Source: a phage
Direction: 5' to 3' (one strand)
Length of the DNA stretch: 64,000 bases
Sequence record: PV730299.1
The notes under the pieces were generated by a model that was not told the origin of the DNA, did no database searches, and saw nothing but the letters and a program-made list of their open reading frames with translations. Below are positions 1 to 64,000 of the stretch, in pieces. The position numbers were made by a program, and so were the translations under genes. Each line of letters opens with the position of its first letter. The stretch's first letter is position 1.

Positions 1-696
1 TTCTGATACGCCATCGTCTTCACCTTCTCCATTCGGCTCTGCCTGAACGTCGATTACATCTTCTTCGGGATCAGGTCCTTTGGACGCAGCTTTCGCTGCA
101 GCACGTTCTTCAGCACGTTTACGGGCGTCTTCGATGGTCTTCAGTAGATCACGGGAAGACCTGGCCTGTTTACCGACGTTGACCGTGGTTGTGCCATCAG
201 GGGACGTGGTGACCTCGACGGTTGTTTCGTCTCCAGGAGGTGGCTCTCTGTCGCCCGTGACTGCCTTGATAGTTTTCTGGTTCTCCATCAGGTCTTTGTT
301 CAGACCGCGCATGAGTTCACCCAACTCTTTGAAGACTGTGAAAGCACGGGGTGCTTCAGTCGTCGTCGCAAGTTTGGCTGCCTGTCCCATCATGAACATC
401 GTGGCTTCCTGCATGGCATAAGTCGTGTCACGGATGCGTTTGTAGTCGGTGGTGGCATCAGTATCTTCGAAGTCTGGAACCTTAGACTCCTTGGGCTTCA
501 GCTCTTCTGGGTCCAATGAAGGAGGAAACACCACAGGCTCATACCCCGCAGGCTTTTCACTCAACCATTCGCCTGTATCCGGATCGTAATCTTTTCCGGC
601 CATAGGCGAGGTCTTCTCCATGACTTCTTGAGCGACCTCATCCCGCGCTTGGATAGCACTGAGGGTGGATAATAGGCGTTCTGACATAGCACTCAT
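1..696 (-). CDS. hypothetical late protein, N-terminal 232 codons only (gene continues beyond window start)
   Basis: Manual translation of minus strand from ATG at 696 (GGAG RBS, 2 nt after stop of upstream gene) to position 1 found no stop; acidic protein-like sequence; absent from ORF track because no stop lies inside window. Confidence 0.45.
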   Translation of the reverse strand, partial: MSAMSERLLSTLSAIQARDEVAQEVMEKTSPMAGKDYDPDTGEWLSEKPAGYEPVVFPPSLDPEELKPKESKVPDFEDTDATTDYKRIRDTTYAMQEATMFMMGQAAKLATTTEAPRAFTVFKELGELMRGLNKDLMENQKTIKAVTGDREPPPGDETTVEVTTSPDGTTTVNVGKQARSSRDLLKTIEDARKRAEERAAAKAASKGPDPEEDVIDVQAEPNGEGEDDGVSE

Positions 697-698
697 AA

Positions 699-1394
699 TC
701 AATCTCCAGGATGATGTACACCGTCTTTGTCAACACGGAACCACTCCGGCAGTTCCGTCCACGGTGTTTTCAAATCATTAGACATTTCGATAATTATCTC
801 TTTGATCCCGTTAGGATCCCCGCCTCCCTCGTTGTCCACCCAATAGTCATACCCGTAGATGAAGCCGCTCAGCTGGAACATGAAGGAGCAGTCGACGTGT
901 GGTGAATCAGAAGCATCCCCTTCCCAGTTATCGGACATCTGGTGGCTGACCAGTTGGATCTTGATCTTCTGGTCTTGCTGTAGTGTATCGTTGTCCTTGA
1001 TACCACAGTCTAGAGAGGGAGTGAATACCGAATAAACCTGCTCTAGCACCTGTAACATCTCAACCAATTTCTTGGTTCGGATATTGTACTCAAAATCGAT
1101 AATCAGGGGGATTCGCTGCTTCGCCCCTGCTGTTGGTGTCGATTGTCGATTGTGGTACGTCTTCGTCACCTGTTTGTTGATCTCAAACTGACCAAAAGAG
1201 AAGGTCGCAAATGGAAGCATGTTGGACGGCACGTTCCTGTTGAGGTCATTGCGTCTCCCGATGGCCATGTGTAATGGGACTTCCATAAGACCACGCTCTG
1301 TGTTCACCTTCAGATCAGACATAATGGTGGCAAACAGATTGATGTATTTCATCAATGAATCATGGTAGAAGTAATTTTCAAATGGTCTGGCCAT
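699..1394 (-). CDS. hypothetical late protein, 231 aa
   Basis: ORF track; ATG with GGAG RBS; 2-nt spacing to neighbours in minus-strand late operon. Confidence 0.6.
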   Translation of the reverse strand: MARPFENYFYHDSLMKYINLFATIMSDLKVNTERGLMEVPLHMAIGRRNDLNRNVPSNMLPFATFSFGQFEINKQVTKTYHNRQSTPTAGAKQRIPLIIDFEYNIRTKKLVEMLQVLEQVYSVFTPSLDCGIKDNDTLQQDQKIKIQLVSHQMSDNWEGDASDSPHVDCSFMFQLSGFIYGYDYWVDNEGGGDPNGIKEIIIEMSNDLKTPWTELPEWFRVDKDGVHHPGD

Positions 1395-1396
1395 GA

Positions 1397-2047
1397 TTAT
1401 TCTCCAAAGTCGATCTTTATCTTGTCTGTTGCAAGCCCCTTCTCAAGATCATCTGCTAAAGCATTGTCGGTCTGAAGAGAAGAATCCTTGTACACGTCCG
1501 GTTCGTTCTCTTCGTCCAAGATGGACAGACGTTTGTCGATATCGTCGATCTCCGGAACGCCCGTATCGAAGTTTTCGTTGCCGTACTGGAACAACGTGCA
1601 CGGCAGAGAGAACGTATACCATTTGCCAAATTGCATGAAGTCTTCATCGTTGTTCGGGTTGTTGACCTTGAAGATCTTGTTCGCCAGTGGTAGATAGATC
1701 AGGTCACCTTCCTGAGGTTGTTGTTCAAACCCAACACCGTTGCCTATCACCTCGGCAAATCGGCGGCGCGAGATAGAGAACGTCACTTCGTCTTGCAATT
1801 GGATACCCCCAAACTTCTCCCACATCTGGGTGTTGAAGCCCTGATAATCCTGCATGTATGCTTCGATGTCGAACGCCTGATCGAATCTGTGGTTAGCATC
1901 GTTGGTGATAGGAAATTTTTCAACGATGGAACGGGGTATATACTTGATGTCTATCCCGCGCAACTCAATCATTTCCTGTACCAAATCTTCAATCAGCTTC
2001 TGTGTGCCTTGGTGATTGGTGGCGTTGAAATATTTAGAAGTGGCCAT
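1397..2047 (-). CDS. hypothetical late protein, 216 aa
   Basis: ORF track; CTAAATA late-promoter-like motif about 25 nt upstream of ATG. Confidence 0.65.
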   Translation of the reverse strand: MATSKYFNATNHQGTQKLIEDLVQEMIELRGIDIKYIPRSIVEKFPITNDANHRFDQAFDIEAYMQDYQGFNTQMWEKFGGIQLQDEVTFSISRRRFAEVIGNGVGFEQQPQEGDLIYLPLANKIFKVNNPNNDEDFMQFGKWYTFSLPCTLFQYGNENFDTGVPEIDDIDKRLSILDEENEPDVYKDSSLQTDNALADDLEKGLATDKIKIDFGE

Positions 2048-2070
2048 ATCGATACCCTCAATTTTGAAGG

Positions 2071-2077
2071 TATTTAG
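2071..2077 (-). promoter_or_regulatory. late-promoter-like motif CTAAATA
   Basis: About 25 nt upstream of ATG 2047. Confidence 0.45.
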
Positions 2078-2106
2078 TCGAAGTTTATTCTTTTGAGGAA
2101 TAGCTC

Positions 2107-2319
2107 ATGCAAGTGGAAGACATTAAAGAAGTTCGCAGCGGTCGTCGCGTCCGAATCATCTGTGTGGACGCCAAGATTGGAGGTGGTGATTACGACATCG
2201 TCGGTCTGGTGAAAGAAGTAGATGGCACAGACTTCATTGAGTGGTGGAACTCCAAAGACAAGACAGAAGACGGTCTGCTGCGTGGTAGTGGCAACGGAAA
2301 CCTGGATTTGAAAATCTAA
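2107..2319 (+). CDS. small hypothetical protein, 70 aa, opposite-strand gene embedded in late module
   Basis: ATG with GAGGA RBS 8 nt upstream; stop followed immediately by hairpin terminator shared with convergent gene. Confidence 0.4.
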   Translation: MQVEDIKEVRSGRRVRIICVDAKIGGGDYDIVGLVKEVDGTDFIEWWNSKDKTEDGLLRGSGNGNLDLKI

Positions 2320-2321
2320 AA

Positions 2322-2345
2322 GAAGGGCGGGTAATCCCGCCTTTC
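2322..2345. terminator. bidirectional rho-independent terminator
   Basis: Stem GGCGGG/CCCGCC, loop TAAT, T-runs on both strands. Confidence 0.6.
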
Positions 2346-2346
2346 C

Positions 2347-3105
2347 TTATCCCATGTAGAAGTCGATAGGGTACTGCTGGCCAGTGCGCAGTTCTTCCTC
2401 TAAACGCTCGATCTCCGCTTCAGCCTCACTGAACATACTATCGCCATCCAGCTCGATACCGCCAGGGAGACGGATGCCTCTTGCCTTCTTGAGCACTTCT
2501 GCCCAGCGGCGCTTGACCAACGCAGTTGCATATGCCTTCAGCCACATATCATTCCATGCTTCTTCATTACCCTCAACCTCTGGGTCGATGTTCTGGAAGC
2601 ATTTGAACGCCAACACCTCGTCCTTTATCAGGGCGAATTGTGGGTAGAGTTTGCGCTGGAATTTCTTGTAAACGAAGGTGCGCTTCACGTTCAGCACACT
2701 GGTGATGTCAGACAAACGCTGTTGCATTGAAACATAGTCGACCAAGCGGATGGAAACGAGGGCGGCCTTTGGTACCAACATGGCTTGGGCCATCTGCCAT
2801 TGAGGGGTTGCCCAGTTACCGATCGATTCAATCGGAGGGCCAACGATGACTTCAACCACGTCGTCGATGTCTTTGGGGAATTCGATGTAACCATTGGTGA
2901 TAGTTTCTTCAGTCACCTGGTGAACAAAGAATGCGTCCTGACTGCCATCACGATGATACTCCCAAAACTTCTGTAGAGCATCGTCTACAGCATCCGAAAC
3001 TTGCGTTGGGTCAAGGTTGATCTGAATTACAGGTGCCCCCAATTTCTTGAGAATGTAATTCATAAATCCTTTACGATCAACAATAGAATTAACGGCCATT
3101 GCCAT
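2347..3105 (-). CDS. hypothetical late protein, 252 aa (start may be ATG at 3099)
   Basis: ORF track; AAGGGGA RBS better spaced for ATG at 3099. Confidence 0.6.
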   Translation of the reverse strand: MAMAVNSIVDRKGFMNYILKKLGAPVIQINLDPTQVSDAVDDALQKFWEYHRDGSQDAFFVHQVTEETITNGYIEFPKDIDDVVEVIVGPPIESIGNWATPQWQMAQAMLVPKAALVSIRLVDYVSMQQRLSDITSVLNVKRTFVYKKFQRKLYPQFALIKDEVLAFKCFQNIDPEVEGNEEAWNDMWLKAYATALVKRRWAEVLKKARGIRLPGGIELDGDSMFSEAEAEIERLEEELRTGQQYPIDFYMG

Positions 3106-3427
3106 TCCCCTTGTTGCTCTGGATATCAGCGACGGTGATACGTAAAGTGCGAACGTCGTCGGATAGACTGTTGCTATTGAGTTTCAACTCAGCAACGTTC
3201 TGCTTGACGTAGTTAACGTCTGTGTTTAACACAGCAATCTTCTCATTCATATCGTTCACCTTGGTGAGGATTAGGTCGACCTTGTTGGAGTCACGCTCAA
3301 CCACATCAAGGCGATTCTCAAATTTACCCATCATCCAAACAACCGAGCCAACAGAGACTATCGTCGCCGTCAGCACCCCGGTGAGGATCGCTTTCACATC
3401 GATCACAGTGTCAGTTTGGGTTGCCAT
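3089..3427 (-). CDS. small membrane / coiled-coil protein, 113 aa
   Basis: Start placed at internal ATG 3427 with AGGAGG RBS (ORF track extends to 3451); hydrophobic helix then heptad-like segment. Confidence 0.5.
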   Translation of the reverse strand: MATQTDTVIDVKAILTGVLTATIVSVGSVVWMMGKFENRLDVVERDSNKVDLILTKVNDMNEKIAVLNTDVNYVKQNVAELKLNSNSLSDDVRTLRITVADIQSNKGNGNGR

Positions 3428-3659
3428 CTTGGCCTCCTGACGGGAGTTCAATCCCGAGGTGTTCTGCCATGAGTTGTACCATCGCTGTCAGTTGATCTAT
3501 TTGCGCTGCCTGCGCTGCAATAGTTCTGTCCTTTTCTTCCTGATTTCGACGAGCGTTAAGTGCTGCCAAACCGGCAGCATTGTCTGTGCAGATGATAGCC
3601 CCAGGGCAAGAGCTACTTCTCATCATCGATGCATGCCCTTGTACTTTTACACCACGCAT
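3411..3659 (-). CDS. hypothetical protein, 82 aa
   Basis: ORF track; ATG preceded by GAGGA RBS and a GC hairpin. Confidence 0.5.
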   Translation of the reverse strand: MRGVKVQGHASMMRSSSCPGAIICTDNAAGLAALNARRNQEEKDRTIAAQAAQIDQLTAMVQLMAEHLGIELPSGGQDGNPN

Positions 3660-3708
3660 GATAATATCCTCTGTTAATGGCGGGGCAACCCCGCCTTGTT
3701 AATACTAC

Positions 3709-6700
3709 TTATGCCAGAGCAATCAAACGGAAATCTTTGAATGACGGCGGTGCTGTGCGGTTGCCTCTGACCAGCAGGCGGATCTTCAGGCCAACGAAAG
3801 GATTGGTGCTGTCTACAGTCTTGTCATACTCATATTCGAAGAATGTAGAACCGTCATTGACCAGAGGGGATGTCGGTGTCACAGTTTCCCATGCCACATC
3901 ATCCATCTCCTGGCCTGCGCGCAGCAGTTTAACTTGCACAGTCATTGAAGACTGAGAAGGTAGCATCGCGCCGAAGTATTGCTTCAGAGTGGTACAAGGG
4001 TTATCGAATCCGATATCCTTGGTCACATAGCTGAACACATCTTCAAACGGATCCACCCCGTAGGTGTTGAAGATGATAGTGAAATCATCACCGTCGATCA
4101 TTGGAGCCGTGTAGACATTACTCTCGTTGCGAGTCATGGTTGCACGAACCTGGAAGTCGCCCACCTGACGATAGATACCTTCCGTCGGCAGAGGCACGTC
4201 CGTATCGGATTCGAACTCAACCCAATCAGAGAATGAGTTGGAGGTCGCATCGCGATAGCGGTATTCCAGTTTCAACACAGATCCTTCCAGGGCTGAATTG
4301 GTGACGCTTGCGTAGAACATGTCTACCAAGTAGTTGCCTAGGAAAGAAGCCGCTTCACCACCAATCTGACCGTCGGAGTCGGCGTTGGAACTCAGAACGA
4401 ATTTGAACGTCGTGAACGTCGCATCAGTCACAGTGTGTTGAGCGTTCAGTTGCTCAGGAGTGAAACCGCAACCACCCGTCAACCCAGACAGAGTAACACT
4501 TTCACCCGCAGTCAGGCCATGCCCCGGAGCGTACACAGTAACAGTTGAAGAACCGTTGACACATTTCACGGTGTTCAGACCCAGAGGACGGATCTTCGGA
4601 CCGACTTTAGCATCGAAGGTCACGATGTTTGAACCAGCGGAGAAGTTGCAGCGATATACACGGAACTTCATATCGGCAGTCTGGTTTGGAGTCCAGGTCG
4701 TACCATTTGAAGATGTGAAGAACACGCCAGTGTACGGCTGTTTGGCAATGAACTCGTTGGTCAGCAAGTTCTTCTTGCCCATCTCTGCGATGTATGCGTT
4801 GTAGTCCTGAGTGTTGGCCAAGAGAACAATCGCGAACTCAGTCTGTGCCTGCAGATACACAGGATAATCAAACTTGAACATCGTTGGTACAGAAGAGTCT
4901 GTGGAGACGGAAACTTCTGATGGATTCAGAGTCTTACGAGTGACGACAGTCGTCGCTGGCAGACCATTGCTCATCTCGCGGATTTCCAGAGTGATCGGGA
5001 TATCACGGGACTTGGTAGAGAAGAAGACTTCGATGCCTTCGATGTATTCGCCGCCGATATTGGTGGCAACCATGAAGGACTGGGCGATAGGATCTTTCCA
5101 CTTCGCGACTTCAACCGTCTCTGTTTTGTTTTCCGTAGACTTGGTCGCAGTGTATCCCAGGACGCGGGTGTTGACATAAGTCTTCTGGATGCCCTGTTTC
5201 TTGCCGAAGGACTTATGAACAGCCTCAGCATTGGTCAGGGTATCATCAGCAGACTTGCTGTCCACAGGACTGTCAGTCAGACGGAAGACGTTGTCACCCG
5301 TGTTAAACTTGATAGTCTCGTTCTGAGGAACCGCAAACACACCTTTGATGTTGCCGTTGGCATCAGTGTTCAACGCACCACCCAGTACACCACCGTTTGG
5401 GGTACAGTACGCGCTCACATCACGTCCAGAGAAGAACGGATACACACGAGTGAACGGACGCAGCCCTGTGGCTTCGAAGTTGATGTTCGTTTTGCGCATG
5501 TATGGGATTACCTGCGTTTCAACGATCTGCTCGCCAGTCAGGGTAGTGGTCGTCTTGTCGGTGTACGTGTACGTGGTGACGTCACGGGTAGACACAGTCG
5601 TGCGGTAGCGATAGCCCCACCATACACCACCTGCACCATGCGGTTCCCACACACGCTCAGACACGGACACAGTACGCCATGTGCCATACACGGAACCTTC
5701 TTTGATCGCACCACGGGTGTTGATCGTTTCGTTGATCACACGTGGAGTAACATAGTAGTTCTCAAACCAGTAATCAGTAGTCGGGTTCAGCTTCAAGAAG
5801 CCTTCCCAGTTGAACACCGCATACGGGTTCACGTTGATGGTCGTGGTTGCATAGTCCTGGCGGACAGAGATCTCACGGGTGTAGTTGCATACAACCATGC
5901 CATCCTGAACGTTGTTCCAACCGACTGGCGTCAGGTCAATCGCGTTCTGCTGAACAAACGGACGCAGGCGACCATTGTCAGTGTCAATTGAACCCACCCA
6001 GTCTGCAGACAAATCGTCGATCAGACGGAAGTCTTTGAACGGGTCTGCTGCGATACCGTTCTTGAAGCGCGGGTTGCCAGTAATTGGATCGAACACCTGT
6101 TGTGACATCGCCGAGGATTCTAGCTGTGACAGTGAGGTGTAATATTCGACATTGGAGATACGGGTCTCCAGTTTACCGATATCGCGCATCGTGTAGCGGC
6201 GGTTGTCGATAGTACGAATCTGGATGTCGTCAATGTTGGCCGTGTAAGGCGGGATCATCAATTCATACAGGCGCATGCCGTTGTCTGGGATCGCAGGGGA
6301 AGCCAGGTTGTTGGAACTCACACCACGAGCAACGTTGAACACACCGTTGTCTGCCAGATACACAGCATCAATACGAGGCAGATAGTACTCTGCATCTAGG
6401 ATGATCGCGGTATTCGGGCGAACCATGTCCGTGTCCGACGCTCCGCTGGTGATCTTGGGACGGAAGTCCAGACTATCGGCCAACCCATACACAGTACCAG
6501 AACTGGATGAAACATAGTTCGGGATGTCTGGGTAGTTGATGGACGAATAGGAGTCCGCTGTGAAGAAATCACCAGAGCTGTGAGCGAAATACTGATACAC
6601 CACCGTGAACGTCCCTGAAATGGCTCCTGTGGACGATATGAGGTTAGAAAGGTAGTATGCAGCATCACGCTGACCGCCGTCCAGAGTGAAGTTAGAGGTG

Positions 6701-8547
6701 ACGTCAGCGCCATTTGCGTTCTTCACGCTGATCAGCTTGTAACCATCATGGTTCCCAAGTTGTGCGCTGGCTGCCGCAGTAAACGTCACAGTCTCGGTGA
6801 CTTCGGTAACAGTCTTGGTCTTGATCGTCGCTGTGGTGCGGACCATCAATGCCAACAGGTTGATAGACTGGTTGGCGTACCCCGCGCCCAGGGAAATCTG
6901 TAGTGCTGAACCAACCGGAGTACCAGCCAGGGACAGCCCCGAAGAGATATCAAACTGAGCTGCAGTGCCATCTGCTTTCGCTGCGGAGTACAGTGAAAAC
7001 TCAGGGCTGAAGCTGTAACCCAGAGGAGCGGAGATTGAGCCTGCACCAGCGGCGTTCAACGTGATCTTGTTTGACCGCAGGACAGTGTAGTTGATGTCGA
7101 TGGTGCCTGTAGGTGCTAGAGTCTTCACACCAAATACAGGCAGAGGGAAGATCAGGTCAATTGCTGAACTCTGACTGAACTGATTGGACTCCAGTTCGCA
7201 GGAGAACATCGTTGTACCGCTTTCTTCATAAGCGACTTTGGTCACCGTGCCCATGTCCCCAGTCACAACCAGGTCGCGCATATACAGACGGAATTCAGTA
7301 CCAGAGCGCTCTGCCGAAATCAGCAGGGCGGTGGCCTGCACATCGCTGGATGCGTTCAGGAACTTGTAGCGGATTGTGCGGGAGACAACCGGAACCCCTT
7401 TGGAGTTCTTGGACACCAGATAGTTGCCAGTCGAAACAGCCACAGGGTTGTTGTTCAGGATATCAGTGTCACGGGCTTTGTCAATTATGACCAGCTCTTC
7501 GCCGAGGTTTTCGATACGACGACCACGAACGTAGGAAATGCCTGGCTTCATAACCGCCACGAATTTGCTTTCGTCGCCACCTTCGGCCGGAGTGTATACG
7601 CCACCGTTGTTGTTCTCTTTCAGATGTTCGCGCAGGTCGATCTGGTGAGTAGAGACGTTGTAATCCCCGTTGGTCTCATAGGTACGCTGAGCCATGGCGT
7701 CTTCGAGGATGTTGTACGTTGACTGGGTGACCATGGACTGAATGCGACCGTCTTTCACCTTCGCCAGTTCAACGAAGTCGGCCACTTCTTCATCATAACC
7801 GTAGCGAGACAACACGAGGTCGACGCGCAGGCGATGCGCACCAGGGGCTTTAGAGTTCGGAGTACCCTGAGCATTGGAGAACAGACTTTCATCTTCTGCT
7901 TCGGTCACGATTGTTTCTGTCACTTTGAAGCCAATGCGGTGAGATGTAGAGTTCGATGCGTTGTCTACGATCAGAGTGGCTGGTTCAACATCCAGGAACA
8001 TACCACGAACGAAATAAACACCCTTTGTCATGCGAGCGACAATCGAACCGCCAACAGTATCGGCCACACCATAGCCGACACGGATGAAGTTATCGTTCAC
8101 GTCATAGGTGTTGAAGTATAGATTGTCACCAGCTTCGAAACCGTCTGAACTACCACTCTCAGTCATCTCTAAGATGGCATACATTGTATCCGGCTCAGCT
8201 GGATAACGTTCCAAGGACAGGACGCGTGCTTTCGCATTGTTGTCCTTGCCCAGAACATAGAGTTCGGAGATACCTTCCAGATCAGTGAACTCACTACCAC
8301 CAGCCAGAGTGAACTTCATGGACACAGCAGTATTGGTGATCGTTAGGCCGCCGGGGATAACCATTGAACCGTCTTTGAACAGATGGTTGCCAAGTTTCTC
8401 CAGTTGATCCTGGAAGATGGTCTGCATCTGGTTCAGTTCACGCGTCTGAACTTTGATAGGTGCCGGACGGAATAGGATGCGCGAAAAACGCTTCTCTGGA
8501 TTCCAGTCATCCCAATATGGGCGGCGATTGAGGTTCATTTCTTGCAT
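3709..8547 (-). CDS. large late structural protein, about 1612 aa, function unknown
   Basis: ORF track start 8595 is TTG; first in-frame ATG at 8547 has GGAG RBS and a CTAAATA-like motif about 35 nt upstream; Thr/Ser/Gly-rich composition. Confidence 0.7.
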   Translation of the reverse strand: MQEMNLNRRPYWDDWNPEKRFSRILFRPAPIKVQTRELNQMQTIFQDQLEKLGNHLFKDGSMVIPGGLTITNTAVSMKFTLAGGSEFTDLEGISELYVLGKDNNAKARVLSLERYPAEPDTMYAILEMTESGSSDGFEAGDNLYFNTYDVNDNFIRVGYGVADTVGGSIVARMTKGVYFVRGMFLDVEPATLIVDNASNSTSHRIGFKVTETIVTEAEDESLFSNAQGTPNSKAPGAHRLRVDLVLSRYGYDEEVADFVELAKVKDGRIQSMVTQSTYNILEDAMAQRTYETNGDYNVSTHQIDLREHLKENNNGGVYTPAEGGDESKFVAVMKPGISYVRGRRIENLGEELVIIDKARDTDILNNNPVAVSTGNYLVSKNSKGVPVVSRTIRYKFLNASSDVQATALLISAERSGTEFRLYMRDLVVTGDMGTVTKVAYEESGTTMFSCELESNQFSQSSAIDLIFPLPVFGVKTLAPTGTIDINYTVLRSNKITLNAAGAGSISAPLGYSFSPEFSLYSAAKADGTAAQFDISSGLSLAGTPVGSALQISLGAGYANQSINLLALMVRTTATIKTKTVTEVTETVTFTAAASAQLGNHDGYKLISVKNANGADVTSNFTLDGGQRDAAYYLSNLISSTGAISGTFTVVYQYFAHSSGDFFTADSYSSINYPDIPNYVSSSSGTVYGLADSLDFRPKITSGASDTDMVRPNTAIILDAEYYLPRIDAVYLADNGVFNVARGVSSNNLASPAIPDNGMRLYELMIPPYTANIDDIQIRTIDNRRYTMRDIGKLETRISNVEYYTSLSQLESSAMSQQVFDPITGNPRFKNGIAADPFKDFRLIDDLSADWVGSIDTDNGRLRPFVQQNAIDLTPVGWNNVQDGMVVCNYTREISVRQDYATTTINVNPYAVFNWEGFLKLNPTTDYWFENYYVTPRVINETINTRGAIKEGSVYGTWRTVSVSERVWEPHGAGGVWWGYRYRTTVSTRDVTTYTYTDKTTTTLTGEQIVETQVIPYMRKTNINFEATGLRPFTRVYPFFSGRDVSAYCTPNGGVLGGALNTDANGNIKGVFAVPQNETIKFNTGDNVFRLTDSPVDSKSADDTLTNAEAVHKSFGKKQGIQKTYVNTRVLGYTATKSTENKTETVEVAKWKDPIAQSFMVATNIGGEYIEGIEVFFSTKSRDIPITLEIREMSNGLPATTVVTRKTLNPSEVSVSTDSSVPTMFKFDYPVYLQAQTEFAIVLLANTQDYNAYIAEMGKKNLLTNEFIAKQPYTGVFFTSSNGTTWTPNQTADMKFRVYRCNFSAGSNIVTFDAKVGPKIRPLGLNTVKCVNGSSTVTVYAPGHGLTAGESVTLSGLTGGCGFTPEQLNAQHTVTDATFTTFKFVLSSNADSDGQIGGEAASFLGNYLVDMFYASVTNSALEGSVLKLEYRYRDATSNSFSDWVEFESDTDVPLPTEGIYRQVGDFQVRATMTRNESNVYTAPMIDGDDFTIIFNTYGVDPFEDVFSYVTKDIGFDNPCTTLKQYFGAMLPSQSSMTVQVKLLRAGQEMDDVAWETVTPTSPLVNDGSTFFEYEYDKTVDSTNPFVGLKIRLLVRGNRTAPPSFKDFRLIALA

Positions 8548-8581
8548 TTTGATGCTCCATCGATAGGTGCCATTATAGAGA

Positions 8582-8588
8582 TATTTAG
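8582..8588 (-). promoter_or_regulatory. late-promoter-like motif (ACTAAATA)
   Basis: About 35 nt upstream of ATG 8547. Confidence 0.45.
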
Positions 8589-8605
8589 TATACAACCAAC
8601 CGAGG

Positions 8606-8633
8606 AATAGAAAGAAATAAGCCCGAAGGGGCT
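8606..8633 (-). terminator. hairpin with U-tract on minus strand
   Basis: Stem AGCCC/GGGCT, loop GAAG, then TATTTCTTTC on minus strand. Confidence 0.35.
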
Positions 8634-8653
8634 TTGATTATCTTTCTGCGGTT

Positions 8654-8959
8654 ATGGTCATGGATTCGAGACCTCCGCATTCTTCAGGAACTATTGCAGG
8701 GGGTGCTGGTACAGCAAGAGAGTGGAGAACACAAACAAGACGAACCAATGGAATTACAGTAGTAGGTTCAGATGCTAGTGTTAAGGTACAGGGAACAGAC
8801 ATTGCTAACAGAGATAATGTATTAGCCACATACACACTTGGTTCAACCGATCCTTTCATGGTGAATGGTATTCAACTGGGTATGTTTAATATATCTGGCC
8901 AAGTAATTACTCTAACGGCAGTATCGGTTAGGGTAATACAAACAGTAAACTCTATATAA
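8654..8959 (+). CDS. possible small protein (101 aa) inside intergenic repeat copy 1; may be non-functional
   Basis: Only intact ORF among three homologous intergenic segments; copies 2 and 3 are frameshifted or truncated; no clear RBS. Confidence 0.25.
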   Translation: MVMDSRPPHSSGTIAGGAGTAREWRTQTRRTNGITVVGSDASVKVQGTDIANRDNVLATYTLGSTDPFMVNGIQLGMFNISGQVITLTAVSVRVIQTVNSI

Positions 8960-8970
8960 GAAATATTATT

Positions 8971-9004
8971 AATAAACAAAAGCTAACCCCGCAGAAGCGG
9001 GGTT
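8971..9004 (-). terminator. rho-independent terminator after the 733-aa tailspike gene
   Basis: 8-bp stem AACCCCGC/GCGGGGTT, loop AGAA, U-tracts on both strands. Confidence 0.65.
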
Positions 9005-9009
9005 ATGTT

Positions 9010-11211
9010 TTACTGAATAACAATACTACATTCAAGGTCTGAGATTACACCTGAATTGTTGTATGTCGTAATAGTCCATGATGTTGTTGATGTTTTATTA
9101 ACAACAACATACCTTCCAGTACCAGGCGAAGAAAAAGTGTAGCCTGCACGTGACATGTCAGTAGGGAAGTTGATGACCAAAACACCAACGGATGATTTAG
9201 TCGCGACACAACCCGTGGCAAGAGCAATCGCACCTGAAGAGTTGATATTAACTACGCACGGCGAACTTACCAGCTTAACCACACCAGAGTTGAGAGCATA
9301 TGTATCGTATACTGTGCCGATGCGGTTCATCCCAAGATAGGTCACCGCAGAAGAAGCCAATCCATCCCGGTTACGGAGCACGACAGACACACCAAGACCT
9401 GAGCAGTTAGTCACTTGCTGGTCAGAAACCATACCGGAAGTAGAACTGTATTGTTCAAGCACTGCGTCAACCGTGTTTGAACCGTTATAGCAGTTGAACG
9501 TTACATTTTCCAATCTGTTTCTTCGCACGCTTTTCCCGAAATCAGACCTAACATTACATATACGGTTATATTGTCCCGGTGTATTTATAATGACCATGCC
9601 GCCGCTGATAACGTTATCTAAGCAGTCTGTTAAAGAAATTTGATGGTCAAAGAAACCATAAGCACTTTTATAGTCACCGTTGTTTTGCATGAAGATCTGA
9701 ACATTTTCAAACCTGTTATTACTACATCCCTGAATTGCTAATACATGGTCGTTCCCATTAAAAGACCCATTAGCTACACTCGTGAACTTGCCACCTATAA
9801 CTTTACAGTTAGAGCACCCTCTAGAGAATTTAAGATTGTTATTACCGCCTACGGAGCCGTCAACGTTCCCCAAAACGGATGAATTCATAATACCCTCACA
9901 ATCTATGAATTTAAAATCCGTGGTCGGGAACCCAGTGCCATCTGCTGATGTGGCATGGAAGTTTATTAGTAGCCCGTTTTCTGCATATCCTTCTGACACA
10001 TAGCCACCTTTCACACCTAATATTTCCATGTTACCGCCAGCCCTTGATTGGCCTATAAATCTTGGAAATGTTATTTCAGGGTAAATTGCCCCTATTACTA
10101 CAAAATTGCCGTGGTTAGCTCCTTTGAAGCCTGTTCCGTCGAAGGTACAGCTGTTAGACCTTATTCCTTCCCTGCGTGAAGAGTCAGAGGCACCGTAAGA
10201 AGTATTTCCCATTCTCAATGGAGTTACCGATGTGCTAACGGTGTTGAACTTAATGCCTGAAACTTCCGTATAGTTACCGGTTAACTCAATCGCCCCTTTT
10301 GTGGTATCAAATGCTGAACCTGTCAAAGAGATCACAGCACCACCAATACCTATAATTCTTACACCGTCTGAAGAACTTATGACATTATTAGACAAAGAAA
10401 CTGGGATATCTATGTAGATGGTCTTGAAAGCCAATACTAGAGCGTTCATTAAGGAACTAACATCAGAACCAGAAGAAGTCCACTCTGAAATATAAGTTTC
10501 AATATGTCTGTTGTATTGCCTCAAAAACACAATTTCATCATCAACCACCACATGATCACGAGATAGTGATGAAATTACTCCGTTCACCTTGGGTTGCATC
10601 TCAAACAGTCCGTACTCAGTATTTATGAATGATGTCCCAGCAGGTATTGAGTCGCCAACATGAGCAACTTCAGACATGTTGAATGGATAAACGTTACCAC
10701 CAATCATTCTATTTCTTAAAAAATTAACGTCGCTTCTTACTACTGCATCCCCTACGCTAATCCATGCATAATGGCCTATACCACCAGTACTATCCGGGGT
10801 TGAACTAGCAGGTACAACTTTTGGAAGTTCTCCGCCCCATGAGTATTGCAATCCATTGTGGGTAAGTAACTCATTTCGAGTATTAACAGTAGAACCAGAA
10901 GTGAATGAACCAGGTAGTGTTACATATTCATTTCGCTCTGCTGCTAGTTCACCCAAATCAACAGTACCAGCTGAATGAACCAGGACTGCATGTTCATTGA
11001 GGCTTACAGCAGTAGTTCCTACAGGAAGTACAGGTAATGAGTAAGCACGTTGGGTAGACTTATCATAGATTACTTTGTAACCGCCTAAGTCTACACCTAC
11101 AGAAAAGTAGACTACTTCATTTTGCTTAACACCAAACTTACGGGCAATGGCTTGCTTATTGGTAAGAATACCAGTGGAGCCTTTACCACCTTGTGAGAAC
11201 ATTTCGTTCAT
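9010..11211 (-). CDS. tailspike protein, 733 aa, C-terminal region with beta-helix-like Gly/Asn/Ser-rich repeats
   Basis: N-terminal ~150-aa module (VVYFSVGVDLGGYKVIYDKSTQRAYSLP ... HSAGTVDLGELA ... NTRNELL) shared with three neighbouring genes; AAGAGG RBS. Confidence 0.8.
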   Translation of the reverse strand: MNEMFSQGGKGSTGILTNKQAIARKFGVKQNEVVYFSVGVDLGGYKVIYDKSTQRAYSLPVLPVGTTAVSLNEHAVLVHSAGTVDLGELAAERNEYVTLPGSFTSGSTVNTRNELLTHNGLQYSWGGELPKVVPASSTPDSTGGIGHYAWISVGDAVVRSDVNFLRNRMIGGNVYPFNMSEVAHVGDSIPAGTSFINTEYGLFEMQPKVNGVISSLSRDHVVVDDEIVFLRQYNRHIETYISEWTSSGSDVSSLMNALVLAFKTIYIDIPVSLSNNVISSSDGVRIIGIGGAVISLTGSAFDTTKGAIELTGNYTEVSGIKFNTVSTSVTPLRMGNTSYGASDSSRREGIRSNSCTFDGTGFKGANHGNFVVIGAIYPEITFPRFIGQSRAGGNMEILGVKGGYVSEGYAENGLLINFHATSADGTGFPTTDFKFIDCEGIMNSSVLGNVDGSVGGNNNLKFSRGCSNCKVIGGKFTSVANGSFNGNDHVLAIQGCSNNRFENVQIFMQNNGDYKSAYGFFDHQISLTDCLDNVISGGMVIINTPGQYNRICNVRSDFGKSVRRNRLENVTFNCYNGSNTVDAVLEQYSSTSGMVSDQQVTNCSGLGVSVVLRNRDGLASSAVTYLGMNRIGTVYDTYALNSGVVKLVSSPCVVNINSSGAIALATGCVATKSSVGVLVINFPTDMSRAGYTFSSPGTGRYVVVNKTSTTSWTITTYNNSGVISDLECSIVIQ

Positions 11212-11262
11212 AACGACCTCTTTGTTTTTCTAGTAAAGACCCTCCGAGGAGGGGGATTAATA

Positions 11263-13560
11263 TCACATAGTTAGCACACGTCTAACAATCAGAGAACCAG
11301 TAACGCCAGTAATAGACAGTCCTGTGGCAGTAAACCGACAGGACATATAACCAGTACCATCGCCAATATAGAGAGTTGTAGCATTTGTAACGTAATAGCT
11401 AATCTCATCTCTTGTGAATTTATATGGGGTTACTGGGTTATCCCCACTGGTATGAGTGATGTGGATTACCAACTCATTACAGTTTGCAATACCGGAAACT
11501 GTTATTGTAGAGGGTGCTGTTGCAACAGTAGTCCCCTCATAAGCAAGTGCTACTGGTTTAACACCACGTAAAAACTTAGGAGCACTCTGCACAGACCCGT
11601 AGATACCAACGTATGATACAGCACATACCTGCGACGGAGTTAAACCAGAACTGGCTTCTGTAGTTACCACATTAATTCGGTAAGCATTTATACGAGTAAT
11701 TTTACATACACCAAACCCAATGCCCGTATCGGCAAGTAATGCTGCTTCGTTGCTTATGGAGAAGGTTACATCAGAGTTATCAGGCATTGCTGCTGCAATT
11801 GTAGCTAGAGCAGAACCAGCAACCAACGATGCTGTATTAATGCCAAGCTCATCAAGAGAGTAGTAGCTAACCCAAAGGTTTTTTGGTACAGCACGTATTG
11901 CACTCCCCTCAGAATCTTCAGTAAAGATTACGGCATTAGTTGCAGAAGAACTACCGATATACTGTAAGAAAGACAGCTTACCTTCAAACCAAGACACTGC
12001 TTGTGGTTCATGTGAAGTAACTGTAATACCTCCAGCCAAAACGCCCATAGAGTTCCTACGGAACATTGCTCGCTCTATAACTTGACCAGTTAAGGAAACT
12101 TTAAAACAAGCCCAGTAATCATTCCATGTACCAGTAGAGGCAGCAGACCAAGAATTACCACAGGTAACGTACAAAAAACTTCCATCTGTAGTAATACCTT
12201 GTGGATACCCTGGCTTAACTAACTTACGGTCAATAGAGTTATCAGAGATAAAACCAGCGGTACGGCTAAGTACAGCAATACGAGTAATATTAGCTGTTGT
12301 ACCATCAGCATCCTGCAACTGGTAAATCAAATCTGTTTTACTGTCATAGCAGAAAGGAAAATCTTTCATAAAGCCAATACAGGCTACTTGGGAAGAAGTG
12401 CCTGCTGTGAAGTTAATTACAGTAATAGAACTGTTAGTAGCTCCCCCAATAAATACTTCACCAGACGAAAGAATACCAATACCTTGGCCGTGTGTACCAA
12501 ACGTACCTGGGAATGTTTCTTTGGCATTGGTAACTTTATTAATGCGGCTTAGGGTACAAGTGTAAGCACCACCAGAAGAAGTATCTTCTGTAATGTACCA
12601 ATAAGTGGCATCCTGGGCTAATCCTTGTGGATTAACTGATGCTACCATTACCTGGGAATAGTCTGGGGAATACTTAACAGGTATTGGTTTATAGATACTA
12701 TTCTTTAGAATCACTGATGTTTCTTCTAGTGTACCCAGCTCTTCTTGAACAGTCTTACCAGACTCAGTTCCAATAGTGGAAGCCCCTACATTTAAAGTGA
12801 GATTATCTTTAAACTCTTCTACAGAGCCTGGGACCGGTAAAAGGTCTACAATCACTGAACCGGGATTATAAGTCAGCTTACCATTGGCAACAGAATGGAT
12901 ATATACGTTAGAGGGTAATGTTGGTAATCCATATGCCTTCTGCTCACTAACAGAGTAAACAACCTTCTTACCATTGAGGTATTGAGTAGTATTAGAACTA
13001 AGGATTACTTCACTATCTTTAACGTTAGCAGTACGAGCGATTTCTTGAATACTTCGGTCAAACAACGGACTGATATTCGGTTGTTTAACAGACATTTCAG
13101 CGACTACCCAAACGCCTGCAGTCAGCGCAGTTTGTAAAGACACTTTCCCTGTCGTGCTGTCATAGGAATATTCAATTTCGGGTGTTTTGTACTCACCACC
13201 GATATAAAGAGATTGGACTCCATAAGATGTGTAATCAGGAGTGAACTCGGTTTCACCTCCTATAGCCTGAAACTTATAGATTCGAATCCCAGTTTTATAA
13301 TCTTCTGGAGACAGAATCTTATCAAACAGACAGAACACAACGTCACCTTTGGATAATGCGCGCCCGAGATTCAACGTATTTCCATCGATTTCGAAGTTGT
13401 CTAACGGAACTTGCACACCACCGTTGATTGTGACTATACCAGTGACAGGGTAGAAAGGGAGGGAGATAAACTTCTCTCCGCCCGTTGCTGTGTAAGTGTA
13501 TGGAATCTGGTGCGGAGCTGTTACGACCGCTCCAAAGATGCTCTCGACGTTTCTGGTCAT
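11263..13560 (-). CDS. tailspike protein, about 765 aa, N-terminal extension before the shared anchor module and a distinct C-terminal domain
   Basis: Shared module present internally; start set to ATG 13560 (ORF track 13575) to leave a normal leader after the CTAAATACCCC motif at 13597-13603. Confidence 0.75.
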   Translation of the reverse strand: MTRNVESIFGAVVTAPHQIPYTYTATGGEKFISLPFYPVTGIVTINGGVQVPLDNFEIDGNTLNLGRALSKGDVVFCLFDKILSPEDYKTGIRIYKFQAIGGETEFTPDYTSYGVQSLYIGGEYKTPEIEYSYDSTTGKVSLQTALTAGVWVVAEMSVKQPNISPLFDRSIQEIARTANVKDSEVILSSNTTQYLNGKKVVYSVSEQKAYGLPTLPSNVYIHSVANGKLTYNPGSVIVDLLPVPGSVEEFKDNLTLNVGASTIGTESGKTVQEELGTLEETSVILKNSIYKPIPVKYSPDYSQVMVASVNPQGLAQDATYWYITEDTSSGGAYTCTLSRINKVTNAKETFPGTFGTHGQGIGILSSGEVFIGGATNSSITVINFTAGTSSQVACIGFMKDFPFCYDSKTDLIYQLQDADGTTANITRIAVLSRTAGFISDNSIDRKLVKPGYPQGITTDGSFLYVTCGNSWSAASTGTWNDYWACFKVSLTGQVIERAMFRRNSMGVLAGGITVTSHEPQAVSWFEGKLSFLQYIGSSSATNAVIFTEDSEGSAIRAVPKNLWVSYYSLDELGINTASLVAGSALATIAAAMPDNSDVTFSISNEAALLADTGIGFGVCKITRINAYRINVVTTEASSGLTPSQVCAVSYVGIYGSVQSAPKFLRGVKPVALAYEGTTVATAPSTITVSGIANCNELVIHITHTSGDNPVTPYKFTRDEISYYVTNATTLYIGDGTGYMSCRFTATGLSITGVTGSLIVRRVLTM

Positions 13561-13596
13561 TTGAAGATACCCCATAGAGGATTTGCCAATATGGGG

Positions 13597-13603
13597 TATT
13601 TAG
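13597..13603 (-). promoter_or_regulatory. late-promoter-like motif CTAAATACCCC with inverted partner
   Basis: Upstream of ATG 13560; TACCCCATA / TATGGGGTA inverted repeat. Confidence 0.5.
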
Positions 13604-13863
13604 TCTGAACTAATAAAATTTATGAACAAAGGTATAACAAGACGAACCAATGGAACTATGGTAGTGGGTTCAGACGCTAGTGCAAAACGGACATTGCTAA
13701 CAGAGATAACGTATTAACCACACACTTGGTTCACATGGTAGATGGTATTCAGTTAGGTATGTTTATATATCCGGACAAGTAATCACCTTAACGACAGTGT
13801 CAGTTAGGGTGATGCAAACAGTGAACTCTATATAAGAAAAGCCCCCGAATTGGGGGCTTATTT
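13604..13863. repeat. inter-tailspike repeat segment, copy 2 (frameshifted)
   Basis: Same block with indels breaking the copy-1 frame; shares GGTATTTAG-CTGAACTAATAAA-TTTATGAACAAAGGTATAACAAGA with copy 3. Confidence 0.7.
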
Positions 13864-13866
13864 TTA
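13840..13866 (-). terminator. rho-independent terminator after the 768-aa tailspike gene
   Basis: Stem AGCCCCC/GGGGGCT, loop GAATT, T-run. Confidence 0.65.
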
Positions 13867-16170
13867 TACCACAGGTACTCCATTAACTCTAAATTCTTCT
13901 GTGCCGTTACTTGTACCGACGCCGCCGTTGGAAAACCGGTTTGGCGTAGCGGCATCGTAGTAGTTAGGTTCTACCTTGGCTACGCTGGTGCCGGTTGTCC
14001 TTGCGAAACGGTGCGCGTTAATGCAGCCGAAGAACTGGTTATTTCCCCACGGGAATATTGTTGTGGTATCCACATAGGTGTTGTACCACAACCCGTATGC
14101 AAAACCATAAATTTGATTCCCTCTTATATTTATGTTTTGCCCGTTTTGGTTTACCCGAATAGCGCAGTTTGATGTTGAGTCCGTAGAAGTACCATGGATT
14201 TCGTTGTTTTTAATATTTGCGCGAATTACGCCGCTAGACACAAATATTCCGTAACCGTCAGTCACGCGCTCAATACGACATCCGTCAATAGTATGCAACC
14301 GGAATAGTGTTGCGCCGCCTTTTGGCTCAAGAAAAATTCCAGCGCCAGTAGGTTCTATGCTTCTGTGCCCAATAACCATTACGTTAACCGATTCTGTCGC
14401 TATATGCACACCGTAGCCCGCGGAACCCTTATCAACACAGTTAGCTATTGTCAGCTTACCTGTACCTACAGAATCCTGAATTTTATACGCACCGTTATTA
14501 GCGTTGGCGAACCCTTCCACATAACAGTTGTTGATCATGTCTCCGTCCACTACGTCACCAAACAGAATACCAGCACCGATGTTGTCTTGATTTATACCAA
14601 AACCGCAATCGTACACGGAAACATTAGAGACTGTTGCTGGTTGGTATCGAACAGCTCCATCCAGGCCGCCGGACCGATATAAGCCCGTCCACCCTTTATC
14701 ACGGATGATAACATTGCTGACTTTTATGCCACCGCCGTATGTCTGATTGGAGTTGTAACCTATCGTAATTCCGTGACGAGCTTTAATATCTGAACGAGTC
14801 TTTGGCGTAAAATCTGTGGCGTCATACGTGAAACAGCGCCCATTGCTAATTAATATGTTTCTCCCAAAAGATAGAGAGTTTACGGAAATGCTCTGGCTGC
14901 CGTCAGAAAGACACGCAAAATTAGTTATACTGCATGATTTCGCCAACCCGGCGTTAGAAGTCCACTCAACCAAATCACCGCCAGAGGAGAATAGCGGGGA
15001 GCCGTCCCAATCATTTCGCCACCCAACAAAACCATCTATGGTCATGCTGTTGACTTCGAACCACATGACACCAGCGTTTTTCCATCCCTCACAACGGATA
15101 TCATTTAACGTAACTTCACGGCTACCTGCGATGTAAAAACCGTTTGCTTTATTTCTGTCCGTGGCTGTTAGCGAATAATCACCAAACGATTCCAGCCCTT
15201 CGATAATTATTCTGCGGGATGTGTCTTGTGGGAGTTCCACACCGTTTACGTTAGCTACAGTAGTCATCAGCCGCATTCCTTTAGCATCAATGTATTGTGG
15301 ATACGCTGGCGGTGATGGAATTAAGGCAGTTGTTTTATAAAAGACACCAACGGAACCGATACAGTGCTGCTGAGATGCCCATCTGTTAAGTGCCACGCCA
15401 TTATCAAATGATGGGTCATTAGGTATGCATCCACACTCTTCTGGTGTTAACCTGCCACGTTTAATGTTAATCCATCGACCAGCGCCAGTTACTGACGAAG
15501 GTTGAATAACCGAGAACCCATCATCGGCGGTTGTCGCAAGTGGGTGCCACTGAAAAATCCCACCGCCTACGTTATACCCAGCCAGGAAACTACGGACTAC
15601 CACTCTGTCTCCGTCAGAAAAAGGGGATAAATCGACTAAGGCTTTTAATGCCGCCACTGAAGGGAATGACCCTATTAGCGCTGCGCCTTGCTCAGATTTA
15701 AGGTCGTCGCGTAAATACGGGTCTGTCTGTGGTTTCCAATTAGCGTTTCCTACCGGGTCGGTTTCTGTAGAAATAGTTATGGGGAGGGAACCTAAGTAGG
15801 TGTAACCTATACCATTATGAAACAGTAACTCATTTCGAGTATTCACGACTAAACCGGCATCAAACGAGTCGGATAGGTTCACGAATTCTCTACGTGTAGC
15901 AGCCAGTTCACCTAAATCAACTGTGCCTGCGGAATGAACCAGGATTGCCTGTTCGTTCAGACTTATCGCAGTCGTTCCTGAAACAATACCTGAAGGAAGA
16001 GAATAAGCCCGTTGGGTAGACTCATCATAAATTACTTTAAATCCACTGAGATCAATATCAGAAGAGAAATAAACGACTTCGTCTTCTTTGACACCGAAAT
16101 TTCGAGCGATAGATTGTTTGTTAACTTCTATGGAAGTGGAGCCACGTGGTTGATTGAATTGAGAAATCAT
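13864..16170 (-). CDS. tailspike protein, 768 aa, beta-helix-like C-terminal domain
   Basis: N-terminal module highly similar to the 733-aa paralogue; CTAAATACCCC motif 30 nt upstream; hairpin terminator downstream. Confidence 0.8.
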   Translation of the reverse strand: MISQFNQPRGSTSIEVNKQSIARNFGVKEDEVVYFSSDIDLSGFKVIYDESTQRAYSLPSGIVSGTTAISLNEQAILVHSAGTVDLGELAATRREFVNLSDSFDAGLVVNTRNELLFHNGIGYTYLGSLPITISTETDPVGNANWKPQTDPYLRDDLKSEQGAALIGSFPSVAALKALVDLSPFSDGDRVVVRSFLAGYNVGGGIFQWHPLATTADDGFSVIQPSSVTGAGRWINIKRGRLTPEECGCIPNDPSFDNGVALNRWASQQHCIGSVGVFYKTTALIPSPPAYPQYIDAKGMRLMTTVANVNGVELPQDTSRRIIIEGLESFGDYSLTATDRNKANGFYIAGSREVTLNDIRCEGWKNAGVMWFEVNSMTIDGFVGWRNDWDGSPLFSSGGDLVEWTSNAGLAKSCSITNFACLSDGSQSISVNSLSFGRNILISNGRCFTYDATDFTPKTRSDIKARHGITIGYNSNQTYGGGIKVSNVIIRDKGWTGLYRSGGLDGAVRYQPATVSNVSVYDCGFGINQDNIGAGILFGDVVDGDMINNCYVEGFANANNGAYKIQDSVGTGKLTIANCVDKGSAGYGVHIATESVNVMVIGHRSIEPTGAGIFLEPKGGATLFRLHTIDGCRIERVTDGYGIFVSSGVIRANIKNNEIHGTSTDSTSNCAIRVNQNGQNINIRGNQIYGFAYGLWYNTYVDTTTIFPWGNNQFFGCINAHRFARTTGTSVAKVEPNYYDAATPNRFSNGGVGTSNGTEEFRVNGVPVV

Positions 16171-16203
16171 GATAATACCCCATAAAGGATGACCAATATG
16201 GGG

Positions 16204-16210
16204 TATTTAG
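16204..16210 (-). promoter_or_regulatory. late-promoter-like motif CTAAATACCCC with inverted partner
   Basis: 30 nt upstream of ATG 16170. Confidence 0.5.
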
Positions 16211-16466
16211 GCTGAACTAATAAATTTATGAACAAAGGTATAACAAGAACCCTGCCGAAGAGGGGGTTTGATTTTACTCTCCAAAATCACGATTACATGT
16301 GTAACCCCTAACAATTGTTGTGGATGGTATTCAGTTGGGTATGTTTAATATCTCAGGGCAAGTAATCACCATAACAGCAGTGTTAGTTAAGGTAATGCAA
16401 ACAGTAAACTCTATATAAAAAGTATCATTAGTAGGTAAAACTAACCCCGCCTGAGCGGGGTTGTTT
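16211..16466. repeat. inter-tailspike repeat segment, copy 3 (5' and 3' parts only)
   Basis: 3' part 16318-16430 could encode DGIQLGMFNISGQVITITAVLVKVMQTVNSI, matching the copy-1 C-terminus. Confidence 0.65.
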
Positions 16467-16468
16467 TT
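16443..16468 (-). terminator. rho-independent terminator after the 1047-aa tailspike gene
   Basis: Stem AACCCCGC/GCGGGGTT, loop CTGA, T-run overlapping stop codon. Confidence 0.65.
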
Positions 16469-19400
16469 ACATTGCGCTACCGTCTGCGTACTTCCATGCC
16501 TGAGCGTAAGCATCAAAGAAAGCAGGTTTCTTAGTATCAGTGTTATATATAACATGTCCATAACCGAGTAATGCCTTGTTCACCGCGTTTATTTGCGAAG
16601 TTGTTCCTGCTTTAATAATGCCTACATATCCTGCTGACTGGAGAACCCAGTTAGAGCCAGTCCAAGTAATCATTGTAGCTGAATCTGTTTGGTAGAATTT
16701 AAGACCTTCACGAAGTCTAGTGGGTCTGCCAGTAGATAAACCAACTACTGGATACCCATCTTCATCTTCCCACAATCCAGCTCCTGCACATCTTATGAAT
16801 TTAAGAAAGCTAGGGTCGTAGTATGAGAACCCTACAATTGCGGTAGCCGTGTAATCCTTCCACACCGCCGTGTTATCAAGACCCCGTACTTTTACATTCT
16901 GGACAGTAGCGCCGGATGCATTCAGTGGGTTCTGAGTGTTAACAGCATTACGACATGATATATCAATGTATGTGTATGTTGGAGCCATTTCACGAGTAAT
17001 GTTCTGGAACCCCTGATAATAGCAAGATTCTGACCTAAAACTTTCAGTTCGTATGCGGTCTGTTTTTGGATAGTAAACAGCTAACGCATTCACCGTCGCA
17101 AATGCCTCGTTTACATACGAACTTCCAACATCACTAACCCTATACGTGTTACGCCACTCTGCACCATTACTTATCCCTGCAACTGCCTCACGCATACGGA
17201 AATGGTTGTCAGCCATTTGTAATTCATCAACGTACCATGTTGCGTCTGGGTCCGCTGAGGCTTCATTTTGACCCGCAATAATAATACCTCTTGCATAAGT
17301 ACGTGCGCGGTTGTTATCAATACGGATATTTTCTATACTTTGGGATTTATGCAGCGTAACAAGACAGAATCCATATCCACCACGTAATGTGTTATGATGA
17401 AGATGTACTCGGTTTGTACCAATGAATTTAAAGCAAATTTCAACTGAAGTTTCAGCTGTTTCTGTGGTGTAGTCACGCATCACTGCCGTGTTGTTGTAGA
17501 CGAAAGCCTGACGTGTGGCACCCGTCCCGTCAGCTTGACTAGAACAATAAACCGCATGTCGATCAAGCGGAGCCCCTGAAACACCAAAGATACAACTGTC
17601 AACTGACACCAACTCACAATCAATTGGCACAGTGCCGTAACCGTATACACCCGCACTCCAGTCTTGAGACGCAAGTTGCTGGAAAACATTGTAATACTTA
17701 ACCCCATAACAAATATGAAGCTGGGCGGTAACTGTGTTTACACATGCGCTGATATTCCTCATCTCTGAGCTTTCATAATGTGCGTAAACGTTATTTACCG
17801 TAATCCCTACAACAGCCCGACCTACACCGCGAACTTTACCACCGTCTATCTTGACTTTAGTGGTTACACTTTCCACTCCCGTTCCGTCAAAAGTAAGAAT
17901 TTGATAATACGTGTTGGTATCCGTTGGAGTGAAGTTAATCCATCCGTCTGGGGTGGAGATTATTTTAATATCCTTTCCATTTAGAGATTTTCTAATTGGT
18001 GTTGTTATATTTTGCACACTATCAATAAGAACATCCGCATCGTTAGCAAGTGCGGTCTCTATAGCTGCCAGTAAAGATCCTGCTTCCGATGTCTTGACAA
18101 GCCCCCTTACTCCACCTATCAGAGAAAATCCATTATTTTTTAATAAATTACTACGCAAAGATGTGTCACCAACACTAACCCAAGCACCTAAATCAACGCC
18201 ACCAGAATTTTCTGGAGTTGAGCCAGCAGAAACTTCTTTAGGTAACACCCCATCCCAGCGATACTTACCATCAGCAAAGACAACCAGTTCGTTCTTAGTA
18301 TTAACAGTTACACCTGTTTCAAATGTCCCGGACAATGTGACGTACTCTTCACGAGATACAGCCAATTCCCCGAGATCTACAGAACCCGCTGAATGCACAA
18401 GTACAGCGGAAGGACTAAGACTGACAGCAGTAGTACCAGGGACAATATCAGCAGGCAAGGGATAAGCCCTTTGCGTCTCCTTGTCATAAATAACTTTATA
18501 CCCACTTAACGCAGCACCAACACTAAAATAAACGACCTCTGTATCTTTAACATTGGCTACACGAGCCACTTCCCGCAAAGTATAATCAATTTGATTATAG
18601 ATGTTTGGTGTTCCATTGATAATTACAACAACTTCATCTTCTGGTTCCAGTTCTTGTGCAAGAGAGATTTTACTGGTTAATGGATCGAATGTGAATCCCA
18701 GATTTTTATACTGGCGACTTCCGTTTATATCAATGGCCGGAACATCATCAACAACGACGTCCAACGTGATTTCGGTTTCACCGCCAATCGCTGAACCCCC
18801 ATTATAGACCCAGGTAATCGTAGAAGAACCAGAACCACCGACATTACCCAATTGAATAGGAGTATATTCAATCACCTGAAGTTCTGTGTTGGCTGGCAAA
18901 GAAGGACTGAAAGTGATTACATTCCCATCTAGTGAATATTTGGATTCCGCAAGACGTTTTCCGTCAGCATACACGTCCACAATTGTTGGTGGAGTATTGA
19001 GATTGACAGTACTTGTTTCAGACGCCAAAATTTTTGTAAAGATTTCACGACTGTAGACACGACCTTGGCCAAGACCGACGCCGGATGTAATAATCCAACC
19101 TTGTTCAGGTCCTGACCAAGTGAACGTTGCTGATACGTTATCAGTTGTTATAGCCATGTCTTCAGTGGAGCCATACAAATTATTCCCAGAAGGAGACACG
19201 GTCAATGGGTAAGTGGCAAATTTCCCATAAGCGTCACAAATAGTAACAGAATCCCCAACGCGCGTAGGGGAAGGGAGAACCACTGTAGATACCCCTGTGG
19301 TATTATTAATGAGATAGCCTCGCCCTCCAGTGAGCGTTGCCGTAGAGGCATGCGGAAGGACTTCCCAGCGGATACCACCGCCACCCAGCGGCAACCATCC

Positions 19401-19610
19401 ACCATTTTCATAGAAGCCCTCAAATTCGTCGGAGTCGGCATTGTAGCGAACGGAAGACGGGAGTCCTGCGCTGGCATTACCCTCGGGTAAAGTCAGGACA
19501 GCATCTGGTCCATGCTCAATCGTACCCGTGTTGAGGACACCAGCCAAAGTAGACTGCTCTTCAGCCGCCAGACCGAGAGGGAAAACAGGCTGTGTTGGTT
19601 TATTAGCCAT
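16467..19610 (-). CDS. tailspike protein, about 1047 aa, with ~350-aa N-terminal extension (likely baseplate attachment)
   Basis: Shared anchor module internal; start moved to ATG 19610 (MANKPTQ) because ORF-track ATG at 19640 lies 4 nt from the promoter motif. Confidence 0.75.
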   Translation of the reverse strand: MANKPTQPVFPLGLAAEEQSTLAGVLNTGTIEHGPDAVLTLPEGNASAGLPSSVRYNADSDEFEGFYENGGWLPLGGGGIRWEVLPHASTATLTGGRGYLINNTTGVSTVVLPSPTRVGDSVTICDAYGKFATYPLTVSPSGNNLYGSTEDMAITTDNVSATFTWSGPEQGWIITSGVGLGQGRVYSREIFTKILASETSTVNLNTPPTIVDVYADGKRLAESKYSLDGNVITFSPSLPANTELQVIEYTPIQLGNVGGSGSSTITWVYNGGSAIGGETEITLDVVVDDVPAIDINGSRQYKNLGFTFDPLTSKISLAQELEPEDEVVVIINGTPNIYNQIDYTLREVARVANVKDTEVVYFSVGAALSGYKVIYDKETQRAYPLPADIVPGTTAVSLSPSAVLVHSAGSVDLGELAVSREEYVTLSGTFETGVTVNTKNELVVFADGKYRWDGVLPKEVSAGSTPENSGGVDLGAWVSVGDTSLRSNLLKNNGFSLIGGVRGLVKTSEAGSLLAAIETALANDADVLIDSVQNITTPIRKSLNGKDIKIISTPDGWINFTPTDTNTYYQILTFDGTGVESVTTKVKIDGGKVRGVGRAVVGITVNNVYAHYESSEMRNISACVNTVTAQLHICYGVKYYNVFQQLASQDWSAGVYGYGTVPIDCELVSVDSCIFGVSGAPLDRHAVYCSSQADGTGATRQAFVYNNTAVMRDYTTETAETSVEICFKFIGTNRVHLHHNTLRGGYGFCLVTLHKSQSIENIRIDNNRARTYARGIIIAGQNEASADPDATWYVDELQMADNHFRMREAVAGISNGAEWRNTYRVSDVGSSYVNEAFATVNALAVYYPKTDRIRTESFRSESCYYQGFQNITREMAPTYTYIDISCRNAVNTQNPLNASGATVQNVKVRGLDNTAVWKDYTATAIVGFSYYDPSFLKFIRCAGAGLWEDEDGYPVVGLSTGRPTRLREGLKFYQTDSATMITWTGSNWVLQSAGYVGIIKAGTTSQINAVNKALLGYGHVIYNTDTKKPAFFDAYAQAWKYADGSAM

Positions 19611-19647
19611 TTCAAATACCCCTAAATGTGTTCGTTTCATCTAGGGG

Positions 19648-19654
19648 TATTTAG
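19648..19654 (-). promoter_or_regulatory. late-promoter-like motif CTAAATACCCC with inverted partner
   Basis: 34 nt upstream of ATG 19610. Confidence 0.5.
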
Positions 19655-19662
19655 TTTTCACT

Positions 19663-20853
19663 TTAGAAAGAAGCTACAATAGAATAATCGACCGAACAAG
19701 CAGTTGTTGTATTCGCATTAACAACGGAAATTCTCAATTTACCACCCACCACAGCCCCTGTGAACGTCACTGTACCGCTCGTACTTTTCTGAACCAACAA
19801 CTCCGATTTGATCGTTCCGTCGCGAGTTATGGTTACTCGATATGTATCAACAACGTTACCTGTTCCCCATTGCGCGGTCACCAGTATTTGACAAAGGTTC
19901 ACCAAATCAAAATCTGGAAGAGCCGTCGTCCCAGAAGCCGAAACCGTGTAAGAAGACAAATTCGTTTTGGTACGATAAACGGCGTTCCCTAAACTATTGT
20001 CGACAGAGGTCATCTTGGCATTATACGTTGATACACTAACTTTATCACTGGAAAGAGAACTGATGCTGTTATCCAGAGATGTCATCTTCGTGTTGTACGT
20101 GCTGACCTCGACTTTATTACCCAGAGACGTATTGATATTGGAGATACTCAAATCCAACGACGCCATCTTAGTGTTGTAAGTCGATGTGTTGACTTTCCCG
20201 TTCAACGATGTGTTGATGTTATTAATCTGGGACTCTAGACTCAGCATATCTGCGTCATACGCTGTCTTTGTCACATATCCATTAAATCGGTTATCTGCAA
20301 ACAACGCATCAAAAAATGCAGTCATTGTCCAATAACGTGCTCCAGAATCTGTTTGTACTGGAATTGAAGTCGGCATCGTTGATCCGGTATACGCAGACAA
20401 TCTGGTGAAATCCAAATTGAATTTGTAATATCCGGATGCCAACAACTCCCCAGCCAAACCAGAACCAGGTGGGGTAGTGTCTTCACTGACACCATGCTTT
20501 CTCAACATGCTCAGGTTAACACCATCTGTCGCTACTATAGGCTCATCCGCGATAGACAGTTTCTTTCCAGCCGGAACAGTCAGGCCGCCGTTGGCTGTCA
20601 ACAACGCAGCAAAAGTCTTGTTCCCGTTGATCGTTTGTTCACCACCGTCGGTGCGGATCACTTTGTTTTCCAGTGTGTCGTAGATATTATCCACAGAACG
20701 CTTCAGCTCGTATGTCAAATGAGCTGAAGGAGGGAACAACGGATCATCAACAGCGAAATCGTTGACAACATCAGTCTTGCTTATTTTGTCGTCAACAGAA
20801 GAAAGGATTGCATCAATCTGCTGACCTGTGTATCGACTCAGAAAATCGGCCAT
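19663..20853 (-). CDS. tail fibre-like protein with tandem ~20-aa repeats, 396 aa
   Basis: AAGGAG RBS; repeated STYNTKM-SLD-SIS-INTSLGNKV units in the central region. Confidence 0.6.
   Translation of the reverse strand: MADFLSRYTGQQIDAILSSVDDKISKTDVVNDFAVDDPLFPPSAHLTYELKRSVDNIYDTLENKVIRTDGGEQTINGNKTFAALLTANGGLTVPAGKKLSIADEPIVATDGVNLSMLRKHGVSEDTTPPGSGLAGELLASGYYKFNLDFTRLSAYTGSTMPTSIPVQTDSGARYWTMTAFFDALFADNRFNGYVTKTAYDADMLSLESQINNINTSLNGKVNTSTYNTKMASLDLSISNINTSLGNKVEVSTYNTKMTSLDNSISSLSSDKVSVSTYNAKMTSVDNSLGNAVYRTKTNLSSYTVSASGTTALPDFDLVNLCQILVTAQWGTGNVVDTYRVTITRDGTIKSELLVQKSTSGTVTFTGAVVGGKLRISVVNANTTTACSVDYSIVASF
19986..20256 (-). repeat. in-frame tandem repeats (~60 bp units) inside fibre-like gene
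   Basis: Repeated protein units STYNTKM-SLD-SIS-INTSLGNKV with matching nucleotide periodicity. Confidence 0.55.
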
Positions 20854-20855
20854 TT

Positions 20856-21710
20856 TTAACTCCTTGAACTTTCTAGGAATACAGTAAACCCAGCAGGATG
20901 GAAATGCTGACGGAAGACGCGATCAAACACACCTTCAAAATCAGATACGTTGCCAGGAACTCTTATCACATACGTGAATTCATCATAGTAGTAATCGTCA
21001 CGCATTCCTGTCGCGCCGTCACATTCAAAGTTGTCATCCAGGCCACCAATTGCTTCCTTGGGATAATACACACTCACTGGGCAACCAAAGTAAATCCAGA
21101 AGAACAATTCAATCGCTTTCTTCGTCCCGCGAATGCGATAAATGTGTTTAAGTAACTTCAACCAGCGTACATGGTCCAGTGTCCGGCGTTCAGTTCCCTC
21201 GACATACACAGAGAGTGTGTCTCCGTCTGAAGTCACCAAACTGTCCGAGCCAACTGGCACAAACTTCCCGAACTCCAGGAAGGACTTATCAACCGTTCTC
21301 TGGAATCCAAAATCAGCATACCAATCGTCGATGCGTTCGTTCTTGTCTTCCATTGAGATTAATGGTCGACCGTCCACGTCCAGCAAATCTTCGAAGTCTA
21401 GCGCCATCATGTTCTCAAACGTGCGCGTCAGGAACTTGTCTTCCAAGAAGTCTTTGGCCTCAGTACCTGGCGTCTTGCGCTTCTTGATGTCAATCAACTG
21501 CTCAATAGGAGACTGATCCGTATTTGGGTTCACCCAACCACCAGTGTCTGCCAGATACGCCAAGATCTCCTCTTCGGTGAATCCCTGCTGGCAATACAAC
21601 CAGTTGAAGAACGTATCCATAAACTCAATGAATACTGGGAATTCATTCTGGTAAAACAATGGGGTTTCATATTTCACCCCATTGTGTCCGTTATTAAGAT
21701 CTTTGGACAT
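20856..21710 (-). CDS. hypothetical late structural protein, 284 aa
   Basis: ORF track; GGAGGTG RBS; overlaps end of upstream gp6-like gene. Confidence 0.6.
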   Translation of the reverse strand: MSKDLNNGHNGVKYETPLFYQNEFPVFIEFMDTFFNWLYCQQGFTEEEILAYLADTGGWVNPNTDQSPIEQLIDIKKRKTPGTEAKDFLEDKFLTRTFENMMALDFEDLLDVDGRPLISMEDKNERIDDWYADFGFQRTVDKSFLEFGKFVPVGSDSLVTSDGDTLSVYVEGTERRTLDHVRWLKLLKHIYRIRGTKKAIELFFWIYFGCPVSVYYPKEAIGGLDDNFECDGATGMRDDYYYDEFTYVIRVPGNVSDFEGVFDRVFRQHFHPAGFTVFLESSRS

Positions 21711-23472
21711 AACGCACCTCCGGCTCCACAGTTACAGCACCGATGCGGAGCACCTGATTCTGTGTGGCCTGAATGTTCTGGTCAAGACCGTCTGGAGATA
21801 CAATTATTGTCACACCCTCAGTGTTGTAGTTGGATACTATGATACGCTGGAGTTCAACAACGCCAGTTGCATAATCAACCGTTCCAACAGCTTGTACCAG
21901 ATATTCCTTGGTCGTATCTGTTGTACTCACCTTGTACATATTCAGGACACCACTGACGTCGCGTATGTAGTAAGTGAATTCGACCTCGGCCGGAAGCGGC
22001 TTAAACCCACTGATACGCACAGAACCAGACGCAATCGAGCGCCCAAACTCGAATGTGAAGCTGTCCAGTACCCCGTAGTCTGGCTTGAAATGGCGTTTAT
22101 ACTTCACAGAAGTGATGTTTGACACTATCGATCTGTCCATGTCGGTGATGGCCGACTGTAACTGCTCTTTATCGAACAGTTCGTCGAATCCTTCTAGATT
22201 CCCCAAGCCCCAGTTGACAACACCGTTCTTCACGACTGTCTTCAACTGCTCTTCGGTATAGGACGTGGAAGTCGGATCCCAGAACACGCGGGTGGTGACA
22301 TCAACATAAGTCAGTTCAGCGTCGACAATCTTGGGTGTGATCGTGCCCACATTGTACTTGTCCAACGTCGCCACGATATCTGCCTTCTCAGCGCCCGAGA
22401 GAGCCTCACCAACAGAAGGTATCACAGCAATGTAAACGTATCCGGAGTCGGGCGGAGAGAGCGTGTCGCCGCCATATGCTTTGGCGCGGGAGACGTTGGA
22501 GAACAGACGCTCGGTCAACACAGCATAATCGACTTCGGCCACTGCCGCACCCTCAGCCTGATAAGCCAGCGGAGCAAGGCGCTTGATGTCCTCAATGCTC
22601 TCTGGGTCCTTACCACCAGAAGAACGTTCTGACACCAGCTCAACATCTACAAGGTTGAATCCCCCGATGGAAGACGCGGAGGACAAGGTAGTGATGTCAT
22701 TGCCGTCTGCACCAGCTGTCTCCAGATACTGGAGGTACACGACGTTCCCGTCTTCTACTCGCTTACAGATATACCCATCACCGAATTCGAACGTGTACAA
22801 CCCGTCCAACCCCAGCTCAACGAAGTAAAGTTGCGCATACTGGCTCAAATCGAACGGGCTGACATATCGTGAGAAGGTAGACCGCACGTCAGATGTCTCA
22901 GATTCCTGCACCTGCACCACCATATGGTCGATGTCCACGGAAGAAGATGGGATCACATAGGTAGAGATCGCGCTGCCTTCCACATCATAGGACTTGTACA
23001 GCCAGTTACCTTGTATGAGTTTGATGTTCTCGAACTTGTAAGAGCCGTCTACAAGAGAGGCACTCACAGGTTGGTCAACCGTGAAGTTATAGGATTTGCC
23101 ATCCTTCACCCCAATGAACATCGCGCGGCGATCCATTACAATCGTGTCTGGAGCCGTGCTGGCGTCATATGGAGTGACTGTGACGTTTGCGTACAGGTAC
23201 GCGGCCTGGTAGTTGTGAGGGGTGTAAGATAAGAACCCCGCCGCCAGACCGACATTAGAACGCTGTTGAGCAGAGTGAAGATGGCTTTCGCCATTCAGCA
23301 TGTTCTGCATGAACCCGATAGAGTTGGCATCCGAGGCCAAGATACGCACGATTGCACTGAGACCAGAACCTTCAAAGTCATAATCCTTGAAAGTTGGATC
23401 AGCTTTCATGCGCTTCTTGATAAGATACTCGAAAGCCCTGACATCGAGTGAAGGGACTGTTTGCGTGGCCAT
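21694..23472 (-). CDS. baseplate wedge protein, T4 gp6-like
   Basis: N-terminal DYDFEGS motif and MATQTV start resemble T4 gp6 as I recall it; start set to ATG 23472 (ORF track 23523); CTAAATA motif about 40 nt upstream. Confidence 0.7.
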   Translation of the reverse strand: MATQTVPSLDVRAFEYLIKKRMKADPTFKDYDFEGSGLSAIVRILASDANSIGFMQNMLNGESHLHSAQQRSNVGLAAGFLSYTPHNYQAAYLYANVTVTPYDASTAPDTIVMDRRAMFIGVKDGKSYNFTVDQPVSASLVDGSYKFENIKLIQGNWLYKSYDVEGSAISTYVIPSSSVDIDHMVVQVQESETSDVRSTFSRYVSPFDLSQYAQLYFVELGLDGLYTFEFGDGYICKRVEDGNVVYLQYLETAGADGNDITTLSSASSIGGFNLVDVELVSERSSGGKDPESIEDIKRLAPLAYQAEGAAVAEVDYAVLTERLFSNVSRAKAYGGDTLSPPDSGYVYIAVIPSVGEALSGAEKADIVATLDKYNVGTITPKIVDAELTYVDVTTRVFWDPTSTSYTEEQLKTVVKNGVVNWGLGNLEGFDELFDKEQLQSAITDMDRSIVSNITSVKYKRHFKPDYGVLDSFTFEFGRSIASGSVRISGFKPLPAEVEFTYYIRDVSGVLNMYKVSTTDTTKEYLVQAVGTVDYATGVVELQRIIVSNYNTEGVTIIVSPDGLDQNIQATQNQVLRIGAVTVEPEVRYVQRS

Positions 23473-23512
23473 GATAATCTCCATCACCTGAGTTTGAATA
23501 TGGTGTTGAAGA

Positions 23513-23519
23513 TATTTAG
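23513..23519 (-). promoter_or_regulatory. late-promoter-like motif CTAAATA
   Basis: About 40 nt upstream of gp6-like ATG 23472. Confidence 0.4.
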
Positions 23520-23838
23520 CCAACGGGAATCAAAACGGCTCGCGCGCGTTTAATTTATTCGAATATAACTCGCGAGGGGGCTGACGCCCTCGCTCGTAAC
23601 ACCGCCCTGTGCGGGCAGCACCATTCCACAGCCATGGAGGCTGCTTCTCGTTGTTCGTTGACACTCACAACTCGAAGGGCACTGCGTTAGGATACAGTTT
23701 CTTGATGTTGTAGAAAAGTAGTTTTTACCTATTAATAATCACTGTCATTATTTTATTGGTCATTCCTGTGTTTATATTCAATAAACATACTCCCAATATA
23801 ATAACGGAGACATTTAATCAATCCAGTGAGGCTCCGGA

Positions 23839-24408
23839 ATGCACATTAACACAGCAATCATGAAACACATTATTCCTTTGTTAGCAAAATACGAAGGGGA
23901 ACGCGCCACGAAAATCCCTTTTGGAACAATCACCGATGAAGTGAAACGCCTGACAGGTAAAAGTATCAATTTCCGTCGCGTTATTGAATCTGCGTTAGAG
24001 TTGGCCCGTTCTGATTTACGAAATCCAACATTTTCATTTAATATTGACATAACTTCTTCTCTTCGACAAGAAATGGAAGAATCATCACAAGCGCGGCGCA
24101 ATCGTTTCCGTCATTTATATGTTCGTAACGAATTCTCTGAAGGTCGTGTTGGTATGAAACTGGAGTCTATTCGTTCTGACATTTGCTTCACTGTCAACTA
24201 TGTTTTAGAGCCAGAAAGCGGGCGCATTTATTTTGGCGCGATTATCGGTTTCTATGGGAACTCTATTAATGGTTGGGCTGAACGCGTTGGATTAAAAGAA
24301 ACCCAGAACACTCATTCCACACCTTCTACCCATTATATGACGCATGAAGCTGCTGGCGAATATGTTTACCTTCTGCGTCGTATTGTGAAGTTAGAAGTGT
24401 TAAAATAA
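23839..24408 (+). CDS. hypothetical early protein, 189 aa
   Basis: ORF track; first plus-strand gene after AT-rich divergent control region. Confidence 0.55.
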   Translation: MHINTAIMKHIIPLLAKYEGERATKIPFGTITDEVKRLTGKSINFRRVIESALELARSDLRNPTFSFNIDITSSLRQEMEESSQARRNRFRHLYVRNEFSEGRVGMKLESIRSDICFTVNYVLEPESGRIYFGAIIGFYGNSINGWAERVGLKETQNTHSTPSTHYMTHEAAGEYVYLLRRIVKLEVLK

Positions 24409-24465
24409 CGCTTTATTCAATAAATAATTGCAGTAAAGTTAGTTGCATGGAAGGGAGGGAACACT

Positions 24466-24612
24466 ATGTTTTACATGATGTTACTCCTCATCCTCCTGAT
24501 CGGGATTACCTTTACTCTCCTGGGTCTACCCGATCAGTCCGGTAAACAGACGCCCACTTCGGCGCATCCGGTTTTGTGCGAAGGTTCGTCCGCACTGCTG
24601 TGGGCAGTGTAG
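24466..24612 (+). CDS. small hydrophobic peptide, 48 aa
   Basis: ATG with AAGGGAGGGA RBS 6 nt upstream; single hydrophobic helix; below ORF-track size cutoff. Confidence 0.35.
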   Translation: MFYMMLLLILLIGITFTLLGLPDQSGKQTPTSAHPVLCEGSSALLWAV

Positions 24613-26439
24613 CTCAAAGAGGAGAGGACTTTTCAAATTAGCTGGGCTGCAGTAAAGTATTAAGCGTGAGGCGAACAACGCATCGAGTTAGGCATCTAAA
24701 GCCGACCTCGCTAATCCCAGTCTCAGGGGCATGCGTGAATAGAGGCGTGATATCCACCTTGCATGGTGTCAGTGGACGCACTTGACCGTCGGAGAACGAA
24801 ACTCCCTGTTGTAGCGTGATTAGCTCAGAATCAGAGAGCACCCCGTTGGCAAGTCGACACCAACGCAAGGGGAGGTCGGGGGCGCTAATCTCCATCACGC
24901 CGACAACATTATGAGTCTTCCATAGAGGGTTCATAATGTTGCGTCAAAGGGCAACAAGGTTCCTGTTGGTTGAATTAACTTGATTCATAGTTCCTACTGA
25001 TCTTCCCGGATTCGAAGGAGCACCAACAGGCGAGGCCGGATGCGTAAGTTCCGGTAAATCGATGGTGATACCCTCGCCAACAAAAATAAAAGGTTTTATC
25101 AATAACGGGTTACAAAGTATAGTTAACCCACTGAAGCGAAAAGCTGTTTGGGCATTAGACAAACACTTCGATGTGAACCCAGGACATGGTGTCTTGTGCT
25201 CAAACAGGTTTTCGTTTTCGTTGTGAGTGACTTTGCGGGTTTTTAGAAACTGACCAAGCAAATAACTGCTAATGATTCCGAAGTTCTGATGGCGGCGTAA
25301 CAGCCTATAAGTCAGTGAGGTCTTCCGATTCCTCATCACCAAATTCGGCGCACTAAAATAGACGGGAGGGTGTGATTAATAATCTCCCGTCGACAATGCC
25401 GTTATATCTGACTGTCCAAAGGGGATAAGCTCCTGAGTAAGCAGAGGTGGGTTGCCTAAGTCAGATGGGATGTAAGGTCAGCGCTGGCCAAGCATTTGGG
25501 TTCGACTCCTAAAAACGGCTCCACATCTTTGAGGATATTCTCACGAGTATCTTGAAAGATGTGAGCGAAGTCTTGCCATCAGCCCTGATCCCTGGCAGGT
25601 GAAGGGCACACAAATCGAAGTGTCTTGACAATTTATCTTAAACCCAAAGGTTGATCTAGAAATTGGGCGGCCAATCCGGTGGACGATAACAGCATATTGG
25701 GCCATACTGTTGAGTCAGGGCACTTCGATTTGTGAACTTGAGAGAGCATTGGGTGAAATAGACCATGCCTTGCAGATTGCGATGTCTACACACATTCCGG
25801 ACACTGGTGGGCACCAAGAAGAACTCAGTAGCAGACGAGCCATCAGGGTTAGCTACCCGGCGCGGCGAGGACTGGGAGGCCGAACTAAGGGGAAACCCGA
25901 GACAGGCGTAGTATTCTCAAGTTCACAAAATGAAGAGCATTTAAAGAGTTCGATTCTCTTTCAGGCCATTCGTGGTGTGATGTGAGTCATGAATGTTCTT
26001 CATCTTTGGGTGATTCTATGTTGCCGGGCTATCAACCCATGCTTGCTGGAGCAACCAGCGGCTCTGAATCAACCAGCCAGCCTAGTTTGGTCCGAGCGTT
26101 AGAGGACAAGTTGCTTCTGTATGGAAGCTGCGAGTTGTAACATTTGGTTGCAACTTTGATGGCTCTGGATTTTATAAACCATGTCTATGGGTGACGCGGG
26201 ATCTTTAGTACCAGAGCTATCAAAGTTGTGTCCAACCCGATCTTACAAGCCCGTATCCCGGTCTGGTTAAGACTTGTAAGTGGAAAGCCCTGGAAAAATA
26301 AACGCCTGTGGCGAGGCTATGGTGCAAGCCAAAGACCCACAGAAGCGCATGCCGTGAGGCGCACAAACAGGCATGCATGAACTGATCATGCACAAACGGG
26401 ATAAAGGGTTGACAGTCCTTGGTTGGTACACAATAATTT

Positions 26440-26516
26440 GGTCCTGTAGCTCAGTCGGTTAGAGCAGTGAACTCATAATTCATTGGTCATTGGTTCAAAC
26501 CCAATCAGGATCACCA
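26440..26516 (+). tRNA. tRNA with CAT anticodon (Met, or Ile2 if lysidine-modified)
   Basis: Manual cloverleaf: acceptor GGTCCTG/CAGGATC, D-arm GCTC-AGTCGGTTA-GAGC, anticodon loop CTCATAA, T-arm ATTGG-TTCAAAC-CCAAT, encoded CCA. Confidence 0.85.
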
Positions 26517-26769
26517 TGTTAAGGGGTGTGAAACATAACACTCCGACAAACACAGTAAGCGTTGCAGCCAGCTGTGTATAAAATGGGGATGACTCCGCAT
26601 CGGAAACGATGCCCCAACTTCCAGAAATGGTCGGGCGCAAAGCCTGTAAAGTTCCAGGAGATCGAACCAGAAGGCACTGGTCGCCAGTTAACCAATCGGC
26701 GCTGAGAAGCGCGGGGAGTTGGGCTACGGCAGATCAAATGCTCAATCGGGTGTGAAGCCCGTCCAAATT

Positions 26770-26858
26770 GGAAGGTTGCCCGAGAGGTTTAAGGGACTCG
26801 ACTGCTAATCGAGTGGGGCTTTTAGCCCCCGAAGGTTCGAATCCTTCACCTTCCGCCA
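26770..26858 (+). tRNA. tRNA-Ser (GCT anticodon), type II with long variable arm
   Basis: Manual cloverleaf: acceptor GGAAGGT/ACCTTCC, anticodon loop CTGCTAA, variable arm GTGGGGCTTTTAGCCCCC, T-arm GAAGG-TTCGAAT-CCTTC, discriminator G plus CCA. Confidence 0.85.
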
Positions 26859-27228
26859 AATTACGGGCGTGACTTCCTGAAGAGTTAGAAGATGTGCATG
26901 TCGACTCTCTCGTAATCGGGGTGTTTAGGAAGTTAAGAAAATCGCGGCGAGGATAGTGAAATGCAAATAGCTTTCTCTACGTCGACGACTTCAGGTTCGA
27001 CTCCTGACGCGCTCTCCCATAGGGTAGTACCAGTGCAAGCGTGTAGTCTTTCAACCCATCCCATCGATGTGGTATAGCCGGATATCCTATCCGGCTTTCT
27101 TTTTATCCCTGTCTTATTATCTTCTTATCGGCCCAAGCATGTCCTCCTTTATCATAGTTTGTTCAATGATACAAAGGGGGTTTAAAATTTAACCGTTAAC
27201 CCCCTGTCATAGATTTGAGGATACACCG

Positions 27229-27417
27229 ATGCGTAATGTTTCTATCTGGGAATTGAACGAAGTGATTTCCCGTGACACCCCTCCAATTGTCAGACTCTTC
27301 CGATACAAGGGTGTCAAGCGCACTCTGAATGAGTTCCTGTCGCCTGTTTACGTCTACCGTGATGGCGGGTTCTTCCGCCGCGATAAAAAACATCCCGAAC
27401 CTTGGTATGACGTTTGA
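27229..27417 (+). CDS. hypothetical protein, 62 aa
   Basis: ORF track. Confidence 0.4.
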   Translation: MRNVSIWELNEVISRDTPPIVRLFRYKGVKRTLNEFLSPVYVYRDGGFFRRDKKHPEPWYDV

Positions 27418-27886
27418 TTTGAGTATCAAAGGCCAGGTTGTGCTGATGGGTTATGGTAGCCTGGAACAATCTGAGAAAGGCCAGGGCGCTCCACTTATGG
27501 TCTTCGGTTCGTTTGAACAAGCCGTGCACTGGCTGATCAGAAACGGATATGATTTCTATGGCGAAGAAAGCGCCAATTGGCGTCGTCGCAAGGTCAAGTC
27601 TGTTGATCTGGTGGATTTGAATCTGATGTACCAGGCCATGGCTCGCGAGTATGAAAAGAATCTCGTCAAGCCTGTCGCTCAGGAGAACAATGTTGTTAAC
27701 GACGCAACTGAGTCTTCTCATCATGACGTGAACATCGTTCCAGCCTGTGAAACGAAAGCACCGACACCGCCTACTCCTCCGGCCAGTCGTGTTCTGAATG
27801 ATCAGGGTGCTCCAGTAAAACAAAAGGTCAAAAAGCCAACTTTCATGGATAACATGATGAAGTTCCTTCGTCTGTTCAAGAAGTAA
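27407..27886 (+). CDS. hypothetical protein, about 160 aa (start uncertain, alternative ATG 27446)
   Basis: ORF-track frame; first ATG overlaps stop of upstream ORF. Confidence 0.45.
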   Translation: MTFDLSIKGQVVLMGYGSLEQSEKGQGAPLMVFGSFEQAVHWLIRNGYDFYGEESANWRRRKVKSVDLVDLNLMYQAMAREYEKNLVKPVAQENNVVNDATESSHHDVNIVPACETKAPTPPTPPASRVLNDQGAPVKQKVKKPTFMDNMMKFLRLFKK

Positions 27887-27908
27887 TCCGAGATTCTCCT
27901 TTTCTATA

Positions 27909-27948
27909 CTCCTGTAGATACACTATGATAAGCCAATGTCTACAGGAG
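27909..27948 (+). promoter_or_regulatory. perfect 10-bp inverted repeat hairpin sequestering the RBS of the PLP-enzyme gene
   Basis: CTCCTGTAGA (27909-27918) pairs with TCTACAGGAG (27939-27948); 3' arm contains the AGGAG RBS. Confidence 0.45.
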
Positions 27949-27956
27949 AAAATAGA

Positions 27957-29150
27957 ATGAACAAGACCATCTTCGATATCCTTTCCCTCGACCGCAACCT
28001 GGTCCATTGGGAAGATTATCTCTACAAGCACACCCCGTGCGAACTTGTCGTCAACCCCGAAACCAATCAGCAGGTCTGGTTCAAGCGTGAAGATTATTTT
28101 GCGCCGCTGTCCAATTATGCAAATGGCCAGCAGGGCATCAACGGCAGCAAACTCCGCCAGGCCATCTGGTTGATGGTTGAGCACCTCAAGGCCGGAGGCT
28201 CCCCTGACATCATCCATGGTACTGTCGTTGGTAGTCCGCAGTCCCCTATGGCGACAGCAGTCTCTCGGCACTTCGGCGGCAAGACAACCACTGTACTCGG
28301 AGCGACCAAACCCACCACCTGTATGAACCACGACATGGTGGCAATGTCAGCCTGGTTTGGTAGTGAGTTCAACTTCGTCGGCTCGGGTTACAACAGCACG
28401 ATCCAGCCGCGCTGTAAGAAGTTGATCGAACAACAGAATCCAAAGGCGTATTATCTGGAATATGGTATCACCCTCGACCATACAGCGCATTCTCCTGAGC
28501 GCATCGCTGGCTTCCATATGCTGGGTGGCGAGCAGGTTGCCAACATCCCTGACCATATTACCGATCTGATTATCCCAGCCGGATCGTGCAACTCTTGCAC
28601 AAGTATCCTGACCGGGCTGGCAATGCATCCGAAGCCTAATCTGAAGCGTGTGTATCTGATTGGCATCGGTCCGAACCGCCTGGACTTTATCGAGAGCCGT
28701 CTGCGCATCATCGGCAAACATGCCAATCTGCCGCACATTGTCGACTTCACCCGTCGCTATCACGACAACCCAGACTATGTACACGGCAAGAAGGAGCTTC
28801 AGCATGCCTCTAAGAGCGTTTCGCTGGCTGGCCTCCTAAGTGGTATCAGGCAGAAGGAAGAGCCACAGGTCGTGCTTCCTCGCTTTGAGGTACACCATTG
28901 GGATCTTCACACCACTAATTGGGTTCGTTATAATGACCTGATGGAATATCAGTGGGGTGATATTGAGTTGCATCCTCGCTATGAAGGCAAGGTCATGACC
29001 TGGATCCAGCAGAACAAGCCCGAGTTGCTCAATGAGAAAACTCTGTTCTGGATTGTGGGAAGCAAGCCGTACATCGAGCCGATGAAGGCTGCATGTCCTG
29101 AACTGGCTATCCCCGAAGCAGTACCTGTAAACGAATTCACCCCTTCCTGA
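27957..29150 (+). CDS. PLP-dependent enzyme, fold type II (ACC deaminase / D-cysteine desulfhydrase-like)
   Basis: KREDYFAPL ... GINGSKLRQ pattern resembles the family motif K-R-E-D ... GGNK-x-RK with PLP lysine; start set to ATG 27957 with AGGAG RBS. Confidence 0.6.
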   Translation: MNKTIFDILSLDRNLVHWEDYLYKHTPCELVVNPETNQQVWFKREDYFAPLSNYANGQQGINGSKLRQAIWLMVEHLKAGGSPDIIHGTVVGSPQSPMATAVSRHFGGKTTTVLGATKPTTCMNHDMVAMSAWFGSEFNFVGSGYNSTIQPRCKKLIEQQNPKAYYLEYGITLDHTAHSPERIAGFHMLGGEQVANIPDHITDLIIPAGSCNSCTSILTGLAMHPKPNLKRVYLIGIGPNRLDFIESRLRIIGKHANLPHIVDFTRRYHDNPDYVHGKKELQHASKSVSLAGLLSGIRQKEEPQVVLPRFEVHHWDLHTTNWVRYNDLMEYQWGDIELHPRYEGKVMTWIQQNKPELLNEKTLFWIVGSKPYIEPMKAACPELAIPEAVPVNEFTPS

Positions 29151-29156
29151 TTCCTC

Positions 29157-29167
29157 CTAAATACCCC
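29157..29167 (+). promoter_or_regulatory. late-promoter-like motif CTAAATACCCC (distal copy)
   Basis: Followed by ATACCCCATAC / GTGTGGGGTAT inverted repeat. Confidence 0.4.
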
Positions 29168-29255
29168 ATACAACCAGTGTGGGGTATCTATGAAACCTTC
29201 CTCCAATATTTCCTAGAGGCGTCCTGTACAAACCAGGCCTCGCCAAGCGGGAAGC

Positions 29256-29266
29256 CTAAATACCCC
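29256..29266 (+). promoter_or_regulatory. late-promoter-like motif CTAAATACCCC (proximal copy)
   Basis: 29 nt upstream of ATG 29295. Confidence 0.5.
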
Positions 29267-29294
29267 ATATGGCTAACCCACTGAGGAACCCAAC

Positions 29295-29753
29295 ATGCCA
29301 ACCTCCAAATTGTTTGAATCAGAATACACCAATGACATCCCTGTATGGACTGGTGTTCAAGACGGTATCACGATTGAGCTGTTTGATCGTGAAGAGACAG
29401 GCGCGGAAGAGATCTATGCAGGCGTTGAAGGCACTGATGTTGTCCGCGCCGCCGTAGCTCTTGCCACCTTCCTAGAAGATGCACCGATTGATGGTGTGCC
29501 GTTCGAGGCGCACGTAGATCCCAAGGATCCGACCTCTATCATCATTACAGTGAATGGGGTGCCATACACTTCGTACAGTATCGAGACGGACGAAGAAGGC
29601 AGTGGAGCGCTGTATATTGCCACCGACCTGCAGCTGGAAGACGATGAGATGGATTATCTGATTCAGAACGGGGTGCTGCCACCGTTTACCGATGAAGAAC
29701 TGGACACGGAACTGGCCGCCGTCGGGGACGACGAAGACTTCTGGGAAGAATAA
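29295..29753 (+). CDS. acidic hypothetical protein, 152 aa, apparently late-expressed
   Basis: GAGGAA RBS; two CTAAATACCCC motifs upstream; strong terminator downstream. Confidence 0.65.
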   Translation: MPTSKLFESEYTNDIPVWTGVQDGITIELFDREETGAEEIYAGVEGTDVVRAAVALATFLEDAPIDGVPFEAHVDPKDPTSIIITVNGVPYTSYSIETDEEGSGALYIATDLQLEDDEMDYLIQNGVLPPFTDEELDTELAAVGDDEDFWEE

Positions 29754-29756
29754 GAA

Positions 29757-29785
29757 AAGGGGCTTAACGCCCCTTTCTTTATTTC
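29757..29785 (+). terminator. rho-independent terminator
   Basis: Stem AAAGGGGC/GCCCCTTT, loop TTAAC, then TCTTTATTT. Confidence 0.7.
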
Positions 29786-29914
29786 ACCTTCCGGTGCTCT
29801 GCTTCGGTATATTCGATTGCCATGATATAGTCCTTCTCTTCAGATTGTTGTTCCGTACTACAATTAGAAGTATACACCAGTTATTGAAGAAGTAAACTTT
29901 ATTCAATAAATATT

Positions 29915-30127
29915 TTAATAAATTTTGAACTCCGCTCCTTTATACACCGCCGACCCTCGTTCTATGAGGCCATCGGGAACAATCACTTTTGTTGGCCAAC
30001 CACCATCTGGAGCCTTAACAGTCAGGCGTGTCTTGTGATCGCCCAGCTGTGTCTGTTCATAGATCCTTCCGCGCACTATCGTCGCCCCGCCTTGGGTGAC
30101 GAGCAATCTCTTGTTTACCACATTCAT
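29915..30127 (-). CDS. small hypothetical protein, 70 aa
   Basis: ORF track; only 20 nt downstream of a minus-strand terminator, so would need read-through. Confidence 0.35.
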   Translation of the reverse strand: MNVVNKRLLVTQGGATIVRGRIYEQTQLGDHKTRLTVKAPDGGWPTKVIVPDGLIERGSAVYKGAEFKIY

Positions 30128-30136
30128 TCCCTAAAC

Positions 30137-30164
30137 ACCAAAAGAAAGGGGAGTTTCCTCCCCT
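30137..30164 (-). terminator. rho-independent terminator after minus-strand membrane protein gene
   Basis: 7-bp stem AGGGGAG/CTCCCCT, U-tract on minus strand. Confidence 0.55.
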
Positions 30165-30169
30165 TGAAC

Positions 30170-30742
30170 TTATTTCTTCAGATCAGGCCACGCACCAGAG
30201 GTCGCAGTAGACCCAGCTGGGGGAGCAGACTCAAGATCGGGAGAACCCGACTGAGTAACAACAGTGGGATCTTTCTGTACGACCCGAACCCCAAATTGCT
30301 TGAGAGCATCCATAGCTTGGGCTTTTCGCCTGTTGCTTTTGTAGTGGTTGTAGCCTTTGATACCGAATGATGCACTAATTGCTGTCAATAACGAATAGGT
30401 ATACCATTCAGGCGCGGTATCTAGTGCCTGAAGGCCACCGATTACTGCTTTGATGAAATCCCCTTTATGATACTCACCAGGGAACAAAATCAGTTCCACA
30501 ACTGGAGCAGTCATGACGAGGATGGCGGGTATGGCCAACACGATAGTCCAGAATTCGTCTTTCCAAGACCCGCCGACTTCGGTAATCTTAGACAGCTCCC
30601 AATCTGAGGAGGACTTGATGGCCTCCAGCTTGACGTCGTGTTTGGCCTGTACAACTTCCCGCTTATATTGGATCAAATCAGTCCCGAGGTTCCAGAGTTG
30701 CTTGAGCACCCCTGGGATCATACCAACGAGGGGGATTGCCAT
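30170..30742 (-). CDS. membrane protein, about 190 aa
   Basis: ORF-track start 30760 is TTG; ATG 30742 has AAGGAG RBS 7 nt upstream; hydrophobic segments; hairpin terminator downstream. Confidence 0.6.
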   Translation of the reverse strand: MAIPLVGMIPGVLKQLWNLGTDLIQYKREVVQAKHDVKLEAIKSSSDWELSKITEVGGSWKDEFWTIVLAIPAILVMTAPVVELILFPGEYHKGDFIKAVIGGLQALDTAPEWYTYSLLTAISASFGIKGYNHYKSNRRKAQAMDALKQFGVRVVQKDPTVVTQSGSPDLESAPPAGSTATSGAWPDLKK

Positions 30743-30821
30743 AATAAACTCCTTGGTCAATGAATGGCTCTATGGTTAAATATGCCCACGTGCTAACGGC
30801 ACGGATAACCTGGAGAATTAC

Positions 30822-33821
30822 ATGACCGTTTTCTATACGAACGTTGCCCGAAGGGGCAATGACCTGTTGATTCGAATTGCAGATGACATGGGTAATCGCC
30901 GTCTGTTGAAAAAGAAATTCGAACCCACTCTCTATTTACCCACGGCTGACTATTCAAATGTTGAAAAGGTCGGTCTTCTCAATGAACCCCTGGTAGCCAA
31001 GCAGTTCCCTTCCATGCGTGACGCTGACAACTATCTTGAAGAGTACAAGGAAGTCCAGGGTGCTGCCATTTACGGACAGACCGATTATGCATACCAGTTC
31101 ATCGCCCATAGCTTTCCTGGAAAGATTGAGCCGGATTATTCCAACATCCATATTGCTAACCTCGATATCGAAGTGTTCTCCGCCGGGTGGAAAGACGGAA
31201 AGATGACCAAAGGTCCATTCCCTCACCCAACCATTGAGCAGCAGACGTTCAAAGGGAATGAGGCGCGCATTCGCCGCTTCCATAAACAAGTGCTGGCCAA
31301 CCATGAATTTGTCCGTGAGCACTTCCCTGGTTCTTTCATCAGCAACAACGTCACTGATCAGTTCCCTATCATTGATAGCAATGGTAAGATCACCCAGGAC
31401 ATGAATGCGGCGTTCCCCATTACCCTGATCCAGCTTCAGGATATGGCGACCAATAAGTTCATGGTCTGGGGTATGCCCTGTGCCAAAGACCGCAATAAGT
31501 TCGCATACGACACCGAAGACAAAGAGATCGGCGGCCTTGAGGTTGTTTATCAGGAGTTCACCACCGAACAAGATCTGCTGCGCTCGTTCCTAGACTTCTG
31601 GTCGGAGCGTCAGTTCGACGGATGGACTGGCTGGAACATTGAGACGTTTGATAGCCCTTATCTTGTTGAGCGCATGAATCAGGTTCTGGGTGAGGCTGAA
31701 ACGTCGCGCCTCAGTCCTTGGGGTATCATTAAGAAGCGTATCATTCGCGATAAGAAGGGCGATATCACGACGTATCAGTTCGTGGGCTGTCCTATGCTCG
31801 ATTATATGCAGATCTACAAGAAACACACGTACACCACCCGTGAACGCTACTCTCTTGACTGGATTGCGTATTGTGAGCTGGGTGAGAAGAAGATGGACTA
31901 CAGTGAGAGCAAGTCGCTCTTTGATCTGTACTTCAACGACTACTGCAAACACACCCGATATGGTATCAAAGACGTTAAGCTGGTATGGCGACTTGAACAG
32001 AAGCTGCGCCTGCTCCAGCTGATGTTCGTCCTTGCTTACCGCACCAAGTCCAACTATGAGGACGGCCTGGGTACTGTGGCTCCGTGGCTGGCCATGTGCT
32101 ACTATCGCCTGTACGAGAAGGGGATAGTACCTAAGATCCAGCGTGTATACGATGGTCCGACCGACTTTGAGGGTGCATACGTCATGGATGTGACACCAGG
32201 AATCTACTTCTGGGTCTTCTCGGAAGATTTGAACTCCCTGTATCCTCACATCATTCAGCAGTACAACCTCGGTCCAGAGACTATCGTTGGCGACAAACAC
32301 CAGCGCCGCGAGATTATTGAGGCTATGTGTGAAGAGCTGGCTGCTCAGATGAATAACATGGCAACGCCGATGCACAAACGTCGGTTGATGAAAGCCCTTC
32401 ACGACAAGCTGTTGCGTGCGGTTGATGAACGCCTGCAGGTTGTTGATGAGTTGGTTGCCCTGGGTGAGTTCCACTTTGAAACCCTGCGCCGCTACAACGT
32501 GTCGTTCACACCGAACGTTCAATTCTTCAGCAACGAGAAGATGTCGTTCCTGTCTGAAATCATGCGCGGTATCTACAGCGACCGTAAAGTAGAGAAGGCC
32601 AAGGGGCTGAAGTACGAGCAGTGGGCTGGTTGGTGTAAAGAGATGTCGAAGGGCGACTTCCATCTTGAGTCTGCCATGAAGTCTCGCTACTATGACCCAG
32701 AGTGGTATGAAGAGCACAAGAACATTGATCTTGATGCCCTGACCGAAGTGATGAAGAAGTGGGAAGACCTGGGCGTCGCTCAAGATACCCTTCAACAAGG
32801 TCTGAAGATCTTGATGAACGCAGGTTATGGCGCGATCTCAAACGTCTGGTTCAAAGAGTACTTCAACCTCAACATTGCCGAAGCCATCACCACATCCGGT
32901 CAGCTGATCAACAAGTGGAACAAGCGTTACACCGATGATTATCTGAACAAGCTGTGTGGTACAACAGGCCAGGACTTCGTCATCGCAGGGGATACCGACT
33001 CCAACTACATCTGCATTGAGCGTCTTGTCAAGCATTTGTGGCCTGATGTTACTGACCATCATGCTATGGTTGATAATATCGACCAATGGATCAAAGACAA
33101 CTACCAGCCGAAGACCAATGAGTGGGCACAGCTTCTGTGTAACACCATGAACGGATTTGAACAGCGCATGGTGTGGGAGCGTGAGGTCATTGCGTCAGCC
33201 GCTGTCTGGCGAGCCAAGAAGATGTATGCCATGGCCGTGTACGACAGTGAGGGTATCAAGTACGAGAAGCCGAAGATCAAGTTCAAAGGTCTGGAAGCCC
33301 GCAAGTCCACCACACCGGAATGGTGTCGTGAGCGTCTTGTCAAGTGCTATGAGAAGATCCTACTCGGCACCGAAGAGGAAGTGCAGACGCTCATCTCCCA
33401 GTACAAAGAGGAGTATATGAAACTCTCTGTAGACGATATCGCCAAGGCGTCAGGTGTGTCCGACATAGAGAAGTGTGTGGCTGCTGACGGATCGTTTATA
33501 TCTGGTGCTCATTTTGCTGCCAAGGCGTGTGTGGGCTACAACCGTCTGGTTGAGAAGAACGAAGATCTGGGTCTACCGATGATCGAGTCGGGTGATAAGG
33601 TACAGATGGTGTTGTTGAAGCCGGGCAACCCGTTTGGGCAGAACTACTTTGCATATCCTGAGTTCTTCCCCGAGGAGCTTGGTCTGGGCAAATGGGTGGA
33701 TTATCAGGCGGCCTTTGAGAAGTCCTTCATTGATCCGATTCAGTCTATCCTCGACGTGGTCGGCTGGTCACACAAGCGCCGTGTGAACCTTCTTGCCATG
33801 ATGCAAAAGAAGAAAGGTTGA
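30822..33821 (+). CDS. DNA polymerase, family B, T4 gp43-like
   Basis: FPSMRDA N-terminal motif, SLYPHII and GDTDS polymerase motifs, AITTSGQ; TGGAG RBS. Confidence 0.95.
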   Translation: MTVFYTNVARRGNDLLIRIADDMGNRRLLKKKFEPTLYLPTADYSNVEKVGLLNEPLVAKQFPSMRDADNYLEEYKEVQGAAIYGQTDYAYQFIAHSFPGKIEPDYSNIHIANLDIEVFSAGWKDGKMTKGPFPHPTIEQQTFKGNEARIRRFHKQVLANHEFVREHFPGSFISNNVTDQFPIIDSNGKITQDMNAAFPITLIQLQDMATNKFMVWGMPCAKDRNKFAYDTEDKEIGGLEVVYQEFTTEQDLLRSFLDFWSERQFDGWTGWNIETFDSPYLVERMNQVLGEAETSRLSPWGIIKKRIIRDKKGDITTYQFVGCPMLDYMQIYKKHTYTTRERYSLDWIAYCELGEKKMDYSESKSLFDLYFNDYCKHTRYGIKDVKLVWRLEQKLRLLQLMFVLAYRTKSNYEDGLGTVAPWLAMCYYRLYEKGIVPKIQRVYDGPTDFEGAYVMDVTPGIYFWVFSEDLNSLYPHIIQQYNLGPETIVGDKHQRREIIEAMCEELAAQMNNMATPMHKRRLMKALHDKLLRAVDERLQVVDELVALGEFHFETLRRYNVSFTPNVQFFSNEKMSFLSEIMRGIYSDRKVEKAKGLKYEQWAGWCKEMSKGDFHLESAMKSRYYDPEWYEEHKNIDLDALTEVMKKWEDLGVAQDTLQQGLKILMNAGYGAISNVWFKEYFNLNIAEAITTSGQLINKWNKRYTDDYLNKLCGTTGQDFVIAGDTDSNYICIERLVKHLWPDVTDHHAMVDNIDQWIKDNYQPKTNEWAQLLCNTMNGFEQRMVWEREVIASAAVWRAKKMYAMAVYDSEGIKYEKPKIKFKGLEARKSTTPEWCRERLVKCYEKILLGTEEEVQTLISQYKEEYMKLSVDDIAKASGVSDIEKCVAADGSFISGAHFAAKACVGYNRLVEKNEDLGLPMIESGDKVQMVLLKPGNPFGQNYFAYPEFFPEELGLGKWVDYQAAFEKSFIDPIQSILDVVGWSHKRRVNLLAMMQKKKG

Positions 33822-33834
33822 TTCAATAAACCAA

Positions 33835-33854
33835 AGGGGGATATAATTCCCCCT
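33835..33854 (+). terminator. hairpin after DNA polymerase gene (weak U-tract)
   Basis: Stem AGGGGG/CCCCCT, loop ATATAATT; preceded by TTCAATAAA. Confidence 0.35.
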
Positions 33855-33883
33855 GTTAACCCTTTGACAAACAGGTGATTGAA

Positions 33884-34225
33884 ATGAAACTCAATAAGAT
33901 TCTTCTGGTGTGCGCTCTGGCTTTCTCTACCACTGCGTGTTCCACCCTTCTGGACGTTGCTTCTACTGTAGACCTTGACGCGCCGACGTTCACCAATGAG
34001 CAGGCCGTGTCCAAGATGGAAGACACCATCAAGGCGCATGCAGCACTGGACAACACTACCCCAGGTCCGCTCCAAACTGTCTGCAACTATGACGATTCCA
34101 TCCAGGAAGACGAAACTTACCACTGCATCACCTACGTGAAGCAGGCCTCCGTCGTTCTGTATGCAGATTGTACCGAAGAACAGTGTGTTGCTACAGGCTA
34201 CGATAAAGTTGAGGAAGACAAATGA
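33884..34225 (+). CDS. putative secreted protein or lipoprotein, 113 aa
   Basis: Signal-peptide-like N-terminus ending LAFSTTAC; start set to ATG 33884 with AGGTGA RBS. Confidence 0.5.
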   Translation: MKLNKILLVCALAFSTTACSTLLDVASTVDLDAPTFTNEQAVSKMEDTIKAHAALDNTTPGPLQTVCNYDDSIQEDETYHCITYVKQASVVLYADCTEEQCVATGYDKVEEDK

Positions 34226-35001
34226 ACAACCTGGTTTGTATCTATGATATGAAATCAAAGGTCGGTGGCCTGTATCGCGTCCTCGTGGATGTTGACCTGA
34301 CGTTGGTCGACAGCCTCTCCCCTTGGGTGCAGTGGTTTAACGAAGAGAACATCGCCGCCGCTGCTATCGCTACGGGGGAACATAAGTCATACCAGTTCCA
34401 GCCGATTACCAAAGAGTGTTATATGTCCCATGCTGGCGACCTGGCTATTCTGATGCGTGAACGTGCGCATCCGGCGTGGCTATACCATGAAGTCCAATTG
34501 GGGATGCACAAACAACGTGTGCCAAGCGGTAACGATCCTATGGACTGGTGGCGTCGCCCTGACTTGTACGCCAAGATGAACCCACTTCCTGGTGCTTACG
34601 AGTTCCTGGTGAATCTGAAGAAGATTCTGCTCGAAGACTTTGACAATGTTGAATTCATCGCGGTGTCGAAGTGCGAGCCGGAACACGAGCGCAGCAAGCG
34701 TCAGTTTGTCTATGATAAGTTCCCTGGTATCTTCAACGGGTTTGTCAGCACCGACGAAAAGCATCTGCTGGCTGGCGATGTCCTGATTGATGACAATCCG
34801 AAGTATGTCGAGCCATGCGGTCTGAACAACATCTTTGTCATCTTTGTTCCTCAGGGCAATTATGAAAAACTGGATCTTTCGAATTCGGAAGACATGCTTT
34901 ATATTAAACCAGTAGAAGGCCAGAATCACTTCGACTTCCTGAACCGCAATATTGTTGAAGTGGTTAACCGCCTGATTAGTCATTATCAATACGTCCGATA
35001 G
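34222..35001 (+). CDS. HAD-superfamily hydrolase, possible nucleotidase/phosphatase
   Basis: N-terminal DVDLTLVD (DxDxT) HAD motif; ATGA start/stop overlap with upstream gene. Confidence 0.6.
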   Translation: MNNLVCIYDMKSKVGGLYRVLVDVDLTLVDSLSPWVQWFNEENIAAAAIATGEHKSYQFQPITKECYMSHAGDLAILMRERAHPAWLYHEVQLGMHKQRVPSGNDPMDWWRRPDLYAKMNPLPGAYEFLVNLKKILLEDFDNVEFIAVSKCEPEHERSKRQFVYDKFPGIFNGFVSTDEKHLLAGDVLIDDNPKYVEPCGLNNIFVIFVPQGNYEKLDLSNSEDMLYIKPVEGQNHFDFLNRNIVEVVNRLISHYQYVR

Positions 35002-35010
35002 GAGGACATC

Positions 35011-35316
35011 GTGCAAGAACAATCCAAGTTTGGGGAAACCCCAGACAAGCGTTCCGGTGATAGCGACATGGATAGCGTGATTAACCATGTGAACAACTTC
35101 ATTCGTCAGCAGGAGACTCCAACTCCTATCGGTGCAGCCAAGGCTCTTCATGATGTACTGGTGAAGATCGGCCAGCGCTCTGAAGCGGATGAAATCTTCT
35201 ATAACTTTGAAGACCAGTATAAAGTGAAGTTTGAAGAAAACGGTCGTCCGCAGGTTGCTGTGTTCTGGGCACCTTGGCTGGGCGGCGTGAGCTGGCGTAT
35301 TGAGGATGCTGTGTAA
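35011..35316 (+). CDS. hypothetical protein, 101 aa (GTG start)
   Basis: AGGAGG RBS 5 nt upstream of GTG. Confidence 0.5.
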   Translation: MQEQSKFGETPDKRSGDSDMDSVINHVNNFIRQQETPTPIGAAKALHDVLVKIGQRSEADEIFYNFEDQYKVKFEENGRPQVAVFWAPWLGGVSWRIEDAV

Positions 35317-36002
35317 TGCTGTCGCTCTACCTGATCACGAATCTCGTCAATCATAAATTCTATATCGGTGTCACCTCAGAACCGGATAGGCGGTTGGCTG
35401 AGCATAAGTGTGGTCAGGGGAGCATTGCATTACAACGAGCGTTCAAGAAATACGGTGAAGACCAGTTCAAGTTTGAAGTTCTGTTCCGAGGGAAAGATTC
35501 GGTTATCCTTGAGATAGAGTCTGAACTGGTCTGCCAGGAGATCCTTGACTCTGGGTGGTGCTACAACATGGTCGTCGGGGGTGGGAAGCCTCCATTGGCC
35601 ACGCCAGAGTCATCCGCAAAGAGCGCCGCAACCCGCAAACGTTTGATCGCTGAAGGTAAGATTAAACCTCCACCAAGACTCACCCCTGAAGCACAAGCCA
35701 GAAAGGGTAAGATCATAAGCAAATTGATGTCAGAAGGGAAGATCCCCAAACCACCAAGACCTTCCTCTGAATCTCAAACGCGTGGAGGGGGAACTAGGAA
35801 GAGGCTGCATGCTCTTGGTCTGATAGACATTGGTCCTGGTCGCGATGAAAAGATTTACAAATGGCAGCACAAAGATGGTCGCATCGTTGAGTTAAGAAGA
35901 TGCGACATGGAACTTCAATATGGCCTCCCTTCCGGTAATATAACGAATCTCTTGAAAGGTAGGGCTAAAACATGTCTCGGTTGGAGAATATTAAATGGCT
36001 AA
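35316..36002 (+). CDS. GIY-YIG homing endonuclease (Seg-like), free-standing
   Basis: N-terminal LYLITN-x-KFYIGVT with downstream Arg and EH residues; basic repetitive C-terminal DNA-binding-like region. Confidence 0.75.
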   Translation: MLSLYLITNLVNHKFYIGVTSEPDRRLAEHKCGQGSIALQRAFKKYGEDQFKFEVLFRGKDSVILEIESELVCQEILDSGWCYNMVVGGGKPPLATPESSAKSAATRKRLIAEGKIKPPPRLTPEAQARKGKIISKLMSEGKIPKPPRPSSESQTRGGGTRKRLHALGLIDIGPGRDEKIYKWQHKDGRIVELRRCDMELQYGLPSGNITNLLKGRAKTCLGWRILNG

Positions 36003-36912
36003 AATAATTGTAGTGAAAGGCACCTCGGCCACGGGCAAGGGTACGAGAGTGGTCCAGTTCATCGAATGGCTGCGCACTAAGCTGGAGCCTACCGAACTGA
36101 CCTACACCGTTGGTGACAAGACTCGCCCGTTTGGCCTGAAGTTCGGAGAGCTGAAGTTAATCTTCGTTGGGCAGTACACCGTGTCTAACAAATCCGGTCT
36201 GGCTTCCTGGACTTCAATGGATGCAATCCATGCTGCTACAGGCTCAGGCGATATTGCTCGTGATCTAATCAAGTGCTGGTTGGTTCAGGGATACACTCTG
36301 GTGTGTGAGGGCGAACCTCTCATGCTATCGGACAAATGGCGTCCTGAATGGATGTTCAAGAACTATCCGATTGAATCATTGGCGCTGCTGTACTTTGCGT
36401 ACCCCGACCGCTATCAGTACGATGCTCGTATCCGTGGTCGATCTGGTAAAGAAGCAGGGAACTCCGGCTGGTCGCGCAACGAATCTTACTACAAGGAGTT
36501 TGAGAAGTCGAAGGCCGAAATGCTGGCGCTGGGCTTCACTGTGGCTGTTGATGATTACAGCGGACAGGATATCCTGTATAAATCACCGGATGCCAACACC
36601 AAGGAGTTCACAACCAAACAGCAGTCTGAGTTGGCGGTACTACCGTTCGACGCCCCGCTGTGGGTTGTGGGTAATGCGATTTGTCATCAGATCCGCTCTG
36701 AACTGCGTGGTGTTGACATGCACACCAAAGACTTCTACGCCTACTGTGAAACCAATCCGATGACTCGTGAAATCGGCGGCCAGGATCCTTTGGCGCACAG
36801 AGTCCCTGAGAAGCCGCAGAAGGCATCCAAAACTAAAACCAAGGCGAGCGCCCAGCCAGAAGCACCGAAGGCAGCGTCGCGCTCTCTCCTTGACCTGATG
36901 AAGAAGGGGTGA
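35995..36912 (+). CDS. P-loop kinase-like protein (candidate nucleotide or DNA-base kinase)
   Basis: N-terminal KGTSATGKGT Walker-A-like motif; overlaps stop of homing endonuclease gene. Confidence 0.55.
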   Translation: MAKIIVVKGTSATGKGTRVVQFIEWLRTKLEPTELTYTVGDKTRPFGLKFGELKLIFVGQYTVSNKSGLASWTSMDAIHAATGSGDIARDLIKCWLVQGYTLVCEGEPLMLSDKWRPEWMFKNYPIESLALLYFAYPDRYQYDARIRGRSGKEAGNSGWSRNESYYKEFEKSKAEMLALGFTVAVDDYSGQDILYKSPDANTKEFTTKQQSELAVLPFDAPLWVVGNAICHQIRSELRGVDMHTKDFYAYCETNPMTREIGGQDPLAHRVPEKPQKASKTKTKASAQPEAPKAASRSLLDLMKKG

Positions 36913-36914
36913 TC

Positions 36915-37112
36915 ATGAAACGGTTGTCTAATTATCTGTTGTTCATTGGTCTGGTTATGGCAGCCGTTTCAATGTGTACTGCCCTAGCCTATCATTTCAC
37001 CCCTCTGGACTTAACAACCTCAGAGAAGTTGAACGTGACTGTGATGTACTGTATTGGCGCGGTGATGTCTATCGGCGCTGCTGGTTACAAAATATTCAAG
37101 GAACCAAAATGA
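36915..37112 (+). CDS. small membrane protein, 65 aa
   Basis: Two hydrophobic helices; ATG with AGGGGTGA RBS. Confidence 0.45.
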   Translation: MKRLSNYLLFIGLVMAAVSMCTALAYHFTPLDLTTSEKLNVTVMYCIGAVMSIGAAGYKIFKEPK

Positions 37113-37489
37113 AAATTCAAATCCCTCGCGATGCTGTGGCTGTTGCGATCGACTACACCGGAAACGCCAAGCACATTACTGCCGTGCGCCTGATTCCTGA
37201 AAAGAACTGCGTCATCCCTCAGTTCCAACTGAATGCCAATCCGTCGTCCAAAGACTTTGGCAAGTGGTTGCAGGCTGCTCCGTTCCGTACCCAGACGAAC
37301 GCTCAGATGTTCATCTCGAGTAAGACCCACACCGCAGCCCGTCTGTGGTTCGTGACCGCTGACCGTCGCTTTGTCGATATGTGGGAACGTCCGATGGGGT
37401 TCGTGAAGCCGGAAGATATTCAGCTGGCTCCTGAGCCTGAAGCTGTGGCTCCTGAAGAGGAAGCGAAAGATGAAAATCAAGCAGGTTGA
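37109..37489 (+). CDS. hypothetical protein, 126 aa
   Basis: ATGA overlap with upstream stop. Confidence 0.55.
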   Translation: MKIQIPRDAVAVAIDYTGNAKHITAVRLIPEKNCVIPQFQLNANPSSKDFGKWLQAAPFRTQTNAQMFISSKTHTAARLWFVTADRRFVDMWERPMGFVKPEDIQLAPEPEAVAPEEEAKDENQAG

Positions 37490-37655
37490 TTTTATCTTCA
37501 TGATGTTGATGTTCGTTATCTTTACGGTTTCGCTGGTCGGCGTCATGGTCACAGAAGGAGTGCAACAGCGCCCATTCTTGGTGATATGTCCTGTATCTAT
37601 CGCCACTTTCTTCTATCTGGCGTTCCGTGTTGAACTCGGGAGTAAAATCGGATGA
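37470..37655 (+). CDS. small membrane protein, 61 aa
   Basis: ORF track; hydrophobic; overlaps neighbours at both ends. Confidence 0.45.
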   Translation: MKIKQVDFIFMMLMFVIFTVSLVGVMVTEGVQQRPFLVICPVSIATFFYLAFRVELGSKIG

Positions 37656-38887
37656 CACATCTGTCTAAAATGCCGCAGGGATATAAAGCCCCTGAAAAAT
37701 GGAAATACCCGATTGATCTGGCAATAGATTATCGTAAGCCAGAAAATCGCATGTACCTACTCAAGGCTTGGGTGGAGGCGCTGTCCTACACCGAAGAGCA
37801 CAACCAGCAGATGCGTCTGATGGACTATGCGATCGAAGTCACTGAAGGTATCAGCCTCGAACAGAAAGTCGAGCGCAAGATCTGGATGGCATTCCTGTGG
37901 GGTTGTTGCTATAACGCCGTCGGGCCGTGGACGATCTACAGTGAGTTCCCTGTACCACCCCAGTCCAAAGAAGGGATGCAGCGCTTCTCTGATTGGTATA
38001 ATCTGAACTTTGATCGCATGCGATTCGATACCGACTGTCGCTACCGCAAGTCCAAGATGATTCCGTGTGTTCAGTCCTATATTGACTGGCTGGCTGGCCG
38101 TACTCAATATGACGCTTTCCGTGGGATGTTGGTGTGCATCGATAAGACAGAACAATTCACCCAGCTGTGGGACACGGCGATGTCCTGGAAATACTTCGGT
38201 CGCCTGAGCGCCTGGAACTTCCTGGAAGCCCTGAACATGGTCTTCGGGAACGAATACACCATTGACGTCCCTGGCTTCATGCTGCGTGATCGTGATGGAA
38301 GCGAGTCCAACCGTAATGGCGCGGCGTTCTTGTCCAACCGTGACGATTGGGTGACTAAACACGGGAAGAAAAAGATCAACGGTTGTCCTATCACGGATGA
38401 AGAGTGTGACATCCTTGAGGCCGACCTTGAGCAGGCGTTCCAGGATTGTGTGGCTGAGTTCGGGCACCTGACGTTCATCAACCGCCTGAACTTTGAAACC
38501 TCCGGCGCTTGTTGGCTGAAGAAATTCTTCCGACTGAAGAATACCCGTTACATCGGGTGGGACGCAGAGCGTACCTGGGATGAGATAGACTACATGGAAC
38601 GCGTCTGGCCTGAATACTCCTGCGCAGAGCTCTGGGAAGCCCGTTCGCTCTGGCTGCCAGATACCCTGTTATGTGAAAAGGCTCCTGCAGGGCACGTTCC
38701 AGGCGTCCAGAAGTGGAAGATGCCTGTATTCTTTGAGACTGGTGTTCCTCTGCATATCTGGCACCTGCAAAAGGGTACGCGCTGGGAACCATCCGAGGTA
38801 TGTACGAACCTGAAGATGCCTGTGCGCAAGGTTGAGGACAAGTCGAAGTCCAGCAGCGTCAACCTCATGGCACTCTTGAAACGCTGA
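37652..38887 (+). CDS. hypothetical protein, 411 aa, Trp/Cys-rich; possible partner of the kinase
   Basis: ORF track; ATGA-coupled to upstream genes; no motif I can assign. Confidence 0.6.
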   Translation: MTHLSKMPQGYKAPEKWKYPIDLAIDYRKPENRMYLLKAWVEALSYTEEHNQQMRLMDYAIEVTEGISLEQKVERKIWMAFLWGCCYNAVGPWTIYSEFPVPPQSKEGMQRFSDWYNLNFDRMRFDTDCRYRKSKMIPCVQSYIDWLAGRTQYDAFRGMLVCIDKTEQFTQLWDTAMSWKYFGRLSAWNFLEALNMVFGNEYTIDVPGFMLRDRDGSESNRNGAAFLSNRDDWVTKHGKKKINGCPITDEECDILEADLEQAFQDCVAEFGHLTFINRLNFETSGACWLKKFFRLKNTRYIGWDAERTWDEIDYMERVWPEYSCAELWEARSLWLPDTLLCEKAPAGHVPGVQKWKMPVFFETGVPLHIWHLQKGTRWEPSEVCTNLKMPVRKVEDKSKSSSVNLMALLKR

Positions 38888-38895
38888 TATAAATA
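38888..38895 (+). promoter_or_regulatory. TATAAATA, canonical T4-type late promoter sequence
   Basis: 29 nt upstream of ATG 38924; overlaps 5' arm of a hairpin. Confidence 0.35.
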
Positions 38896-38923
38896 TCCTC
38901 GCCTATAAAGCGAGGATATTATC

Positions 38924-39091
38924 ATGTTACAAGATCTGCTGGTTTATGCGCTTCCTGGCGCGGTTGTCGGCTTCATTGCTGGTGCTCTGGTCTTCCGTAA
39001 ACACGCGCAAGATGGTGAAGTGATTGTTCAGAAAGGCAAAGAGATTCTGGACCAGATCGAAGCCAAACTGGAAGAGCTGAAGAAAAAGTAA
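38924..39091 (+). CDS. small membrane protein, 55 aa
   Basis: Manual ORF; hydrophobic N-terminal helix; strong terminator downstream; TATAAATA 29 nt upstream. Confidence 0.4.
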   Translation: MLQDLLVYALPGAVVGFIAGALVFRKHAQDGEVIVQKGKEILDQIEAKLEELKKK

Positions 39092-39119
39092 TCTGACTGG
39101 GGTTGCTTCCTTCAATAAA

Positions 39120-39158
39120 GGGGAATGGGTTATTATTAGCCCATTCCCCTTTCTTTTT
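39120..39158 (+). terminator. rho-independent terminator
   Basis: 10-bp stem GGGGAATGGG/CCCATTCCCC, loop TTATTATTAG, then TTTCTTTTT; preceded by TTCAATAAA. Confidence 0.75.
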
Positions 39159-39259
39159 GCAAGAATATACATCATGGCAATGCAACGAATTGAAGATATG
39201 TCTCTACTCAACATGGAAGCGACTTTTGGCGCTTCCGTTATCGTCATGGGAGAATCCAA

Positions 39260-39478
39260 ATGATCAAGAACACCCGAACAATGAAGCGCGCAATCGCTCA
39301 CTGTGTCCATTCAGTGGCAACTATTATGTTCCGCCACCACATCACATTTGATGAAGCACTGGACCCACAGTACCATGAAGAGCGTTGGGATTTGTTGTTA
39401 AAGAACGGCGCCAATCCTGAGCATAAAGATCAACTCCTTGGTATGACCAAGGCGCAGCTCGTCGGTGAATCCAAATGA
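39260..39478 (+). CDS. hypothetical protein, 72 aa
   Basis: ORF track. Confidence 0.45.
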   Translation: MIKNTRTMKRAIAHCVHSVATIMFRHHITFDEALDPQYHEERWDLLLKNGANPEHKDQLLGMTKAQLVGESK

Positions 39479-40590
39479 TCTACCTCCTGTTTGGTGTGCC
39501 ATTGGTACTGGCTATCCTGTTTGTGACCTACCACCGCAAGACCCATGAGCCGAAAGAGACTCTGATAGCGACCGCGATTGTAGTGGTGCTATCCTGTCTG
39601 ATTCAGGCGGGGACTTATGCTGCGTTCTCCCTTGGTAGTTCAGGGGATGTTGAGATCCTGAACGGGTACGTCACTGCAAAGGAGCGGAATGAGGTGAGCT
39701 GTGAGCATTCATATGAATGCAACTGTTACTACACCACATCTTGTACAGGTTCAGGAAATAACCGATCTTGTACACAAACGCGTCATTGCAGCACATGCTA
39801 TGAGCATTCATATGACGTGGACTGGGATGTGTTGACGACTGTCGGTAATCTGACGATTGACCGCATTGATCGTCGCGGCCTTGGTCAGCCCCCGCGCTGG
39901 GCGCAGGTTCAGATCGGCGAACCCGCAGCCCGTGAGCATTCCTACATGAACTATGTGCTGGGTAACAAGGACTCTCTGTTCTCTCGCTCGGACCAGCAGT
40001 TTGCTGAGCGCTTCAAAGACAAGATTCCGAAGTATCCCGAAGTCTATGACTACTATCGCGTCACTCGTGTACTGAATGTGTCTGGTCTGGCGTTACCGAC
40101 CACATACTGGAACGACTATCTGAACAATACTCTGAAAACATTAGGCGCTTCACGTCAGGTCAATATCGTCTGGGTTGTGACTTCCGGTCAGCCAGTTGAA
40201 TACTTCCAGGGCTTGGTCTATGCTTGGGATGGTGGTAAAAAGAACGACGTTATCGTCGTGACCGACATCAACAAAGACCTGAAGATCAACTGGGGTAAGA
40301 GCACTTCGTTCGCTGATGGTATGCATAACCGTGAACTCCACTCTCGCAATGGCATGGCTCTCACAGGCCACGACATGGGTGTCGGTGTCATGGCTGATGT
40401 TGTCGCTAACATCACCAAAGGCTACAACCGCGTTGAGATGAAGGAAATGGAGTACCTGAAGTGGCGGGAACTCAAGACCTGGGAAGTTGTGATTGTTGTT
40501 CTGCTAGGCTGTCTACCGTTCACCGCAATTTTCATATTACAGCGAATGGAGTACAATGGTGGCCGTCGTCGTTATCCGTTTAATTTTTAA
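39475..40590 (+). CDS. membrane protein with Cys-rich extracytoplasmic region, 371 aa
   Basis: N- and C-terminal hydrophobic helices; cluster of eight Cys in CEHSYECNCYYTTSCTGSGNNRSCTQTRHCSTC; immediately upstream of LemA-like gene. Confidence 0.6.
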   Translation: MIYLLFGVPLVLAILFVTYHRKTHEPKETLIATAIVVVLSCLIQAGTYAAFSLGSSGDVEILNGYVTAKERNEVSCEHSYECNCYYTTSCTGSGNNRSCTQTRHCSTCYEHSYDVDWDVLTTVGNLTIDRIDRRGLGQPPRWAQVQIGEPAAREHSYMNYVLGNKDSLFSRSDQQFAERFKDKIPKYPEVYDYYRVTRVLNVSGLALPTTYWNDYLNNTLKTLGASRQVNIVWVVTSGQPVEYFQGLVYAWDGGKKNDVIVVTDINKDLKINWGKSTSFADGMHNRELHSRNGMALTGHDMGVGVMADVVANITKGYNRVEMKEMEYLKWRELKTWEVVIVVLLGCLPFTAIFILQRMEYNGGRRRYPFNF

Positions 40591-40608
40591 TCAAAAGAGG
40601 AAGTAAGA

Positions 40609-41178
40609 ATGTCTCAATCTAAGGGTATCGCAACAGGTTGGATAGTTGGTTTGGCTTTGCTGGGTATAATGATTCTCGGCATCGGTACAGTCATCAGCTA
40701 CTTCAACGACTTCAACCGCACTGAGCAGCAGGTCAAGAAGTTCAACAAAGACTCCGAGAACTACCTGAGCAACTACACGCTCAAAGTTCAGGAGACGGCG
40801 CAGATTCCTGACATGTATAAAGACGGCCTGAAGGAAGTGATCAAAGGCACGTTCGAAGGGCGTTATGGCGCTGATGGTTCCAAGGCCGTCATGCAGTGGA
40901 TCCAGGAGCAGAATATTCAGTTCGATTCCAGCCTGTACAAAGAGATCCAGGTGGTGATCAGTTCTGGGCGTGATGAATTCCGCATCAGCCAGACCAAGAA
41001 GCTGGATATCTGCACAATATACGAAACTAAGCTGGCTCAGTTCCCTGGTTCGTTGATTGCTGGCATGTTCGGCTACCCGCGTATCGACCTTGACAAGACC
41101 TGTCAGGTGGTGAGTGATACCCGTACCCAGGCCGCGTTCGACGCTGGTATTCAGAAACCGATTAACTTCAAAGGCTGA
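40609..41178 (+). CDS. LemA-family protein
   Basis: N-terminal TM helix and C-terminal FPGSLIAGMFGYPRI resembling the LemA signature; AAGAGG RBS. Confidence 0.6.
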   Translation: MSQSKGIATGWIVGLALLGIMILGIGTVISYFNDFNRTEQQVKKFNKDSENYLSNYTLKVQETAQIPDMYKDGLKEVIKGTFEGRYGADGSKAVMQWIQEQNIQFDSSLYKEIQVVISSGRDEFRISQTKKLDICTIYETKLAQFPGSLIAGMFGYPRIDLDKTCQVVSDTRTQAAFDAGIQKPINFKG

Positions 41179-41182
41179 TGTC

Positions 41183-41596
41183 ATGAGCGTGAAACTCACT
41201 GAATCCCTGACACTGGACCAACAGCAGGCTTTGTTGGATGAGGTAGTGATCTCTGCTATCAAGCAAGGGATTATCAAAGACGACTTGTTGATTGACCGTC
41301 CCGAGATGATCCATCATCTGGTGGTGTGCCTGGGTGAGGCCAGCAACCCTCGCAAGAAGATCGTGCTGTTTACTGATGGTGTGATCCTTCCGAGCGGGAA
41401 ATGTGCGTTCTTGGATGTGGTTGAACATCCGAACACGAAAGGCAAAGAGGTCAAGACTTCTGTTCCGGTGACTCCATACACCGAGGGTGTTGACCATCTG
41501 TCTTGGTTTGAGACAATCAACACCATTTATGTGATGACACCGGACGGTAAACCAGTTCGGGATCTACGAGGCGGCAAAGTAGAATCTGAAGACTAA
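41183..41596 (+). CDS. hypothetical protein, 137 aa
   Basis: Start set to ATG 41183 after LemA stop. Confidence 0.5.
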   Translation: MSVKLTESLTLDQQQALLDEVVISAIKQGIIKDDLLIDRPEMIHHLVVCLGEASNPRKKIVLFTDGVILPSGKCAFLDVVEHPNTKGKEVKTSVPVTPYTEGVDHLSWFETINTIYVMTPDGKPVRDLRGGKVESED

Positions 41597-41612
41597 TCGT
41601 TCTTCAATAAAA

Positions 41613-41646
41613 GGGGATAGGGTATTATTGCTCTATCCCTTTTTCG
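41613..41646 (+). terminator. rho-independent terminator
   Basis: Stem GGGATAG/CTATCCC, loop with TATTATT, then TTTTT; preceded by TTCAATAAA. Confidence 0.7.
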
Positions 41647-41707
41647 TGGACAGGAACATGACAGACAAGCCAAGAAAGATGAAGAACAAACACCGGAGCA
41701 AACGCTG

Positions 41708-42163
41708 ATGACTACCAAACCAACTTATGAAGAACTGGCGCAGACCGTTCTGACCTTTGACAGCACCCTGAAGAATCTTTACAAGGTGCTGGGAAATAAC
41801 CCGACTTCAGAGTCAGGAGAAACAGTTAATCTTCTGTTACTGATGAACCCTCTGTGGGATATTGATGCCACTATTGCTGCCCTGAAAGATCCTGGGGCAC
41901 AGGAGCCGGAGCCAACCCCTGTATCCACTGGGATTCAGAAATACCTGGAGAACTTTGACGAGTACTCCTTCACAGATCTGCTCCTGCGTGATATGATCAA
42001 CACAGAACGCCGTCGCCAGGGGAAGAACTGTCCTGTGGTCCAGTCTGATGAAGAAATAGAGCAGAGTGTTCGGGAAGATCTGAACAGCACCTACTCGCCT
42101 ATCGATCTGGCTGTAATGATTGTTCAGGCGCTGTCCTACGCCGCCAAAGGAGAAACGAAATGA
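41708..42163 (+). CDS. hypothetical protein, 151 aa
   Basis: ORF track. Confidence 0.5.
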   Translation: MTTKPTYEELAQTVLTFDSTLKNLYKVLGNNPTSESGETVNLLLLMNPLWDIDATIAALKDPGAQEPEPTPVSTGIQKYLENFDEYSFTDLLLRDMINTERRRQGKNCPVVQSDEEIEQSVREDLNSTYSPIDLAVMIVQALSYAAKGETK

Positions 42164-42363
42164 AGCCGAAGATGTCTTCAGTTGTTGTGGCTGCGGCTCT
42201 GGCGTTGTCAGAGAGCGTTCAGGTTGCCCAACACCGTGGTGATTTCTGGGATGAAAGTCGCTACGTCAACAGTGGTCCTGGAACCGCCGGACATGGTCGC
42301 CCGTCTGTAACCCGCAAGAAGAAGGCGAAGACCAATGGAAAGAACAAGCGCAAACGTAAGTGA
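42160..42363 (+). CDS. small secreted/basic protein, 67 aa
   Basis: Signal-like N-terminus and Lys/Arg-rich C-terminus; ATGA overlap. Confidence 0.4.
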   Translation: MKPKMSSVVVAAALALSESVQVAQHRGDFWDESRYVNSGPGTAGHGRPSVTRKKKAKTNGKNKRKRK

Positions 42364-42504
42364 GGAGTGCCTGAAGGATCTTTCTACAGGCAATCCAAAG
42401 TTGGCCAGATCATGGGTGATGTTTGATGACCGACGAGATAATCTTCCTTCGAGCAGAGGTCGCTCGATTAAGTAAAACCGAACCCAAAAAGTAGAGGATA
42501 TGTT

Positions 42505-42852
42505 ATGAGTTCTATTGAACAGCTGATCACCCCACAGTATGTGTACTCCAACATTGTTGAGCACCTGCGCTCACAGTTGAACGTGGGAACCCTGAGCAGC
42601 ACTGACCTGAAAGATCTACAAATCGTTGAAGTCGAAGTGGCGGCCTTTGGTTCTCGCTATCACTTCAATGTGGAATACACGCGTGTAGAAGAGCAGCAGT
42701 CCTCTATCATCGCGCTGGCTACTCCAGTCAACCCACGCAAAGAGCCTGTGTCGGTCACTCGCACCATCATCGGCTATCTGGAAGAGAAGTTGGAACCTGG
42801 TGCCCAGCGCCCAACATTCGACTTCCAGGCGCGATTTGCCACCGAAGATTGA
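42505..42852 (+). CDS. hypothetical protein, 115 aa
   Basis: GAGGA RBS; terminator downstream. Confidence 0.5.
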   Translation: MSSIEQLITPQYVYSNIVEHLRSQLNVGTLSSTDLKDLQIVEVEVAAFGSRYHFNVEYTRVEEQQSSIIALATPVNPRKEPVSVTRTIIGYLEEKLEPGAQRPTFDFQARFATED

Positions 42853-42861
42853 TCTGAACAA

Positions 42862-42884
42862 AGCCCTCAGTCGAGGGCTTTTTC
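42862..42884 (+). terminator. rho-independent terminator
   Basis: Stem GCCCTC/GAGGGC, loop AGTC, then TTTTT. Confidence 0.7.
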
Positions 42885-42958
42885 AATTGAAGACACCCAC
42901 CGTATTATACCCACTCAACCAATATGTTCCCCTTTGACATTGATAGGATTTCTATACT

Positions 42959-45715
42959 ATGAAAATGCGCAAGTCCGAGCACTTTATCCGCTCGTCGTCT
43001 TCCATTCAGGGGCAGGCGTTCAACGTTAAAATGAACGATAAGATGTTTGAGACTCTGTTCTCATCATTGTATCGTTACAAAGAGGCTGCAGCCCTGCGCG
43101 AAACCGTCTGTAACGCCATCGACTCCCATGGCATGCGTGATCGTATGCACCGTGTGATGGCATCCCACTACGCGCCTCTCACTCCCCCTCCTGCCCGCCA
43201 CAGCAAATACCTTGCACCGAAGGGTAAGCAGGTTGTTGTGCATCTACCTGATGACTTTGAGCCATGGCTGGAAATCCGTGATTACGGCATCGGTCTGCCA
43301 CTTGAGAAGATCATTGGTGAGCCTATCCCAGCACAGGAAGATGAGGTGCTGCTGGAAGGCAACATGGTGGTCAAGGAAGATGAGATCCCTGACTCAGCTG
43401 AGGTCATCGGCGTGCCTGCGTTCTATAATGGTGGTCTAGTGTTCCGTCGCGAAGATGGTGAAATCATTCGTACGCCTGGGTTGTATACCACTCTCTTCCA
43501 CAGTACGAAGGAAGAAGATGATGATCAGATTGGGGCATTCGGTCTTGGCTCCAAATCACCATTTGCGGTATCGGATTCGTTCACTGTGGAAAGCCGCATG
43601 GACGGTAAACTCCATCGCTTCCTGATGTACCTGAATGCCAAGCGCATCCCGACTGTTGATCTGATCACCAAAGATCTTGAAACCCGTGATCCTAAGCCGG
43701 AAGACACCGATGAGTTCAACGGCATGACGGTGAAGATCCCGGTGAAGAACGCTCGCTTCTCCGCATTCTCCGATGAGCTGGTTCGCCTTGGTCGTGTTAT
43801 ACGCCCTGAACAACGTCCAATTGTTGAGAACGCTTCATACCGCTTCGGCTGGGAAGATATCAGTTATGAATTCAAGGTCAATAACACATACATCCAGCCG
43901 AAAGGCCAGGGGAACATCCATTATGCTGTAATGGGTGGCGTGTCGTACCCGATTGACCTGGACCAGCTGGACCCGGACACTGCTTCCATCATGAGCAAGT
44001 TTCCATCGTCCTATACGTTCTTCGAACTCGGCTCGCTGAACGTACCACCGTCGCGTGAAGACCTTTCATATGACGAATTCACGCGTGAGACGCTCTCTGA
44101 GGAGTTTAAGGGCACCGCCAATGCAATCTTGACAGAAAAGATGCGTGACCTGGAGCTGGCGTGTAAGCGTGGTCCTCTTGCCCTGTATATGGAGAAGGTA
44201 AAACTGAGTGAAATGTTCGGCAGTGGGTTCCGCAAGATGGTTGAAAAGGAATACCCGGCAGACAAGCGCTTTCATGATTCATATTACCGTTACCCGCTGC
44301 CTGTTGAGATCGACCGTGACTATGACCACACCGCGCCGTTCAATGAATTGTCATCGCCGTTCTCTATGGAGATCTTCTATGACTGGGGTGAGTCCAGTAA
44401 TTTGACCATTTCAGAAATCCAGAAGTGGATTGATCGCGGCCAGCATGTTACTGTGGTGATCGAAGATAGTGTTCGTGCTCGTAACCTGAAGATCAAGCAG
44501 CTGAAAGATACAGGGACGATAGTCATCGTGGCCAAGCCGAACACATCCTATGTCACCAAGCGCAACCAATCTAAGGACAACCCTGCGTTCAAGAATTCTC
44601 AGGCTCTCTATGATTTCTTTGAAACTTGGATTGGTAAAGAAGAAACGACGGTTGATTATCTGTGCTTCGCCGACAAGTTCGTCGATTGGCTGAGTGCGGT
44701 GTTGGAGCCTGCTGAAGTCAAGTTCATGAACGAACTGTCGTATGTCACGCCCCCGGTCACCAAAGACCCTGGCCTGTTTCCGTTCACGCGCAGCAACTTC
44801 GACATATACCAGTATGAAGAACTAACGGGCGACCAGATCTCAGATATCATCAACAAGGGCGAGCGCATCGTCTATATTGAGGTGTCTGGCCATGCGTGTA
44901 TCCATCAGGTGATGGACAGAACGTTGACGACTGCGGCGGCGCGGGGTATTCGTAAATCTCTGTATGAGCACGCAGTCAGTGTCGACGATGAAGGCAAGCC
45001 AGTGTACATCAGCGATATGTTGAACGTTCACAACCGAATCTTCTTGGCTCGTCGTAAATCCGTGCCAATGATGAAGAAGTTCCCAGAGGTCTTCATACCG
45101 ATCGATGAAATCCTGAAGATCATGTTGGAAAACGTGAAGCCTATGATGGAGCGCGATAGCGCCAGGCGCATACTGGAATCATACCGCCGCATGCGCCTTG
45201 GGGCGGATCGATTAAAATACGGGAGCCATCTGGTTCATCAGGCGTTTGGTGATGTTGAAGACGATCGTTATGGCAAATTGGTCAGCCGTTACAACAAGTT
45301 AATGAAAGTTGTGGACGATATCTTGGATGAGCAGACTGTACGTCATTACCAAAGCCTGGCGAAAGCCCCGGTTTCAATCAATGACAAGCGTCGATTTAGC
45401 CATTTCCAGGACACAATACATTCTCTTAACGTGAATTTGTACGCCAACGAGCGTGACGAAAAGATCTTCCGTTCAGAACATCAGATGCTACAGATCTTTG
45501 AATGCGCTTCGGATGTGTTGCGGTTTCATGGATTTACACCGTTTGATATATCGAGGACTCCGTCATTGAAAGCAAGGCGGGAAAACCGATTGACCATCGA
45601 GCGTCATCGTGTTGTCCGGTTCTTGAAAGAGAATTACAAACCAAGCGCCCTGAACCCGATTGAAAAATCTTCGGATTACTTGGACGTTATTTCAAATTCC
45701 ATTATCAGGGCATAA
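42959..45715 (+). CDS. rIIA: rIIA-like protein with GHKL-type ATPase domain
   Basis: N-box-like ETVCNAIDSH, G1-like IRDYGIGLP, G2-like GAFGLGSKS; large size and position beside rIIB-like gene and topoisomerase genes. Confidence 0.6.
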   Translation: MKMRKSEHFIRSSSSIQGQAFNVKMNDKMFETLFSSLYRYKEAAALRETVCNAIDSHGMRDRMHRVMASHYAPLTPPPARHSKYLAPKGKQVVVHLPDDFEPWLEIRDYGIGLPLEKIIGEPIPAQEDEVLLEGNMVVKEDEIPDSAEVIGVPAFYNGGLVFRREDGEIIRTPGLYTTLFHSTKEEDDDQIGAFGLGSKSPFAVSDSFTVESRMDGKLHRFLMYLNAKRIPTVDLITKDLETRDPKPEDTDEFNGMTVKIPVKNARFSAFSDELVRLGRVIRPEQRPIVENASYRFGWEDISYEFKVNNTYIQPKGQGNIHYAVMGGVSYPIDLDQLDPDTASIMSKFPSSYTFFELGSLNVPPSREDLSYDEFTRETLSEEFKGTANAILTEKMRDLELACKRGPLALYMEKVKLSEMFGSGFRKMVEKEYPADKRFHDSYYRYPLPVEIDRDYDHTAPFNELSSPFSMEIFYDWGESSNLTISEIQKWIDRGQHVTVVIEDSVRARNLKIKQLKDTGTIVIVAKPNTSYVTKRNQSKDNPAFKNSQALYDFFETWIGKEETTVDYLCFADKFVDWLSAVLEPAEVKFMNELSYVTPPVTKDPGLFPFTRSNFDIYQYEELTGDQISDIINKGERIVYIEVSGHACIHQVMDRTLTTAAARGIRKSLYEHAVSVDDEGKPVYISDMLNVHNRIFLARRKSVPMMKKFPEVFIPIDEILKIMLENVKPMMERDSARRILESYRRMRLGADRLKYGSHLVHQAFGDVEDDRYGKLVSRYNKLMKVVDDILDEQTVRHYQSLAKAPVSINDKRRFSHFQDTIHSLNVNLYANERDEKIFRSEHQMLQIFECASDVLRFHGFTPFDISRTPSLKARRENRLTIERHRVVRFLKENYKPSALNPIEKSSDYLDVISNSIIRA

Positions 45716-45746
45716 TAGTCCTGTTAACCAACGTGGGAACTACAAG

Positions 45747-47309
45747 ATGAACAAGATTGACGAAAAGATCCTGAAGTATTTGAAGGAAGGCAAAAGCCAG
45801 AGTGCAATTGCTACTCTGTTGGGCATACCCCGCTCGACTGTACAACGTGTTGCAGACACGGAACTCGGTGTCAACCCGTTATCGCTGAAATCTCTTACCA
45901 CTGAAGAGATTCAGCAGATTCAGATGAAGAGCAAGGCTGGTGAAAGCAACCGTGCCCTGGCTGAGTTCTTTGCTGTAAGCGCCAAGACGATCGCCCGTGC
46001 CCTGTTGGTCCGCATTACCGAGGAGGAAAACAAGGTAACTGTGATCTCTCCTATCAAGCCGGAAGAGCAGGAAGTATTCGAGGTCCAACCGGGCGGCACG
46101 GCCAAAGACAAAGATGGCACAGAATGGTATGTTGGGGCATATCTGCCGAACCACAACAAGTATCTGTGTCTCACTAACAACGGCAATTTCAAAGGGGCTT
46201 TCTTTGAAAAGTCTGAATTGACTCCTGTGGAAGGTGATAGTTGCGCTTTCGATGTTGAAGCTATCGGCGAGATGGCAGAAATTTCTGTGGCACTGTCAGA
46301 AGGTGCGGACAAAGTTCCGAGCAACGTTGAAATCAGCGTTGTGGTTGACGGGGAAACCTATCCTATCCGTGGATCCTTGGATGCCCGTCGCCGTGTTGGT
46401 TACTTTGATGGCATCCTCGGTCGCACCCTGCGTCTGGCTCTGTCTTCTGTAGAATTCGCCGTCGCTGTCAAAGACGTTGAAGAAGTGGCTGATGATAAGA
46501 AGACCAAGCAGGACTTCGGCGCGAAAGACCTGGACGTGTTCCTGAACGAACACCAGATCCTGATTCTTCCTGACAGCGTTGTTATCGCGATTGACGGCAA
46601 GCCGGAAACGATCACCACTTCACACCCGGCCTATGACCGCATCGTACAGGCGATCAAAGACAAAGACGTGAAGCTGGCATACTCGCTGATGCGCCCCCGT
46701 GAAGCCATCGCGAAGTACGCTGCTGGTCTGGTAGACGTGTCTGACAACCGTGTCCGCTGGTCTGGCCATGACATCACAGGCACATCCATCGCCAAGCGTG
46801 TACTGGCGCTGATGCTGAAGGGTGACTTCCACAACCTGGACCGCATGGCGAAGTTTATGGACAAAATGTTCCAGAACCCGTCAGCTTCTCTGGTTCAGTC
46901 TGGGCGCATCTATGAGTTCATGGCGTACTCTGACATCGAAATTGACGACGATGGTGACATCATCCTCTACAAATCGGTGCGCGGCAACTACATGGACAAG
47001 CACAGCAACACGATCAGCAACGCCCCAGGCACTATCGTGCGGATGGCTCGCTCATTCGTGAACGACAACAACTCTGAACTGTGTTCATACGGTTTGCACG
47101 TTTGCTCCCTGGCCTACCTGAAGGAGTGTTTCGGTTCTGTTGGCCAGCGCGTCGTTCGCTGTAAGCTGAACCCGCGTGATATCGTGTCGGTCACCGATGA
47201 TTTTGGTTCAAGCAAAATCCGCTGCTGTGAATACCTGGTGTTGGATGACTACACCGCTGAGTACAACCGCCAGCACAAGTCTATTGACGTGACAGGCCTG
47301 TACAAGTAA
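45747..47309 (+). CDS. rIIB-like protein (by synteny) with two N-terminal helix-turn-helix motifs
   Basis: ORF-track start 45660 is TTG and overlaps rIIA-like gene; ATG 45747 chosen; HTH-like GKSQSAIATLLGIPRSTVQRV and SNRALAEFFAVSAKTIARAL. Confidence 0.4.
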   Translation: MNKIDEKILKYLKEGKSQSAIATLLGIPRSTVQRVADTELGVNPLSLKSLTTEEIQQIQMKSKAGESNRALAEFFAVSAKTIARALLVRITEEENKVTVISPIKPEEQEVFEVQPGGTAKDKDGTEWYVGAYLPNHNKYLCLTNNGNFKGAFFEKSELTPVEGDSCAFDVEAIGEMAEISVALSEGADKVPSNVEISVVVDGETYPIRGSLDARRRVGYFDGILGRTLRLALSSVEFAVAVKDVEEVADDKKTKQDFGAKDLDVFLNEHQILILPDSVVIAIDGKPETITTSHPAYDRIVQAIKDKDVKLAYSLMRPREAIAKYAAGLVDVSDNRVRWSGHDITGTSIAKRVLALMLKGDFHNLDRMAKFMDKMFQNPSASLVQSGRIYEFMAYSDIEIDDDGDIILYKSVRGNYMDKHSNTISNAPGTIVRMARSFVNDNNSELCSYGLHVCSLAYLKECFGSVGQRVVRCKLNPRDIVSVTDDFGSSKIRCCEYLVLDDYTAEYNRQHKSIDVTGLYK

Positions 47310-47326
47310 CCAAACCCCATCCACCA

Positions 47327-47348
47327 AGGAGGCTCCGGCCTCCTTTTC
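47327..47348 (+). terminator. rho-independent terminator after rIIB-like gene
   Basis: Stem GGAGGC/GCCTCC, loop TCCG, then TTTT. Confidence 0.7.
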
Positions 47349-47534
47349 AGTTCGAAGGCGAGACCAGGGAATACTCCCACAAGAACTTTCCTCCCCGTGA
47401 AGTTCATGAACAACAGTTCGTGAAATTGTTCTGTCGCTGTGGTGGGTGTGATTTCACGGATGATGGTTACGCGATGCACGTATACTGCTGCAATTGCTGT
47501 GGTAAATACGTAACAGTCTATAGGAGAACCGAAC

Positions 47535-47960
47535 ATGGCGAAGAAACCTGAAGTCAAGAAAGTTGAAATTAAAACCGAAGCCCCAGTCGATGACATCCAG
47601 GCGAAGGAGGAAGGTGTGTTGCCTACCTACCTACAACGCGCCATCGATAACATCCCTCCAGGGGGAGACGGAGGCGTCGTCTACGCTGGCGGGTACGGTT
47701 GGGTGTGCGAATACCAAGACGGCACGAAGGAACTCCTCCAGGAGCTTCCAGGGCTGGCTGCGACCCTCAAGCGTTATGGTCGCGACAAGTTCGGCAAGCC
47801 GTTTGAAACCGGGGCTGTGATTGAAACTAACATCACAGTCGAGACTCTGAACCTGCTGGGTGAAGATGATCTCAAGTTGTTGGCTGCGCCGCTGGGTATC
47901 ACAGAAGAAGATCGCATTCAGCTGATTGCGAAGCTGATCGAAAAATTGCAGATTAAATAA
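47535..47960 (+). CDS. hypothetical protein, 141 aa
   Basis: TAGGAGA RBS. Confidence 0.55.
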   Translation: MAKKPEVKKVEIKTEAPVDDIQAKEEGVLPTYLQRAIDNIPPGGDGGVVYAGGYGWVCEYQDGTKELLQELPGLAATLKRYGRDKFGKPFETGAVIETNITVETLNLLGEDDLKLLAAPLGITEEDRIQLIAKLIEKLQIK

Positions 47961-47990
47961 GCCGACGTACAACAGCTGAACTTATTCAAT

Positions 47991-48383
47991 ATGCCTATCG
48001 TTGACGAAAGCAACTTGATGGATTATGCACTGAGGCATTATATTGTAGATTCTGTCTCGTGGGATGAACTGCTGGTAGACATTCAGCGGATTTCGCTAAT
48101 TAATCAATCATTGAAGAGATTTGTCCCTGGTAAGAGTCCTCGGTTGATTCTCAATCAATTGATTACTGTCTTCAATACGTTCGAAACAGAGGCCGCTTGC
48201 CGTATGCTCGTTTTGAAGGTGGATAAGCCCCAGTTGCCACGCCTCAAGGCTGCTTTGTTGACATTAGGCGTATGGCGCGATGATTTATGTTCCGGTTCAT
48301 ACGAACCAGATAATGAGCTGATGATGGCTCTGAACAACGATTTGGATGAGTGGAGGAAACCATGCCAACGATCACTGTATTAG
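47991..48383 (+). CDS. hypothetical protein, 130 aa
   Basis: ORF track. Confidence 0.5.
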   Translation: MPIVDESNLMDYALRHYIVDSVSWDELLVDIQRISLINQSLKRFVPGKSPRLILNQLITVFNTFETEAACRMLVLKVDKPQLPRLKAALLTLGVWRDDLCSGSYEPDNELMMALNNDLDEWRKPCQRSLY

Positions 48384-49171
48384 TAGCACCGGAAGTTGTT
48401 CGCAACAAACCGGAAACTGAGCGTCTTCACACTGTAACAGGTACTGCTCGGGGTTGGGAAAAGACCAGTCTTAACCAAGACCCAGACGAGATCCTGACTG
48501 AGTGTAAAGGTCTGGATGCACTGCTGACCAAGAGCAATTTGCAGGCCGATGGCGTCACCAAAGTGGATCCAACCAAGCCCGTTGGCTTCCAGCTGTCTTA
48601 TGAAATCCACGACCCAAGCGCTGTGCTGACCACTGGCCTGACCATCACCCCTGAAACTGCTAATGGTGAAGTCGGTCAGGTTGTTGAACTGAAGGCGGTC
48701 GTCGCTCCGGAGAACGCGACCTACCAGGGTGTCAACTGGTACTCTGGCGATCTGACCAAAGCTGTGCACATCGGTGGTGGTAAATTCAAGCTGCTGGCGC
48801 CGGGTTCAGTGACTGTTTACGGTGTAACCATCGAAGGTGACCACACTGACTCTACCGTCATCACAGTGGCTGGCGCTCTGTCTCTGTCTACCGATCTGGC
48901 TGCTTCTCAGGATGTAACAACAGGTGAATCCGCAACCTTCACCATCGCTGCTACAGGCGGCACTACCCCATACACACATACTTGGTACTTCTCTGATGTC
49001 CCTGGTGGTGAAGGTGAGGTGATCGATGCTGGCACTAACCCCACTGCTGCAACTGCGAGCCTGGTTATCACTACAGTTGCTGCCGAAAACGAGGGTGAGT
49101 ACTGGTGTGTTGTTGAAGACGCTGACGGCCACTCTGTGACCTCTACTCGTTGCGAAATGGCTGCGGTCTAA
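48362..49171 (+). CDS. Ig-like domain protein (Hoc-like / Big_2-like)
   Basis: Ig-like segments GQVVELKAVVAPENATYQGVNWYSGD and ENEGEYWCVVEDADG; GGAGGA RBS. Confidence 0.55.
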   Translation: MPTITVLVAPEVVRNKPETERLHTVTGTARGWEKTSLNQDPDEILTECKGLDALLTKSNLQADGVTKVDPTKPVGFQLSYEIHDPSAVLTTGLTITPETANGEVGQVVELKAVVAPENATYQGVNWYSGDLTKAVHIGGGKFKLLAPGSVTVYGVTIEGDHTDSTVITVAGALSLSTDLAASQDVTTGESATFTIAATGGTTPYTHTWYFSDVPGGEGEVIDAGTNPTAATASLVITTVAAENEGEYWCVVEDADGHSVTSTRCEMAAV

Positions 49172-49173
49172 TC

Positions 49174-49407
49174 ATGAAAGGCTTCCAGGACTTCCTTGAA
49201 GACTCAGTAGCCCCTGGAACCACGACCGCCGATGTGGGGAAACCCGAAGGCGGTATGGTGAAAGAGCCTGTCAAGAAGCCCAAGGATCTTGAGGAAGAAC
49301 AAGAGCAGACCTCCTTCCAAAAGATCTTTGGAAACATCTTCAAAGACCTCGACCTGAAGAATGCGCGAAAGTGGAACTTCAGGACAGGCAAATATGAAGA
49401 GGAATGA
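49174..49407 (+). CDS. hypothetical protein, 77 aa
   Basis: Start set to ATG after upstream stop; terminator downstream. Confidence 0.4.
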   Translation: MKGFQDFLEDSVAPGTTTADVGKPEGGMVKEPVKKPKDLEEEQEQTSFQKIFGNIFKDLDLKNARKWNFRTGKYEEE

Positions 49408-49437
49408 GCCATGAACGCGATGATCATGGGTTAACAA

Positions 49438-49458
49438 AAGAGGCTCCGGCCTCTTTTT
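49438..49458 (+). terminator. rho-independent terminator
   Basis: Stem GAGGC/GCCTC, loop TCCG, then TTTTT. Confidence 0.7.
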
Positions 49459-49525
49459 CATTTCCAGCATTTGGTGTATAATGGACCCGTTCCCCATGAG
49501 CGGAACCTAACTGAGGATACACCAA

Positions 49526-50026
49526 ATGAAATCCATGGTCAAACGTAAAGTCGAAATCTCCCTGACTGCCCATATTGAAATGGTCCAACAACTTATCCTG
49601 GATGCGTATGAAATCCAGAAAGATCGCCAATCGAGGGGAGGTGTGACGGACCCCACCTGTCCTGGAAACATACTGTACTATCGCATGCTGCGCCAGACTG
49701 GGCACACCGCCGCGCTGAAGAAGATTCTGTCCTATGATTTCCAGACAGAGAACAACCTCAACATCATGGGTGTCTTCCATAGCGTTAGTGAACGCGATTC
49801 TTTCTTCCGCTCCCGAGCAGGCGCGGATGTATCATTACCCGATGTAGACAAGAAACAGCACACGACAACCATCTCCCATTACATGGGCACGGGCATCGAT
49901 AAAGCAAACATCATCGTGTTCTCTGATACGTTGCATGACCCCAAGCGCCTTGCATCTGCGCATGAAATGCTGCGGGAAGGCCGCAGCGCCCTCACTAATT
50001 TGACTTTAGTAGTGTTTCTGGGCTAG
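49526..50026 (+). CDS. hypothetical protein, 166 aa
   Basis: GAGGA RBS. Confidence 0.5.
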   Translation: MKSMVKRKVEISLTAHIEMVQQLILDAYEIQKDRQSRGGVTDPTCPGNILYYRMLRQTGHTAALKKILSYDFQTENNLNIMGVFHSVSERDSFFRSRAGADVSLPDVDKKQHTTTISHYMGTGIDKANIIVFSDTLHDPKRLASAHEMLREGRSALTNLTLVVFLG

Positions 50027-50035
50027 ATAGTTACA

Positions 50036-50057
50036 GGGGAGTTTCCTCCCCTATTTC
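50036..50057 (+). terminator. hairpin terminator
   Basis: Stem GGGGA/TCCCC, loop GTTTCC, then TATTTCCC. Confidence 0.5.
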
Positions 50058-50075
50058 CCTAACAGGAGGTGCGCA

Positions 50076-50273
50076 ATGTACAAGTTCAGAATTAACAGAG
50101 AACGTAATTCGTTCAAATTCGGTGTAATCGCTGGGGTGTGTTTGTTCCTGGCGCTCGAAAGCGTTATCGGCCTGCTTACAACACCACAAATGCAGGTGAC
50201 TCGTTACCTTCTTGCCATTATATTTTCTGTTGTCGGTTTACTCTGCTCCTATTTGGGGTGTGTGAAGAAATAA
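50076..50273 (+). CDS. small membrane protein, 65 aa
   Basis: AGGAGG RBS; two hydrophobic helices. Confidence 0.5.
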   Translation: MYKFRINRERNSFKFGVIAGVCLFLALESVIGLLTTPQMQVTRYLLAIIFSVVGLLCSYLGCVKK

Positions 50274-50315
50274 ACTGGCTGCACACAGCAATACTTTGAT
50301 TTGAGAAACTACATC

Positions 50316-50804
50316 ATGATGCTGTTAATGAGCGTTCCACAGAACAAGATGACCCCTGCAACAGAGGGTAAGAATCACTTCAACATCTACAGCCGGAGCC
50401 AGACGGAACTCGGGCGCTTCCTCTCGCATTTTACCCATCATCCAATGACTACCCATGAACATGGTGTGTTTAACTCCATGGAGGGGTACTGGTATTGGCT
50501 GAAGTATAGGGATGACAACCTGCGCCTGCTCGACGGTTATGAGGCCAAGCAATATGGACAGGGATTGGCGGCTTCCCGCGTCATTGTCCTGGATCCGTCT
50601 ACCGAAGAATTCAAGCGCGATATCCTATTTGCAACTAGCATGAAACTCCAGACAATGCCTGAACGTCTGAAGATCAGATTGGCTTACAGTCGCCTACCCC
50701 TGATCCATGCATATGTTCAGAACGGGAAATACAGTTTTCAAAACTCTATGGACTATATCATTGCCCACATTAATCGTCTCCGCATACAAGGAACTTTGAA
50801 ATGA
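50316..50804 (+). CDS. NADAR (YbiA/DUF1768-like) domain protein, candidate ADP-ribosyl hydrolase
   Basis: HFNIYSRS ... LSHF ... FNSMEGYWYWLKY pattern resembles the NADAR signature; ORF-track start is TTG, start uncertain. Confidence 0.5.
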   Translation: MMLLMSVPQNKMTPATEGKNHFNIYSRSQTELGRFLSHFTHHPMTTHEHGVFNSMEGYWYWLKYRDDNLRLLDGYEAKQYGQGLAASRVIVLDPSTEEFKRDILFATSMKLQTMPERLKIRLAYSRLPLIHAYVQNGKYSFQNSMDYIIAHINRLRIQGTLK

Positions 50805-51382
50805 AATTTCTACACACTATCGTCGACACTTCTTATGACTGCACTGCTCATACCCCAGACCGTTCGCCTGTGTTTGTTCTGAACAAACTAGGTGAAGAGA
50901 TCTGTGAACTGTCTGATGTGTTTCATGGCATAGTATCTTCCGAGCCGTTGAATGGCGAAGTTGCTGATGTCATTATCTCTGCTATTGACCTTCTGTACGT
51001 CATGGATTATGACGACGTCCAAATGCGCGGCTCTATGAACAAGGCCGAAATGATCGACTCTGTCATCAACCACATGGCGACAGTGAACGATATTTCTTCT
51101 AATCTGTTGGAAGAAGACTGGTTCCGTCTGATTGATCGTGATCCTCAAAAGCATCTGAATCTTATTCATCACTATCATGGCCGGATTATCCGATTGTGCA
51201 ACCAGCCTTATCGCAGTCAAGACAGATTGGATCATCTTGTCAATGACCTAATCAAGCATGTTGCGCGCATGGGGTGTGGGGAAGGGGCGATCCGTGGATC
51301 CTCTTTGATGGCCACTCGCATTAAAGTGGAGCACGCTATTGAACACAAGGTTGAAAAGTGGCGTAGCAAATTTGGTCTATAA
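50801..51382 (+). CDS. MazG-like all-alpha nucleoside triphosphate pyrophosphohydrolase
   Basis: NKLGEEICELSDV and GEVADVIISAIDLLYVM resemble EExxE / ELADV motifs; ATGA overlap. Confidence 0.5.
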   Translation: MKFLHTIVDTSYDCTAHTPDRSPVFVLNKLGEEICELSDVFHGIVSSEPLNGEVADVIISAIDLLYVMDYDDVQMRGSMNKAEMIDSVINHMATVNDISSNLLEEDWFRLIDRDPQKHLNLIHHYHGRIIRLCNQPYRSQDRLDHLVNDLIKHVARMGCGEGAIRGSSLMATRIKVEHAIEHKVEKWRSKFGL

Positions 51383-51431
51383 GCCGACCCCATACATAAT
51401 CTTGTGTGTTTACCATTGACGGGATAGGCCG

Positions 51432-53342
51432 ATGTCCAACAAAATTGATATTGAACGCAAGTACAAGAAGCTCACTCACGTTGAGCATATCCTACTCCGC
51501 CCAGAGCGTCATCTGGGCAGTATTCGTTCGTCTGTGGGGACGGTGTGGGTGTATGACCCAACTAAGGATAAAGTCATCTTCCGTGACAACTTTGAGTACT
51601 CCCCCGCGCTGATCAAACAGTTTGATGAAATTATCACCAACTGTGTTGACCACAGCAAGACCCCTGAGGGCAAATCCCTGACGGAAATCACCGTCACAGT
51701 TTCCCCGATGAACGGTCAAATCATCGTTGCTGACAACGGGGGTATCCCTGTGGTCAAGCATGGCGTCACCAACGAGTGGCTTCCTGAAATGTTGTTCGGC
51801 TCTCTATATGCGGGATCGAACTTCAACGACGAAGACGAAGAGTACAACAACCAGAAGTCCGGTGGTCAGAATGGCGAAGGGGCGTCCCTCGTCAACGTGT
51901 TCTCCAAATGGTTCCGCGTCACGACTAATGACGGCAAGAAGTCTTATACTCAGACGTTTGAAGACAACATGAGCAAGAAATCTAACCCAGTCATCAGCAA
52001 CGTGAACAGTCCTGGCACATCCATCGCCTGGATCCCTGACTATGCTCGTCTAGGCGTCAAAGGACTTGACCAGAACAACCTGCTGATGATCTATCGCCGC
52101 GCGTTTGAAGTGGCTGCGTGTAACCCGCGCCTGAAGATTGTTCTCAACGGGAAGCAAATCCGGATTGACCGCTTTGGCCACTTCGTTGATTACTTCCATG
52201 CTGGCTCGGCTGTTGACGAAACCGGGGATTGGTCTGTTGCTGTAGCCCCTTCATCCGGTACGTTCATGCACGCATCATACGTGAACTCTATTGCCACCCA
52301 CATCGGTGGTCCTCACGTTGATTATGTTGCCGACCAGATCGTGGCAGCGATTCGTCCCCAGCTGGTGAAGAAGTTCAAGACCGAACTGAAGCCAGCAATG
52401 ATCAAGAACCACATGTCCTTGTTCATCGCTGCCGACATCAACAACCCGCGCTTTGACAGCCAGACCAAGGAGCGCATGACCACTCCTGTCAGCCAGTTCG
52501 GTACGTCGTACAAGCCCAGTGATAAACTCATCCGCAAGGCGCTTGAGTTCGTTATGGCTGGTCTGAGCAAAGAACTGGCTTCCCTGCGCAATGAGCAGGA
52601 TGATGCTGAGTTTGAAAAGGCCAAGAAGGACATCAGCAAGCGGGATTATCGTGAGATTGAGAAGTATTACCCGGCGACCGCCCGTGGTGACCGCAGCGGA
52701 TGCTCCCTGTTGCTGACAGAGGGTGATAGTGCCTCCAATCCTATCCTGAACGCCCGCGACACCAAGAAGATCGGGTTGTTCCCGCTTCGTGGTAAGTTCA
52801 TCAACTGCCTGAACGCCCCGCGCTCAAAGGTGATGAACAATGAAGAGTTCAAGAACCTGTGTACGATCCATGGCGGCGCAGTGCCAGGCCAGCCCCTTGA
52901 TATCACCCGTTACCCACAGACTGTTGTGGCTACCGATGCGGACGATGACGGCATCCACATCCGTGGGTTGTTGATCACCCTGTATTGCACCTACTGGCCG
53001 GAGTACGTCCGTCAGGGCAGGCTGAAGCTCCTGCGCACCCCTTACATGCGTGTGTGGTGTGGTAAGGTGATGCATGAGTTCATGAACAACGCAGAGTATG
53101 AGGAGTTCCTGAAGACGCCTGATGCCAAGAAGATCACGAAGAAGAAATATCTGAAAGGTCTGGGTGGTAACAGCACTGAAGACTTCAAACGTATTCTAAA
53201 CAACCTGGATGCGTATACTACGACGGTCACGCTGGACGATGGTTATCAACAGTCACTGAAGAATGGCTTCGGTGATGAGGCCGCCGATTACCGCAAAACC
53301 TGGTTTAGCGATGTTTGCCTGTTTGAAACTGAGGATGAATAA
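51432..53342 (+). CDS. DNA topoisomerase II large subunit, fused T4 gp39+gp60-like
   Basis: N-terminal LTHVEHILLRPERHLGS and FDEIITNCVDHS resemble the T4 gp39 N-terminus; 636 aa matches the fused form. Confidence 0.9.
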   Translation: MSNKIDIERKYKKLTHVEHILLRPERHLGSIRSSVGTVWVYDPTKDKVIFRDNFEYSPALIKQFDEIITNCVDHSKTPEGKSLTEITVTVSPMNGQIIVADNGGIPVVKHGVTNEWLPEMLFGSLYAGSNFNDEDEEYNNQKSGGQNGEGASLVNVFSKWFRVTTNDGKKSYTQTFEDNMSKKSNPVISNVNSPGTSIAWIPDYARLGVKGLDQNNLLMIYRRAFEVAACNPRLKIVLNGKQIRIDRFGHFVDYFHAGSAVDETGDWSVAVAPSSGTFMHASYVNSIATHIGGPHVDYVADQIVAAIRPQLVKKFKTELKPAMIKNHMSLFIAADINNPRFDSQTKERMTTPVSQFGTSYKPSDKLIRKALEFVMAGLSKELASLRNEQDDAEFEKAKKDISKRDYREIEKYYPATARGDRSGCSLLLTEGDSASNPILNARDTKKIGLFPLRGKFINCLNAPRSKVMNNEEFKNLCTIHGGAVPGQPLDITRYPQTVVATDADDDGIHIRGLLITLYCTYWPEYVRQGRLKLLRTPYMRVWCGKVMHEFMNNAEYEEFLKTPDAKKITKKKYLKGLGGNSTEDFKRILNNLDAYTTTVTLDDGYQQSLKNGFGDEAADYRKTWFSDVCLFETEDE

Positions 53343-53343
53343 G

Positions 53344-54675
53344 ATGGTTGCTAAGAGCATTACTGTAACGGACTTTGTCAACACTGACCATAAGCAGTTT
53401 TCTGTGGTCAACAGCATCCGTCAAATCCCTCAGCTGATTGACAGCCTCAAGCCAAGCCAGCGCAAGATCCTTTTCGCTGCTCTTGAGTACAACAAGGAGG
53501 AGATTGTTGACCGCCTTGGTATGTTCGCCGCCGCTCGCACCAACTACAAGTCTGGTGGGGAGAATATGAGCGGCACTATCGTGAACATGGCTCAGGGGTT
53601 CCCAGGCACGAACAACATCCCGTACTTTGACCGCGATGGCCAGTTTGGTTCTATCATGGGGCGTGATGCTTCATCTGCCCGATACATATCCGTCGCTGTA
53701 TCTGACGTTATCCGTAAGATCTTCCGCAAGGAGGATGAGGGTATCTTGGAATACAACTACCTTGGTGAAGAAAGGCTGGAGCCGAAGTTCTTTCTGCCCA
53801 TCCTACCCATGTTCCTGGTGAATGGGATCAATGGTATCGGCACCGGATATTCCACCGACACCCCGTGTCATTGCGTTAAGTCCGTGCTCAGTGCCCTGAG
53901 AGCGCTTCTCCGTGGCGAAGACCCGAAAGACTTAAAACCGTACTGGAACGGCTTCAAAGGAGAGACAGGCTATACTGAGGAAGGAAGAGCATACAGTCGC
54001 GGCATCTTCCGTCGCGTCAATGCCACGACCCTGCATATCACCGAAGTCCCAGTGGGTTGGTTCGCCAAAACCTATGAGACCAAGGTGTTGCTGCCTCTGT
54101 ACAAGGCAGGTATCCTCACCGAGTACGCCAACGACACGACGGAAGATGGCTGGGATATCACGGTTGTGTTTAAGCGCGGCGAACTCTCTAAGCTGAGTGA
54201 CGAGCAGGTTGAGCAGATGTTCAAGCTGTATTCAGCCACCAAGCCTGTTTGGACGGCATGGGATGAAGACGGTGTTATTCATCGTTATTCTGGTTGGCGG
54301 GACATGTTGCTGCCGTTCTTCAATTATCGCCTGTCACGGTACGAAGACCGTCGCCAGTATCTGTTGAAGGACATGGCAGACAGGATCCGCAAGCTGGGTG
54401 ACCGGGCGGTGTTCATTGAATGGGCGACGCGTGTTGATCTCCGCCAAAAGATTGACGTGCTGAAGTCTCTGTTCATGCAGGATTACCCGGACTTTGGTGG
54501 TGATCTTGACGAGTTGTTCAAGATGCCTCTGTCGTCTATTACTCTGGACGCCCGTGAGCGCCTACTGAAGCAGATTGAGAACCTTGAAGCACAGCACAAG
54601 GAATTAAGTAAGAAAGAGGATATCGATCTTTACACTGAAGACCTTGATGACCTTGAAAAGGCTCTTGGCCTATAA
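53344..54675 (+). CDS. DNA topoisomerase II medium subunit, T4 gp52-like
   Basis: LKPSQRKILFAA, DGQFGS ... SSARYISV and FFLPILPMFLVNGINGIGTGYST align with gp52 motifs; start set to ATG 53344 after gp39-like stop. Confidence 0.9.
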   Translation: MVAKSITVTDFVNTDHKQFSVVNSIRQIPQLIDSLKPSQRKILFAALEYNKEEIVDRLGMFAAARTNYKSGGENMSGTIVNMAQGFPGTNNIPYFDRDGQFGSIMGRDASSARYISVAVSDVIRKIFRKEDEGILEYNYLGEERLEPKFFLPILPMFLVNGINGIGTGYSTDTPCHCVKSVLSALRALLRGEDPKDLKPYWNGFKGETGYTEEGRAYSRGIFRRVNATTLHITEVPVGWFAKTYETKVLLPLYKAGILTEYANDTTEDGWDITVVFKRGELSKLSDEQVEQMFKLYSATKPVWTAWDEDGVIHRYSGWRDMLLPFFNYRLSRYEDRRQYLLKDMADRIRKLGDRAVFIEWATRVDLRQKIDVLKSLFMQDYPDFGGDLDELFKMPLSSITLDARERLLKQIENLEAQHKELSKKEDIDLYTEDLDDLEKALGL

Positions 54676-54716
54676 CATCGGAGGGGTTCGCCCCTCCTCA
54701 CCTGGAGGGTTGCGCT

Positions 54717-55004
54717 ATGTTCTATCTCCGTTCTGCAGCACCTGTGGTATTCATCATTATCCTATTTGATTTCCTGGTTCCTCGCTTTATCAAAGAGGAG
54801 GTAGCGTTTGGTCTCTATGGTGAGACGGAAGACCCAGAGGTCGATGAATATTACCCAATGTGCGCCCTGAAAGATATCGAGGAAGGGGAAGATGTTTCAA
54901 TGGTCGGCACCATGCGTTCTTTCAACCTGTTCGGGATTGCACTCTTTCCGAAACTAGTTGGTGAACTGCGCCCCTACGTTCCTGAAGCCACTGTAGACGG
55001 TTGA
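54717..55004 (+). CDS. hypothetical protein, 95 aa
   Basis: GGAGGG RBS. Confidence 0.5.
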   Translation: MFYLRSAAPVVFIIILFDFLVPRFIKEEVAFGLYGETEDPEVDEYYPMCALKDIEEGEDVSMVGTMRSFNLFGIALFPKLVGELRPYVPEATVDG

Positions 55005-55039
55005 TCGTAACATAGCTTCTGAGTCCTAAACTTCTGCCT

Positions 55040-55318
55040 ATGGATGATTCCTTGTATTTTCATTGTCCTGGGTGTGGTATACTTCATCTATATCGCATTA
55101 AGGGCGAAGCCCAAGGTCCGATGTGGATGTGGAACAACAATGTTATTGAGCCTACGTTCACACCGAGCCTGCTGGTGAATGCAACCGATCCAGCATTATT
55201 TTGCCATCTGTTCCTGACCGACGGCAAAATACAATTCCTCGGCGACTGTTTCCATGATCTGAAGAACCAGACAGTGGATATGGTCGACATCTCTGAACCT
55301 GAAATTTGGATTGAATAG
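55040..55318 (+). CDS. small Cys/His-rich (zinc-binding?) protein, 92 aa
   Basis: HCPGCG near N-terminus with later FCH and CFH. Confidence 0.5.
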   Translation: MDDSLYFHCPGCGILHLYRIKGEAQGPMWMWNNNVIEPTFTPSLLVNATDPALFCHLFLTDGKIQFLGDCFHDLKNQTVDMVDISEPEIWIE

Positions 55319-55321
55319 ATT

Positions 55322-55732
55322 ATGAAATTACTGGGATATTTTCGTGAACTCCCAACGGGCACTGAAGGCAAGTTGTTCTCACAGGTGAAGGGGGATGACA
55401 TCGGTGATACGATGATTCCATTGTACACTCGTGAACTTCCTGCCGAAGGTGCCTGGGAGCGCCGTGTGGTCGCTGCCGCCAACAAATATGGTGACGTGAT
55501 CGTCGTTGCTGACCGTCACCACAGCCGATTCATGAACAGCCAGCTCAAGATCCTGAAAGAAGCAGGCGTCATTAAATCCATCCATACCCGCGAACAGGGC
55601 TTCATCGACAACCAGGGCAACTTCCTCACTCGTGAAGAGGCGTGCATCGTAGCCCGTGAAGCTGGACAGATTAATCAGGTGCGCCTGAAGACAACCCCTT
55701 TCCGAGAACTCTTTTCCGAAGACCTCTATTGA
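55322..55732 (+). CDS. hypothetical protein, 136 aa
   Basis: ORF track; hairpin downstream. Confidence 0.55.
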   Translation: MKLLGYFRELPTGTEGKLFSQVKGDDIGDTMIPLYTRELPAEGAWERRVVAAANKYGDVIVVADRHHSRFMNSQLKILKEAGVIKSIHTREQGFIDNQGNFLTREEACIVAREAGQINQVRLKTTPFRELFSEDLY

Positions 55733-55739
55733 AGAAAAA

Positions 55740-55757
55740 GGCGGTATTATTACCGCC
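55740..55757 (+). terminator. hairpin, terminator-like (weak U-tract)
   Basis: Stem GGCGGTA/TACCGCC, loop TTAT. Confidence 0.4.
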
Positions 55758-55782
55758 TCGACCCCTTGTTTGGTAACATCAA

Positions 55783-56025
55783 ATGAGCCCAGAATTTGAA
55801 AATCTGTTCGAGCGATGCTTCGAACCAGGTTCTGTGTCCGGTTACATGGACCGCCTTTGCACTGCCATTGTAATACGCCTTGCTGCCAAGGGTATCGTTG
55901 TCAACACCATTATCCGCAATGGGAACAACTTTATCATGCAGATGACTGATTATCACCGCCGCACAGGCATCATCCAGGTGTCATGTGTTGACAACAGCAT
56001 TATTGAATGGAGACAGTACGCATGA
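55783..56025 (+). CDS. hypothetical protein, 80 aa
   Basis: ORF track; ATGA-coupled to macro domain gene. Confidence 0.45.
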   Translation: MSPEFENLFERCFEPGSVSGYMDRLCTAIVIRLAAKGIVVNTIIRNGNNFIMQMTDYHRRTGIIQVSCVDNSIIEWRQYA

Positions 56026-56621
56026 CAACCTATGTAATCAATGGCGGCGATTTACTGAAAGCCGCCTGTAGTTTCAATCTGATCGACATCTTTGCCCACG
56101 GTGCCAACTGTTGGTCTACCATGGGCGCGGGCATTGCTCTGCACATCGGTAACAACTTCCCAGCCCTGCGTGAAGTCGATGCGAACGACCCTCGTGGTCC
56201 AGAGCAACGCCTGGGTGGTATGTCCTATGCATTTGACCACAGCAAGGGCGTTTGGGGCGCGAACCTCTACACTCAGTTTTATCCAGGTCCGAACGCTCGA
56301 ATGCCGTCAGTCATCAGTTCTGTTCAGACCCTGTTTGAGCAGGTGCATGAAATTGTGGAAGCAACTAAAGACGAAACTGTCTATGTCGGCCTGCCTGCTG
56401 TCGGCTGTGGCATTGGTGGCCTGAACCTCTACAGTGTAGTGCGCCATATCAATCGAATCTCTGAAAGCGTGTATGAAGAGACCCGCCGTCGTGTCGTCCC
56501 AGTCTTCTATATCAGGGAAGGAGACGGGTTCGATGATGATCTGATGGAACTTTCTCATCTGGACACAGAAAGTATCATGATTGTCGAAGATGAGCAAGAA
56601 ATCATCGACGAGGAGGCGTAA
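56022..56621 (+). CDS. macro domain protein (ADP-ribose binding / hydrolysis)
   Basis: DIFAHGANCWSTMGAGIA aligns with macro motif VNAAN-x-L-x-GGGV-x-GAI; later VGLPAVGCGIGG; start at ATG 56022 overlapping upstream stop. Confidence 0.55.
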   Translation: MTTYVINGGDLLKAACSFNLIDIFAHGANCWSTMGAGIALHIGNNFPALREVDANDPRGPEQRLGGMSYAFDHSKGVWGANLYTQFYPGPNARMPSVISSVQTLFEQVHEIVEATKDETVYVGLPAVGCGIGGLNLYSVVRHINRISESVYEETRRRVVPVFYIREGDGFDDDLMELSHLDTESIMIVEDEQEIIDEEA

Positions 56622-57254
56622 ATGTACAAGTCTAATTTCCTTGCAGTTGCCGACAGCGAAACCCTGGGTCGCTGGGATGATGCAGTCATGTTGTCCTGGG
56701 CGCACACCATCGCTGACCTGACCAAGCGTTATACTCTTCAGCAGCTGGTTGAGGAGCGCACGACGTTCATTAAGCTGAATGTCAAAGAGCAGCTCGAACT
56801 TGGTCGCGTGAAGGACGCTGGGACAGTTGAATGGTGGCTGGGGGCGGGTAAACGTAACCCGTGTGATGCGGCTCGCGCCGTCAGTCTGTACCCGACTGAG
56901 CAGGACATCTCTATCTTCCAATTGGCCGATGAAATCCGCAAGGGTTGTCATCGTCTTGGGGTAGACCCGCGCTCGGTTGACTGGTGTGACCGTAACTTGT
57001 TCGATCTGCGCAAGGCTCAGCACATCATTGAGGTGACGTGTAAGCAGGACTCCAACGAGCCTTGGGATTACCACCACACCTTCGACATCGTGAGTTGGCT
57101 GAAGGGTGTTGGACAGCAGGATCGGTATGCTGGCATCAAGGCGTGGGAACTGGAAGGTATGGTCTATCACGACCCTCGTTATGACGCTGCGCTTGACTGG
57201 CTGCGTATTCAGAAGACCATGGAAGATCTGATGGGGCTGGAGGTTGTGGGATGA
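56622..57254 (+). CDS. DEDDh-type 3'-5' exonuclease (DexA-like)
   Basis: Exo I-like AVADSET and Exo III-like YHDPRYDAALDW; GAGGAGG RBS. Confidence 0.55.
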   Translation: MYKSNFLAVADSETLGRWDDAVMLSWAHTIADLTKRYTLQQLVEERTTFIKLNVKEQLELGRVKDAGTVEWWLGAGKRNPCDAARAVSLYPTEQDISIFQLADEIRKGCHRLGVDPRSVDWCDRNLFDLRKAQHIIEVTCKQDSNEPWDYHHTFDIVSWLKGVGQQDRYAGIKAWELEGMVYHDPRYDAALDWLRIQKTMEDLMGLEVVG

Positions 57255-57553
57255 TTGTATTCACTGTCATCGGTGTGATCGTAACAGCTGGGGTGTTCGC
57301 AGCCATATTGGGCTACCTGTACTTCATGTTCCTTCATCCGTTATTTCAGGCGTTCAGTCTCACGAATTGGTGCTTGGCCTGCCTAAAGGCCGACGGCGGC
57401 GTGAACACGGCCTCTCTTCCTTACTGGCGGCTGGTGGCGCATTACTACTCGGTCGGTGGCTGGCCTGGGGAAAGGACATGGAACTCTATCGGTGAGTGGT
57501 ATGGAATAGGTCGATGGCGTATATTCCCTGATGAAGACGATCAAGCCCCGTGA
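57251..57553 (+). CDS. membrane protein, 100 aa
   Basis: ATGA overlap; hydrophobic N-terminus; terminator overlaps stop. Confidence 0.5.
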   Translation: MIVFTVIGVIVTAGVFAAILGYLYFMFLHPLFQAFSLTNWCLACLKADGGVNTASLPYWRLVAHYYSVGGWPGERTWNSIGEWYGIGRWRIFPDEDDQAP

Positions 57554-57564
57554 GGGGCTTTTCT
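57544..57564 (+). terminator. rho-independent terminator overlapping stop codon of the 57251 gene
   Basis: Stem AGCCCC/GGGGCT, loop GTGA, then TTTTC. Confidence 0.6.
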
Positions 57565-57617
57565 ATATCCGGGATAGAGTATCATTGGTTTCACCAACGA
57601 ATCCTCGGGAAACTGTT

Positions 57618-57830
57618 ATGACTACAGAAAGAAGTTACAGAAAGAACTTCAATATCGAAGGGATTGAGTTCTACCACCATTACGCCCAGGACACCCATGG
57701 CACTGTATGCAACACATATATGCTTGACGGTCACCCTGTAAGTTCCGATGAGTTCTATCGTGTTTTGCGCGAGTCTACAGAAGAATCCCTGTCTTACATT
57801 ATCAATGCCAACGGATTGATTAAACCATGA
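57618..57830 (+). CDS. hypothetical protein, about 70 aa
   Basis: ORF-track start 57531 overlaps upstream gene and terminator; internal ATG 57618 chosen. Confidence 0.4.
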   Translation: MTTERSYRKNFNIEGIEFYHHYAQDTHGTVCNTYMLDGHPVSSDEFYRVLRESTEESLSYIINANGLIKP

Positions 57831-58516
57831 TCAACGTATCAATAAACGACCGTGATTTCGTTCGCGATGTTATGACAAACAACAAAGACCCTCTTGCGTA
57901 CAACGGGGAGAAGGTTACTCTGTTCTGGTCAGGCGGCGTGGACAGCACGTACATGCTATTCTGGCTGTTGGCTCACGGGTACGAAGTTCACACGATCTAC
58001 TGCGAACTGGAGAACAACTCCTTCAAGGTGAAGCGTGAGAACTGGGCGCGCAAGAAGATCAGGGAGTGGGTGACCACCAATTCACCGAGGTTGAACACTC
58101 ATTGGCATCACAGGGAAACCCCGATCAGCAAAATGAGCATCCAGTCTGGTGGGTTCCGGCCTTGTCTGGCTCAAGCCCCTGTATGGTTAGTGAACACTCA
58201 ATTCGTGGGCGGCCATTTTGATCGAGGACTGCCAAGAACTTATGTGATGGCATACGTCAACGGAGACGACGCTCTCCACTGGATTCCAGCCTTCAACAAG
58301 ATCGTGGAGGGTTATAACATGTTGGCCAAAGACGGACATGAGATCACCGTTCTCTTCCCTCTCGCCAGCATGAAGAAGACATGGTTCTACGAAGCCCTGA
58401 AACCGATCTATGGCCTGATGACCTGGTGTGAATATCCCGTTCTGAAAAAGAACTGTGATTGCCCCGCTTGTGTCCGCCACCGTCATGAACTTTCCGTGTT
58501 TGAGGGGAAACAATGA
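57827..58516 (+). CDS. PP-loop ATP pyrophosphatase, QueC-like
   Basis: LFWSGGVDST PP-loop motif; C-terminal CDCPACVRHRH resembles QueC zinc site. Confidence 0.6.
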   Translation: MINVSINDRDFVRDVMTNNKDPLAYNGEKVTLFWSGGVDSTYMLFWLLAHGYEVHTIYCELENNSFKVKRENWARKKIREWVTTNSPRLNTHWHHRETPISKMSIQSGGFRPCLAQAPVWLVNTQFVGGHFDRGLPRTYVMAYVNGDDALHWIPAFNKIVEGYNMLAKDGHEITVLFPLASMKKTWFYEALKPIYGLMTWCEYPVLKKNCDCPACVRHRHELSVFEGKQ

Positions 58517-58854
58517 AACCGTCTGTTGTGGTGAACGACATCACGAGATTGATAAACCTTGTCAAAGATGTGTTTCCACAACAGGTGGATGTCGAGTACG
58601 TGGGGAAGAACGGGAAGTGTTACCAGGTCGCTCTGTTGTTGAAGCACGTGTACCCTCAAGCAGAGATCCATTACAGTCAGATTGAAGGTCATGTGTATAC
58701 TCTGATTGATGGGCATTACTACGACATCGAAGGTATCCACTTCAGTGTCCCACCGGATACGTGTTTGCTCGAACACAACAGAGGCCATAAACCACATCGC
58801 TGGCATAAAGGGTTTGTGAACGTACCGATTTTAGAATGGTTGAGGAGACCATAA
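58513..58854 (+). CDS. hypothetical protein, 113 aa
   Basis: ATGA overlap. Confidence 0.5.
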
Positions 58855-59414
58855 TGGCGGGAATTGTGAAGTATCTGGGAGACACCCACCTCGGACACAA
58901 GAAGGTCTTCAAGCCCCGTGGGTTCGATACCCAAGAAGCGCATGATGCTGCAGTTATCGACAGTATCTTTCAGGGGCTGAAGTCCCGAGATGTCCTTGAA
59001 CTGGCTGGGGACATCTGCTTCATCGGGGCTGAGGGGGTCATTCGCCTGATGCGCGAGGGTGCCAAGCGGAATATTGATGAGTTCAAGCGCCGCCCGGTTC
59101 CCGATGACTGGCGACCGAACTTTATCATCAGGGTGGCGCAAGGCAACCATGACAGCTTCAAGATGTTGATGAAGCTGTATCAAGAGGGATGGATTAGCTC
59201 CTTTGGTGCGATGTATGAGCGTGATACTCCGGTTGGTCGTGTGCTGACCACTCACGTTCCTTATCAATTAGACCGCTGGGCGTATAATATCCATGGTCAT
59301 CTTCACAGTGAAATGCGTGAAGAGCGCGAATACCTGAACTGTAGTTGGGAACAATTCAAGCGCCCTGTAACCCTGTCTGAGTTGTTATACACCAATCTGG
59401 GGATTGAAATATGA
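58854..59414 (+). CDS. calcineurin-like metallophosphoesterase
   Basis: GDTHLGH, GNHD and GHLH motifs; start set to ATG 58854 with GAGGAG RBS. Confidence 0.6.
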
Positions 59415-59611
59415 AAATTTATTTTTCTGGACAAAAAGTGCCTTATAAAGTGCAGAAGGTCACAATCACAGGCTACCGGAAAGGGGATCCATATCTGCGC
59501 TTCTCCTCTCCATGTATCTTGAAGCAAACTAAAACGGGTTATTATATCAGGCCGATTGTGTTGATTATTGGTGTGCTTTCCGTTTTAGCTCTGAAAGGAG
59601 TATTGTCATGA
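59411..59611 (+). CDS. small protein with C-terminal hydrophobic helix, 66 aa
   Basis: ATGA overlap. Confidence 0.4.
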
Positions 59612-59946
59612 AAAAGCCGCGTATTACAGGACACCAACTCTTGGTTCTCTACGGGATAGAGAACTTTGAGAAAGGTCATTACCGTTATGGTGAATGGTAC
59701 TTGCATCCCAAATCCTGGACCAATGACAAGGGCAACACCGTCTGGACGTTCCAGGTATGCCCGAACACTGGTGGTTTCACCTCCGTCAAAGGCGACCCAT
59801 GGGACACCCGCACAGGGGCTTCCCTGCTCGCCAAGGGGTTGATCGAACCAGCTGGCTCAATGGTTCATGACGGTTCTTACGTGAACTGGCCGAACACTGA
59901 GGTGACGTTCTATCGCCTGACCGAACTCGGTAAATCTTATCTCTGA
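59608..59946 (+). CDS. hypothetical protein, 112 aa
   Basis: ATGA overlap; terminator downstream. Confidence 0.5.
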   Translation: MKKPRITGHQLLVLYGIENFEKGHYRYGEWYLHPKSWTNDKGNTVWTFQVCPNTGGFTSVKGDPWDTRTGASLLAKGLIEPAGSMVHDGSYVNWPNTEVTFYRLTELGKSYL

Positions 59947-59969
59947 ATAAAGATTCAGCGGTTATTGAA

Positions 59970-60000
59970 GAAGGGGGAGTATATACTTCCCTTCGTTTAT
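59970..60000 (+). terminator. rho-independent terminator
   Basis: Stem GAAGGG/CCCTTC with palindromic AGTATATACT interior, then GTTTATT. Confidence 0.6.
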
Positions 60001-60015
60001 TAAGAGGAACCGGAA

Positions 60016-60330
60016 ATGACCCCATTAAAAGAAATGTATGAGCGTCTGGCTGAACTACAGGCGAAGGAAAAGCGCTTCTCAGAAGAAGAGTCTGAAATTG
60101 CCGAGCTGAACAACCTGATCGCCACTCGTGAGAAGTACCTGCAGCGCTACATTAATCACCCGCCGCGCATGGTAGACCGCGTCAGCACTATCATGGACCT
60201 GGATGAAGTTACTCCTGGCAAAGAAATCATTGTCAGGGAAGTCCACCAGATGGTCGCCATGGGTCAGATCTTTGGTCGTGCAGACCAAGACGACATGATC
60301 TTCCTCCTTGAAAAGAAACTGGTGATGTGA
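60016..60330 (+). CDS. hypothetical protein, 104 aa
   Basis: ORF track. Confidence 0.5.
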   Translation: MTPLKEMYERLAELQAKEKRFSEEESEIAELNNLIATREKYLQRYINHPPRMVDRVSTIMDLDEVTPGKEIIVREVHQMVAMGQIFGRADQDDMIFLLEKKLVM

Positions 60331-60836
60331 TGGCTATCAAACCCCGTATGTTATTTGCGCATATGCGCTCGGCTCATGCATACGCTCTGTCCAGCTATGC
60401 CCAGCGCCTGAAGGTCGGCTGTGTTATCGTTGACCCGCGTGTTGACCAGCCCCTGTCTATCGGTTGGAACGGGACTGCTCCTGGCGCTCCTAATGTCTGT
60501 GAGAAGGAAGTAGACGGTCAACTGGTATCGGTGGGTGTTATCCACGCCGAGGAGAATGCTCTGAGCAAACTCCCCCAGCACACCGAAGACTGTTGTGGTC
60601 TGGTGATGTTTGTCACTCATAGTCCATGCCCAGAGTGCACCCGTCGTATTATCGACAGTGGCAAGATCGCTAAAGTGTTCTATGACCGACCATATCGTAT
60701 CATAGACGGCATTATTGAAATGCTGGCTGCTGGGATTGAAGTATATCGCATGGTCGATCAGATTGTTGTAGTCCAGCATTCTGTGAAGAACGGCGAACTG
60801 GTATCCACCCCTGTTTTAGTGAACCCTGACAAATAA
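60330..60836 (+). CDS. cd: dCMP deaminase (cytidine/deoxycytidylate deaminase family)
   Basis: HAEENAL and SPCPECTRRI zinc-binding motifs; ATG overlaps upstream stop. Confidence 0.8.
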   Translation: MAIKPRMLFAHMRSAHAYALSSYAQRLKVGCVIVDPRVDQPLSIGWNGTAPGAPNVCEKEVDGQLVSVGVIHAEENALSKLPQHTEDCCGLVMFVTHSPCPECTRRIIDSGKIAKVFYDRPYRIIDGIIEMLAAGIEVYRMVDQIVVVQHSVKNGELVSTPVLVNPDK

Positions 60837-60846
60837 GGAATTTATC

Positions 60847-61254
60847 ATGCGTTATGTAGATCGTATGCTCGGCAAAGACGAGCACGTTATTGCCTTCACC
60901 CGCCCGACTTGGTGGAGCGGTTTTTGGATTTACGTTCTGGTTATTTTAACGTTTATCCCAACATTTGGATTCAGCTTGTTATTTCTGATACCAACAATTT
61001 TAAATGTATTGACAACTGAATTCGCTGTGACTAACAAGCGTGTCATCGTCAAACGTGGTTTCATCCGTCGTGATGCTGATGAGTTGCGCATCGGTAAGGT
61101 GGAAACAGTGAAGGTTGATCAGTCCATCACAGGCCGCATCTTGGGCTTCTCAACAATCAGCGTGATCGGTACGGGCGGCACCCGCCTGCTGGCCAAGGGT
61201 TGTGCTGGTGGTAATGCGTTCCGTCAGAAGATCTACGATCACCTAGAAGACTGA
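60847..61254 (+). CDS. membrane protein with bacterial PH-like domain
   Basis: Two hydrophobic helices then TNKRVIVKRGFIRRDADELRIGKVETV, typical of bPH membrane-flanked domains. Confidence 0.45.
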   Translation: MRYVDRMLGKDEHVIAFTRPTWWSGFWIYVLVILTFIPTFGFSLLFLIPTILNVLTTEFAVTNKRVIVKRGFIRRDADELRIGKVETVKVDQSITGRILGFSTISVIGTGGTRLLAKGCAGGNAFRQKIYDHLED

Positions 61255-61256
61255 TC

Positions 61257-61469
61257 ATGATCATTTCAGGTTACACCATCGATCTTTATTGTGAATGCTC
61301 AGATTGCAAGGCATGCAGTTGGGCTTGGGAAGAGCATCACCCCAAGTGCGGGTTCAAACAATACACTGGTGAGACTTGGGGTGAGTGTGTCAAACAGGCG
61401 CGAGCAGACGGCTGGCAAATTGGGCGCGACAGGCATACCTGTTACGCCCCTGGCCACAAGAGAAGTTAA
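61257..61469 (+). CDS. small Cys-rich protein, 70 aa
   Basis: Seven Cys and several His in 70 aa; ATGA overlap. Confidence 0.45.
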   Translation: MIISGYTIDLYCECSDCKACSWAWEEHHPKCGFKQYTGETWGECVKQARADGWQIGRDRHTCYAPGHKRS

Positions 61470-62080
61470 GGTAAGAGCAGTCCATCATCCCGCTCCGTTG
61501 GGGCGGGTTTAATCTCCTTCCGCATCTGTTCCTTCAGCACCCTGACACGCTCAGCATGGCGACGGTCTTGCATCTCCATATCCCGTTTCTTTTTCGACTT
61601 CAACTCAAACTGTTTACGAACATCCGGATCTTCACCCGGAACAAGATGCTCTTCGGTCCATATAATGAACTTCCAGTTCTTCTTGGCACACAGTTCGCGG
61701 GTGGCCTCCCACTTGGCAGAGTTGACCAACCAGGTTCGCATCGCATTGTTGAATGTCGACTCCTTCATGTTCGGAGTCTTCTTCGGCTGCTTGATCTGGT
61801 CTTTGGGCTTGATCTCAATGAGGGTGACCTGTAGTTCCTCTTGCCCTTCACGGCGCGTCCAGACCTTGAGGTCCATGAAGTAACGATGGGTGCGCCCGTC
61901 GACTGGGGAAATGTAAGGGATTACGGTCTCCTCACTAGACCACTTCACTATCGCGGAGTTCATATCACAGAACTTGAAAGCCACCAACTCCAACGAAGAG
62001 CGGAAGATGATGTTATTCACATTCCCCTGATACTTCTTGGGATTAACTGGGGTGTACTTCCCCTGAAGATAGTTGCTCAT
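61466..62080 (-). CDS. possible head completion protein (T4 gp4-like), PD-(D/E)XK-like
   Basis: N-terminal IIFRSSLEL ... KWSSEETVIPY ... RYFMDL ... LIEIKP from memory of the gp4 family; sits at late-module boundary with TTAAATA motif upstream. Confidence 0.4.
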   Translation of the reverse strand: MSNYLQGKYTPVNPKKYQGNVNNIIFRSSLELVAFKFCDMNSAIVKWSSEETVIPYISPVDGRTHRYFMDLKVWTRREGQEELQVTLIEIKPKDQIKQPKKTPNMKESTFNNAMRTWLVNSAKWEATRELCAKKNWKFIIWTEEHLVPGEDPDVRKQFELKSKKKRDMEMQDRRHAERVRVLKEQMRKEIKPAPTERDDGLLLP

Positions 62081-62089
62081 AATCTAGTC

Positions 62090-62096
62090 CTAAATA
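62090..62096 (+). promoter_or_regulatory. late-promoter-like motif CTAAATA
   Basis: 35 nt upstream of ATG 62131. Confidence 0.45.
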
Positions 62097-62112
62097 GCCA
62101 TAACACTCTATC

Positions 62113-62119
62113 TATTTAA
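62113..62119 (-). promoter_or_regulatory. late-promoter-like motif (TTAAATA variant)
   Basis: About 30 nt upstream of minus-strand ATG 62080; divergent from the promoter at 62090. Confidence 0.3.
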
Positions 62120-62130
62120 GGGCTGAGACC

Positions 62131-63099
62131 ATGGCCGACTTCAAGAAGACAATCGATAAGATCAAGGTTCTGAACACGAAGGGATTGTCCCAGGCTCAGA
62201 AGCAATTGTCTTATCCCCTGGACGTCACTGGGGGTAAGACATTAGGACACTATGTCCTATTCAACATCAACCGTATCTCCGGTTCATCTTATGGCAACAC
62301 GGCTACTCAGACTATCGAGAACCCAATACAGAACCCTCTGGGGAATACTCCTGTGGTCTATGGGTCCAAGTCTGGTTCCATCACCAAATATGCATGGGCG
62401 CGTCACGTTCGTTCAAACGAGTCTATCGTACTTTGTATGCCCGAGTCCATTACAACCAACTATGGCGTTGGCTGGAATGGTAGTGAGCTGGGGTTGGCTG
62501 GTATGGGGGCACAGTTCCTTTCCCGCGCCGCCCAAGACATGACTCAATTTAAACTGGGTGATGCGCTCAACGTCGGGAAGGAGATGGGGCGATTCGCTGC
62601 CACCAAGGCTATCCAATCTGCGTCGGAGGCTATTCCATTCCTGCCGAGCATTAACGCCCATGACACCCTTGAGTTGTTCACAGGCACCATGACCAACCCA
62701 TATGTGGAGATGATCTTCCAGGGTGTTCGCAACCGTGAGATTCCATTTACATTCAAATTCACGCCGCGATCTCAGAAGGAAGCCAAGATGGTCCGTGAGA
62801 TCATCCGCATGTTCAAGATGCACATGTACCCAGAGTACAAGTACAACAAGAATTCCAGCGCGTTTTACTTGCATCCTTCAACATTCGACATTACGTTCAT
62901 GGTCAATGGGGAGCGTAACCAGTGGCTGCACCGCATCTCCACTTGTGTACTTTCCAACATGTTCGTCAACGAGACGCCGGACAGTTCATACGCGGTTCAC
63001 AAAGATGATGGTATCGTGTCCACGCAGGTTGACATGACCTTCATCGAACTGGAGCCTCTACACAAAGGGCGCTTTGAAACCGAAGGCGATAGCTTCTAA
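62131..63099 (+). CDS. late structural protein, 322 aa (baseplate/tail-associated candidate)
   Basis: CTAAATA motif 35 nt upstream. Confidence 0.55.
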   Translation: MADFKKTIDKIKVLNTKGLSQAQKQLSYPLDVTGGKTLGHYVLFNINRISGSSYGNTATQTIENPIQNPLGNTPVVYGSKSGSITKYAWARHVRSNESIVLCMPESITTNYGVGWNGSELGLAGMGAQFLSRAAQDMTQFKLGDALNVGKEMGRFAATKAIQSASEAIPFLPSINAHDTLELFTGTMTNPYVEMIFQGVRNREIPFTFKFTPRSQKEAKMVREIIRMFKMHMYPEYKYNKNSSAFYLHPSTFDITFMVNGERNQWLHRISTCVLSNMFVNETPDSSYAVHKDDGIVSTQVDMTFIELEPLHKGRFETEGDSF

Positions 63100-63110
63100 G
63101 AGAGGATGCC

Positions 63111-63665
63111 ATGAAATATTTTGAGAAGTTTCCACTTGTTTGGCATCAATTGCAAGATGTCCAAGAGAATGATCAGGTGCTGTTACAGAATTTAACGCGC
63201 CGGGTGATGATCTTACAGAAAATTAAGGACATCGAAGGGCTTCTCCTGCCGTATACGATCCAAGATGGGGAAACCCCAAGGTCTTTCGCAGAACGCGTTT
63301 ACGGATCCTTCGAGTTGTTTTGGATACCTTGTCTGATAAACGGCATCATGGACATCAATAAGGACTGGCCGAAACCGGAACGCCGTATTGTTGAAGAACT
63401 GACTGCAGATTACGGCATCGATGGTATGTGGGATACAGCCTATTATGTCGACCAGTTCAACAATGTGACCGACGCCCGTGCTATCAAATTTGCATATAAC
63501 CTAGACCTAGATGAGCCGTCCATAATTGCTAACTATGGTCTGACGGCAGTTTCATACCATGATGATGCAATCAGTAAGAATGAAGCCAAACGGAACATCC
63601 AAGTACTCGACCCAGATTATGTGTCTTCGTTTGTCAATCAGCTGGAGCAGGAGTTGGCGAAATGA
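63111..63665 (+). CDS. late structural protein, 184 aa
   Basis: AGAGAGGA RBS. Confidence 0.55.
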   Translation: MKYFEKFPLVWHQLQDVQENDQVLLQNLTRRVMILQKIKDIEGLLLPYTIQDGETPRSFAERVYGSFELFWIPCLINGIMDINKDWPKPERRIVEELTADYGIDGMWDTAYYVDQFNNVTDARAIKFAYNLDLDEPSIIANYGLTAVSYHDDAISKNEAKRNIQVLDPDYVSSFVNQLEQELAK

Positions 63666-64000
63666 TCGAAAACAGAGAGACCCAAGACGGTATTGTAACA
63701 CCGTCAACAACATTTGACCTGAAGTATATGGCGATACTCCCTCATACACCCCAGGGCGGATCACCAACGCCATATGACCTGACGGCGTTGTTTGAGGAGT
63801 TCAACGTCTTCCAGGATCTGGGTCTTGAAGGGAAGTCATCTCCATCACTTACAGCCAATGTCTTGATAAAAGAAGGGTGGGACATTCTTGACACAATGCC
63901 TATCTTGGGTGGTGAAGAAGTTGTGGTGTCATTCAAGAGTCCGGCGGCCTCGGAATATACCACTCTCTCCCTGCGCGTAGCGCGTGTTGGGCGCGTAGCT
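63662..64000 (+). CDS. late structural protein, N-terminal 113 codons only (gene continues beyond window end)
   Basis: ATGA overlap with upstream stop; open frame to window end. Confidence 0.45.
   Translation, partial: MIENRETQDGIVTPSTTFDLKYMAILPHTPQGGSPTPYDLTALFEEFNVFQDLGLEGKSSPSLTANVLIKEGWDILDTMPILGGEEVVVSFKSPAASEYTTLSLRVARVGRVA

Follow-up and report, generated by a model that had tools for sequence, protein, structure and literature searches.

Fragments of a podophage gene beside the tailspike cassettes of an Agtrevirus-like phage: candidate 3' homology arms for module exchange

The tailspike cluster and its intergenic segments

The 64-kb stretch of phage DNA analysed here (record PV730299.1; referred to as the window) belongs to an Agtrevirus-like phage of the Ackermannviridae. 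Its tailspike genes form a cluster on the minus strand, between VriC and the baseplate-wedge genes, that is collinear in the phages A221, LHE287, PC3, SKML-39 and vB_CECAV_050. An initial annotation had placed three homologous segments downstream of three tailspike genes. As these genes lie on the minus strand, this holds in the direction of transcription: seg1 (copy 1 of the repeated segment) follows TSP1, seg2 (copy 2) follows TSP3 and seg3 (copy 3) follows TSP4. The features of the locus are:

8582..8588, minus strand: CTAAATA late-promoter-like motif upstream of VriC (motif scan)
8619..8634: older terminator hairpin (AAGCCCGAAGGGGCTT) of the vestigial TSP1 end (terminator scan)
8638..8683, minus strand: vestige of the end of an older TSP1 allele, the last ~13 codons (…GGLESMTITAER) and stop
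8654..8959, plus strand: open reading frame (ORF) of 101 aa with an ATG start, open
8684..8959, plus strand: copy 1, 3' fragment of orf14 (phrog_17779), gene nt 379-654 of a 627-nt gene, residues 118-208, frame open
8984..9005: bidirectional intrinsic terminator, type A (AACCCCGC…GCGGGGTT), common to TSP1 (minus) and the orf14 fragment (plus)
9010..11211, minus strand: TSP1, 733 aa, variable receptor-binding part ~9010-10780
10865..11160, minus strand: candidate 5' homology arm of TSP1, N-terminal TD1/Tail_spike_N block, an internal repeat with TSP3 and TSP4
11263..13575, minus strand: TSP2, 770 aa, co-oriented with TSP1 across a 51-nt gap, no fragment after it
13597-13603, minus strand: equivalent CTAAATA motif (TSP2; motif scan)
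13636..13838, plus strand: copy 2, 3' fragment of orf14, gene nt ~429-657, non-coding
13839..13859: bidirectional terminator after TSP3, type B (AAGCCCCC…GGGGGCTT; terminator scan)
13864..16170, minus strand: TSP3, 768 aa, variable receptor-binding part ~13864-15592
15824..16122, minus strand: candidate 5' homology arm of TSP3, 70% identity to the TSP1 block (E 4e-32)
16204-16210, minus strand: equivalent CTAAATA motif (TSP3; motif scan)
16242..16273: resident hairpin (AACCCTGCCGAAGAGGGGGTT), repeat family D3, directly 3' of the TSP4 stop in vB_CECAV_050
16320..16421, plus strand: copy 3, 3' fragment of orf14, gene nt ~556-657 only, the last ~102 nt
16442..16463: terminator, type A, imported with the TSP4 receptor-binding cassette (terminator scan)
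16467..19610 (or 19640), minus strand: TSP4, variable receptor-binding part 16467-18134
18366..18552, minus strand: candidate 5' homology arm of TSP4, a repeat with TSP1 and TSP3

Pairwise alignment, which had been proposed as a check, found significant similarity in all three pairs of segments, and their homology was confirmed by self-comparison of the cluster with E values of 1e-35 to 1e-49. Seg1 and seg2 align at 77% identity over 230 nt (8734-8963 with 13636-13839; E 6e-49), seg1 and seg3 at 82% over 153 nt (8861-9013 with 16320-16470; E 7e-36), and seg2 and seg3 at 74% over 278 nt (13567-13838 with 16175-16421; E 5e-37). No fourth copy was found within the 64-kb window, and the TSP2-TSP1 junction (11212-11262) holds no such segment.

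The tailspike N-termini are 90-96% identical to those of Agtrevirus relatives and the C-terminal parts are unrelated, the pattern of branched tailspikes; the start of TSP4 is probably the ATG at 19610, as annotated in relatives. At the nucleotide level, the receptor-binding part of TSP1 is 78% identical to an AV101 tailspike, that of TSP3 is 87% identical to Kayfunavirus PDP351P4 (over 13834-15592), and that of TSP4, terminator included, has 84% identity to the Gamaleyavirus KKP 3715 spike located at the gene-63.1 position. The spike that Bp4 has at the gene-63.1 position is matched in its N-terminus by the N-terminal blocks of TSP1 and TSP3 (86% nucleotide identity and 73% identity, respectively), and TSP4 at 18138-18503 matches the N-terminus of the PD205 spike at the same position (76%); Tail_spike_N (PF18668) was detected at residues 90-155 of TSP1 (E 4e-22) and 427-492 of TSP4 (E 1e-22). 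TSP1, TSP3 and TSP4, alone in the cluster, have both a gp63.1-like N-terminal block and a downstream fragment. Nucleotide alignment shows TSP2 and TSP1 to be syntenic with gp66 and gp63.1 of G7C-like phages; window positions 10782-13060 match PD205 at 84% over 2290 nt, from the end of the gp66-like gene to the start of the gp63.1-like gene.

Origin of the segments in a podophage gene

The ORF at 8654-8959 matched phrog_17779 with an E value of 8.2e-49, at profile positions 119-207 of 208 only; no Pfam family matched it. The source gene bears several names, being orf14 (EpBp4_0014) in Bp4, gp17 in pSb-1, 'tail needle knob' in UE-S5b, and phrog_17779. It is full length in UE-S5b and Bp4, where it encodes 208 aa and is convergent to a tailspike gene; the window is 88% identical to it at the nucleotide level over 8684-9004. 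In G7C-like Gamaleyavirus phages, as in other Schitoviridae, the gene lies tail-to-tail with the distal tailspike gene, a bidirectional terminator being common to both, and the homologue in Shigella phage B2, gp46, occupies the same convergent position. All 24 records in which at least 80% of the protein was covered are Schitoviridae, of about 70-76 kb. Partial matches were obtained from other podophages too, and no full-length copy was found among the Ackermannviridae records, in which every match covers at most 38% of the protein.

Copy 1, which makes up the bulk of the ORF, has nucleotide identities of 88.6% to Bp4 orf14 and 88% to UE-S5b (tblastn, 91% over residues 118-208). Copy 2 is 77% identical to Bp4 orf14 (E 1e-53), and the frameshift reported for it was verified; its frame is broken because of four deletions, of 10, 4, 11 and 1 nt, relative to intact homologues. 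Copy 3 (88% identity to Bp4, E 4e-32) is, as described, a 3' end only, and its translation MDGIQLGMFNISGQVITITAVLVKVMQTVNSI (34 codons) matches the copy-1 C-terminus; its truncation lies within a few nucleotides of the point found in the G7C-like phages PD205, EC1-UPM and ECBP1. These three phages, with ZQ2 and PE007, are among the G7C-like phages that have the last ~100 nt only, and in the Gamaleyavirus KKP 3715 the fragment is absent. Judged by homology, the three segments are 3' fragments of a podophage gene and not a resident gene in decay.

The orf14 product is predicted to form a TNF/C1q-like jelly roll of ~10 strands (model pLDDT 66, moderate confidence), with a sequence identity of 5-18% to the Sf6 tail needle knob and the jelly-roll trimers of TNF, C1q and BclA. 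Unlike these, the window ORF comprises only half of the domain. The homologous B2 gp46 is absent from the virion proteins listed by mass spectrometry.

Terminators, hairpins and putative promoters

Both strands were scanned for terminators, and the hairpins at 8984-9005, 13839-13859 and 16442-16463 scored on both. The type A terminator is also present in UE-S5b, after the full-length gene, the match extending to 9004. The type B terminator is covered by the alignment of the TSP3 receptor-binding part with PDP351P4 (87%); the hairpin at that position in Bp4 and PD205 is short and G+C-rich (AAGGCCC…GGGCCTT) and lacks the A-rich spacer of type A. At TSP4, the 84% match to the KKP 3715 spike begins at 16443. 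The hairpin at 8619..8634 is kept in vB_CECAV_050 directly after the TSP1 stop, and the resident hairpin at 16242..16273 now stands in tandem behind the imported terminator; window positions 15917-16277 are 95.6% identical to vB_CECAV_050 9383-9742, where the TSP4 stop is at 9739.

The CTAAATA motifs start, on the minus strand, at 8588, 13603 and 16210, and so precede the start of the next gene by 28-41 nt. Because they resemble T4 TATAAATA and precede late genes, they presumably act as late promoters. Each segment is flanked by an intrinsic terminator and a late-promoter-like motif, in agreement with the initial annotation.

Substitution pattern and breakpoints

Over positions 8000-8698, the VriC flank included, the window and A221 are ~99% identical; over 8699-8963 they then differ by 10%, with 23 of the 28 differences at third codon positions (P 1.5e-7), and for the fragment dS is 0.45 and dN/dS 0.06. 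Third positions also account for most differences among the copies within the window: 18 of 27 between seg1 and seg2 (P 4e-4), 10 of 15 between seg1 and seg3 (P 0.0085), and 8 of 12 between seg2 and seg3 (P 0.019). The drop in identity between the window and A221 (~99% to ~90%) occurs at 8699-8716, ~15-30 nt inside the fragment, and the left junction is identical, in what is an informal comparison of two genomes; the comparison of breakpoints with relatives, another check that had been proposed, hence places the change in identity within the fragment. Coding-type divergence beside near-identical flanks indicates that the fragment has been replaced repeatedly from functional alleles, with crossover inside the fragment.

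The left junction at orf14 nt 379 is common to the window, A221, PC3, SKML-39 and LHE287, and that at nt 429 to seg2 of the window and YX22 (…ATGAACAAAGGTATAACAAG immediately preceding the junction). Junctions held in common around interiors that diverge imply that the junctions are old and the interiors newer. As regards close relatives with the same gene order, A221 has seg1 alone and vB_CECAV_050 has no copy; the latter combines other receptor-binding parts with the same promoters and no fragments.

The 101-codon reading frame and other explanations

Copy 1 had been described as intact. Its plus-strand frame is indeed open, but the gene is truncated to residues 118-208 of a 208-aa protein: the ORF consists of the C-terminal 91 residues preceded by 10 unrelated codons, and it spans ~5 of the ~10 predicted jelly-roll strands, about half the fold. 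The ATG and first 10 codons are provided by the antisense of the TSP1 vestige at 8638..8683; in vB_CECAV_050, TSP1 ends with …NGGGLEFMTITAER and the stop, and the nucleotide match to the window extends to 8678. No full-length member of the family (~201-225 aa, with an N-terminal half of the pattern FLLDL…W.G…NYF.LP…) is present in the window. True orf14-like genes (Bp4, pSb-1, nithesis and B2) have GAGG or AAGGAGG 5-7 nt ahead of the ATG; no Shine-Dalgarno sequence precedes the ATG at 8654, where the sequence is CTTTCTGCGGTT, and no sigma-70-like or CTAAATA motif was found upstream as a plus-strand promoter. Of five relatives, four (A221, PC3, SKML-39 and fGh-Ecl02) have the equivalent ATG-to-stop ORF broken by independent frameshifts, nonsense mutations or deletions; in the fifth, LHE287, it is frameshifted and its stop codon is lost, leaving only a different ORF fused from another ATG. 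The 101-aa ORF is probably not expressed as a functional protein. The earlier suggestion of a decaying accessory gene is not supported: copy 1 is truncated and starts at an incidental ATG without a ribosome-binding site, and the corresponding ORF is broken in relatives.

That the ORF is a real small accessory gene, such as a truncated TNF-like knob for adsorption or tailspike assembly, with copies 2 and 3 as its decayed paralogues, is regarded as very improbable. Its 101 codons are open and end at a bidirectional terminator, its substitutions relative to all homologues are mostly synonymous (dN/dS 0.04-0.11), an identical ORF was predicted by a gene caller on one other public contig, and the C-terminal frame is also open in LHE287 and YX22. 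Yet the N-terminal 117 residues and about half of the jelly-roll strands are missing, codons 1-10 are antisense to an old TSP1 3' end, the signals for initiation and plus-strand transcription are lacking, and relatives carry the lesions listed above; moreover, the low dN/dS is accompanied by a dS ~10 times the value to be expected from the flank, which is 99% identical, and this points to import of the divergence and not to local selection. Selection on the C-terminal frame in Agtrevirus phages would likewise be expected to give a strong third-position bias; this alternative is excluded only indirectly, being disfavoured because the frames are broken and the divergence of the flanks does not match.

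The segments might instead represent ordinary intergenic spacer, duplicated within Agtrevirus together with the tailspike genes as paralogous TSP modules and since subject to neutral drift without repeated import. The equivalent placement of the three copies, each after a gene with the common N-terminal repeat, and the promoter-side flank of 55 nt that seg2 and seg3 share at 94% identity (repeat family D6) would fit such a history. Neutral drift, however, would not produce the third-position bias that all three pairs of copies show in the orf14 frame. The three copies are truncated at distinct points (nt 379, 429 and 556), their terminators vary in type and are common to podophages, and the same gene order is found with no copy in vB_CECAV_050 and with seg1 only in A221, so that duplication of a spacer appears unlikely. 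In a third reading, the terminal ~100 nt and terminator are a selected cis-acting element, such as a homing or meganuclease target or a Holliday-junction barrier, mechanisms that Babenko et al. (2019; bioRxiv 10.1101/542787) proposed for the stem-loop between genes 63.1 and 66; or they are a small mobile element. The last ~100 nt are kept in 16 of 16 copies examined, and in three or more lineages that differ in their left flanks the truncations fall within about 5 nt of one position. This retention can nevertheless be ascertainment, because copies without the last 100 nt would be invisible and unable to recombine, and the truncation in YX22a is explained by deletion between ATTC and TTTC microhomologies. 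The segments have no adjacent nuclease gene and no Rfam match at the gathering threshold, the two sub-threshold matches (20.8 bits with a gathering threshold of 57, and 20.5 with one of 114) both lying on the terminator. As for a mobile element, neither terminal inverted repeats nor target-site duplications were found at the segments, the inverted repeats there being terminator hairpins and one promoter-leader hairpin only; copies occur beside tailspike genes only, not in the unrelated contexts of a MITE, and none was found in 5,426 complete E. coli genomes. A selected or mobile element is accordingly considered quite unlikely.

Proposed exchange of receptor-binding cassettes

In our estimation, the segments are likely to be fossil remnants, no longer coding, of a podophage gene's 3' end, located beside imported receptor-binding cassettes and probably constituting 3' homology arms. 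The initial proposal, that these are recombination scars with a possible role in the exchange of tailspike cassettes, gains support and can be made more precise: each scar is a piece of a foreign (Gamaleyavirus) gene, situated at the 3' edge of a variable cassette. Receptor-binding cassettes would travel between Gamaleyavirus and Agtrevirus tailspike loci, with the exchanged DNA beginning in the conserved N-terminal domain of the tailspike (5' arm), crossing the variable beta-helix part and then the terminator, and ending in the neighbouring orf14 (3' arm). The three window modules (TSP1, TSP3 and TSP4) each comprise the N-terminal repeat, variable part, terminator, orf14 fragment and next late promoter, and the substitution pattern indicates that the fragments have been overwritten repeatedly from functional donor alleles via crossovers inside them. 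In exchange that is still going on, whether with co-infecting G7C-like phages or from one of the three positions to another, they may provide the downstream homology arm. Conservation relative to the flanks of Gamaleyavirus gene 63.1 is two-sided, with identities of 66-86% for the 5' arms and 77-89% for the 3' arms.

For none of the three modules was a donor found with more than 95% identity across its fragment, its terminator and its receptor-binding part; the best fragment match stands at 90%, so that individual transfers are not reconstructed. The TSP3 receptor-binding part has its closest relative in a T7-like Kayfunavirus, where no fragment is adjacent, and KKP 3715 too lacks the fragment; co-transfer of cassette and fragment is therefore an inference and not an observation. 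The segments are an evolutionary footprint, and constitute neither a new gene nor a new mechanism.

In other phages, crossovers take place at short conserved sequences that separate variable modules, as with the 'boundary sequences' of lambdoid phages and the promoter stem-loops of T4-like phages, and illegitimate joins leave dead gene ends at module junctions. Unlike those boundaries, the arm in the window is a highly conserved coding 3' half from another family, whose substitutions bear the record of repeated renewal from live alleles. The closest parallel in arrangement is provided by the Gamaleyavirus (G7C-like) locus, with its two-spike operon of gp66 and gp63.1, bidirectional terminator and convergent small gene in the same orientation, and 84-89% nucleotide identity in both flanks of the variable spike part; in the window, by contrast, the small gene is present only as a 3' fragment, three times over, in a myovirus of another family. 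For G7C-like phages, a conserved stem-loop that resembles a terminator and lies between genes 63.1 and 66 was reported to bound the tailspike swaps (Babenko et al., 2019; bioRxiv 10.1101/542787). There, as here, a conserved terminator region is the distal limit of the exchanged C-terminal spike modules, whereas the window element, which belongs to a different phage family, is a coding-gene fragment on the far side of the terminator.

In Ackermannviridae, a conserved N-terminal (TD1) recombination site borders the variable module of TSP1, TSP3 and TSP4 and permits module exchange (Sørensen et al., 2021, PMC8432352; Pas et al., 2023, PMC10791037). The genes concerned here are the same three, and the N-terminal repeats of the window are that block. 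Both studies cover only the 5' site and the flanking conserved genes, and searches of their texts turned up neither a 3' site nor a gene fragment; the window segments would be the missing 3' arm to this TD1/N-terminal 5' site.

Organization of the tailspike locus

Positions 3001-8963 of the window share 98% identity with Escherichia phages A221 and LHE287, and the neighbouring genes are collinear with those of annotated Agtrevirus genomes; the source phage is an Agtrevirus-like member of the Ackermannviridae. All of the large genes of the region lie on the minus strand, with a transcription order of TSP4, TSP3, TSP2, TSP1 (the tailspike genes) and VriC (the flanking gene). PF18668 (Tail_spike_N) was found in both TSP1 and TSP4.

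Large genes of the tailspike locus
16467..19640, minus strand, TSP4 (the ATG at 19640 is a mechanical ORF start)
13864..16170, minus strand, TSP3
11263..13575, minus strand, TSP2
9010..11211, minus strand, TSP1
3709..8595 as listed, minus strand, VriC (the TTG at 8595 is a mechanical ORF start)

The starts of VriC (TTG at 8595) and TSP4 (ATG at 19640) are probably too long, and the ATGs at 8547 and 19610, respectively, are preferred because the annotation of relatives maps to them. With these starts, CTAAATA motifs fall upstream of the two genes and not inside them.

Self-comparison of the cluster identified the segments downstream of TSP1, TSP3, and TSP4 (copies 1, 2, and 3) as homologous (E 6e-49 for copies 1 and 2, 7e-36 for copies 1 and 3, and 5e-37 for copies 2 and 3), and no fourth copy was found in the 64 kb window. 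The initial annotation had described these segments correctly in every element. Each sits between a terminator and a CTAAATA motif, copy 1 holds an open plus-strand ORF of 101 aa (8654-8959), copy 2 is frameshifted (by four deletions of 10, 4, 11, and 1 nt), and copy 3 is reduced to the 3' end (the last 34 codons only). The terminators (8984-9005, 13839-13859, and 16442-16463) are hairpins with a T-run that score on both strands; an Rfam scan of 8400-16700 gave only sub-threshold matches, on a terminator. CTAAATA occurs at 8588, 13603, and 16210, 28-41 nt ahead of the next start codon, and the window also has it ahead of TSP4 and of further late genes. It is a putative late promoter; a search of the available literature found no relevant publication on CTAAATA in this role in the Ackermannviridae, and the assignment is therefore based on the motif itself and where it sits.

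A perfect 9-11-nt inverted repeat, ATACCCC(A/T)A and T(A/T)GGGGTAT around a spacer of 12-17 nt, is present at 13567-13599, 16174-16207, and 19616-19650. It overlaps a late-promoter-like motif, CTAAATACCCC, and ends immediately ahead of the start codons of TSP2, TSP3, and TSP4; VriC and TSP1 do not have it upstream. Two possible roles for the repeat are a leader hairpin covering the ribosome-binding site and an element acting at the DNA level.

The parent gene of the segments

The ORF at 8654-8959 matches family phrog_17779 (E 8e-49) over profile positions 119-207 of 208 only, and Pfam returned no family for it or for a full-length homologue. At the nucleotide level, 8684-9004 is 88-90% identical to the Gamaleyavirus podophages Bp4, pSb-1, UE-S5a/b, and nithesis, in which the matching stretch corresponds to the 3' half of a gene encoding 208 aa (pSb-1 gp17; Bp4 orf14, L003 5650-6276, with homologues P0001-P0038). 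In the G7C-like podophages, orf14 and the distal tailspike gene converge on a terminator that they share. With tblastn, coverage of the protein reached 80% or more in 24 records, every one from the Schitoviridae (~70-76 kb) and including Ithacavirus B2, whose homologue, gp46, is likewise convergent; partial matches occur in other podophages also, and those in the Ackermannviridae all cover 38% or less of the parent protein.

The parent protein is predicted to adopt a TNF/C1q-like jelly roll, and its N-terminal half is far less conserved than its C-terminal half. Members of phrog_17779 are annotated as "hypothetical," "protease," or "tail needle knob," and the Aeromonas phage homologues as collagen-like-domain proteins. 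The virion proteins reported for Shigella phage B2 (PMC11654681) do not list gp46, which leaves the parent gene with no support for a structural role, though it may still have one. As a test of prophage origin, the fragment was searched for in 5,426 complete E. coli genomes and gave no match. A MITE or other mobile element was rejected as an explanation of the segments, for lack of terminal inverted repeats.

Copy 1 and its decay in relatives

Copy 1 had been read as the one intact copy of a decaying accessory gene, a view that was not supported: it is truncated, it lacks a Shine-Dalgarno sequence (functional genes carry GAGG or AAGGAGG), and its ATG-to-stop ORF is broken in relatives. The first 117 residues of the parent protein are absent from it and, with them, about half of the predicted jelly-roll strands. 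Its codons 1-10 derive from the opposite strand of an older TSP1 allele, of which the final 13 codons and stop remain; the minus strand at 8683-8638 reads …GGLESMTITAER*, and TSP1 of the relative vB_CECAV_050 ends …NGGGLEFMTITAER*. The terminator hairpin of this older allele persists at 8619-8634. The interval 8619-8683 is itself a layered fossil, comprising an older TSP1 end and its terminator, left when the current TSP1 module joined.

A copy occupies the same position in five further Ackermannviridae, namely A221, PC3, SKML-39, LHE287, and fGh-Ecl02. The window and the first four of these have their left junction in common, at orf14 nt 379 (counted along the gene), and fGh-Ecl02 has lost a further 19 nt there. 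Disruptions of the ATG-to-stop ORF occur in A221 and PC3 (1-nt deletion), SKML-39 (deletions of 1 and 11 nt), and fGh-Ecl02 (a TGA codon plus deletions). In LHE287, the copy is altered by an insertion of 189 nt, a deletion of 1 nt, and loss of the stop codon, and it retains a different ORF of 112 aa that runs from another ATG into the C-terminal frame. The exact 101-aa product was found in one other public contig, of 3.1 kb, in the same context.

Cassette architecture

The modules of TSP1, TSP3, and TSP4 follow one layout, each with a 5' arm (a block of the conserved N-terminal TD1 type) and each closed by an orf14 fragment.

Components of the three tailspike modules (5' arm identities are at the nucleotide level, to the N-terminus of the Gamaleyavirus tailspike gp63.1)
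TSP1: 5' arm 10865-11160 (86%); variable part ~9010-10780; terminator 8984-9005; orf14 fragment 8684-8959
TSP3: 5' arm 15824-16122 (73%); variable part ~13864-15592; terminator 13839-13859; orf14 fragment 13636-13838
TSP4: 5' arm 18366-18552 (76%); variable part 16467-18134; terminator 16442-16463; orf14 fragment 16320-16421

The three N-terminal blocks are homologous to one another. TSP2 lacks an N-terminal block and no fragment lies behind it; together with TSP1 it makes up a two-gene unit syntenic with Gamaleyavirus gp66-gp63.1 (10782-13060 is 84% identical to PD205 over 2290 nt). The TSP4 variable part and terminator share 84% nucleotide identity with the spike at the gene 63.1 position of Gamaleyavirus KKP 3715, the TSP1 variable part 78% with an AV101 spike, and the TSP3 variable part and terminator (13834-15592) 84-87% with two T7-like Kayfunavirus genomes (PDP351P4 and PDP351P3). 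Through the Kayfunavirus match, the shared cassette pool extends to a third phage family.

The close relative vB_CECAV_050 has the same gene order with other variable parts and zero fragments. In its TSP4-TSP3 gap, the TSP4 stop is followed directly by the hairpin that the window keeps at 16242-16273, and hence 16278-16466, consisting of filler, fragment, and a second terminator, presumably came in together with the present TSP4 variable part. TSP4 is followed by tandem terminators, the proximal one (16442-16463) imported with the receptor-binding part and the distal one (16242-16273) resident.

Probable recombination at the fragments

The window and A221 are ~99% identical over 8000-8698, a stretch that takes in the junction and the fragment's first ~15-30 nt. 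Beyond 8698, 28 of 275 sites differ up to the stop of the orf14 frame, past which neither the terminator nor the TSP1 variable part is related between the two. Of the 28 differences, 23 are at third positions when read in the orf14 frame (P 1.5e-7), with a dS of 0.45 and a dN of 0.025 for the fragment. The bias recurs in every Ackermannviridae copy pair (dN/dS 0.05-0.13), in copy 2 compared with the YX22 copy that has the same junction, and among the three window copies (18/27, 10/15, and 8/12). In-place drift of a dead spacer cannot yield such a bias, and local purifying selection cannot account for a dS ~10 times that of the adjacent VriC. The simplest reading is that the junctions are old and that the interiors were repeatedly replaced with sequence from alleles whose divergence had occurred while the gene was functional. 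The donors of these alleles would be G7C-like phages, or phages newly given DNA by them, with one crossover inside the fragment and the other, presumably, in the N-terminal block.

The window copies are truncated at different points (orf14 nt 379, 429, and 556) and carry two types of terminator, both of which podophages show behind the gene; together, these features argue for separate captures over intragenomic duplication. Of the two origins suggested initially, recombination scars are favored by the third-position bias and the crossover inside the fragment, and a decaying accessory gene was set aside given the truncation of copy 1. Judged from sequence, the segments are recombination scars that probably served as homology arms, and not an intact accessory gene.

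Relation to proposed recombination sites

The TD1/N-terminal block of TSP1, TSP3, and TSP4 has been proposed as a site of receptor-binding-module recombination (Sørensen et al., 2021, PMC8432352; Pas et al., 2023, PMC10791037), and the similarity of Ackermannviridae spikes to G7C-like spikes was noted in the same studies. Among G7C-like phages, a terminator-like stem-loop was observed to mark the limit of spike swaps, and a dedicated mechanism was speculated upon (Babenko et al., 2019, bioRxiv 10.1101/542787). Neither the orf14 fragment nor an Agtrevirus 3' arm came up in a text search of these three papers and PMC11414711. The segments are therefore a new example of known mosaic-boundary remnants or homology arms that supplies the 3' side; a new kind of element or mechanism is not revealed here. 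With the fragment as the 3' counterpart of the proposed 5' (TD1) site, the two arms would explain how a receptor-binding module is swapped cleanly with neighbouring genes untouched.

At the locus that sets host range, the segments are tangible and datable traces of gene flow between two unrelated families of virulent phages, the Schitoviridae podophages and the Ackermannviridae myophages. They also suggest natural homology arms for engineered tailspike swaps in Agtrevirus and G7C-like phages, and caution that small plus-strand ORFs annotated in inter-tailspike gaps are gene fragments.

Donors and truncation points

A search for a near-identical donor of fragment and cassette gave a best fragment match of 90% and best cassette matches of 84% (KKP 3715), 87% (Kayfunavirus), and 78% (AV101), from which no single transfer event was reconstructable; co-transfer of the two is thus inferred. 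The last ~100 nt of orf14 are kept in all copies, and the truncations of several independent lineages, whose left flanks differ, fall within ~5 nt of each other at orf14 nt ~552-556.

Truncation points in the cluster at orf14 nt ~552-556
16317-16320, window
3995, L005
3001, L015
4121, L011 (YX22)

In the PD205/EC1-UPM type, an internal deletion extends from the orf14 leader hairpin (CCAGACATAGTGTCTGG) to nt ~552-556. The retention of the last 100 nt and the clustered truncations could reflect ascertainment or a real hotspot. That the conserved 3' half, especially its last ~100 nt, is a selected cross-family "docking" element, forming with TD1 a two-arm system for high-frequency trade of receptor-binding modules between Agtrevirus and Gamaleyavirus, is considered improbable; in a more radical form of this proposal, the truncated ORFs may be expressed and do something.

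Across the Aglimvirinae, the fragment was found behind any of the four spikes, the three copies of the window being the most seen. YX22 has two (L011 4121-4231 and 9001-9229), and in PC3 a 44-nt piece lies between TSP1 and TSP2 (L009 11541-11860).

Follow-up and report, generated by a model that had tools for sequence, protein, structure and literature searches.

Adsorption apparatuses that combine several tailspikes are textbook knowledge in phage biology. In the Kuttervirus CBA120, the four tailspikes TSP1-4 are encoded by orf210-213, and the gene order, the flanks (vriC and baseplate genes) and the distribution of the AD, XD1-3, D1 and D2 domains are the same as at the locus described here. 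However, CBA120 belongs to another genus, its four receptor-binding domains are all unrelated to those reported below and its TSP2 carries a beta-helix where we found a propeller. Moreover, its intergenic gaps are shorter (~50-110 nt vs 288-414 nt here) and contain neither the terminator hairpins nor the pieces of foreign genes that we observed. The TSP1-4 of phage AV101 recognise E. coli O8, O82, O153 and O159. This phage has the genus-level backbone and the layout in common with our locus, but the receptor-binding domains of TSP2, TSP3 and TSP4 are unrelated in the two phages, and AV101 retains just one 49-nt remnant of an orf14 fragment that is present in three copies here. In the G7C-like podophages (Gamaleyavirus, Schitoviridae), a two-tailspike system (gp66/gp63.1) follows the same D1/D2 (PF18668) and XD2-XD3 docking logic, but the virions of these phages are those of podoviruses, bear two spikes and lack a TSP4-type AD-XD1 anchor. 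Their orf14 is convergent and full-length (217 aa), whereas only fragments of it occur here. Finally, phi11 Gp45 and the P68 tail fibre of Staphylococcus phages involve a five-bladed propeller 'platform' that compares with TSP2 at ~12-15% sequence identity, but these proteins act on Gram-positive hosts, have teichoic acid as ligand and carry entirely different N-terminal attachment modules.

Within the window, by which we mean the whole stretch of 64,000 nucleotides that was analysed, we found four adjacent ORFs on the minus strand (9010-11211, 11263-13575, 13864-16170 and 16467-19640), as the initial annotation had reported. We consider it about 90% probable that these ORFs constitute the tsp4-tsp3-tsp2-tsp1 host-recognition cluster of an Agtrevirus (Ackermannviridae) and encode a branched receptor-binding complex of the CBA120 type. 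The layout of such clusters is already well known and the locus is a new example of the standard Ackermannviridae tailspike set. As in CBA120 and AV101, the genes are arranged in the order vriC, tsp1, tsp2, tsp3, tsp4, orf215-like gene and baseplate genes, and synteny of the cluster extends to vB_CECAV_050. One conserved flank is a vriC-like gene (DUF4815; 3709-8595, minus strand), and the baseplate-side flank upstream of tsp4 is a conserved 396-aa gene equivalent to CBA120 orf215 (19663-20853, minus strand). DNA comparison of a 22-kb conserved stretch yielded 96-97% identity over 87-98% of its length to A221, ZQ1, PC3 and vB_CECAV_050, and outside the cluster the window is ~96% identical to A221, ZQ1 and PC3. 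Judged by these alignments, the genus is Agtrevirus. The GC content is 0.42-0.46 across the cluster vs ~0.50 elsewhere.

Two of the ORFs, 9010-11211 and 13864-16170, encode proteins of 733 and 768 aa. ORF 11263-13575 corresponds to 770 aa when counted from the first ATG and to 765 aa from Met6 (13560), and for ORF 16467-19640 the values are 1057 aa and, from Met11 (19610, the end coordinate of the initial annotation), 1047 aa. Since the shorter starts line up with residue 1 of CBA120 TSP2 and TSP4, the lengths of ~765 and ~1047 aa given initially were correct.

All four proteins had been described as carrying a common N-terminal block of ~150 aa. Here, we found the complete block in the 733-, 768- and 1057-aa proteins, which have 158-165 aa in common (47-59% identity, E 2.5e-37 to 4.8e-49), and two of these three, TSP1 among them, passed Pfam Tail_spike_N (PF18668). 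The 770-aa protein carries the block in part: it matched the 733- and 768-aa proteins over 45-56 aa only (the VVY..YxLP part, E ~6e-7), it lacks the HSAGTVDLGELA...NTRNELL part, and TSP2 and TSP4 have 154 aa in common (XD3 and D1). The TSP2 of CBA120 likewise carries just the first ~50 aa of the block. Since that protein has D1 only (PMC8825819), a full block in just three proteins is the CBA120 pattern. Low-complexity noise as an explanation for the block was ruled out by the E-values (1e-37 to 1e-49) and by the PF18668 matches.

The two proposed N-terminal extensions (~170 and ~350 aa) were also recovered, and D1 starts at residue ~177 of the 770-aa protein and at residue ~356 of the 1057-aa protein. 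The domain plan is AD-XD1-XD2-XD3 plus D1-D2 for the 1047-aa protein, XD2-XD3 plus D1 only for the 765-aa protein and D1-D2 only for the 733- and 768-aa proteins. This distribution of D1-D2 and D1-only proteins fits the published domain plan and binding map of CBA120 (PMC8825819). With CBA120 TSP1-4, the N-terminal modules share 61-82% identity, and they match the solved CBA120 structures (4oj5, 6w4q, 6nw9/5w6f, 7rej), which bears out the suspected similarity to Ackermannviridae tailspikes.

The C-terminal domains differ from each other, as had been anticipated, and by BLASTP and profile-profile comparison all four are mutually unrelated. A common origin of the receptor-binding domains was rejected because the profile-profile comparison showed no relationship. 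Scanned in isolation, the four C-terminal domains gave nothing meaningful in Pfam or NCBIfam (E<=10). When the receptor-binding profiles of TSP2, TSP3 and TSP4 were searched against PDB sequences, the domains themselves were unmatched; all matches fell in the N-terminal adaptors of the homologues and, for TSP3, also in a D3'-like segment. Each of the receptor-binding domains recurs on adaptors of the P22 type (PF09008), the T7 type (PF03906) and the G7C/TSP1 type (PF18668). For a protein of vB_CECAV_050, a phage that carries an Agtrevirus classification, a note of 'colonic acid degradation activity' accompanies a sequence 98% identical to ours. We set this annotation aside as unsupported here because the PHROG matches, which have generic names, do not reach beyond the N-terminal 317 residues.

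A beta-helix, suspected initially for several of the C-terminal domains, was predicted for TSP4 by AlphaFold and is supported via close homologues for TSP3 and TSP1; TSP2 departs from this fold. The tsp4 gene (16467-19610, minus strand, with the ORF extending to 19640) encodes AD-XD1-XD2-XD3 (~18576-19610), a D1-D2 head (18111-18575) and the receptor-binding domain (16470-18110). Residues 11-348 matched 7rej, the crystallised AD-XD1-XD2-XD3, with E 4.5e-194 and 7rfo with E ~1e-194, and the head matched 5w6h. The N-terminus is 82% identical to CBA120 TSP4 residues 1-513 and 90% identical to AV101 TSP4. The AlphaFold model of the receptor-binding domain had a pLDDT of 93.6 and its best fold matches were the HK620, CBA120 TSP3, Det7 and P22 tailspikes; on the basis of this model we confidently predict an HK620/P22-like beta-helix. 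For TSP3 (13864-16170, minus strand), the D1-D2 head (~15676-16170) is 61% identical to the CBA120 TSP3 head and the match to 6nw9/5w6f had an E-value of 3.6e-58. Its receptor-binding domain (13867-15675) comprises a D3'-like domain, the profile of which matched K2 tailspikes as well as CBA120 TSP2 in its D3' region, and a predicted beta-helix; homologues of 88-92% identity passed Pfam Beta_helix (PF13229). TSP3 and TSP4 would carry depolymerase-type beta-helix domains, and this activity is a predicted one.

TSP1 (9010-11211, minus strand; 4oj5, E 2.3e-70) consists of a D1-D2 head (10717-11211), which is ~61-62% identical to its CBA120 counterpart, and a receptor-binding domain (9013-10716). 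As for TSP3, homologues support a predicted beta-helix fold. Compared with AV101 TSP1, a spike that recognises E. coli O8 (PMC10791037), the protein shows 78% identity from end to end and 80% within the receptor-binding domain. E. coli O8 is the predicted target of TSP1 because its beta-helix is of the AV101 TSP1 subtype; the prediction leans on the 80% identity, and few substitutions can change the specificity of a tailspike.

The tsp2 gene (11263-13560, minus strand, with the ORF extending to 13575) encodes XD2-XD3 (~13048-13560), D1 only (~12811-13047), a five-bladed beta-propeller (~11881-12678) in place of the usual beta-helix and C-terminal domains (11266-11880). Residues 6-290 matched 6w4q (E 1.8e-129) and the N-terminus is 72% identical to CBA120 TSP2 and 86% identical to AV101 TSP2. 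TSP2 resembles the receptor-binding protein of the staphylococcal phage phi11 at the fold level only. A profile search of PDB sequences detected no sequence homology of the propeller with phi11-type proteins, and for this reason we do not claim one protein family with phi11 Gp45; common ancestry with Gp45 and P68 is not established. The propeller family is rare, with only 22 clusters at 50% identity in a set of 1.84 billion representatives, and a literature search on beta-propellers in Ackermannviridae found no relevant paper. The propeller might have an enzymatic role, as a glycoside hydrolase or lyase belonging to a five-bladed class such as GH43, and all four spikes would then be depolymerases as in CBA120. 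We regard this as a serious candidate that falls somewhat short of an even chance. The receptor-binding domain of TSP2 breaks the beta-helix rule and a depolymerase function is therefore unsupported for this spike. The propeller and the distal domains follow the architecture of the phi11 Gp45 platform, and TSP2 may bind its receptor rather than cleave it.

The receptor-binding cassettes are mosaic and two of them are ~84% identical at the DNA level to G7C-like podophages (Gamaleyavirus). Window positions 13060-10782 span the TSP2 propeller, the intervening spacer and the head of TSP1 and run colinear with the gp66-like/gp63.1-like tailspike pair of the Gamaleyavirus PD205 (83.9% DNA identity over 2290 nt). 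Positions 18134-16443 are 84.2% identical to KKP 3715 over 1692 nt, and the TSP4 receptor-binding domain has 89.6% protein identity to the last tailspike of that phage. These cassettes undergo horizontal exchange, notably with G7C-like podophages. The conserved D1/D2 head sequences would serve as the 5' homology arm, and the head of the next gene or the flank of terminator and gene fragment as the 3' arm.

Each of tsp1, tsp3 and tsp4 ends in a terminator hairpin that is followed by a 5'-truncated Gamaleyavirus gene fragment. Copy 1 (8684-8963, plus strand) corresponds to positions 379-658 of Bp4 orf14 (Gamaleyavirus) and lies inside a 101-aa ORF (8654-8959); its amino-acid identity to the Bp4 protein is 91% over 91 residues (E 4e-58). 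Copy 2 (13636-13866, plus strand; gene positions 429-683) carries frameshifts and deletions, and copy 3 (16320-16421, plus strand) covers gene positions 556-657. Codon periodicity did not settle the coding strand of the repeat, since the two candidate frames have third codon positions in common; homology to Bp4 orf14 did. Intragenomic duplication is not favoured, because the copies resemble the podophage gene at least as closely as they resemble one another. The repeats could instead be functional small genes or regulatory elements, and the intact 101-aa ORF of copy 1 with its own ATG as well as the conservation of the element (84-92% across eight or more Agtrevirus-type genomes) speak for this possibility. 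However, the three copies form a nested series of 5' truncations of a single Gamaleyavirus gene and all finish at its stop codon, copy 2 is frameshifted, copy 3 spans only ~34 codons, the copies are 82-87% alike among themselves vs 85-90% to the podophage gene and the element is unannotated in most genomes. A functional role is improbable on these data and the fragments are likely a trace of recombination. As a reading that is less likely than not, we propose that the C-terminal module of TSP2 represents an undescribed class of receptor-binding domain in enterobacterial phages, a phi11-like five-bladed propeller that would bind a surface glycan and dispense with the canonical beta-helix depolymerase. 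Its cassette would move between Ackermannviridae myophages and G7C-like podophages, with the D1/D2 heads as the 5' arm and the terminator plus the insertion-marking podophage-gene remnants as the 3' arm.

The hairpin directly 3' of tsp1 (8984-9005) is G+C-rich, has T-runs on both strands and is terminator-like in both directions. Equivalent terminator-like hairpins are located directly 3' of tsp3 (13839-13859) and of tsp4 (16442-16463), the latter also in the Gamaleyavirus phages UE-S5b and KKP 3715. At the other end of the genes, on the minus strand, the motif CTAAATACCCC makes up the 5' arm of a hairpin whose end lies immediately ahead of the tsp4 start codon (19613-19654; -21 kcal/mol, z -7.2). 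Motif and hairpin recur before the starts of tsp3 (16174-16210; -19.6 kcal/mol, z -4.3) and tsp2 at Met6 (13567-13603; -16.3 kcal/mol, z -3.7). The motif has been listed as regulatory (PMC7283392) and may be a putative promoter. The cluster appears to comprise three transcription units (tsp4, tsp3 and tsp2-tsp1), each with CTAAATACCCC at its front and a hairpin at its end. A scan for sigma-70 promoters was not above chance (21 found vs 25.8 expected), and the T4 late promoter TATAAATA was not enriched (2 found vs 1.1 expected).

The initial annotation had predicted a branched multi-specificity complex of the CBA120 type, and every feature of it that sequence can address is present here, the gene order and the docking domains included; the corrections concern the shared block, complete in three proteins only, and the fold of TSP2, a propeller in place of a beta-helix. 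By homology with CBA120, we infer that the four trimeric proteins would assemble into one branched complex per baseplate site. The AD domain would anchor TSP4 to the baseplate, XD2 of TSP4 would bind the XD2-bearing N-terminus of TSP2, XD3 of TSP4 would bind the D1-D2 head of TSP1 and the TSP3 head would dock onto the TSP2:TSP4 complex. It is very unlikely that the four proteins attach to the baseplate independently or that only some are incorporated, for although the Agtrevirus and Kuttervirus N-termini are not identical (61-82% identity), the AD, XD1-3 and D1-D2 docking domains are all present and distributed over the four proteins just as in CBA120, TEM of the Agtrevirus AV101 revealed a star-like complex (PMC10791037) and AV101 tsp2 is functional within a Kuttervirus complex (PMC11721090).

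In the branched complex each spike would present a different receptor-binding domain, so that the virion could adsorb to up to four surface polysaccharides. Since multi-tailspike apparatuses are well established, the conceptual gain is small. The practical value lies in a new combination of four cassettes, one of them predicted to be of the O8 type, for host-range prediction and phage engineering. Of possible specialist interest are the non-beta-helix (propeller) receptor-binding domain in the tsp2 slot and the DNA junctions and leftover fragments, which record cassette traffic between Ackermannviridae and Schitoviridae and suggest natural homology arms that may be usable for tailspike swapping.

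The tailspike cluster consists of four adjacent intact reading frames on the minus strand, at 9010-11211 (733 aa), 11263-13575 (770 aa), 13864-16170 (768 aa) and 16467-19640 (1057 aa), and by position and homology their products are TSP1 to TSP4, which bears out the four consecutive tailspike genes of the initial annotation. For the 770-aa and 1057-aa frames, alignment with the solved proteins of CBA120, the Kuttervirus that serves as model of the branched tailspike complex, began at Met6 and Met11, respectively, and one common conserved leader lies upstream of both internal ATGs. The likely products therefore comprise 765 and 1047 aa, as had been estimated, and we use the names tsp1 (733 aa), tsp2 (765 aa), tsp3 (768 aa) and tsp4 (1047 aa). 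The cluster is flanked by a vriC-like gene (3709-8595, DUF4815) on one side and by orf215-like and baseplate genes on the other; CBA120, AV101 (an Agtrevirus with characterised TSPs) and vB_CECAV_050 carry it between exactly the same flanks. Outside the cluster, the DNA is 96-97% identical to Escherichia phages A221, ZQ1 and PC3 and to Salmonella phage vB_CECAV_050, which is classified as Ackermannviridae, Aglimvirinae, Agtrevirus.

A block of about 150 residues had been described for all four proteins. Pairwise BLASTP indicated that it is real and far above chance in three of them, since the 733-, 768- and 1057-aa proteins have 158-165 residues in common (47-59% identity, E 2.5e-37 to 4.8e-49). 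However, the block is incomplete in the 770-aa protein, where similarity to the 733- and 768-aa proteins ends after the first 45-56 residues of the block (E ~6e-7); its similarity to the 1057-aa protein lies in another stretch, of 154 residues (36% identity, E 8.5e-17). When we searched the sequences of solved structures, TSP4 residues 11-348 matched the CBA120 TSP4-N crystal structures 7rej/7rfo (E ~1e-194) and were followed by a D1-D2 head matching 5w6h. TSP2 residues 6-290 matched CBA120 TSP2 (6w4q, E 1.8e-129), and the first ~165 residues of TSP1 and TSP3 matched 4oj5 and 6nw9/5w6f, respectively. Identity to CBA120 was 82% for TSP4 1-513, 72% for TSP2 1-288, 61% for the TSP3 head and 62% for the TSP1 head. 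In CBA120, TSP1, TSP3 and TSP4 carry D1 and D2 and TSP2 carries D1 alone, with N-terminal regions of ~170 residues in TSP2 (XD2-XD3) and ~340 in TSP4 (AD-XD1-XD2-XD3) (Chao et al., PMC8825819). This is precisely the pattern measured here, and the N-terminal extensions proposed for two of the proteins are thus those of TSP2 and TSP4. The CBA120 binding map connects the TSP4 AD with the baseplate, XD2 with TSP2, XD3 with the TSP1 head, and the TSP3 head with the TSP2:TSP4 complex (PMC8825819). By homology, the AD, XD2 and XD3 of TSP4 would bind the baseplate, TSP2 and the TSP1 head, respectively, and TSP3 would attach through its head to the TSP2:TSP4 complex.

Comparison of all four C-terminal domains showed them to be mutually unrelated, as expected from the initial annotation. 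None matched a Pfam or NCBIfam model, and none matched a PDB sequence, profile searches included. The beta-helix folds suggested for several of these domains hold for TSP4 and are favoured for TSP3 and TSP1, but not for TSP2, the receptor-binding domain of which is a propeller. An AlphaFold model of TSP4 residues 511-1057 (27 sequences, pLDDT 93.6, pTM 0.87) retrieved in Foldseek the right-handed beta-helix tailspikes of HK620, CBA120 (TSP3), Det7 (gp208), 9NA and P22, along with polygalacturonases. Homologues of TSP3 at 88-92% identity, among them a 768-aa protein of the same architecture and many P22-type tailspikes of E. coli prophages, exceed the Pfam Beta_helix threshold, and a search with the TSP3 profile picked up the D3'-like domain found in CBA120 TSP2 and K2 tailspikes. 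TSP1 is 78% identical to AV101 TSP1 across its full length of 733 residues (80% within the receptor-binding domain), which exceeds the 75% cut-off defining a TSP subtype (PMC8432352). AV101 TSP1 was shown to act on E. coli O8 and has been modelled as a beta-helix (Sørensen et al., PMC10791037), and thus O8 is the predicted receptor of TSP1. The GenBank protein of vB_CECAV_050 encoded at 4142-6454, 98% identical to the product of 11263-13575, carries the annotation 'has colonic acid degradation activity'. We found no support for this label, the PHROG matches covering the N-terminal docking region only, and it was probably transferred automatically.

The nearest relatives of the receptor-binding domains differ from one TSP to another: AV101 for TSP1, vB_CECAV_050 (98.8%) and Gamaleyavirus PD205 (93.5%) for TSP2, Kayfunavirus PDP351P3/P4 (88%) and E. 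coli prophages for TSP3, and Gamaleyavirus KKP 3715 (89.6%) for TSP4. Elsewhere, P22-type, T7-type and G7C/TSP1-type adaptors precede these same domains. The GC content of 0.42-0.46 across the cluster (8001-20000), compared with 0.48-0.53 elsewhere in the window, fits a foreign origin of the cassettes. Positions 13060-10782 are colinear with the gp66-like/gp63.1-like gene pair of the G7C-like podophage PD205 (3236-5516; 83.9% DNA identity, 2290 nt), from the tsp2 D1 through the propeller domain and a 51-nt spacer into the tsp1 D1-D2 head. Because of this colinear 2.3-kb block, the tsp2-tsp1 pair is, as judged from sequence, the equivalent in behaviour of the podophage two-spike module. Similarly, 18134-16443, from the end of the tsp4 D2 past the stop codon and across the terminator hairpin, has its counterpart in the last tailspike gene of KKP 3715 (84.2% DNA identity, 1692 nt). 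The 5' junctions therefore lie in conserved heads, and the 3' junctions either in the head that comes next or in the terminator. Exchange by homologous recombination via these conserved sequences would fit the junction positions, and this route of TSP domain swapping has been proposed earlier (PMC10791037; PMC8432352).

In tsp1, tsp3 and tsp4, the stop codon is immediately followed by a G+C hairpin of 9 bp, which has T-runs on both strands and resembles a bidirectional terminator (8984-9005, 13839-13859 and 16442-16463); terminator-like sites numbered 19 as compared with 9.7 expected by chance. Each of the three hairpins is adjoined by a plus-strand repeat corresponding to the 3' end of the Gamaleyavirus gene Bp4 orf14 (217 aa), which is annotated 'tail needle knob' in UE-S5b and, in Gamaleyavirus podophages, is oriented convergently to the last tailspike gene. 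Copy 1 (8684-8963, gene positions 379-658) encodes the last 91 residues of the protein (91% identity, E 4e-58) and retains a 101-aa ORF (8654-8959). Copy 2 (13636-13866, gene positions 429-683) is frameshifted, and copy 3 covers 16320-16421 (gene positions 556-657). The copies form nested 5' truncations and resemble each other as much as they resemble the podophage gene. CBA120 and vB_CECAV_050, unlike this phage, are free of such fragments, and AV101 carries a single 49-nt remnant instead of three copies. The fragments are probably scars left when tailspike cassettes were exchanged between Schitoviridae and Ackermannviridae, and may also be 3' homology arms that such transfers can reuse.

Upstream of tsp2, tsp3 and tsp4 lies the motif CTAAATACCCC, listed among Ackermannviridae regulatory motifs (PMC7283392). 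The window holds six copies, compared with 0.5 expected: 13593-13603, 16200-16210 and 19644-19654 on the minus strand, 29157-29167 and 29256-29266 on the plus strand, and one with a single mismatch at 26918-26928 (minus). Each of four copies provides the 5' arm of a stable hairpin (partner GGGGTAT 13-21 nt downstream; -16 to -21 kcal/mol, z -3.7 to -7.2) ending 2-6 nt ahead of a start codon that lacks a canonical Shine-Dalgarno sequence; the stem extensions vary in sequence between copies with pairing kept. The motif may act as late promoter, 5'-UTR stabiliser or translation-initiation structure. Together with the three 3' hairpins, it suggests three expression units (tsp4, tsp3 and tsp2-tsp1). 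A conserved leader of ~70 nt, TTGTTATACCTTTGTTCATAAATTT(T)ATTAGTTCAG.CTAAATACCCC..., precedes within the window only tsp2 (13586-13650) and tsp3 (16193-16256) on the minus strand and recurs in AV101 and vB_CECAV_050 (92-94% identity).

Taken together, in everything that can be tested on sequence the cluster corresponds to the branched TSP system of the Ackermannviridae, except for the beta-helix rule in TSP2. These data support the CBA120-like multi-tailspike reading, with the assembly itself proposed by homology. Such systems are already well described by structural work on CBA120 and by AV101 and Ackermannviridae surveys, and what is new here is the combination of receptor-binding cassettes. 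Only the propeller domain that occupies the tsp2 slot and the probable gene-fragment scars point beyond the literature examined, and both leave the category of the system unchanged.

Follow-up and report, generated by a model that had tools for sequence, protein, structure and literature searches.

Late promoters overlapping predicted Shine-Dalgarno-masking hairpins in an Ackermannviridae phage

The T4 lysozyme gene e is preceded by a hairpin that sequesters the ribosome-binding site (RBS) and has late promoters embedded in it, and the gene is silent until late (PMC3014915, PMC2988022). This promoter-in-hairpin mechanism has been shown experimentally for e, 49, soc, I-TevI and segB of T4 and for mobE of Aeh1, and the I-TevI/II/III hairpins of T4 fall in the same group of late-promoter leaders (PMC3014915, PMC2988022). 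The T4 late promoter, TATAAATA, spans -13 to -6 (PMC2988020), and the Aeh1 variant is CTAAATA, with its first base at -12 (PMC1524935). For ViI-like phages, CTAAATAcCcc has already been published as a regulatory motif, given in the available part of the source as a string with coordinates only (PMC7283392).

Here, we analyzed a window of 64,000 nt from a phage genome (record PV730299.1), which belongs to an Ackermannviridae (ViI-like) phage. It aligns to Escherichia phage LHE287, with 93.6-98.8% identity over aligned blocks and a tailspike region that is mostly unaligned. The late sigma factor gp55 (T4-like; phrog_234, E = 5.7e-52), the co-activator gp33 (phrog_254) and the clamp gp45, which together mark gp55-dependent late transcription, are all encoded by LHE287; the three genes were read in that genome, the 64-kb window not reaching them. 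A search of the literature returned no mapped transcription start sites for Ackermannviridae, and the +1 used below is a prediction by the T4/Aeh1 rule, which puts it at the 6th nt after CTAAATA.

CTAAATA as a late promoter

Exact CTAAATA occurs 10 times in the window against 4.6 expected, a count reached in 3 of 100 shuffles; by itself, this over-representation is modest. Nine of the sites had been listed in an initial annotation of the sequence, and all nine were found at the positions and on the strands it gave. They are correctly oriented and lie 30-47 nt 5' of a start codon, rather than the 25-40 nt assigned before. Most stand in front of late genes, as had been proposed, the exception being 29157, which precedes just an 8-codon remnant ORF. 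The tenth copy, at 2031 (-) within the gp14 coding sequence, is probably due to chance.

An ORF start preceded by a Shine-Dalgarno (SD) sequence lies 18-46 nt after TAAATA at 13 of 25 sites, versus 4-16% for 14 other hexamer permutations. In LHE287, an NTAAATA consensus is found at 27 gene starts. The element is of the -10 type, (T/C)TAAATA, with no -35 element, and it is enriched over chance and co-oriented with the late (virion and lysis) genes 3' of it, which encode the tailspikes, gp6, gp14, gp18, gp19, gp22, gp48, gp4, gp2, gp54 and the endolysin. A pyrimidine-rich stretch after TAAATA is general and includes stemless promoters (UCUUUC, UCUCUA, UCCCAA). The T4-type sequence TATAAATA has a single copy in the window, at 38888. 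This placement of TAAATA supports the earlier proposal that CTAAATA acts as a late (-10 type) promoter here.

The extended form CTAAATACCCC was found at five exact sites and at one further site with one mismatch, compared with 0.53 expected. The published CTAAATAcCcc is the same 11-mer, with five exact copies in the window. Its original description is reportedly that of Adriaenssens et al. (2012, Arch Virol). The pattern ATACCCC-N8-30-GGGGTAT has four matches in the window and none in 100 shuffles, with 13 to 21 nt between the two cores, and the palindrome that had been noticed across promoter and leader is therefore real. It had been assigned to the three tailspike units (TSPa, TSPb and TSPc) and to 29157. 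At the tailspikes this holds in general; at 19648 the extension reads CTAAATACCCCTAG with partner CATTTAGGGGTATTT instead of CCCCATA/TATGGGG, a departure that is compensatory. At 29157 the inverted partner is present and reads GTGTGGGGTAT. The set of extended motifs was incomplete, as 29256 also extends to CTAAATACCCCATATGG, but with no inverted copy. The motif itself was already on record, as CTAAATAcCcc for ViI-like phages (PMC7283392) and as CTAAATA for Aeh1 (PMC1524935).

Hairpins across promoter and ribosome-binding site

RNA folding gave z between -4.5 and -8.1 for six leaders in the window and -2.7 for the gp6 leader (Table 1). Hairpins are thus present at the three tailspike genes and at 29157, where they had been expected, and additionally at 2071, 23513 and 38888. 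About 7 of the 14 late promoters of the window have one, as do about 8 of 27 in LHE287, in keeping with the view that only a subset of late promoters carries them. With Rfam at gathering thresholds, the whole window gave two tRNAs only, and the leaders are covered by no curated RNA family.

Table 1. Coordinates, predicted leader folds and arms of late-promoter units in the window
Feature	Position	Strand	Predicted leader fold	Details
TSPa late promoter, -10 type CTAAATA	13597..13603	-	MFE -16.3 kcal/mol, z = -5.2; 0/200 shuffles equally stable	-12..-6 by the T4/Aeh1 rule (PMC2988020, PMC1524935); predicted +1 ~13591
TSPa hairpin 5' arm	13590..13599	-		AUACCCCAUA; overlaps promoter and predicted positions -9 to +2
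TSPa hairpin 3' arm	13567..13576	-		UAUGGGGUAU; SD-like G run and UAU
TSPb unit	16168..16210	-	-19.6 kcal/mol, z = -5.9	motif 16204-16210; 5' arm 16197-16207; 3' arm 16174-16184; ATG 16168-16170
TSPc unit	19608..19654	-	-21 kcal/mol, z = -8.1	motif 19648-19654; ATG 19608-19610
TSPc hairpin arms	5' 19638-19653, 3' 19613-19628	-		5' UAAAUACCCCUAGAUG; 3' CAUUUAGGGGUAUUUG
Orphan unit	29157..29192	+	z = -5.3	motif 29157-29163; arms 29161-29171 and 29177-29187; ATG 29190
gp14 (neck/head-completion protein) unit	2045..2077	-	-10.2 kcal/mol, z = -4.5	motif 2071-2077; ATG 2045-2047
gp14 hairpin arms	2065-2073, 2052-2060	-		AUACCUUCA; UGAGGGUAU
gp6 (baseplate wedge) unit	23470..23519	-	-11.6 kcal/mol, z = -2.7	motif 23513-23519; ATG 23470-23472
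gp6 hairpin arms	23502-23513, 23477-23488	-		AUCUUCAACACC; GGUGAUGGAGAU
TATAAATA-type late promoter unit	38888..38926	+	-15.9 kcal/mol, z = -6.3	promoter 38888-38895; ATG 38924 of 55-aa gene (phrog_3879)
38888 hairpin arms	38892-38902, 38910-38920	+		AAUAUCCUCGC; GCGAGGAUAUU
CTAAATACCCC late promoter of phrog_3852 gene	29256..29262	+	z = 0.04	ATG 29295; no hairpin in the window
CTAAATA late promoter of 1612-aa VriC-like gene	8582..8588	-	z = -0.98	weak CUCUAU/AUGGAG pairing only
Back-to-back late promoters	62090..62118	.		CTAAATA (+) for gp48, TTAAATA (-) for gp4

The stems are 9-16 bp long with loops of 4 to 13 nt. The 3' arm ends 0-5 nt 5' of the AUG and contains GGGG, GAGGG, GGAG or GAGGA; at the ATACCCC-type sites it consists of the SD run plus TAT. 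The SD and/or AUG thus lies in the 3' strand of a stable helix, and the promoter lies in its 5' strand or loop. The 5' arm consists of the final promoter bases and predicted positions from -5 up to about +2, and it always starts inside the motif (motif positions 0-7), except in a promoter-in-loop version in two relatives, L006 and L007. Among 56 unique structured leaders of 11 gene groups, its register is positions 3-12 from the T of TAAATA, or about -9 to +2, the predicted +1 being index 11. The distance from the predicted +1 to the end of the 5' arm is 1-3 nt, or 6 nt for gp6 and TSPc, and RNAs begun at the late promoter should therefore lack this arm. Such RNAs could not form the SD-masking helix, which speaks against the earlier suggestion that the late leader itself forms a hairpin; with starts placed as in T4 and Aeh1, the hairpin would belong to longer read-through RNAs.

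Two of the units bear on gene calls. The true start of TSPa is ATG 13558-13560, and an in-frame ATG at 13575 sits within the 3' arm; we placed the start at 13560 and not at 13575 because relatives have the upstream ATG out of frame or leading into a stop, the latter in L005 and L004. At the orphan unit, ATG 29190 opens 8 codons only. This ORF is what remains of a deleted gene, which is intact as a 151-154-aa ORF in L003, L004, L005, L008 and L009.

We consider it likely that these elements are gp55-type late promoters, each lying within the 5' strand of a hairpin whose 3' strand is the SD of the gene, and that expression of the gene depends on this promoter alone. RNAs entering from upstream, through early or middle read-through or leak from the preceding late unit, would carry both strands and fold, so that the ribosome site would be masked and translation poor. 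RNA polymerase with the phage late sigma factor would initiate about 6 nt past CTAAATA, near the end of the 5' strand, and the late RNA, free of the masking strand, would be translated. The net outcome would be gene output from the own late promoter only.

The predicted SD accessibilities are consistent with such a late-only lock. In five of six evaluated hairpin units, the SD unpaired probability was 0.00-0.27 in the read-through RNA and 0.36-0.58 in the predicted late RNA, with TSPc going from 0.00 to 0.58; for TSPa, the computation used the wrong start codon. For gp6 it was near-constant (0.10 to 0.18), and the predicted late RNA is still poorly accessible. The translational block is modeled from these accessibilities, and the read-through RNAs are presumed. 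The TSPc unit adjoins the stop codon (19663) of a co-oriented upstream gene with no terminator in between; the 55-aa gene at 38888, which is followed by a terminator at 39117-39152, and the orphan at 29157 likewise adjoin co-oriented upstream genes without an intervening terminator.

Several observations weigh against the lock. Canonical GC-rich terminators already stand 5' of the TSPa, TSPb, gp6 and gp14 promoters, and read-through into these genes may therefore be small and the benefit of a second lock questionable. GGGG runs are weaker SD matches than GGAG. Moreover, SD-covering hairpins are not rare in the genome: under a loose criterion (any hairpin of -10 kcal/mol or better over the SD window), they were found at 12 of 27 motif genes and also at 33 of 156 motif-free genes (odds ratio 3, p = 0.012), a test that separates the two classes only weakly.

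The hairpin could instead be a weak intrinsic terminator, a pause or a processing site for RNAs from upstream, with insulation that is transcriptional, or of both kinds; RNAs begun at the embedded promoter, being without the 5' arm, would escape. We judge this rather unlikely. A moderately U-rich stretch (UAUUU, UAUCUU) follows the 3' arm, UAUUUUCAAAUG or UAUUUUUAUG comes after the stem in Kuttervirus-like relatives, the A-rich 5' and U-rich 3' flanks resemble those of bidirectional terminators, and true terminators of the form AAAUACCCCCG...CGGGGGUAUUUUU occur on unrelated phage contigs. However, a terminator scan flagged none of the seven hairpins, although the gp14, orphan and 38888 loops are short enough to qualify. 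The hairpins do not show the GC-rich stem followed by at least 5 U in 8 nt of an intrinsic terminator: they have 2-4 T in the 8 nt past the stem, versus at least 5 at the real terminators of the window, and the U's that exist pair with the promoter AAAUA. Canonical terminators are already in place 5' of four of these promoters, and the T4 counterpart works on translation. RNase III processing was also considered; the 9-16 bp stems are shorter than typical substrates.

Arm pairing among genes and relatives

Arm pairs differ by gene and phage while their complementarity is kept: CCCCATA/TATGGGG, CCCCTAG/CTAGGGG, GCCCATA/TATGGGC, CCCGTAAC/GTTACGGG, CCTTCA/TGAGGG and TCCTCGC/GCGAGGA. LHE287 carries the element at its muramidase endolysin (PF11860) and RuvC-like resolvase (phrog_159), both embedded in clusters of co-oriented genes for replication and nucleotide metabolism. 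Among orthologues, the resolvase arms change from AAAUAGCCCAUA/UAUGGGCUAUUU to AAAUACCCAUAAC/GUUAUGGGUAUUU and to AAAUACCCGUAAC/GUUACGGGUAUUU, and the endolysin arms from ACCUCUGC/GUGGAGGU to ACCCUCUG/CAGAGGGU. Changes in the leader of the 55-aa gene pass via G-U intermediates, and the gp6 arms go from UCUUC/GGAGA to UCUCC/GGAGA in Kuttervirus-like relatives. Pairing has thus been kept in evolution by compensatory change. Of 21 relatives, 16 keep the gp14 unit. The TSPa leader is conserved from exactly CTAAATA onward, with 5' flanks that are unrelated from phage to phage.

The phrog_3852 gene has a hairpin in more distant relatives (L072-L074). Its leader in L006/L007 forms a 15-bp stem, GGUUCUCAGUGUGG/CCACACUGAGGAUC (-26.8 kcal/mol), with the entire promoter in the loop and the 5' arm wholly 5' of the promoter, a second, independent route to the same end.

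For the resolvase and endolysin leaders, RNAalifold run on MAFFT alignments found the stems again, with compensatory counts of 1 and 2 pairs; these are underestimates because MAFFT misaligned a G/C indel that is paired, as well as the stems of L051/L052, which are rearranged. We therefore used a table anchored on the promoter register in place of these counts, with pairs taken from each MFE fold and hence canonical by construction. A scan of IMG/VR for CTAAATACCCC-N8-30-GGGGTAT, a pattern that presupposes both arms and so gives no unbiased frequency, found at least 120 loci. Among the matches listed, 76 of 136 have an extended stem and an ATG within 10 nt and display many more stem variants; the remaining ones are unrelated terminators or chance.

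The complementarity might also be a by-product of a cCcc promoter discriminator and a GGGG/GGAG SD, the rest being duplicated tailspike leaders or facing promoters, an explanation we regard as improbable. Pyrimidines do follow TAAATA at stemless promoters too, the TSPa and TSPb promoter regions are near-identical over 62 nt, consistent with duplication, and the inverted repeat at 62090-62118 is two divergent promoters facing one another, nothing more, with the like at gp2/gp54 in LHE287. But the stems far exceed a CCCC/GGGG match, and the element is found, with different stems, in seven or more gene groups that are not paralogous; compensatory changes occur within orthologues. In LHE287, the duplex energy between promoter and SD segments averaged -7.0 kcal/mol for the own gene and -4.5 kcal/mol when segments were swapped between genes (permutation p < 1e-4); swapped pairs are no better than genes without the motif (-4.9 kcal/mol). 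This permutation test and the constant position of the 5' arm relative to the promoter are stronger evidence than the loose genome-wide test. An antisense promoter in the 3' arm was rejected, as the tailspike 3' arms, read as reverse complements (GATACCCC, TAATACCCC, CAAATACCCC), give no TAAATA promoter and the opposite strand is geneless there.

An operator, which the initial annotation had suggested and at which a dimeric protein from phage or host would recognize inverted ATACCCC/GGGGTAT and so regulate some late promoters, is very improbable even with exact half-sites at four sites and the T4 precedent of I-TevI autorepression by binding over a late promoter (PMC2988022), since half-site sequence and spacing are not constant: the cores are a variable distance apart, elsewhere the same architecture is built from unrelated arms (CCUUCA, UCUUCAACACC, UCCUCGC, GCCCAUA), both arms of orthologues change together, the L006/L007 arms flank the promoter and are unlike the others in sequence, and the 3' arm is always on the SD just before the AUG, for which an operator has no need. 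Arms that vary and yet stay complementary fit selection on base pairing rather than on a sequence recognized by a protein.

Under the preferred reading of a late-only lock, a motif so far only listed for Ackermannviridae gains a mechanism, in which the RBS is paired with the C run that follows CTAAATA. The T4 lysozyme-type lock would be common to a second family of gp55-encoding phages and would extend to non-homologous endolysin and Holliday-junction resolvase genes. Start-codon calls are corrected where in-frame ATGs within hairpins were mis-annotated, as in an LHE287 tailspike gene, and late transcript starts are predicted and hence checkable. Where Ackermannviridae tailspikes are swapped for host-range retargeting, keeping or breaking the 5' or SD arm should alter expression.

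A broader version is doubtful, though conceivable: the cCcc tail of the published ViI-like consensus would be an anti-SD strand and not a promoter-recognition element, Ackermannviridae would use promoter-embedded RBS locks generally, at about one-third of late promoters, and tailspike genes would be self-contained cassettes. If so, a cassette would comprise a terminator, promoter and lock, conserved N-terminal anchor, variable receptor-binding part and terminator. Its output would depend on its own promoter only, giving the branched tailspike complex a fixed stoichiometry, and cassettes could be exchanged between phages with neighbouring genes undisturbed.

Comparison with T4 and Aeh1 leaders

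In the available text of PMC7283392 and of the LIMEstone1 (PMC3296691) and CBA120 (PMC3184105) genome papers, we found no mention of cCcc-SD pairing or of a hairpin architecture. The closest counterparts are the experimentally studied leaders of T4 and Aeh1. In T4 49, soc, I-TevI/II/III and segB and in Aeh1 mobE, as predicted here, the late promoter is so placed that the late RNA is without the 5' strand of the SD-masking helix, and the CTAAATA variant of the promoter is shared with Aeh1. The RuvC-like resolvase of LHE287 and relatives, which has the element, corresponds in function to T4 gene 49 (endonuclease VII), and the LHE287 endolysin, with the same element, to T4 e. The proteins are non-homologous (RuvC-like versus endonuclease VII; muramidase versus T4 lysozyme), and the parallel with 49 and e therefore lies in regulatory logic, not in inherited sequence.

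Some features set the window elements apart from T4 e. Their promoters have C in place of A at -12, each hairpin holds one promoter whereas that of T4 holds two, and they are mainly on virion genes (three tailspikes, gp14 and gp6), several of them behind terminators.

The T4 gene e leader reads UUUUAUAAAUACCUUCUAUAAAUACUUAGGAGGUAUUAUG, with a 5' arm that starts in the promoter and a 3' arm that is the SD. In both phages, the 5' arm runs from the AAUA of the late promoter into a pyrimidine anti-SD (CCUUC in T4), and the SD together with UAU(U) forms the 3' arm, directly followed by the AUG, as UAUAAAUACCUUCUA...UAGGAGGUAUUAUG in T4 e and CUAAAUACCUUCAAAAUUGAGGGUAUCGAUAUG in gp14 of the window. 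Stabilities are similar, with -10 to -21 kcal/mol for the window hairpins. The window elements belong to the known T4 gene e-type kind, and their layout is the same as that of the T4 lysozyme leader.

CTAAATA sites and late promoters

All nine CTAAATA sites listed in the initial annotation are present in the window, and a motif search found a tenth within coding sequence (2031). The extended form CTAAATACCCC occurs in five exact copies in the window against 0.53 expected, and the pattern ATACCCC-N8-30-GGGGTAT has four matches there and 0 in 100 shuffles. An inverted copy had been described after the extended motif at the three tailspike units TSPa, TSPb and TSPc (motifs at 13597, 16204 and 19648) and at the orphan unit, 29157. 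We observed both elements at all four, but the arms at 19648 are CCCCTAG/CTAGGGG, not CCCCATA/TATGGGG; at 29256, before the phrog_3852 gene, the extended motif is present and the partner absent. Folding, which the annotation had proposed as a check, gave single hairpins for the four leaders (z = -5.2 to -8.1). The association of motif and inverted copy is confirmed as real and statistically solid.

T4 late promoters have the sequence TATAAATA at -13 to -6 (PMC2988020, PMC1524935), Aeromonas phage Aeh1 has CTAAATA with its first base at -12 (PMC1524935), and for ViI-like phages 'CTAAATAcCcc' is cited as a regulatory motif (PMC7283392). The promoter motif itself is already published. Its original description is reportedly that of Adriaenssens et al. 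(2012).

The tailspike region of the window has its matches in Salmonella and Escherichia phages of the ViI-like type (Ackermannviridae). The closest complete genome, Escherichia phage LHE287, is 93.6-98.8% identical to the window over aligned blocks, with the tailspike region mostly unaligned, and has genes for homologues of T4 gp55 (late sigma), gp33 (co-activator) and gp45 (clamp). The genes behind the motifs encode three of the four tailspikes, neck protein gp14, baseplate wedge gp6, a VriC-like giant protein, gp48 and the phrog_3852 protein. Enrichment before genes, another suggested check, was borne out: 13 of 25 TAAATA copies in the window lie 18-46 nt 5' of an ORF start preceded by a Shine-Dalgarno sequence (SD), compared with 4-16% in the same position for 14 other permutations of the hexamer. 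In LHE287 the motif is in promoter position at 27 of 183 genes, including gp18, gp19, gp22, gp2/gp54 and gp4/gp48. Further, two divergent gene pairs, about 50 nt apart, carry one motif per strand, which fits a promoter and not an RNA processing signal. The match to T4 and Aeh1, the placement before ORF starts and the divergent pairs together back the late-promoter reading. With two TAAATA motifs facing each other, each leader of a divergent pair includes the other promoter's complement, which makes the region a natural palindrome; the inverted repeat at the window's pair is simply two back-to-back promoters.

A one-mismatch site adjoining two tRNA genes has only a 4-codon ORF behind it and is probably no functional promoter, or it may be another gene remnant.

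Leader hairpins over the Shine-Dalgarno sequence

The four annotated sites are not the sole ones, as the same architecture recurs in the window at gp14, gp6 and a 55-aa gene (see Table) and, in LHE287 and its relatives, at the genes for a muramidase endolysin and a RuvC-like Holliday-junction resolvase. The 3' arm is always an SD-like G run followed by UAU(U) and ends 0-5 nt 5' of AUG, while the 5' arm begins within the motif (AAUA) and continues through the next 5-9 nt. In a promoter-anchored alignment of structured leaders, 56 distinct ones drawn from 11 gene groups, the 5' arm occupied positions 3-12 from the T of TAAATA, i.e., about -9 to +2. By analogy with T4 and Aeh1, the transcription start (+1) is predicted at position 11, so that RNA started at the promoter would keep just 1-3 nt of the 5' arm (6 nt for gp6 and TSPc), and with this arm nearly absent the SD-covering helix could not form. 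The predicted accessibility of the SD rises from 0.00-0.27 in read-through RNA to 0.36-0.58 in the predicted late RNA for five of six evaluable units and is nearly flat for gp6 (0.10 to 0.18); TSPa, computed at the wrong start codon, is outside the six.

The inverted copy is best explained as a lock on the ribosome-binding site (RBS) of the T4 gene e type, with an embedded late promoter. On read-through RNA containing both arms, the SD would be masked in the helix; on RNA started at the late promoter, most of the 5' arm would be missing and the SD free. The annotated alternative of a hairpin in the late leader is disfavored, as RNA from the predicted +1 would keep too little 5' arm to pair.

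Several observations indicate selection for pairing. In LHE287, promoter-proximal segments form duplexes of -7.0 kcal/mol with their own SD segment versus -4.5 kcal/mol with those of other genes (permutation p < 1e-4). Among orthologous leaders from 23 IMG/VR contigs, both arms alter together: the resolvase stem goes from AAAUAGCCCAUA/UAUGGGCUAUUU through AAAUACCCAUAAC/GUUAUGGGUAUUU to AAAUACCCGUAAC/GUUACGGGUAUUU, the endolysin stem from ACCUCUGC/GUGGAGGU to ACCCUCUG/CAGAGGGU, the gp6 stem from UCUUC/GGAGA to UCUCC/GGAGA, and the stem of the 55-aa gene changes by way of G-U intermediates. The tailspike leader is conserved exactly from CTAAATA on, with upstream flanks unrelated among phages. 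More distant relatives have AAUACCCCAAUGA/UCAUUGGGGUAUU at the phrog_3852 gene, which lacks a hairpin in the window; at the same gene of two Kuttervirus-like contigs, a 15-bp stem GGUUCUCAGUGUGG/CCACACUGAGGAUC (-26.8 kcal/mol) holds the whole promoter in its loop, a different way to keep the 5' strand out of late RNA.

Termination by the hairpins is possible as a second effect, although just 2-4 T occur in the 8 nt after the stem, short of the U-run criterion, and a terminator scan flagged none of them. That the palindrome is an operator, as the initial annotation had also suggested, is unlikely, because the arms differ in sequence and spacing and change in a compensatory way. Neither the stem lengths of 9-16 bp nor the covariation can be accounted for by a C-rich discriminator that pairs with a G-rich SD by coincidence.

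In-frame ATGs inside the TSPa and TSPc hairpins are taken as starts by ORF finders, and the LHE287 record has one such ATG annotated as the start. Relatives whose hairpin ATG is not in frame, or leads to a stop, show that translation really starts at the ATG after the hairpin.

Tailspike cassettes and other loci

At the orphan unit, 99 nt separate two CTAAATACCCC promoters, of which the first has a hairpin and an ATG opening only 8 codons (MKPSSNIS). In related contigs L003, L004, L005, L008 and L009 the distance between the corresponding promoters is 486-494 nt, and a 151-154-aa gene (product pattern MKTFLE...HGSNVEFD...GQTD.GT.GPGFYL) lies between them; this gene is deleted in the window phage and L001 and cut to 23 codons in L002.

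A non-coding module of ~120-250 nt (61-90% identity; families D2-D4, D6) is repeated after three tailspike genes and may serve as recombination homology for cassette exchange; two of the three copies end beside near-identical terminators, and small ORFs lie over two. The receptor-binding part of TSPb has 84-88% DNA identity to the Kayfunavirus (T7-like podovirus) phages PDP351P4 and PDP351P3, a similarity that points to recent tailspike module exchange between myovirus and podoviruses. The fourth tailspike gene lacks CTAAATA and is preceded by a terminator and a leader, a layout that many relatives (TSPb group) keep ahead of the homologous tailspike. Behind a terminator and with no promoter, it would be expressed only by leak-through.

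An inverted repeat at the phrog_3650 gene (-20.8 kcal/mol in LHE287), lying over its SD and start region and with no TAAATA in or near the 5' arm, is predicted to be a strong RBS-masking hairpin. The 55-aa gene (phrog_3879) belongs to a self-contained mini-cassette within a plus-strand block of apparently early genes, comprising a promoter overlapping the upstream stop codon, the RBS-masking hairpin, the gene and a 16-bp terminator. In LHE287, an 11-bp stem in the leader of the DNA ligase gene lies over the SD GGAG (-20.4 kcal/mol), has three more outer pairs across a bulge and a TATAAT hexamer in the 5' arm, and may represent the same lock principle on a sigma-70-type promoter.

Table. Positions of the features discussed (in the window unless LHE287 is named)
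Feature	Position	Strand	Sequence or detail
TSPa leader	13603-13558	minus	CTAAATACCCCATATTGGCAAATCCTCTATGGGGTATCTTCAAATG
gp14 hairpin	motif 2071		arms AUACCUUCA/UGAGGGUAU
gp6 hairpin	motif 23513		arms AUCUUCAACACC/GGUGAUGGAGAU
55-aa gene hairpin	TATAAATA promoter 38888	plus	arms AAUAUCCUCGC/GCGAGGAUAUU
Mini-cassette of the 55-aa gene	38888-39152	plus	TATAAATA promoter
Divergent late pairs gp4/gp48 and gp2/gp54	window 62090-62118; LHE287 55102-55156	opposite strands	TAAATA motifs 20-25 nt apart
One-mismatch site	26918-26928	minus	CTAAACACCCC
tRNA genes	26440-26513; 26770-26855	plus	
ATG in TSPa hairpin	13573-13575		3' arm
ATG in TSPc hairpin	19638-19640		5' arm
LHE287 gene annotated from hairpin ATG	LHE287 137019-139256		
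Orphan-unit promoters	29157-29262	plus	
Repeated module	8734-8981; 13636-13857; 16222-16440		
Terminators beside module copies	8984-9005; 16442-16463		TAACCCCGC...GCGGGGTT
Small ORFs over module copies	8638-8859; 16331-16561	minus	
Fourth tailspike gene	9010-11262		733 aa
Terminator before fourth tailspike	11240-11253		CCCTCCTCGGAGGG + TCTTTACT; leader agaaaaacaaagaggtcgttATG
TSPb receptor-binding part	13855-15568		
phrog_3650 inverted repeat	27897-27960 (gene end 29150)		22 nt, TCCTTTTCTATACTCCTGTAGA / TCTACAGGAGAAAATAGAATGA
LHE287 DNA ligase	LHE287 41501-42931		stem CCAGGGTTATA...TATAACCCTGG

Comparison with T4 gene e

In T4 e, soc, 49, I-TevI-III and segB and in Aeh1 mobE, the SD is held in a helix on early/middle read-through RNAs; the late promoter lies in or beside the 5' strand, and late RNAs, being without that strand, are translated, with an effect of about 100-fold for gene e (PMC3014915, PMC2988022). 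No description of late promoters coupled with RBS locks in Ackermannviridae was found in the accessible literature. The main new points are the breadth, with about a third of late promoters and among them those of three tailspike genes, and the interpretation of 'cCcc' as an anti-SD strand.

Canonical terminators lie upstream of the promoters of TSPa, TSPb, gp6 and gp14, and read-through that a lock would mask may be small at these units. At TSPc, the 55-aa gene and the orphan site, a gene of the same orientation adjoins immediately upstream. Hairpins over the SD are fairly frequent in this genome, also at genes that lack the motif.

In the T4 gene e leader that we retrieved, TTTTATAAATACCTTCTATAAATACTTAGGAGGTATTATG, the SD forms the 3' arm, UAGGAGGUAUU, and the 5' arm, AAUACCUUCUA, begins in the promoter. 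The gp14 leader of the window, CTAAATACCTTCAAAATTGAGGGTATCGATATG, has the same layout and nearly the same sequence logic. The LHE287 endolysin and junction resolvase correspond in function to T4 e and 49, and their genes lie within co-oriented clusters for replication and nucleotide metabolism.
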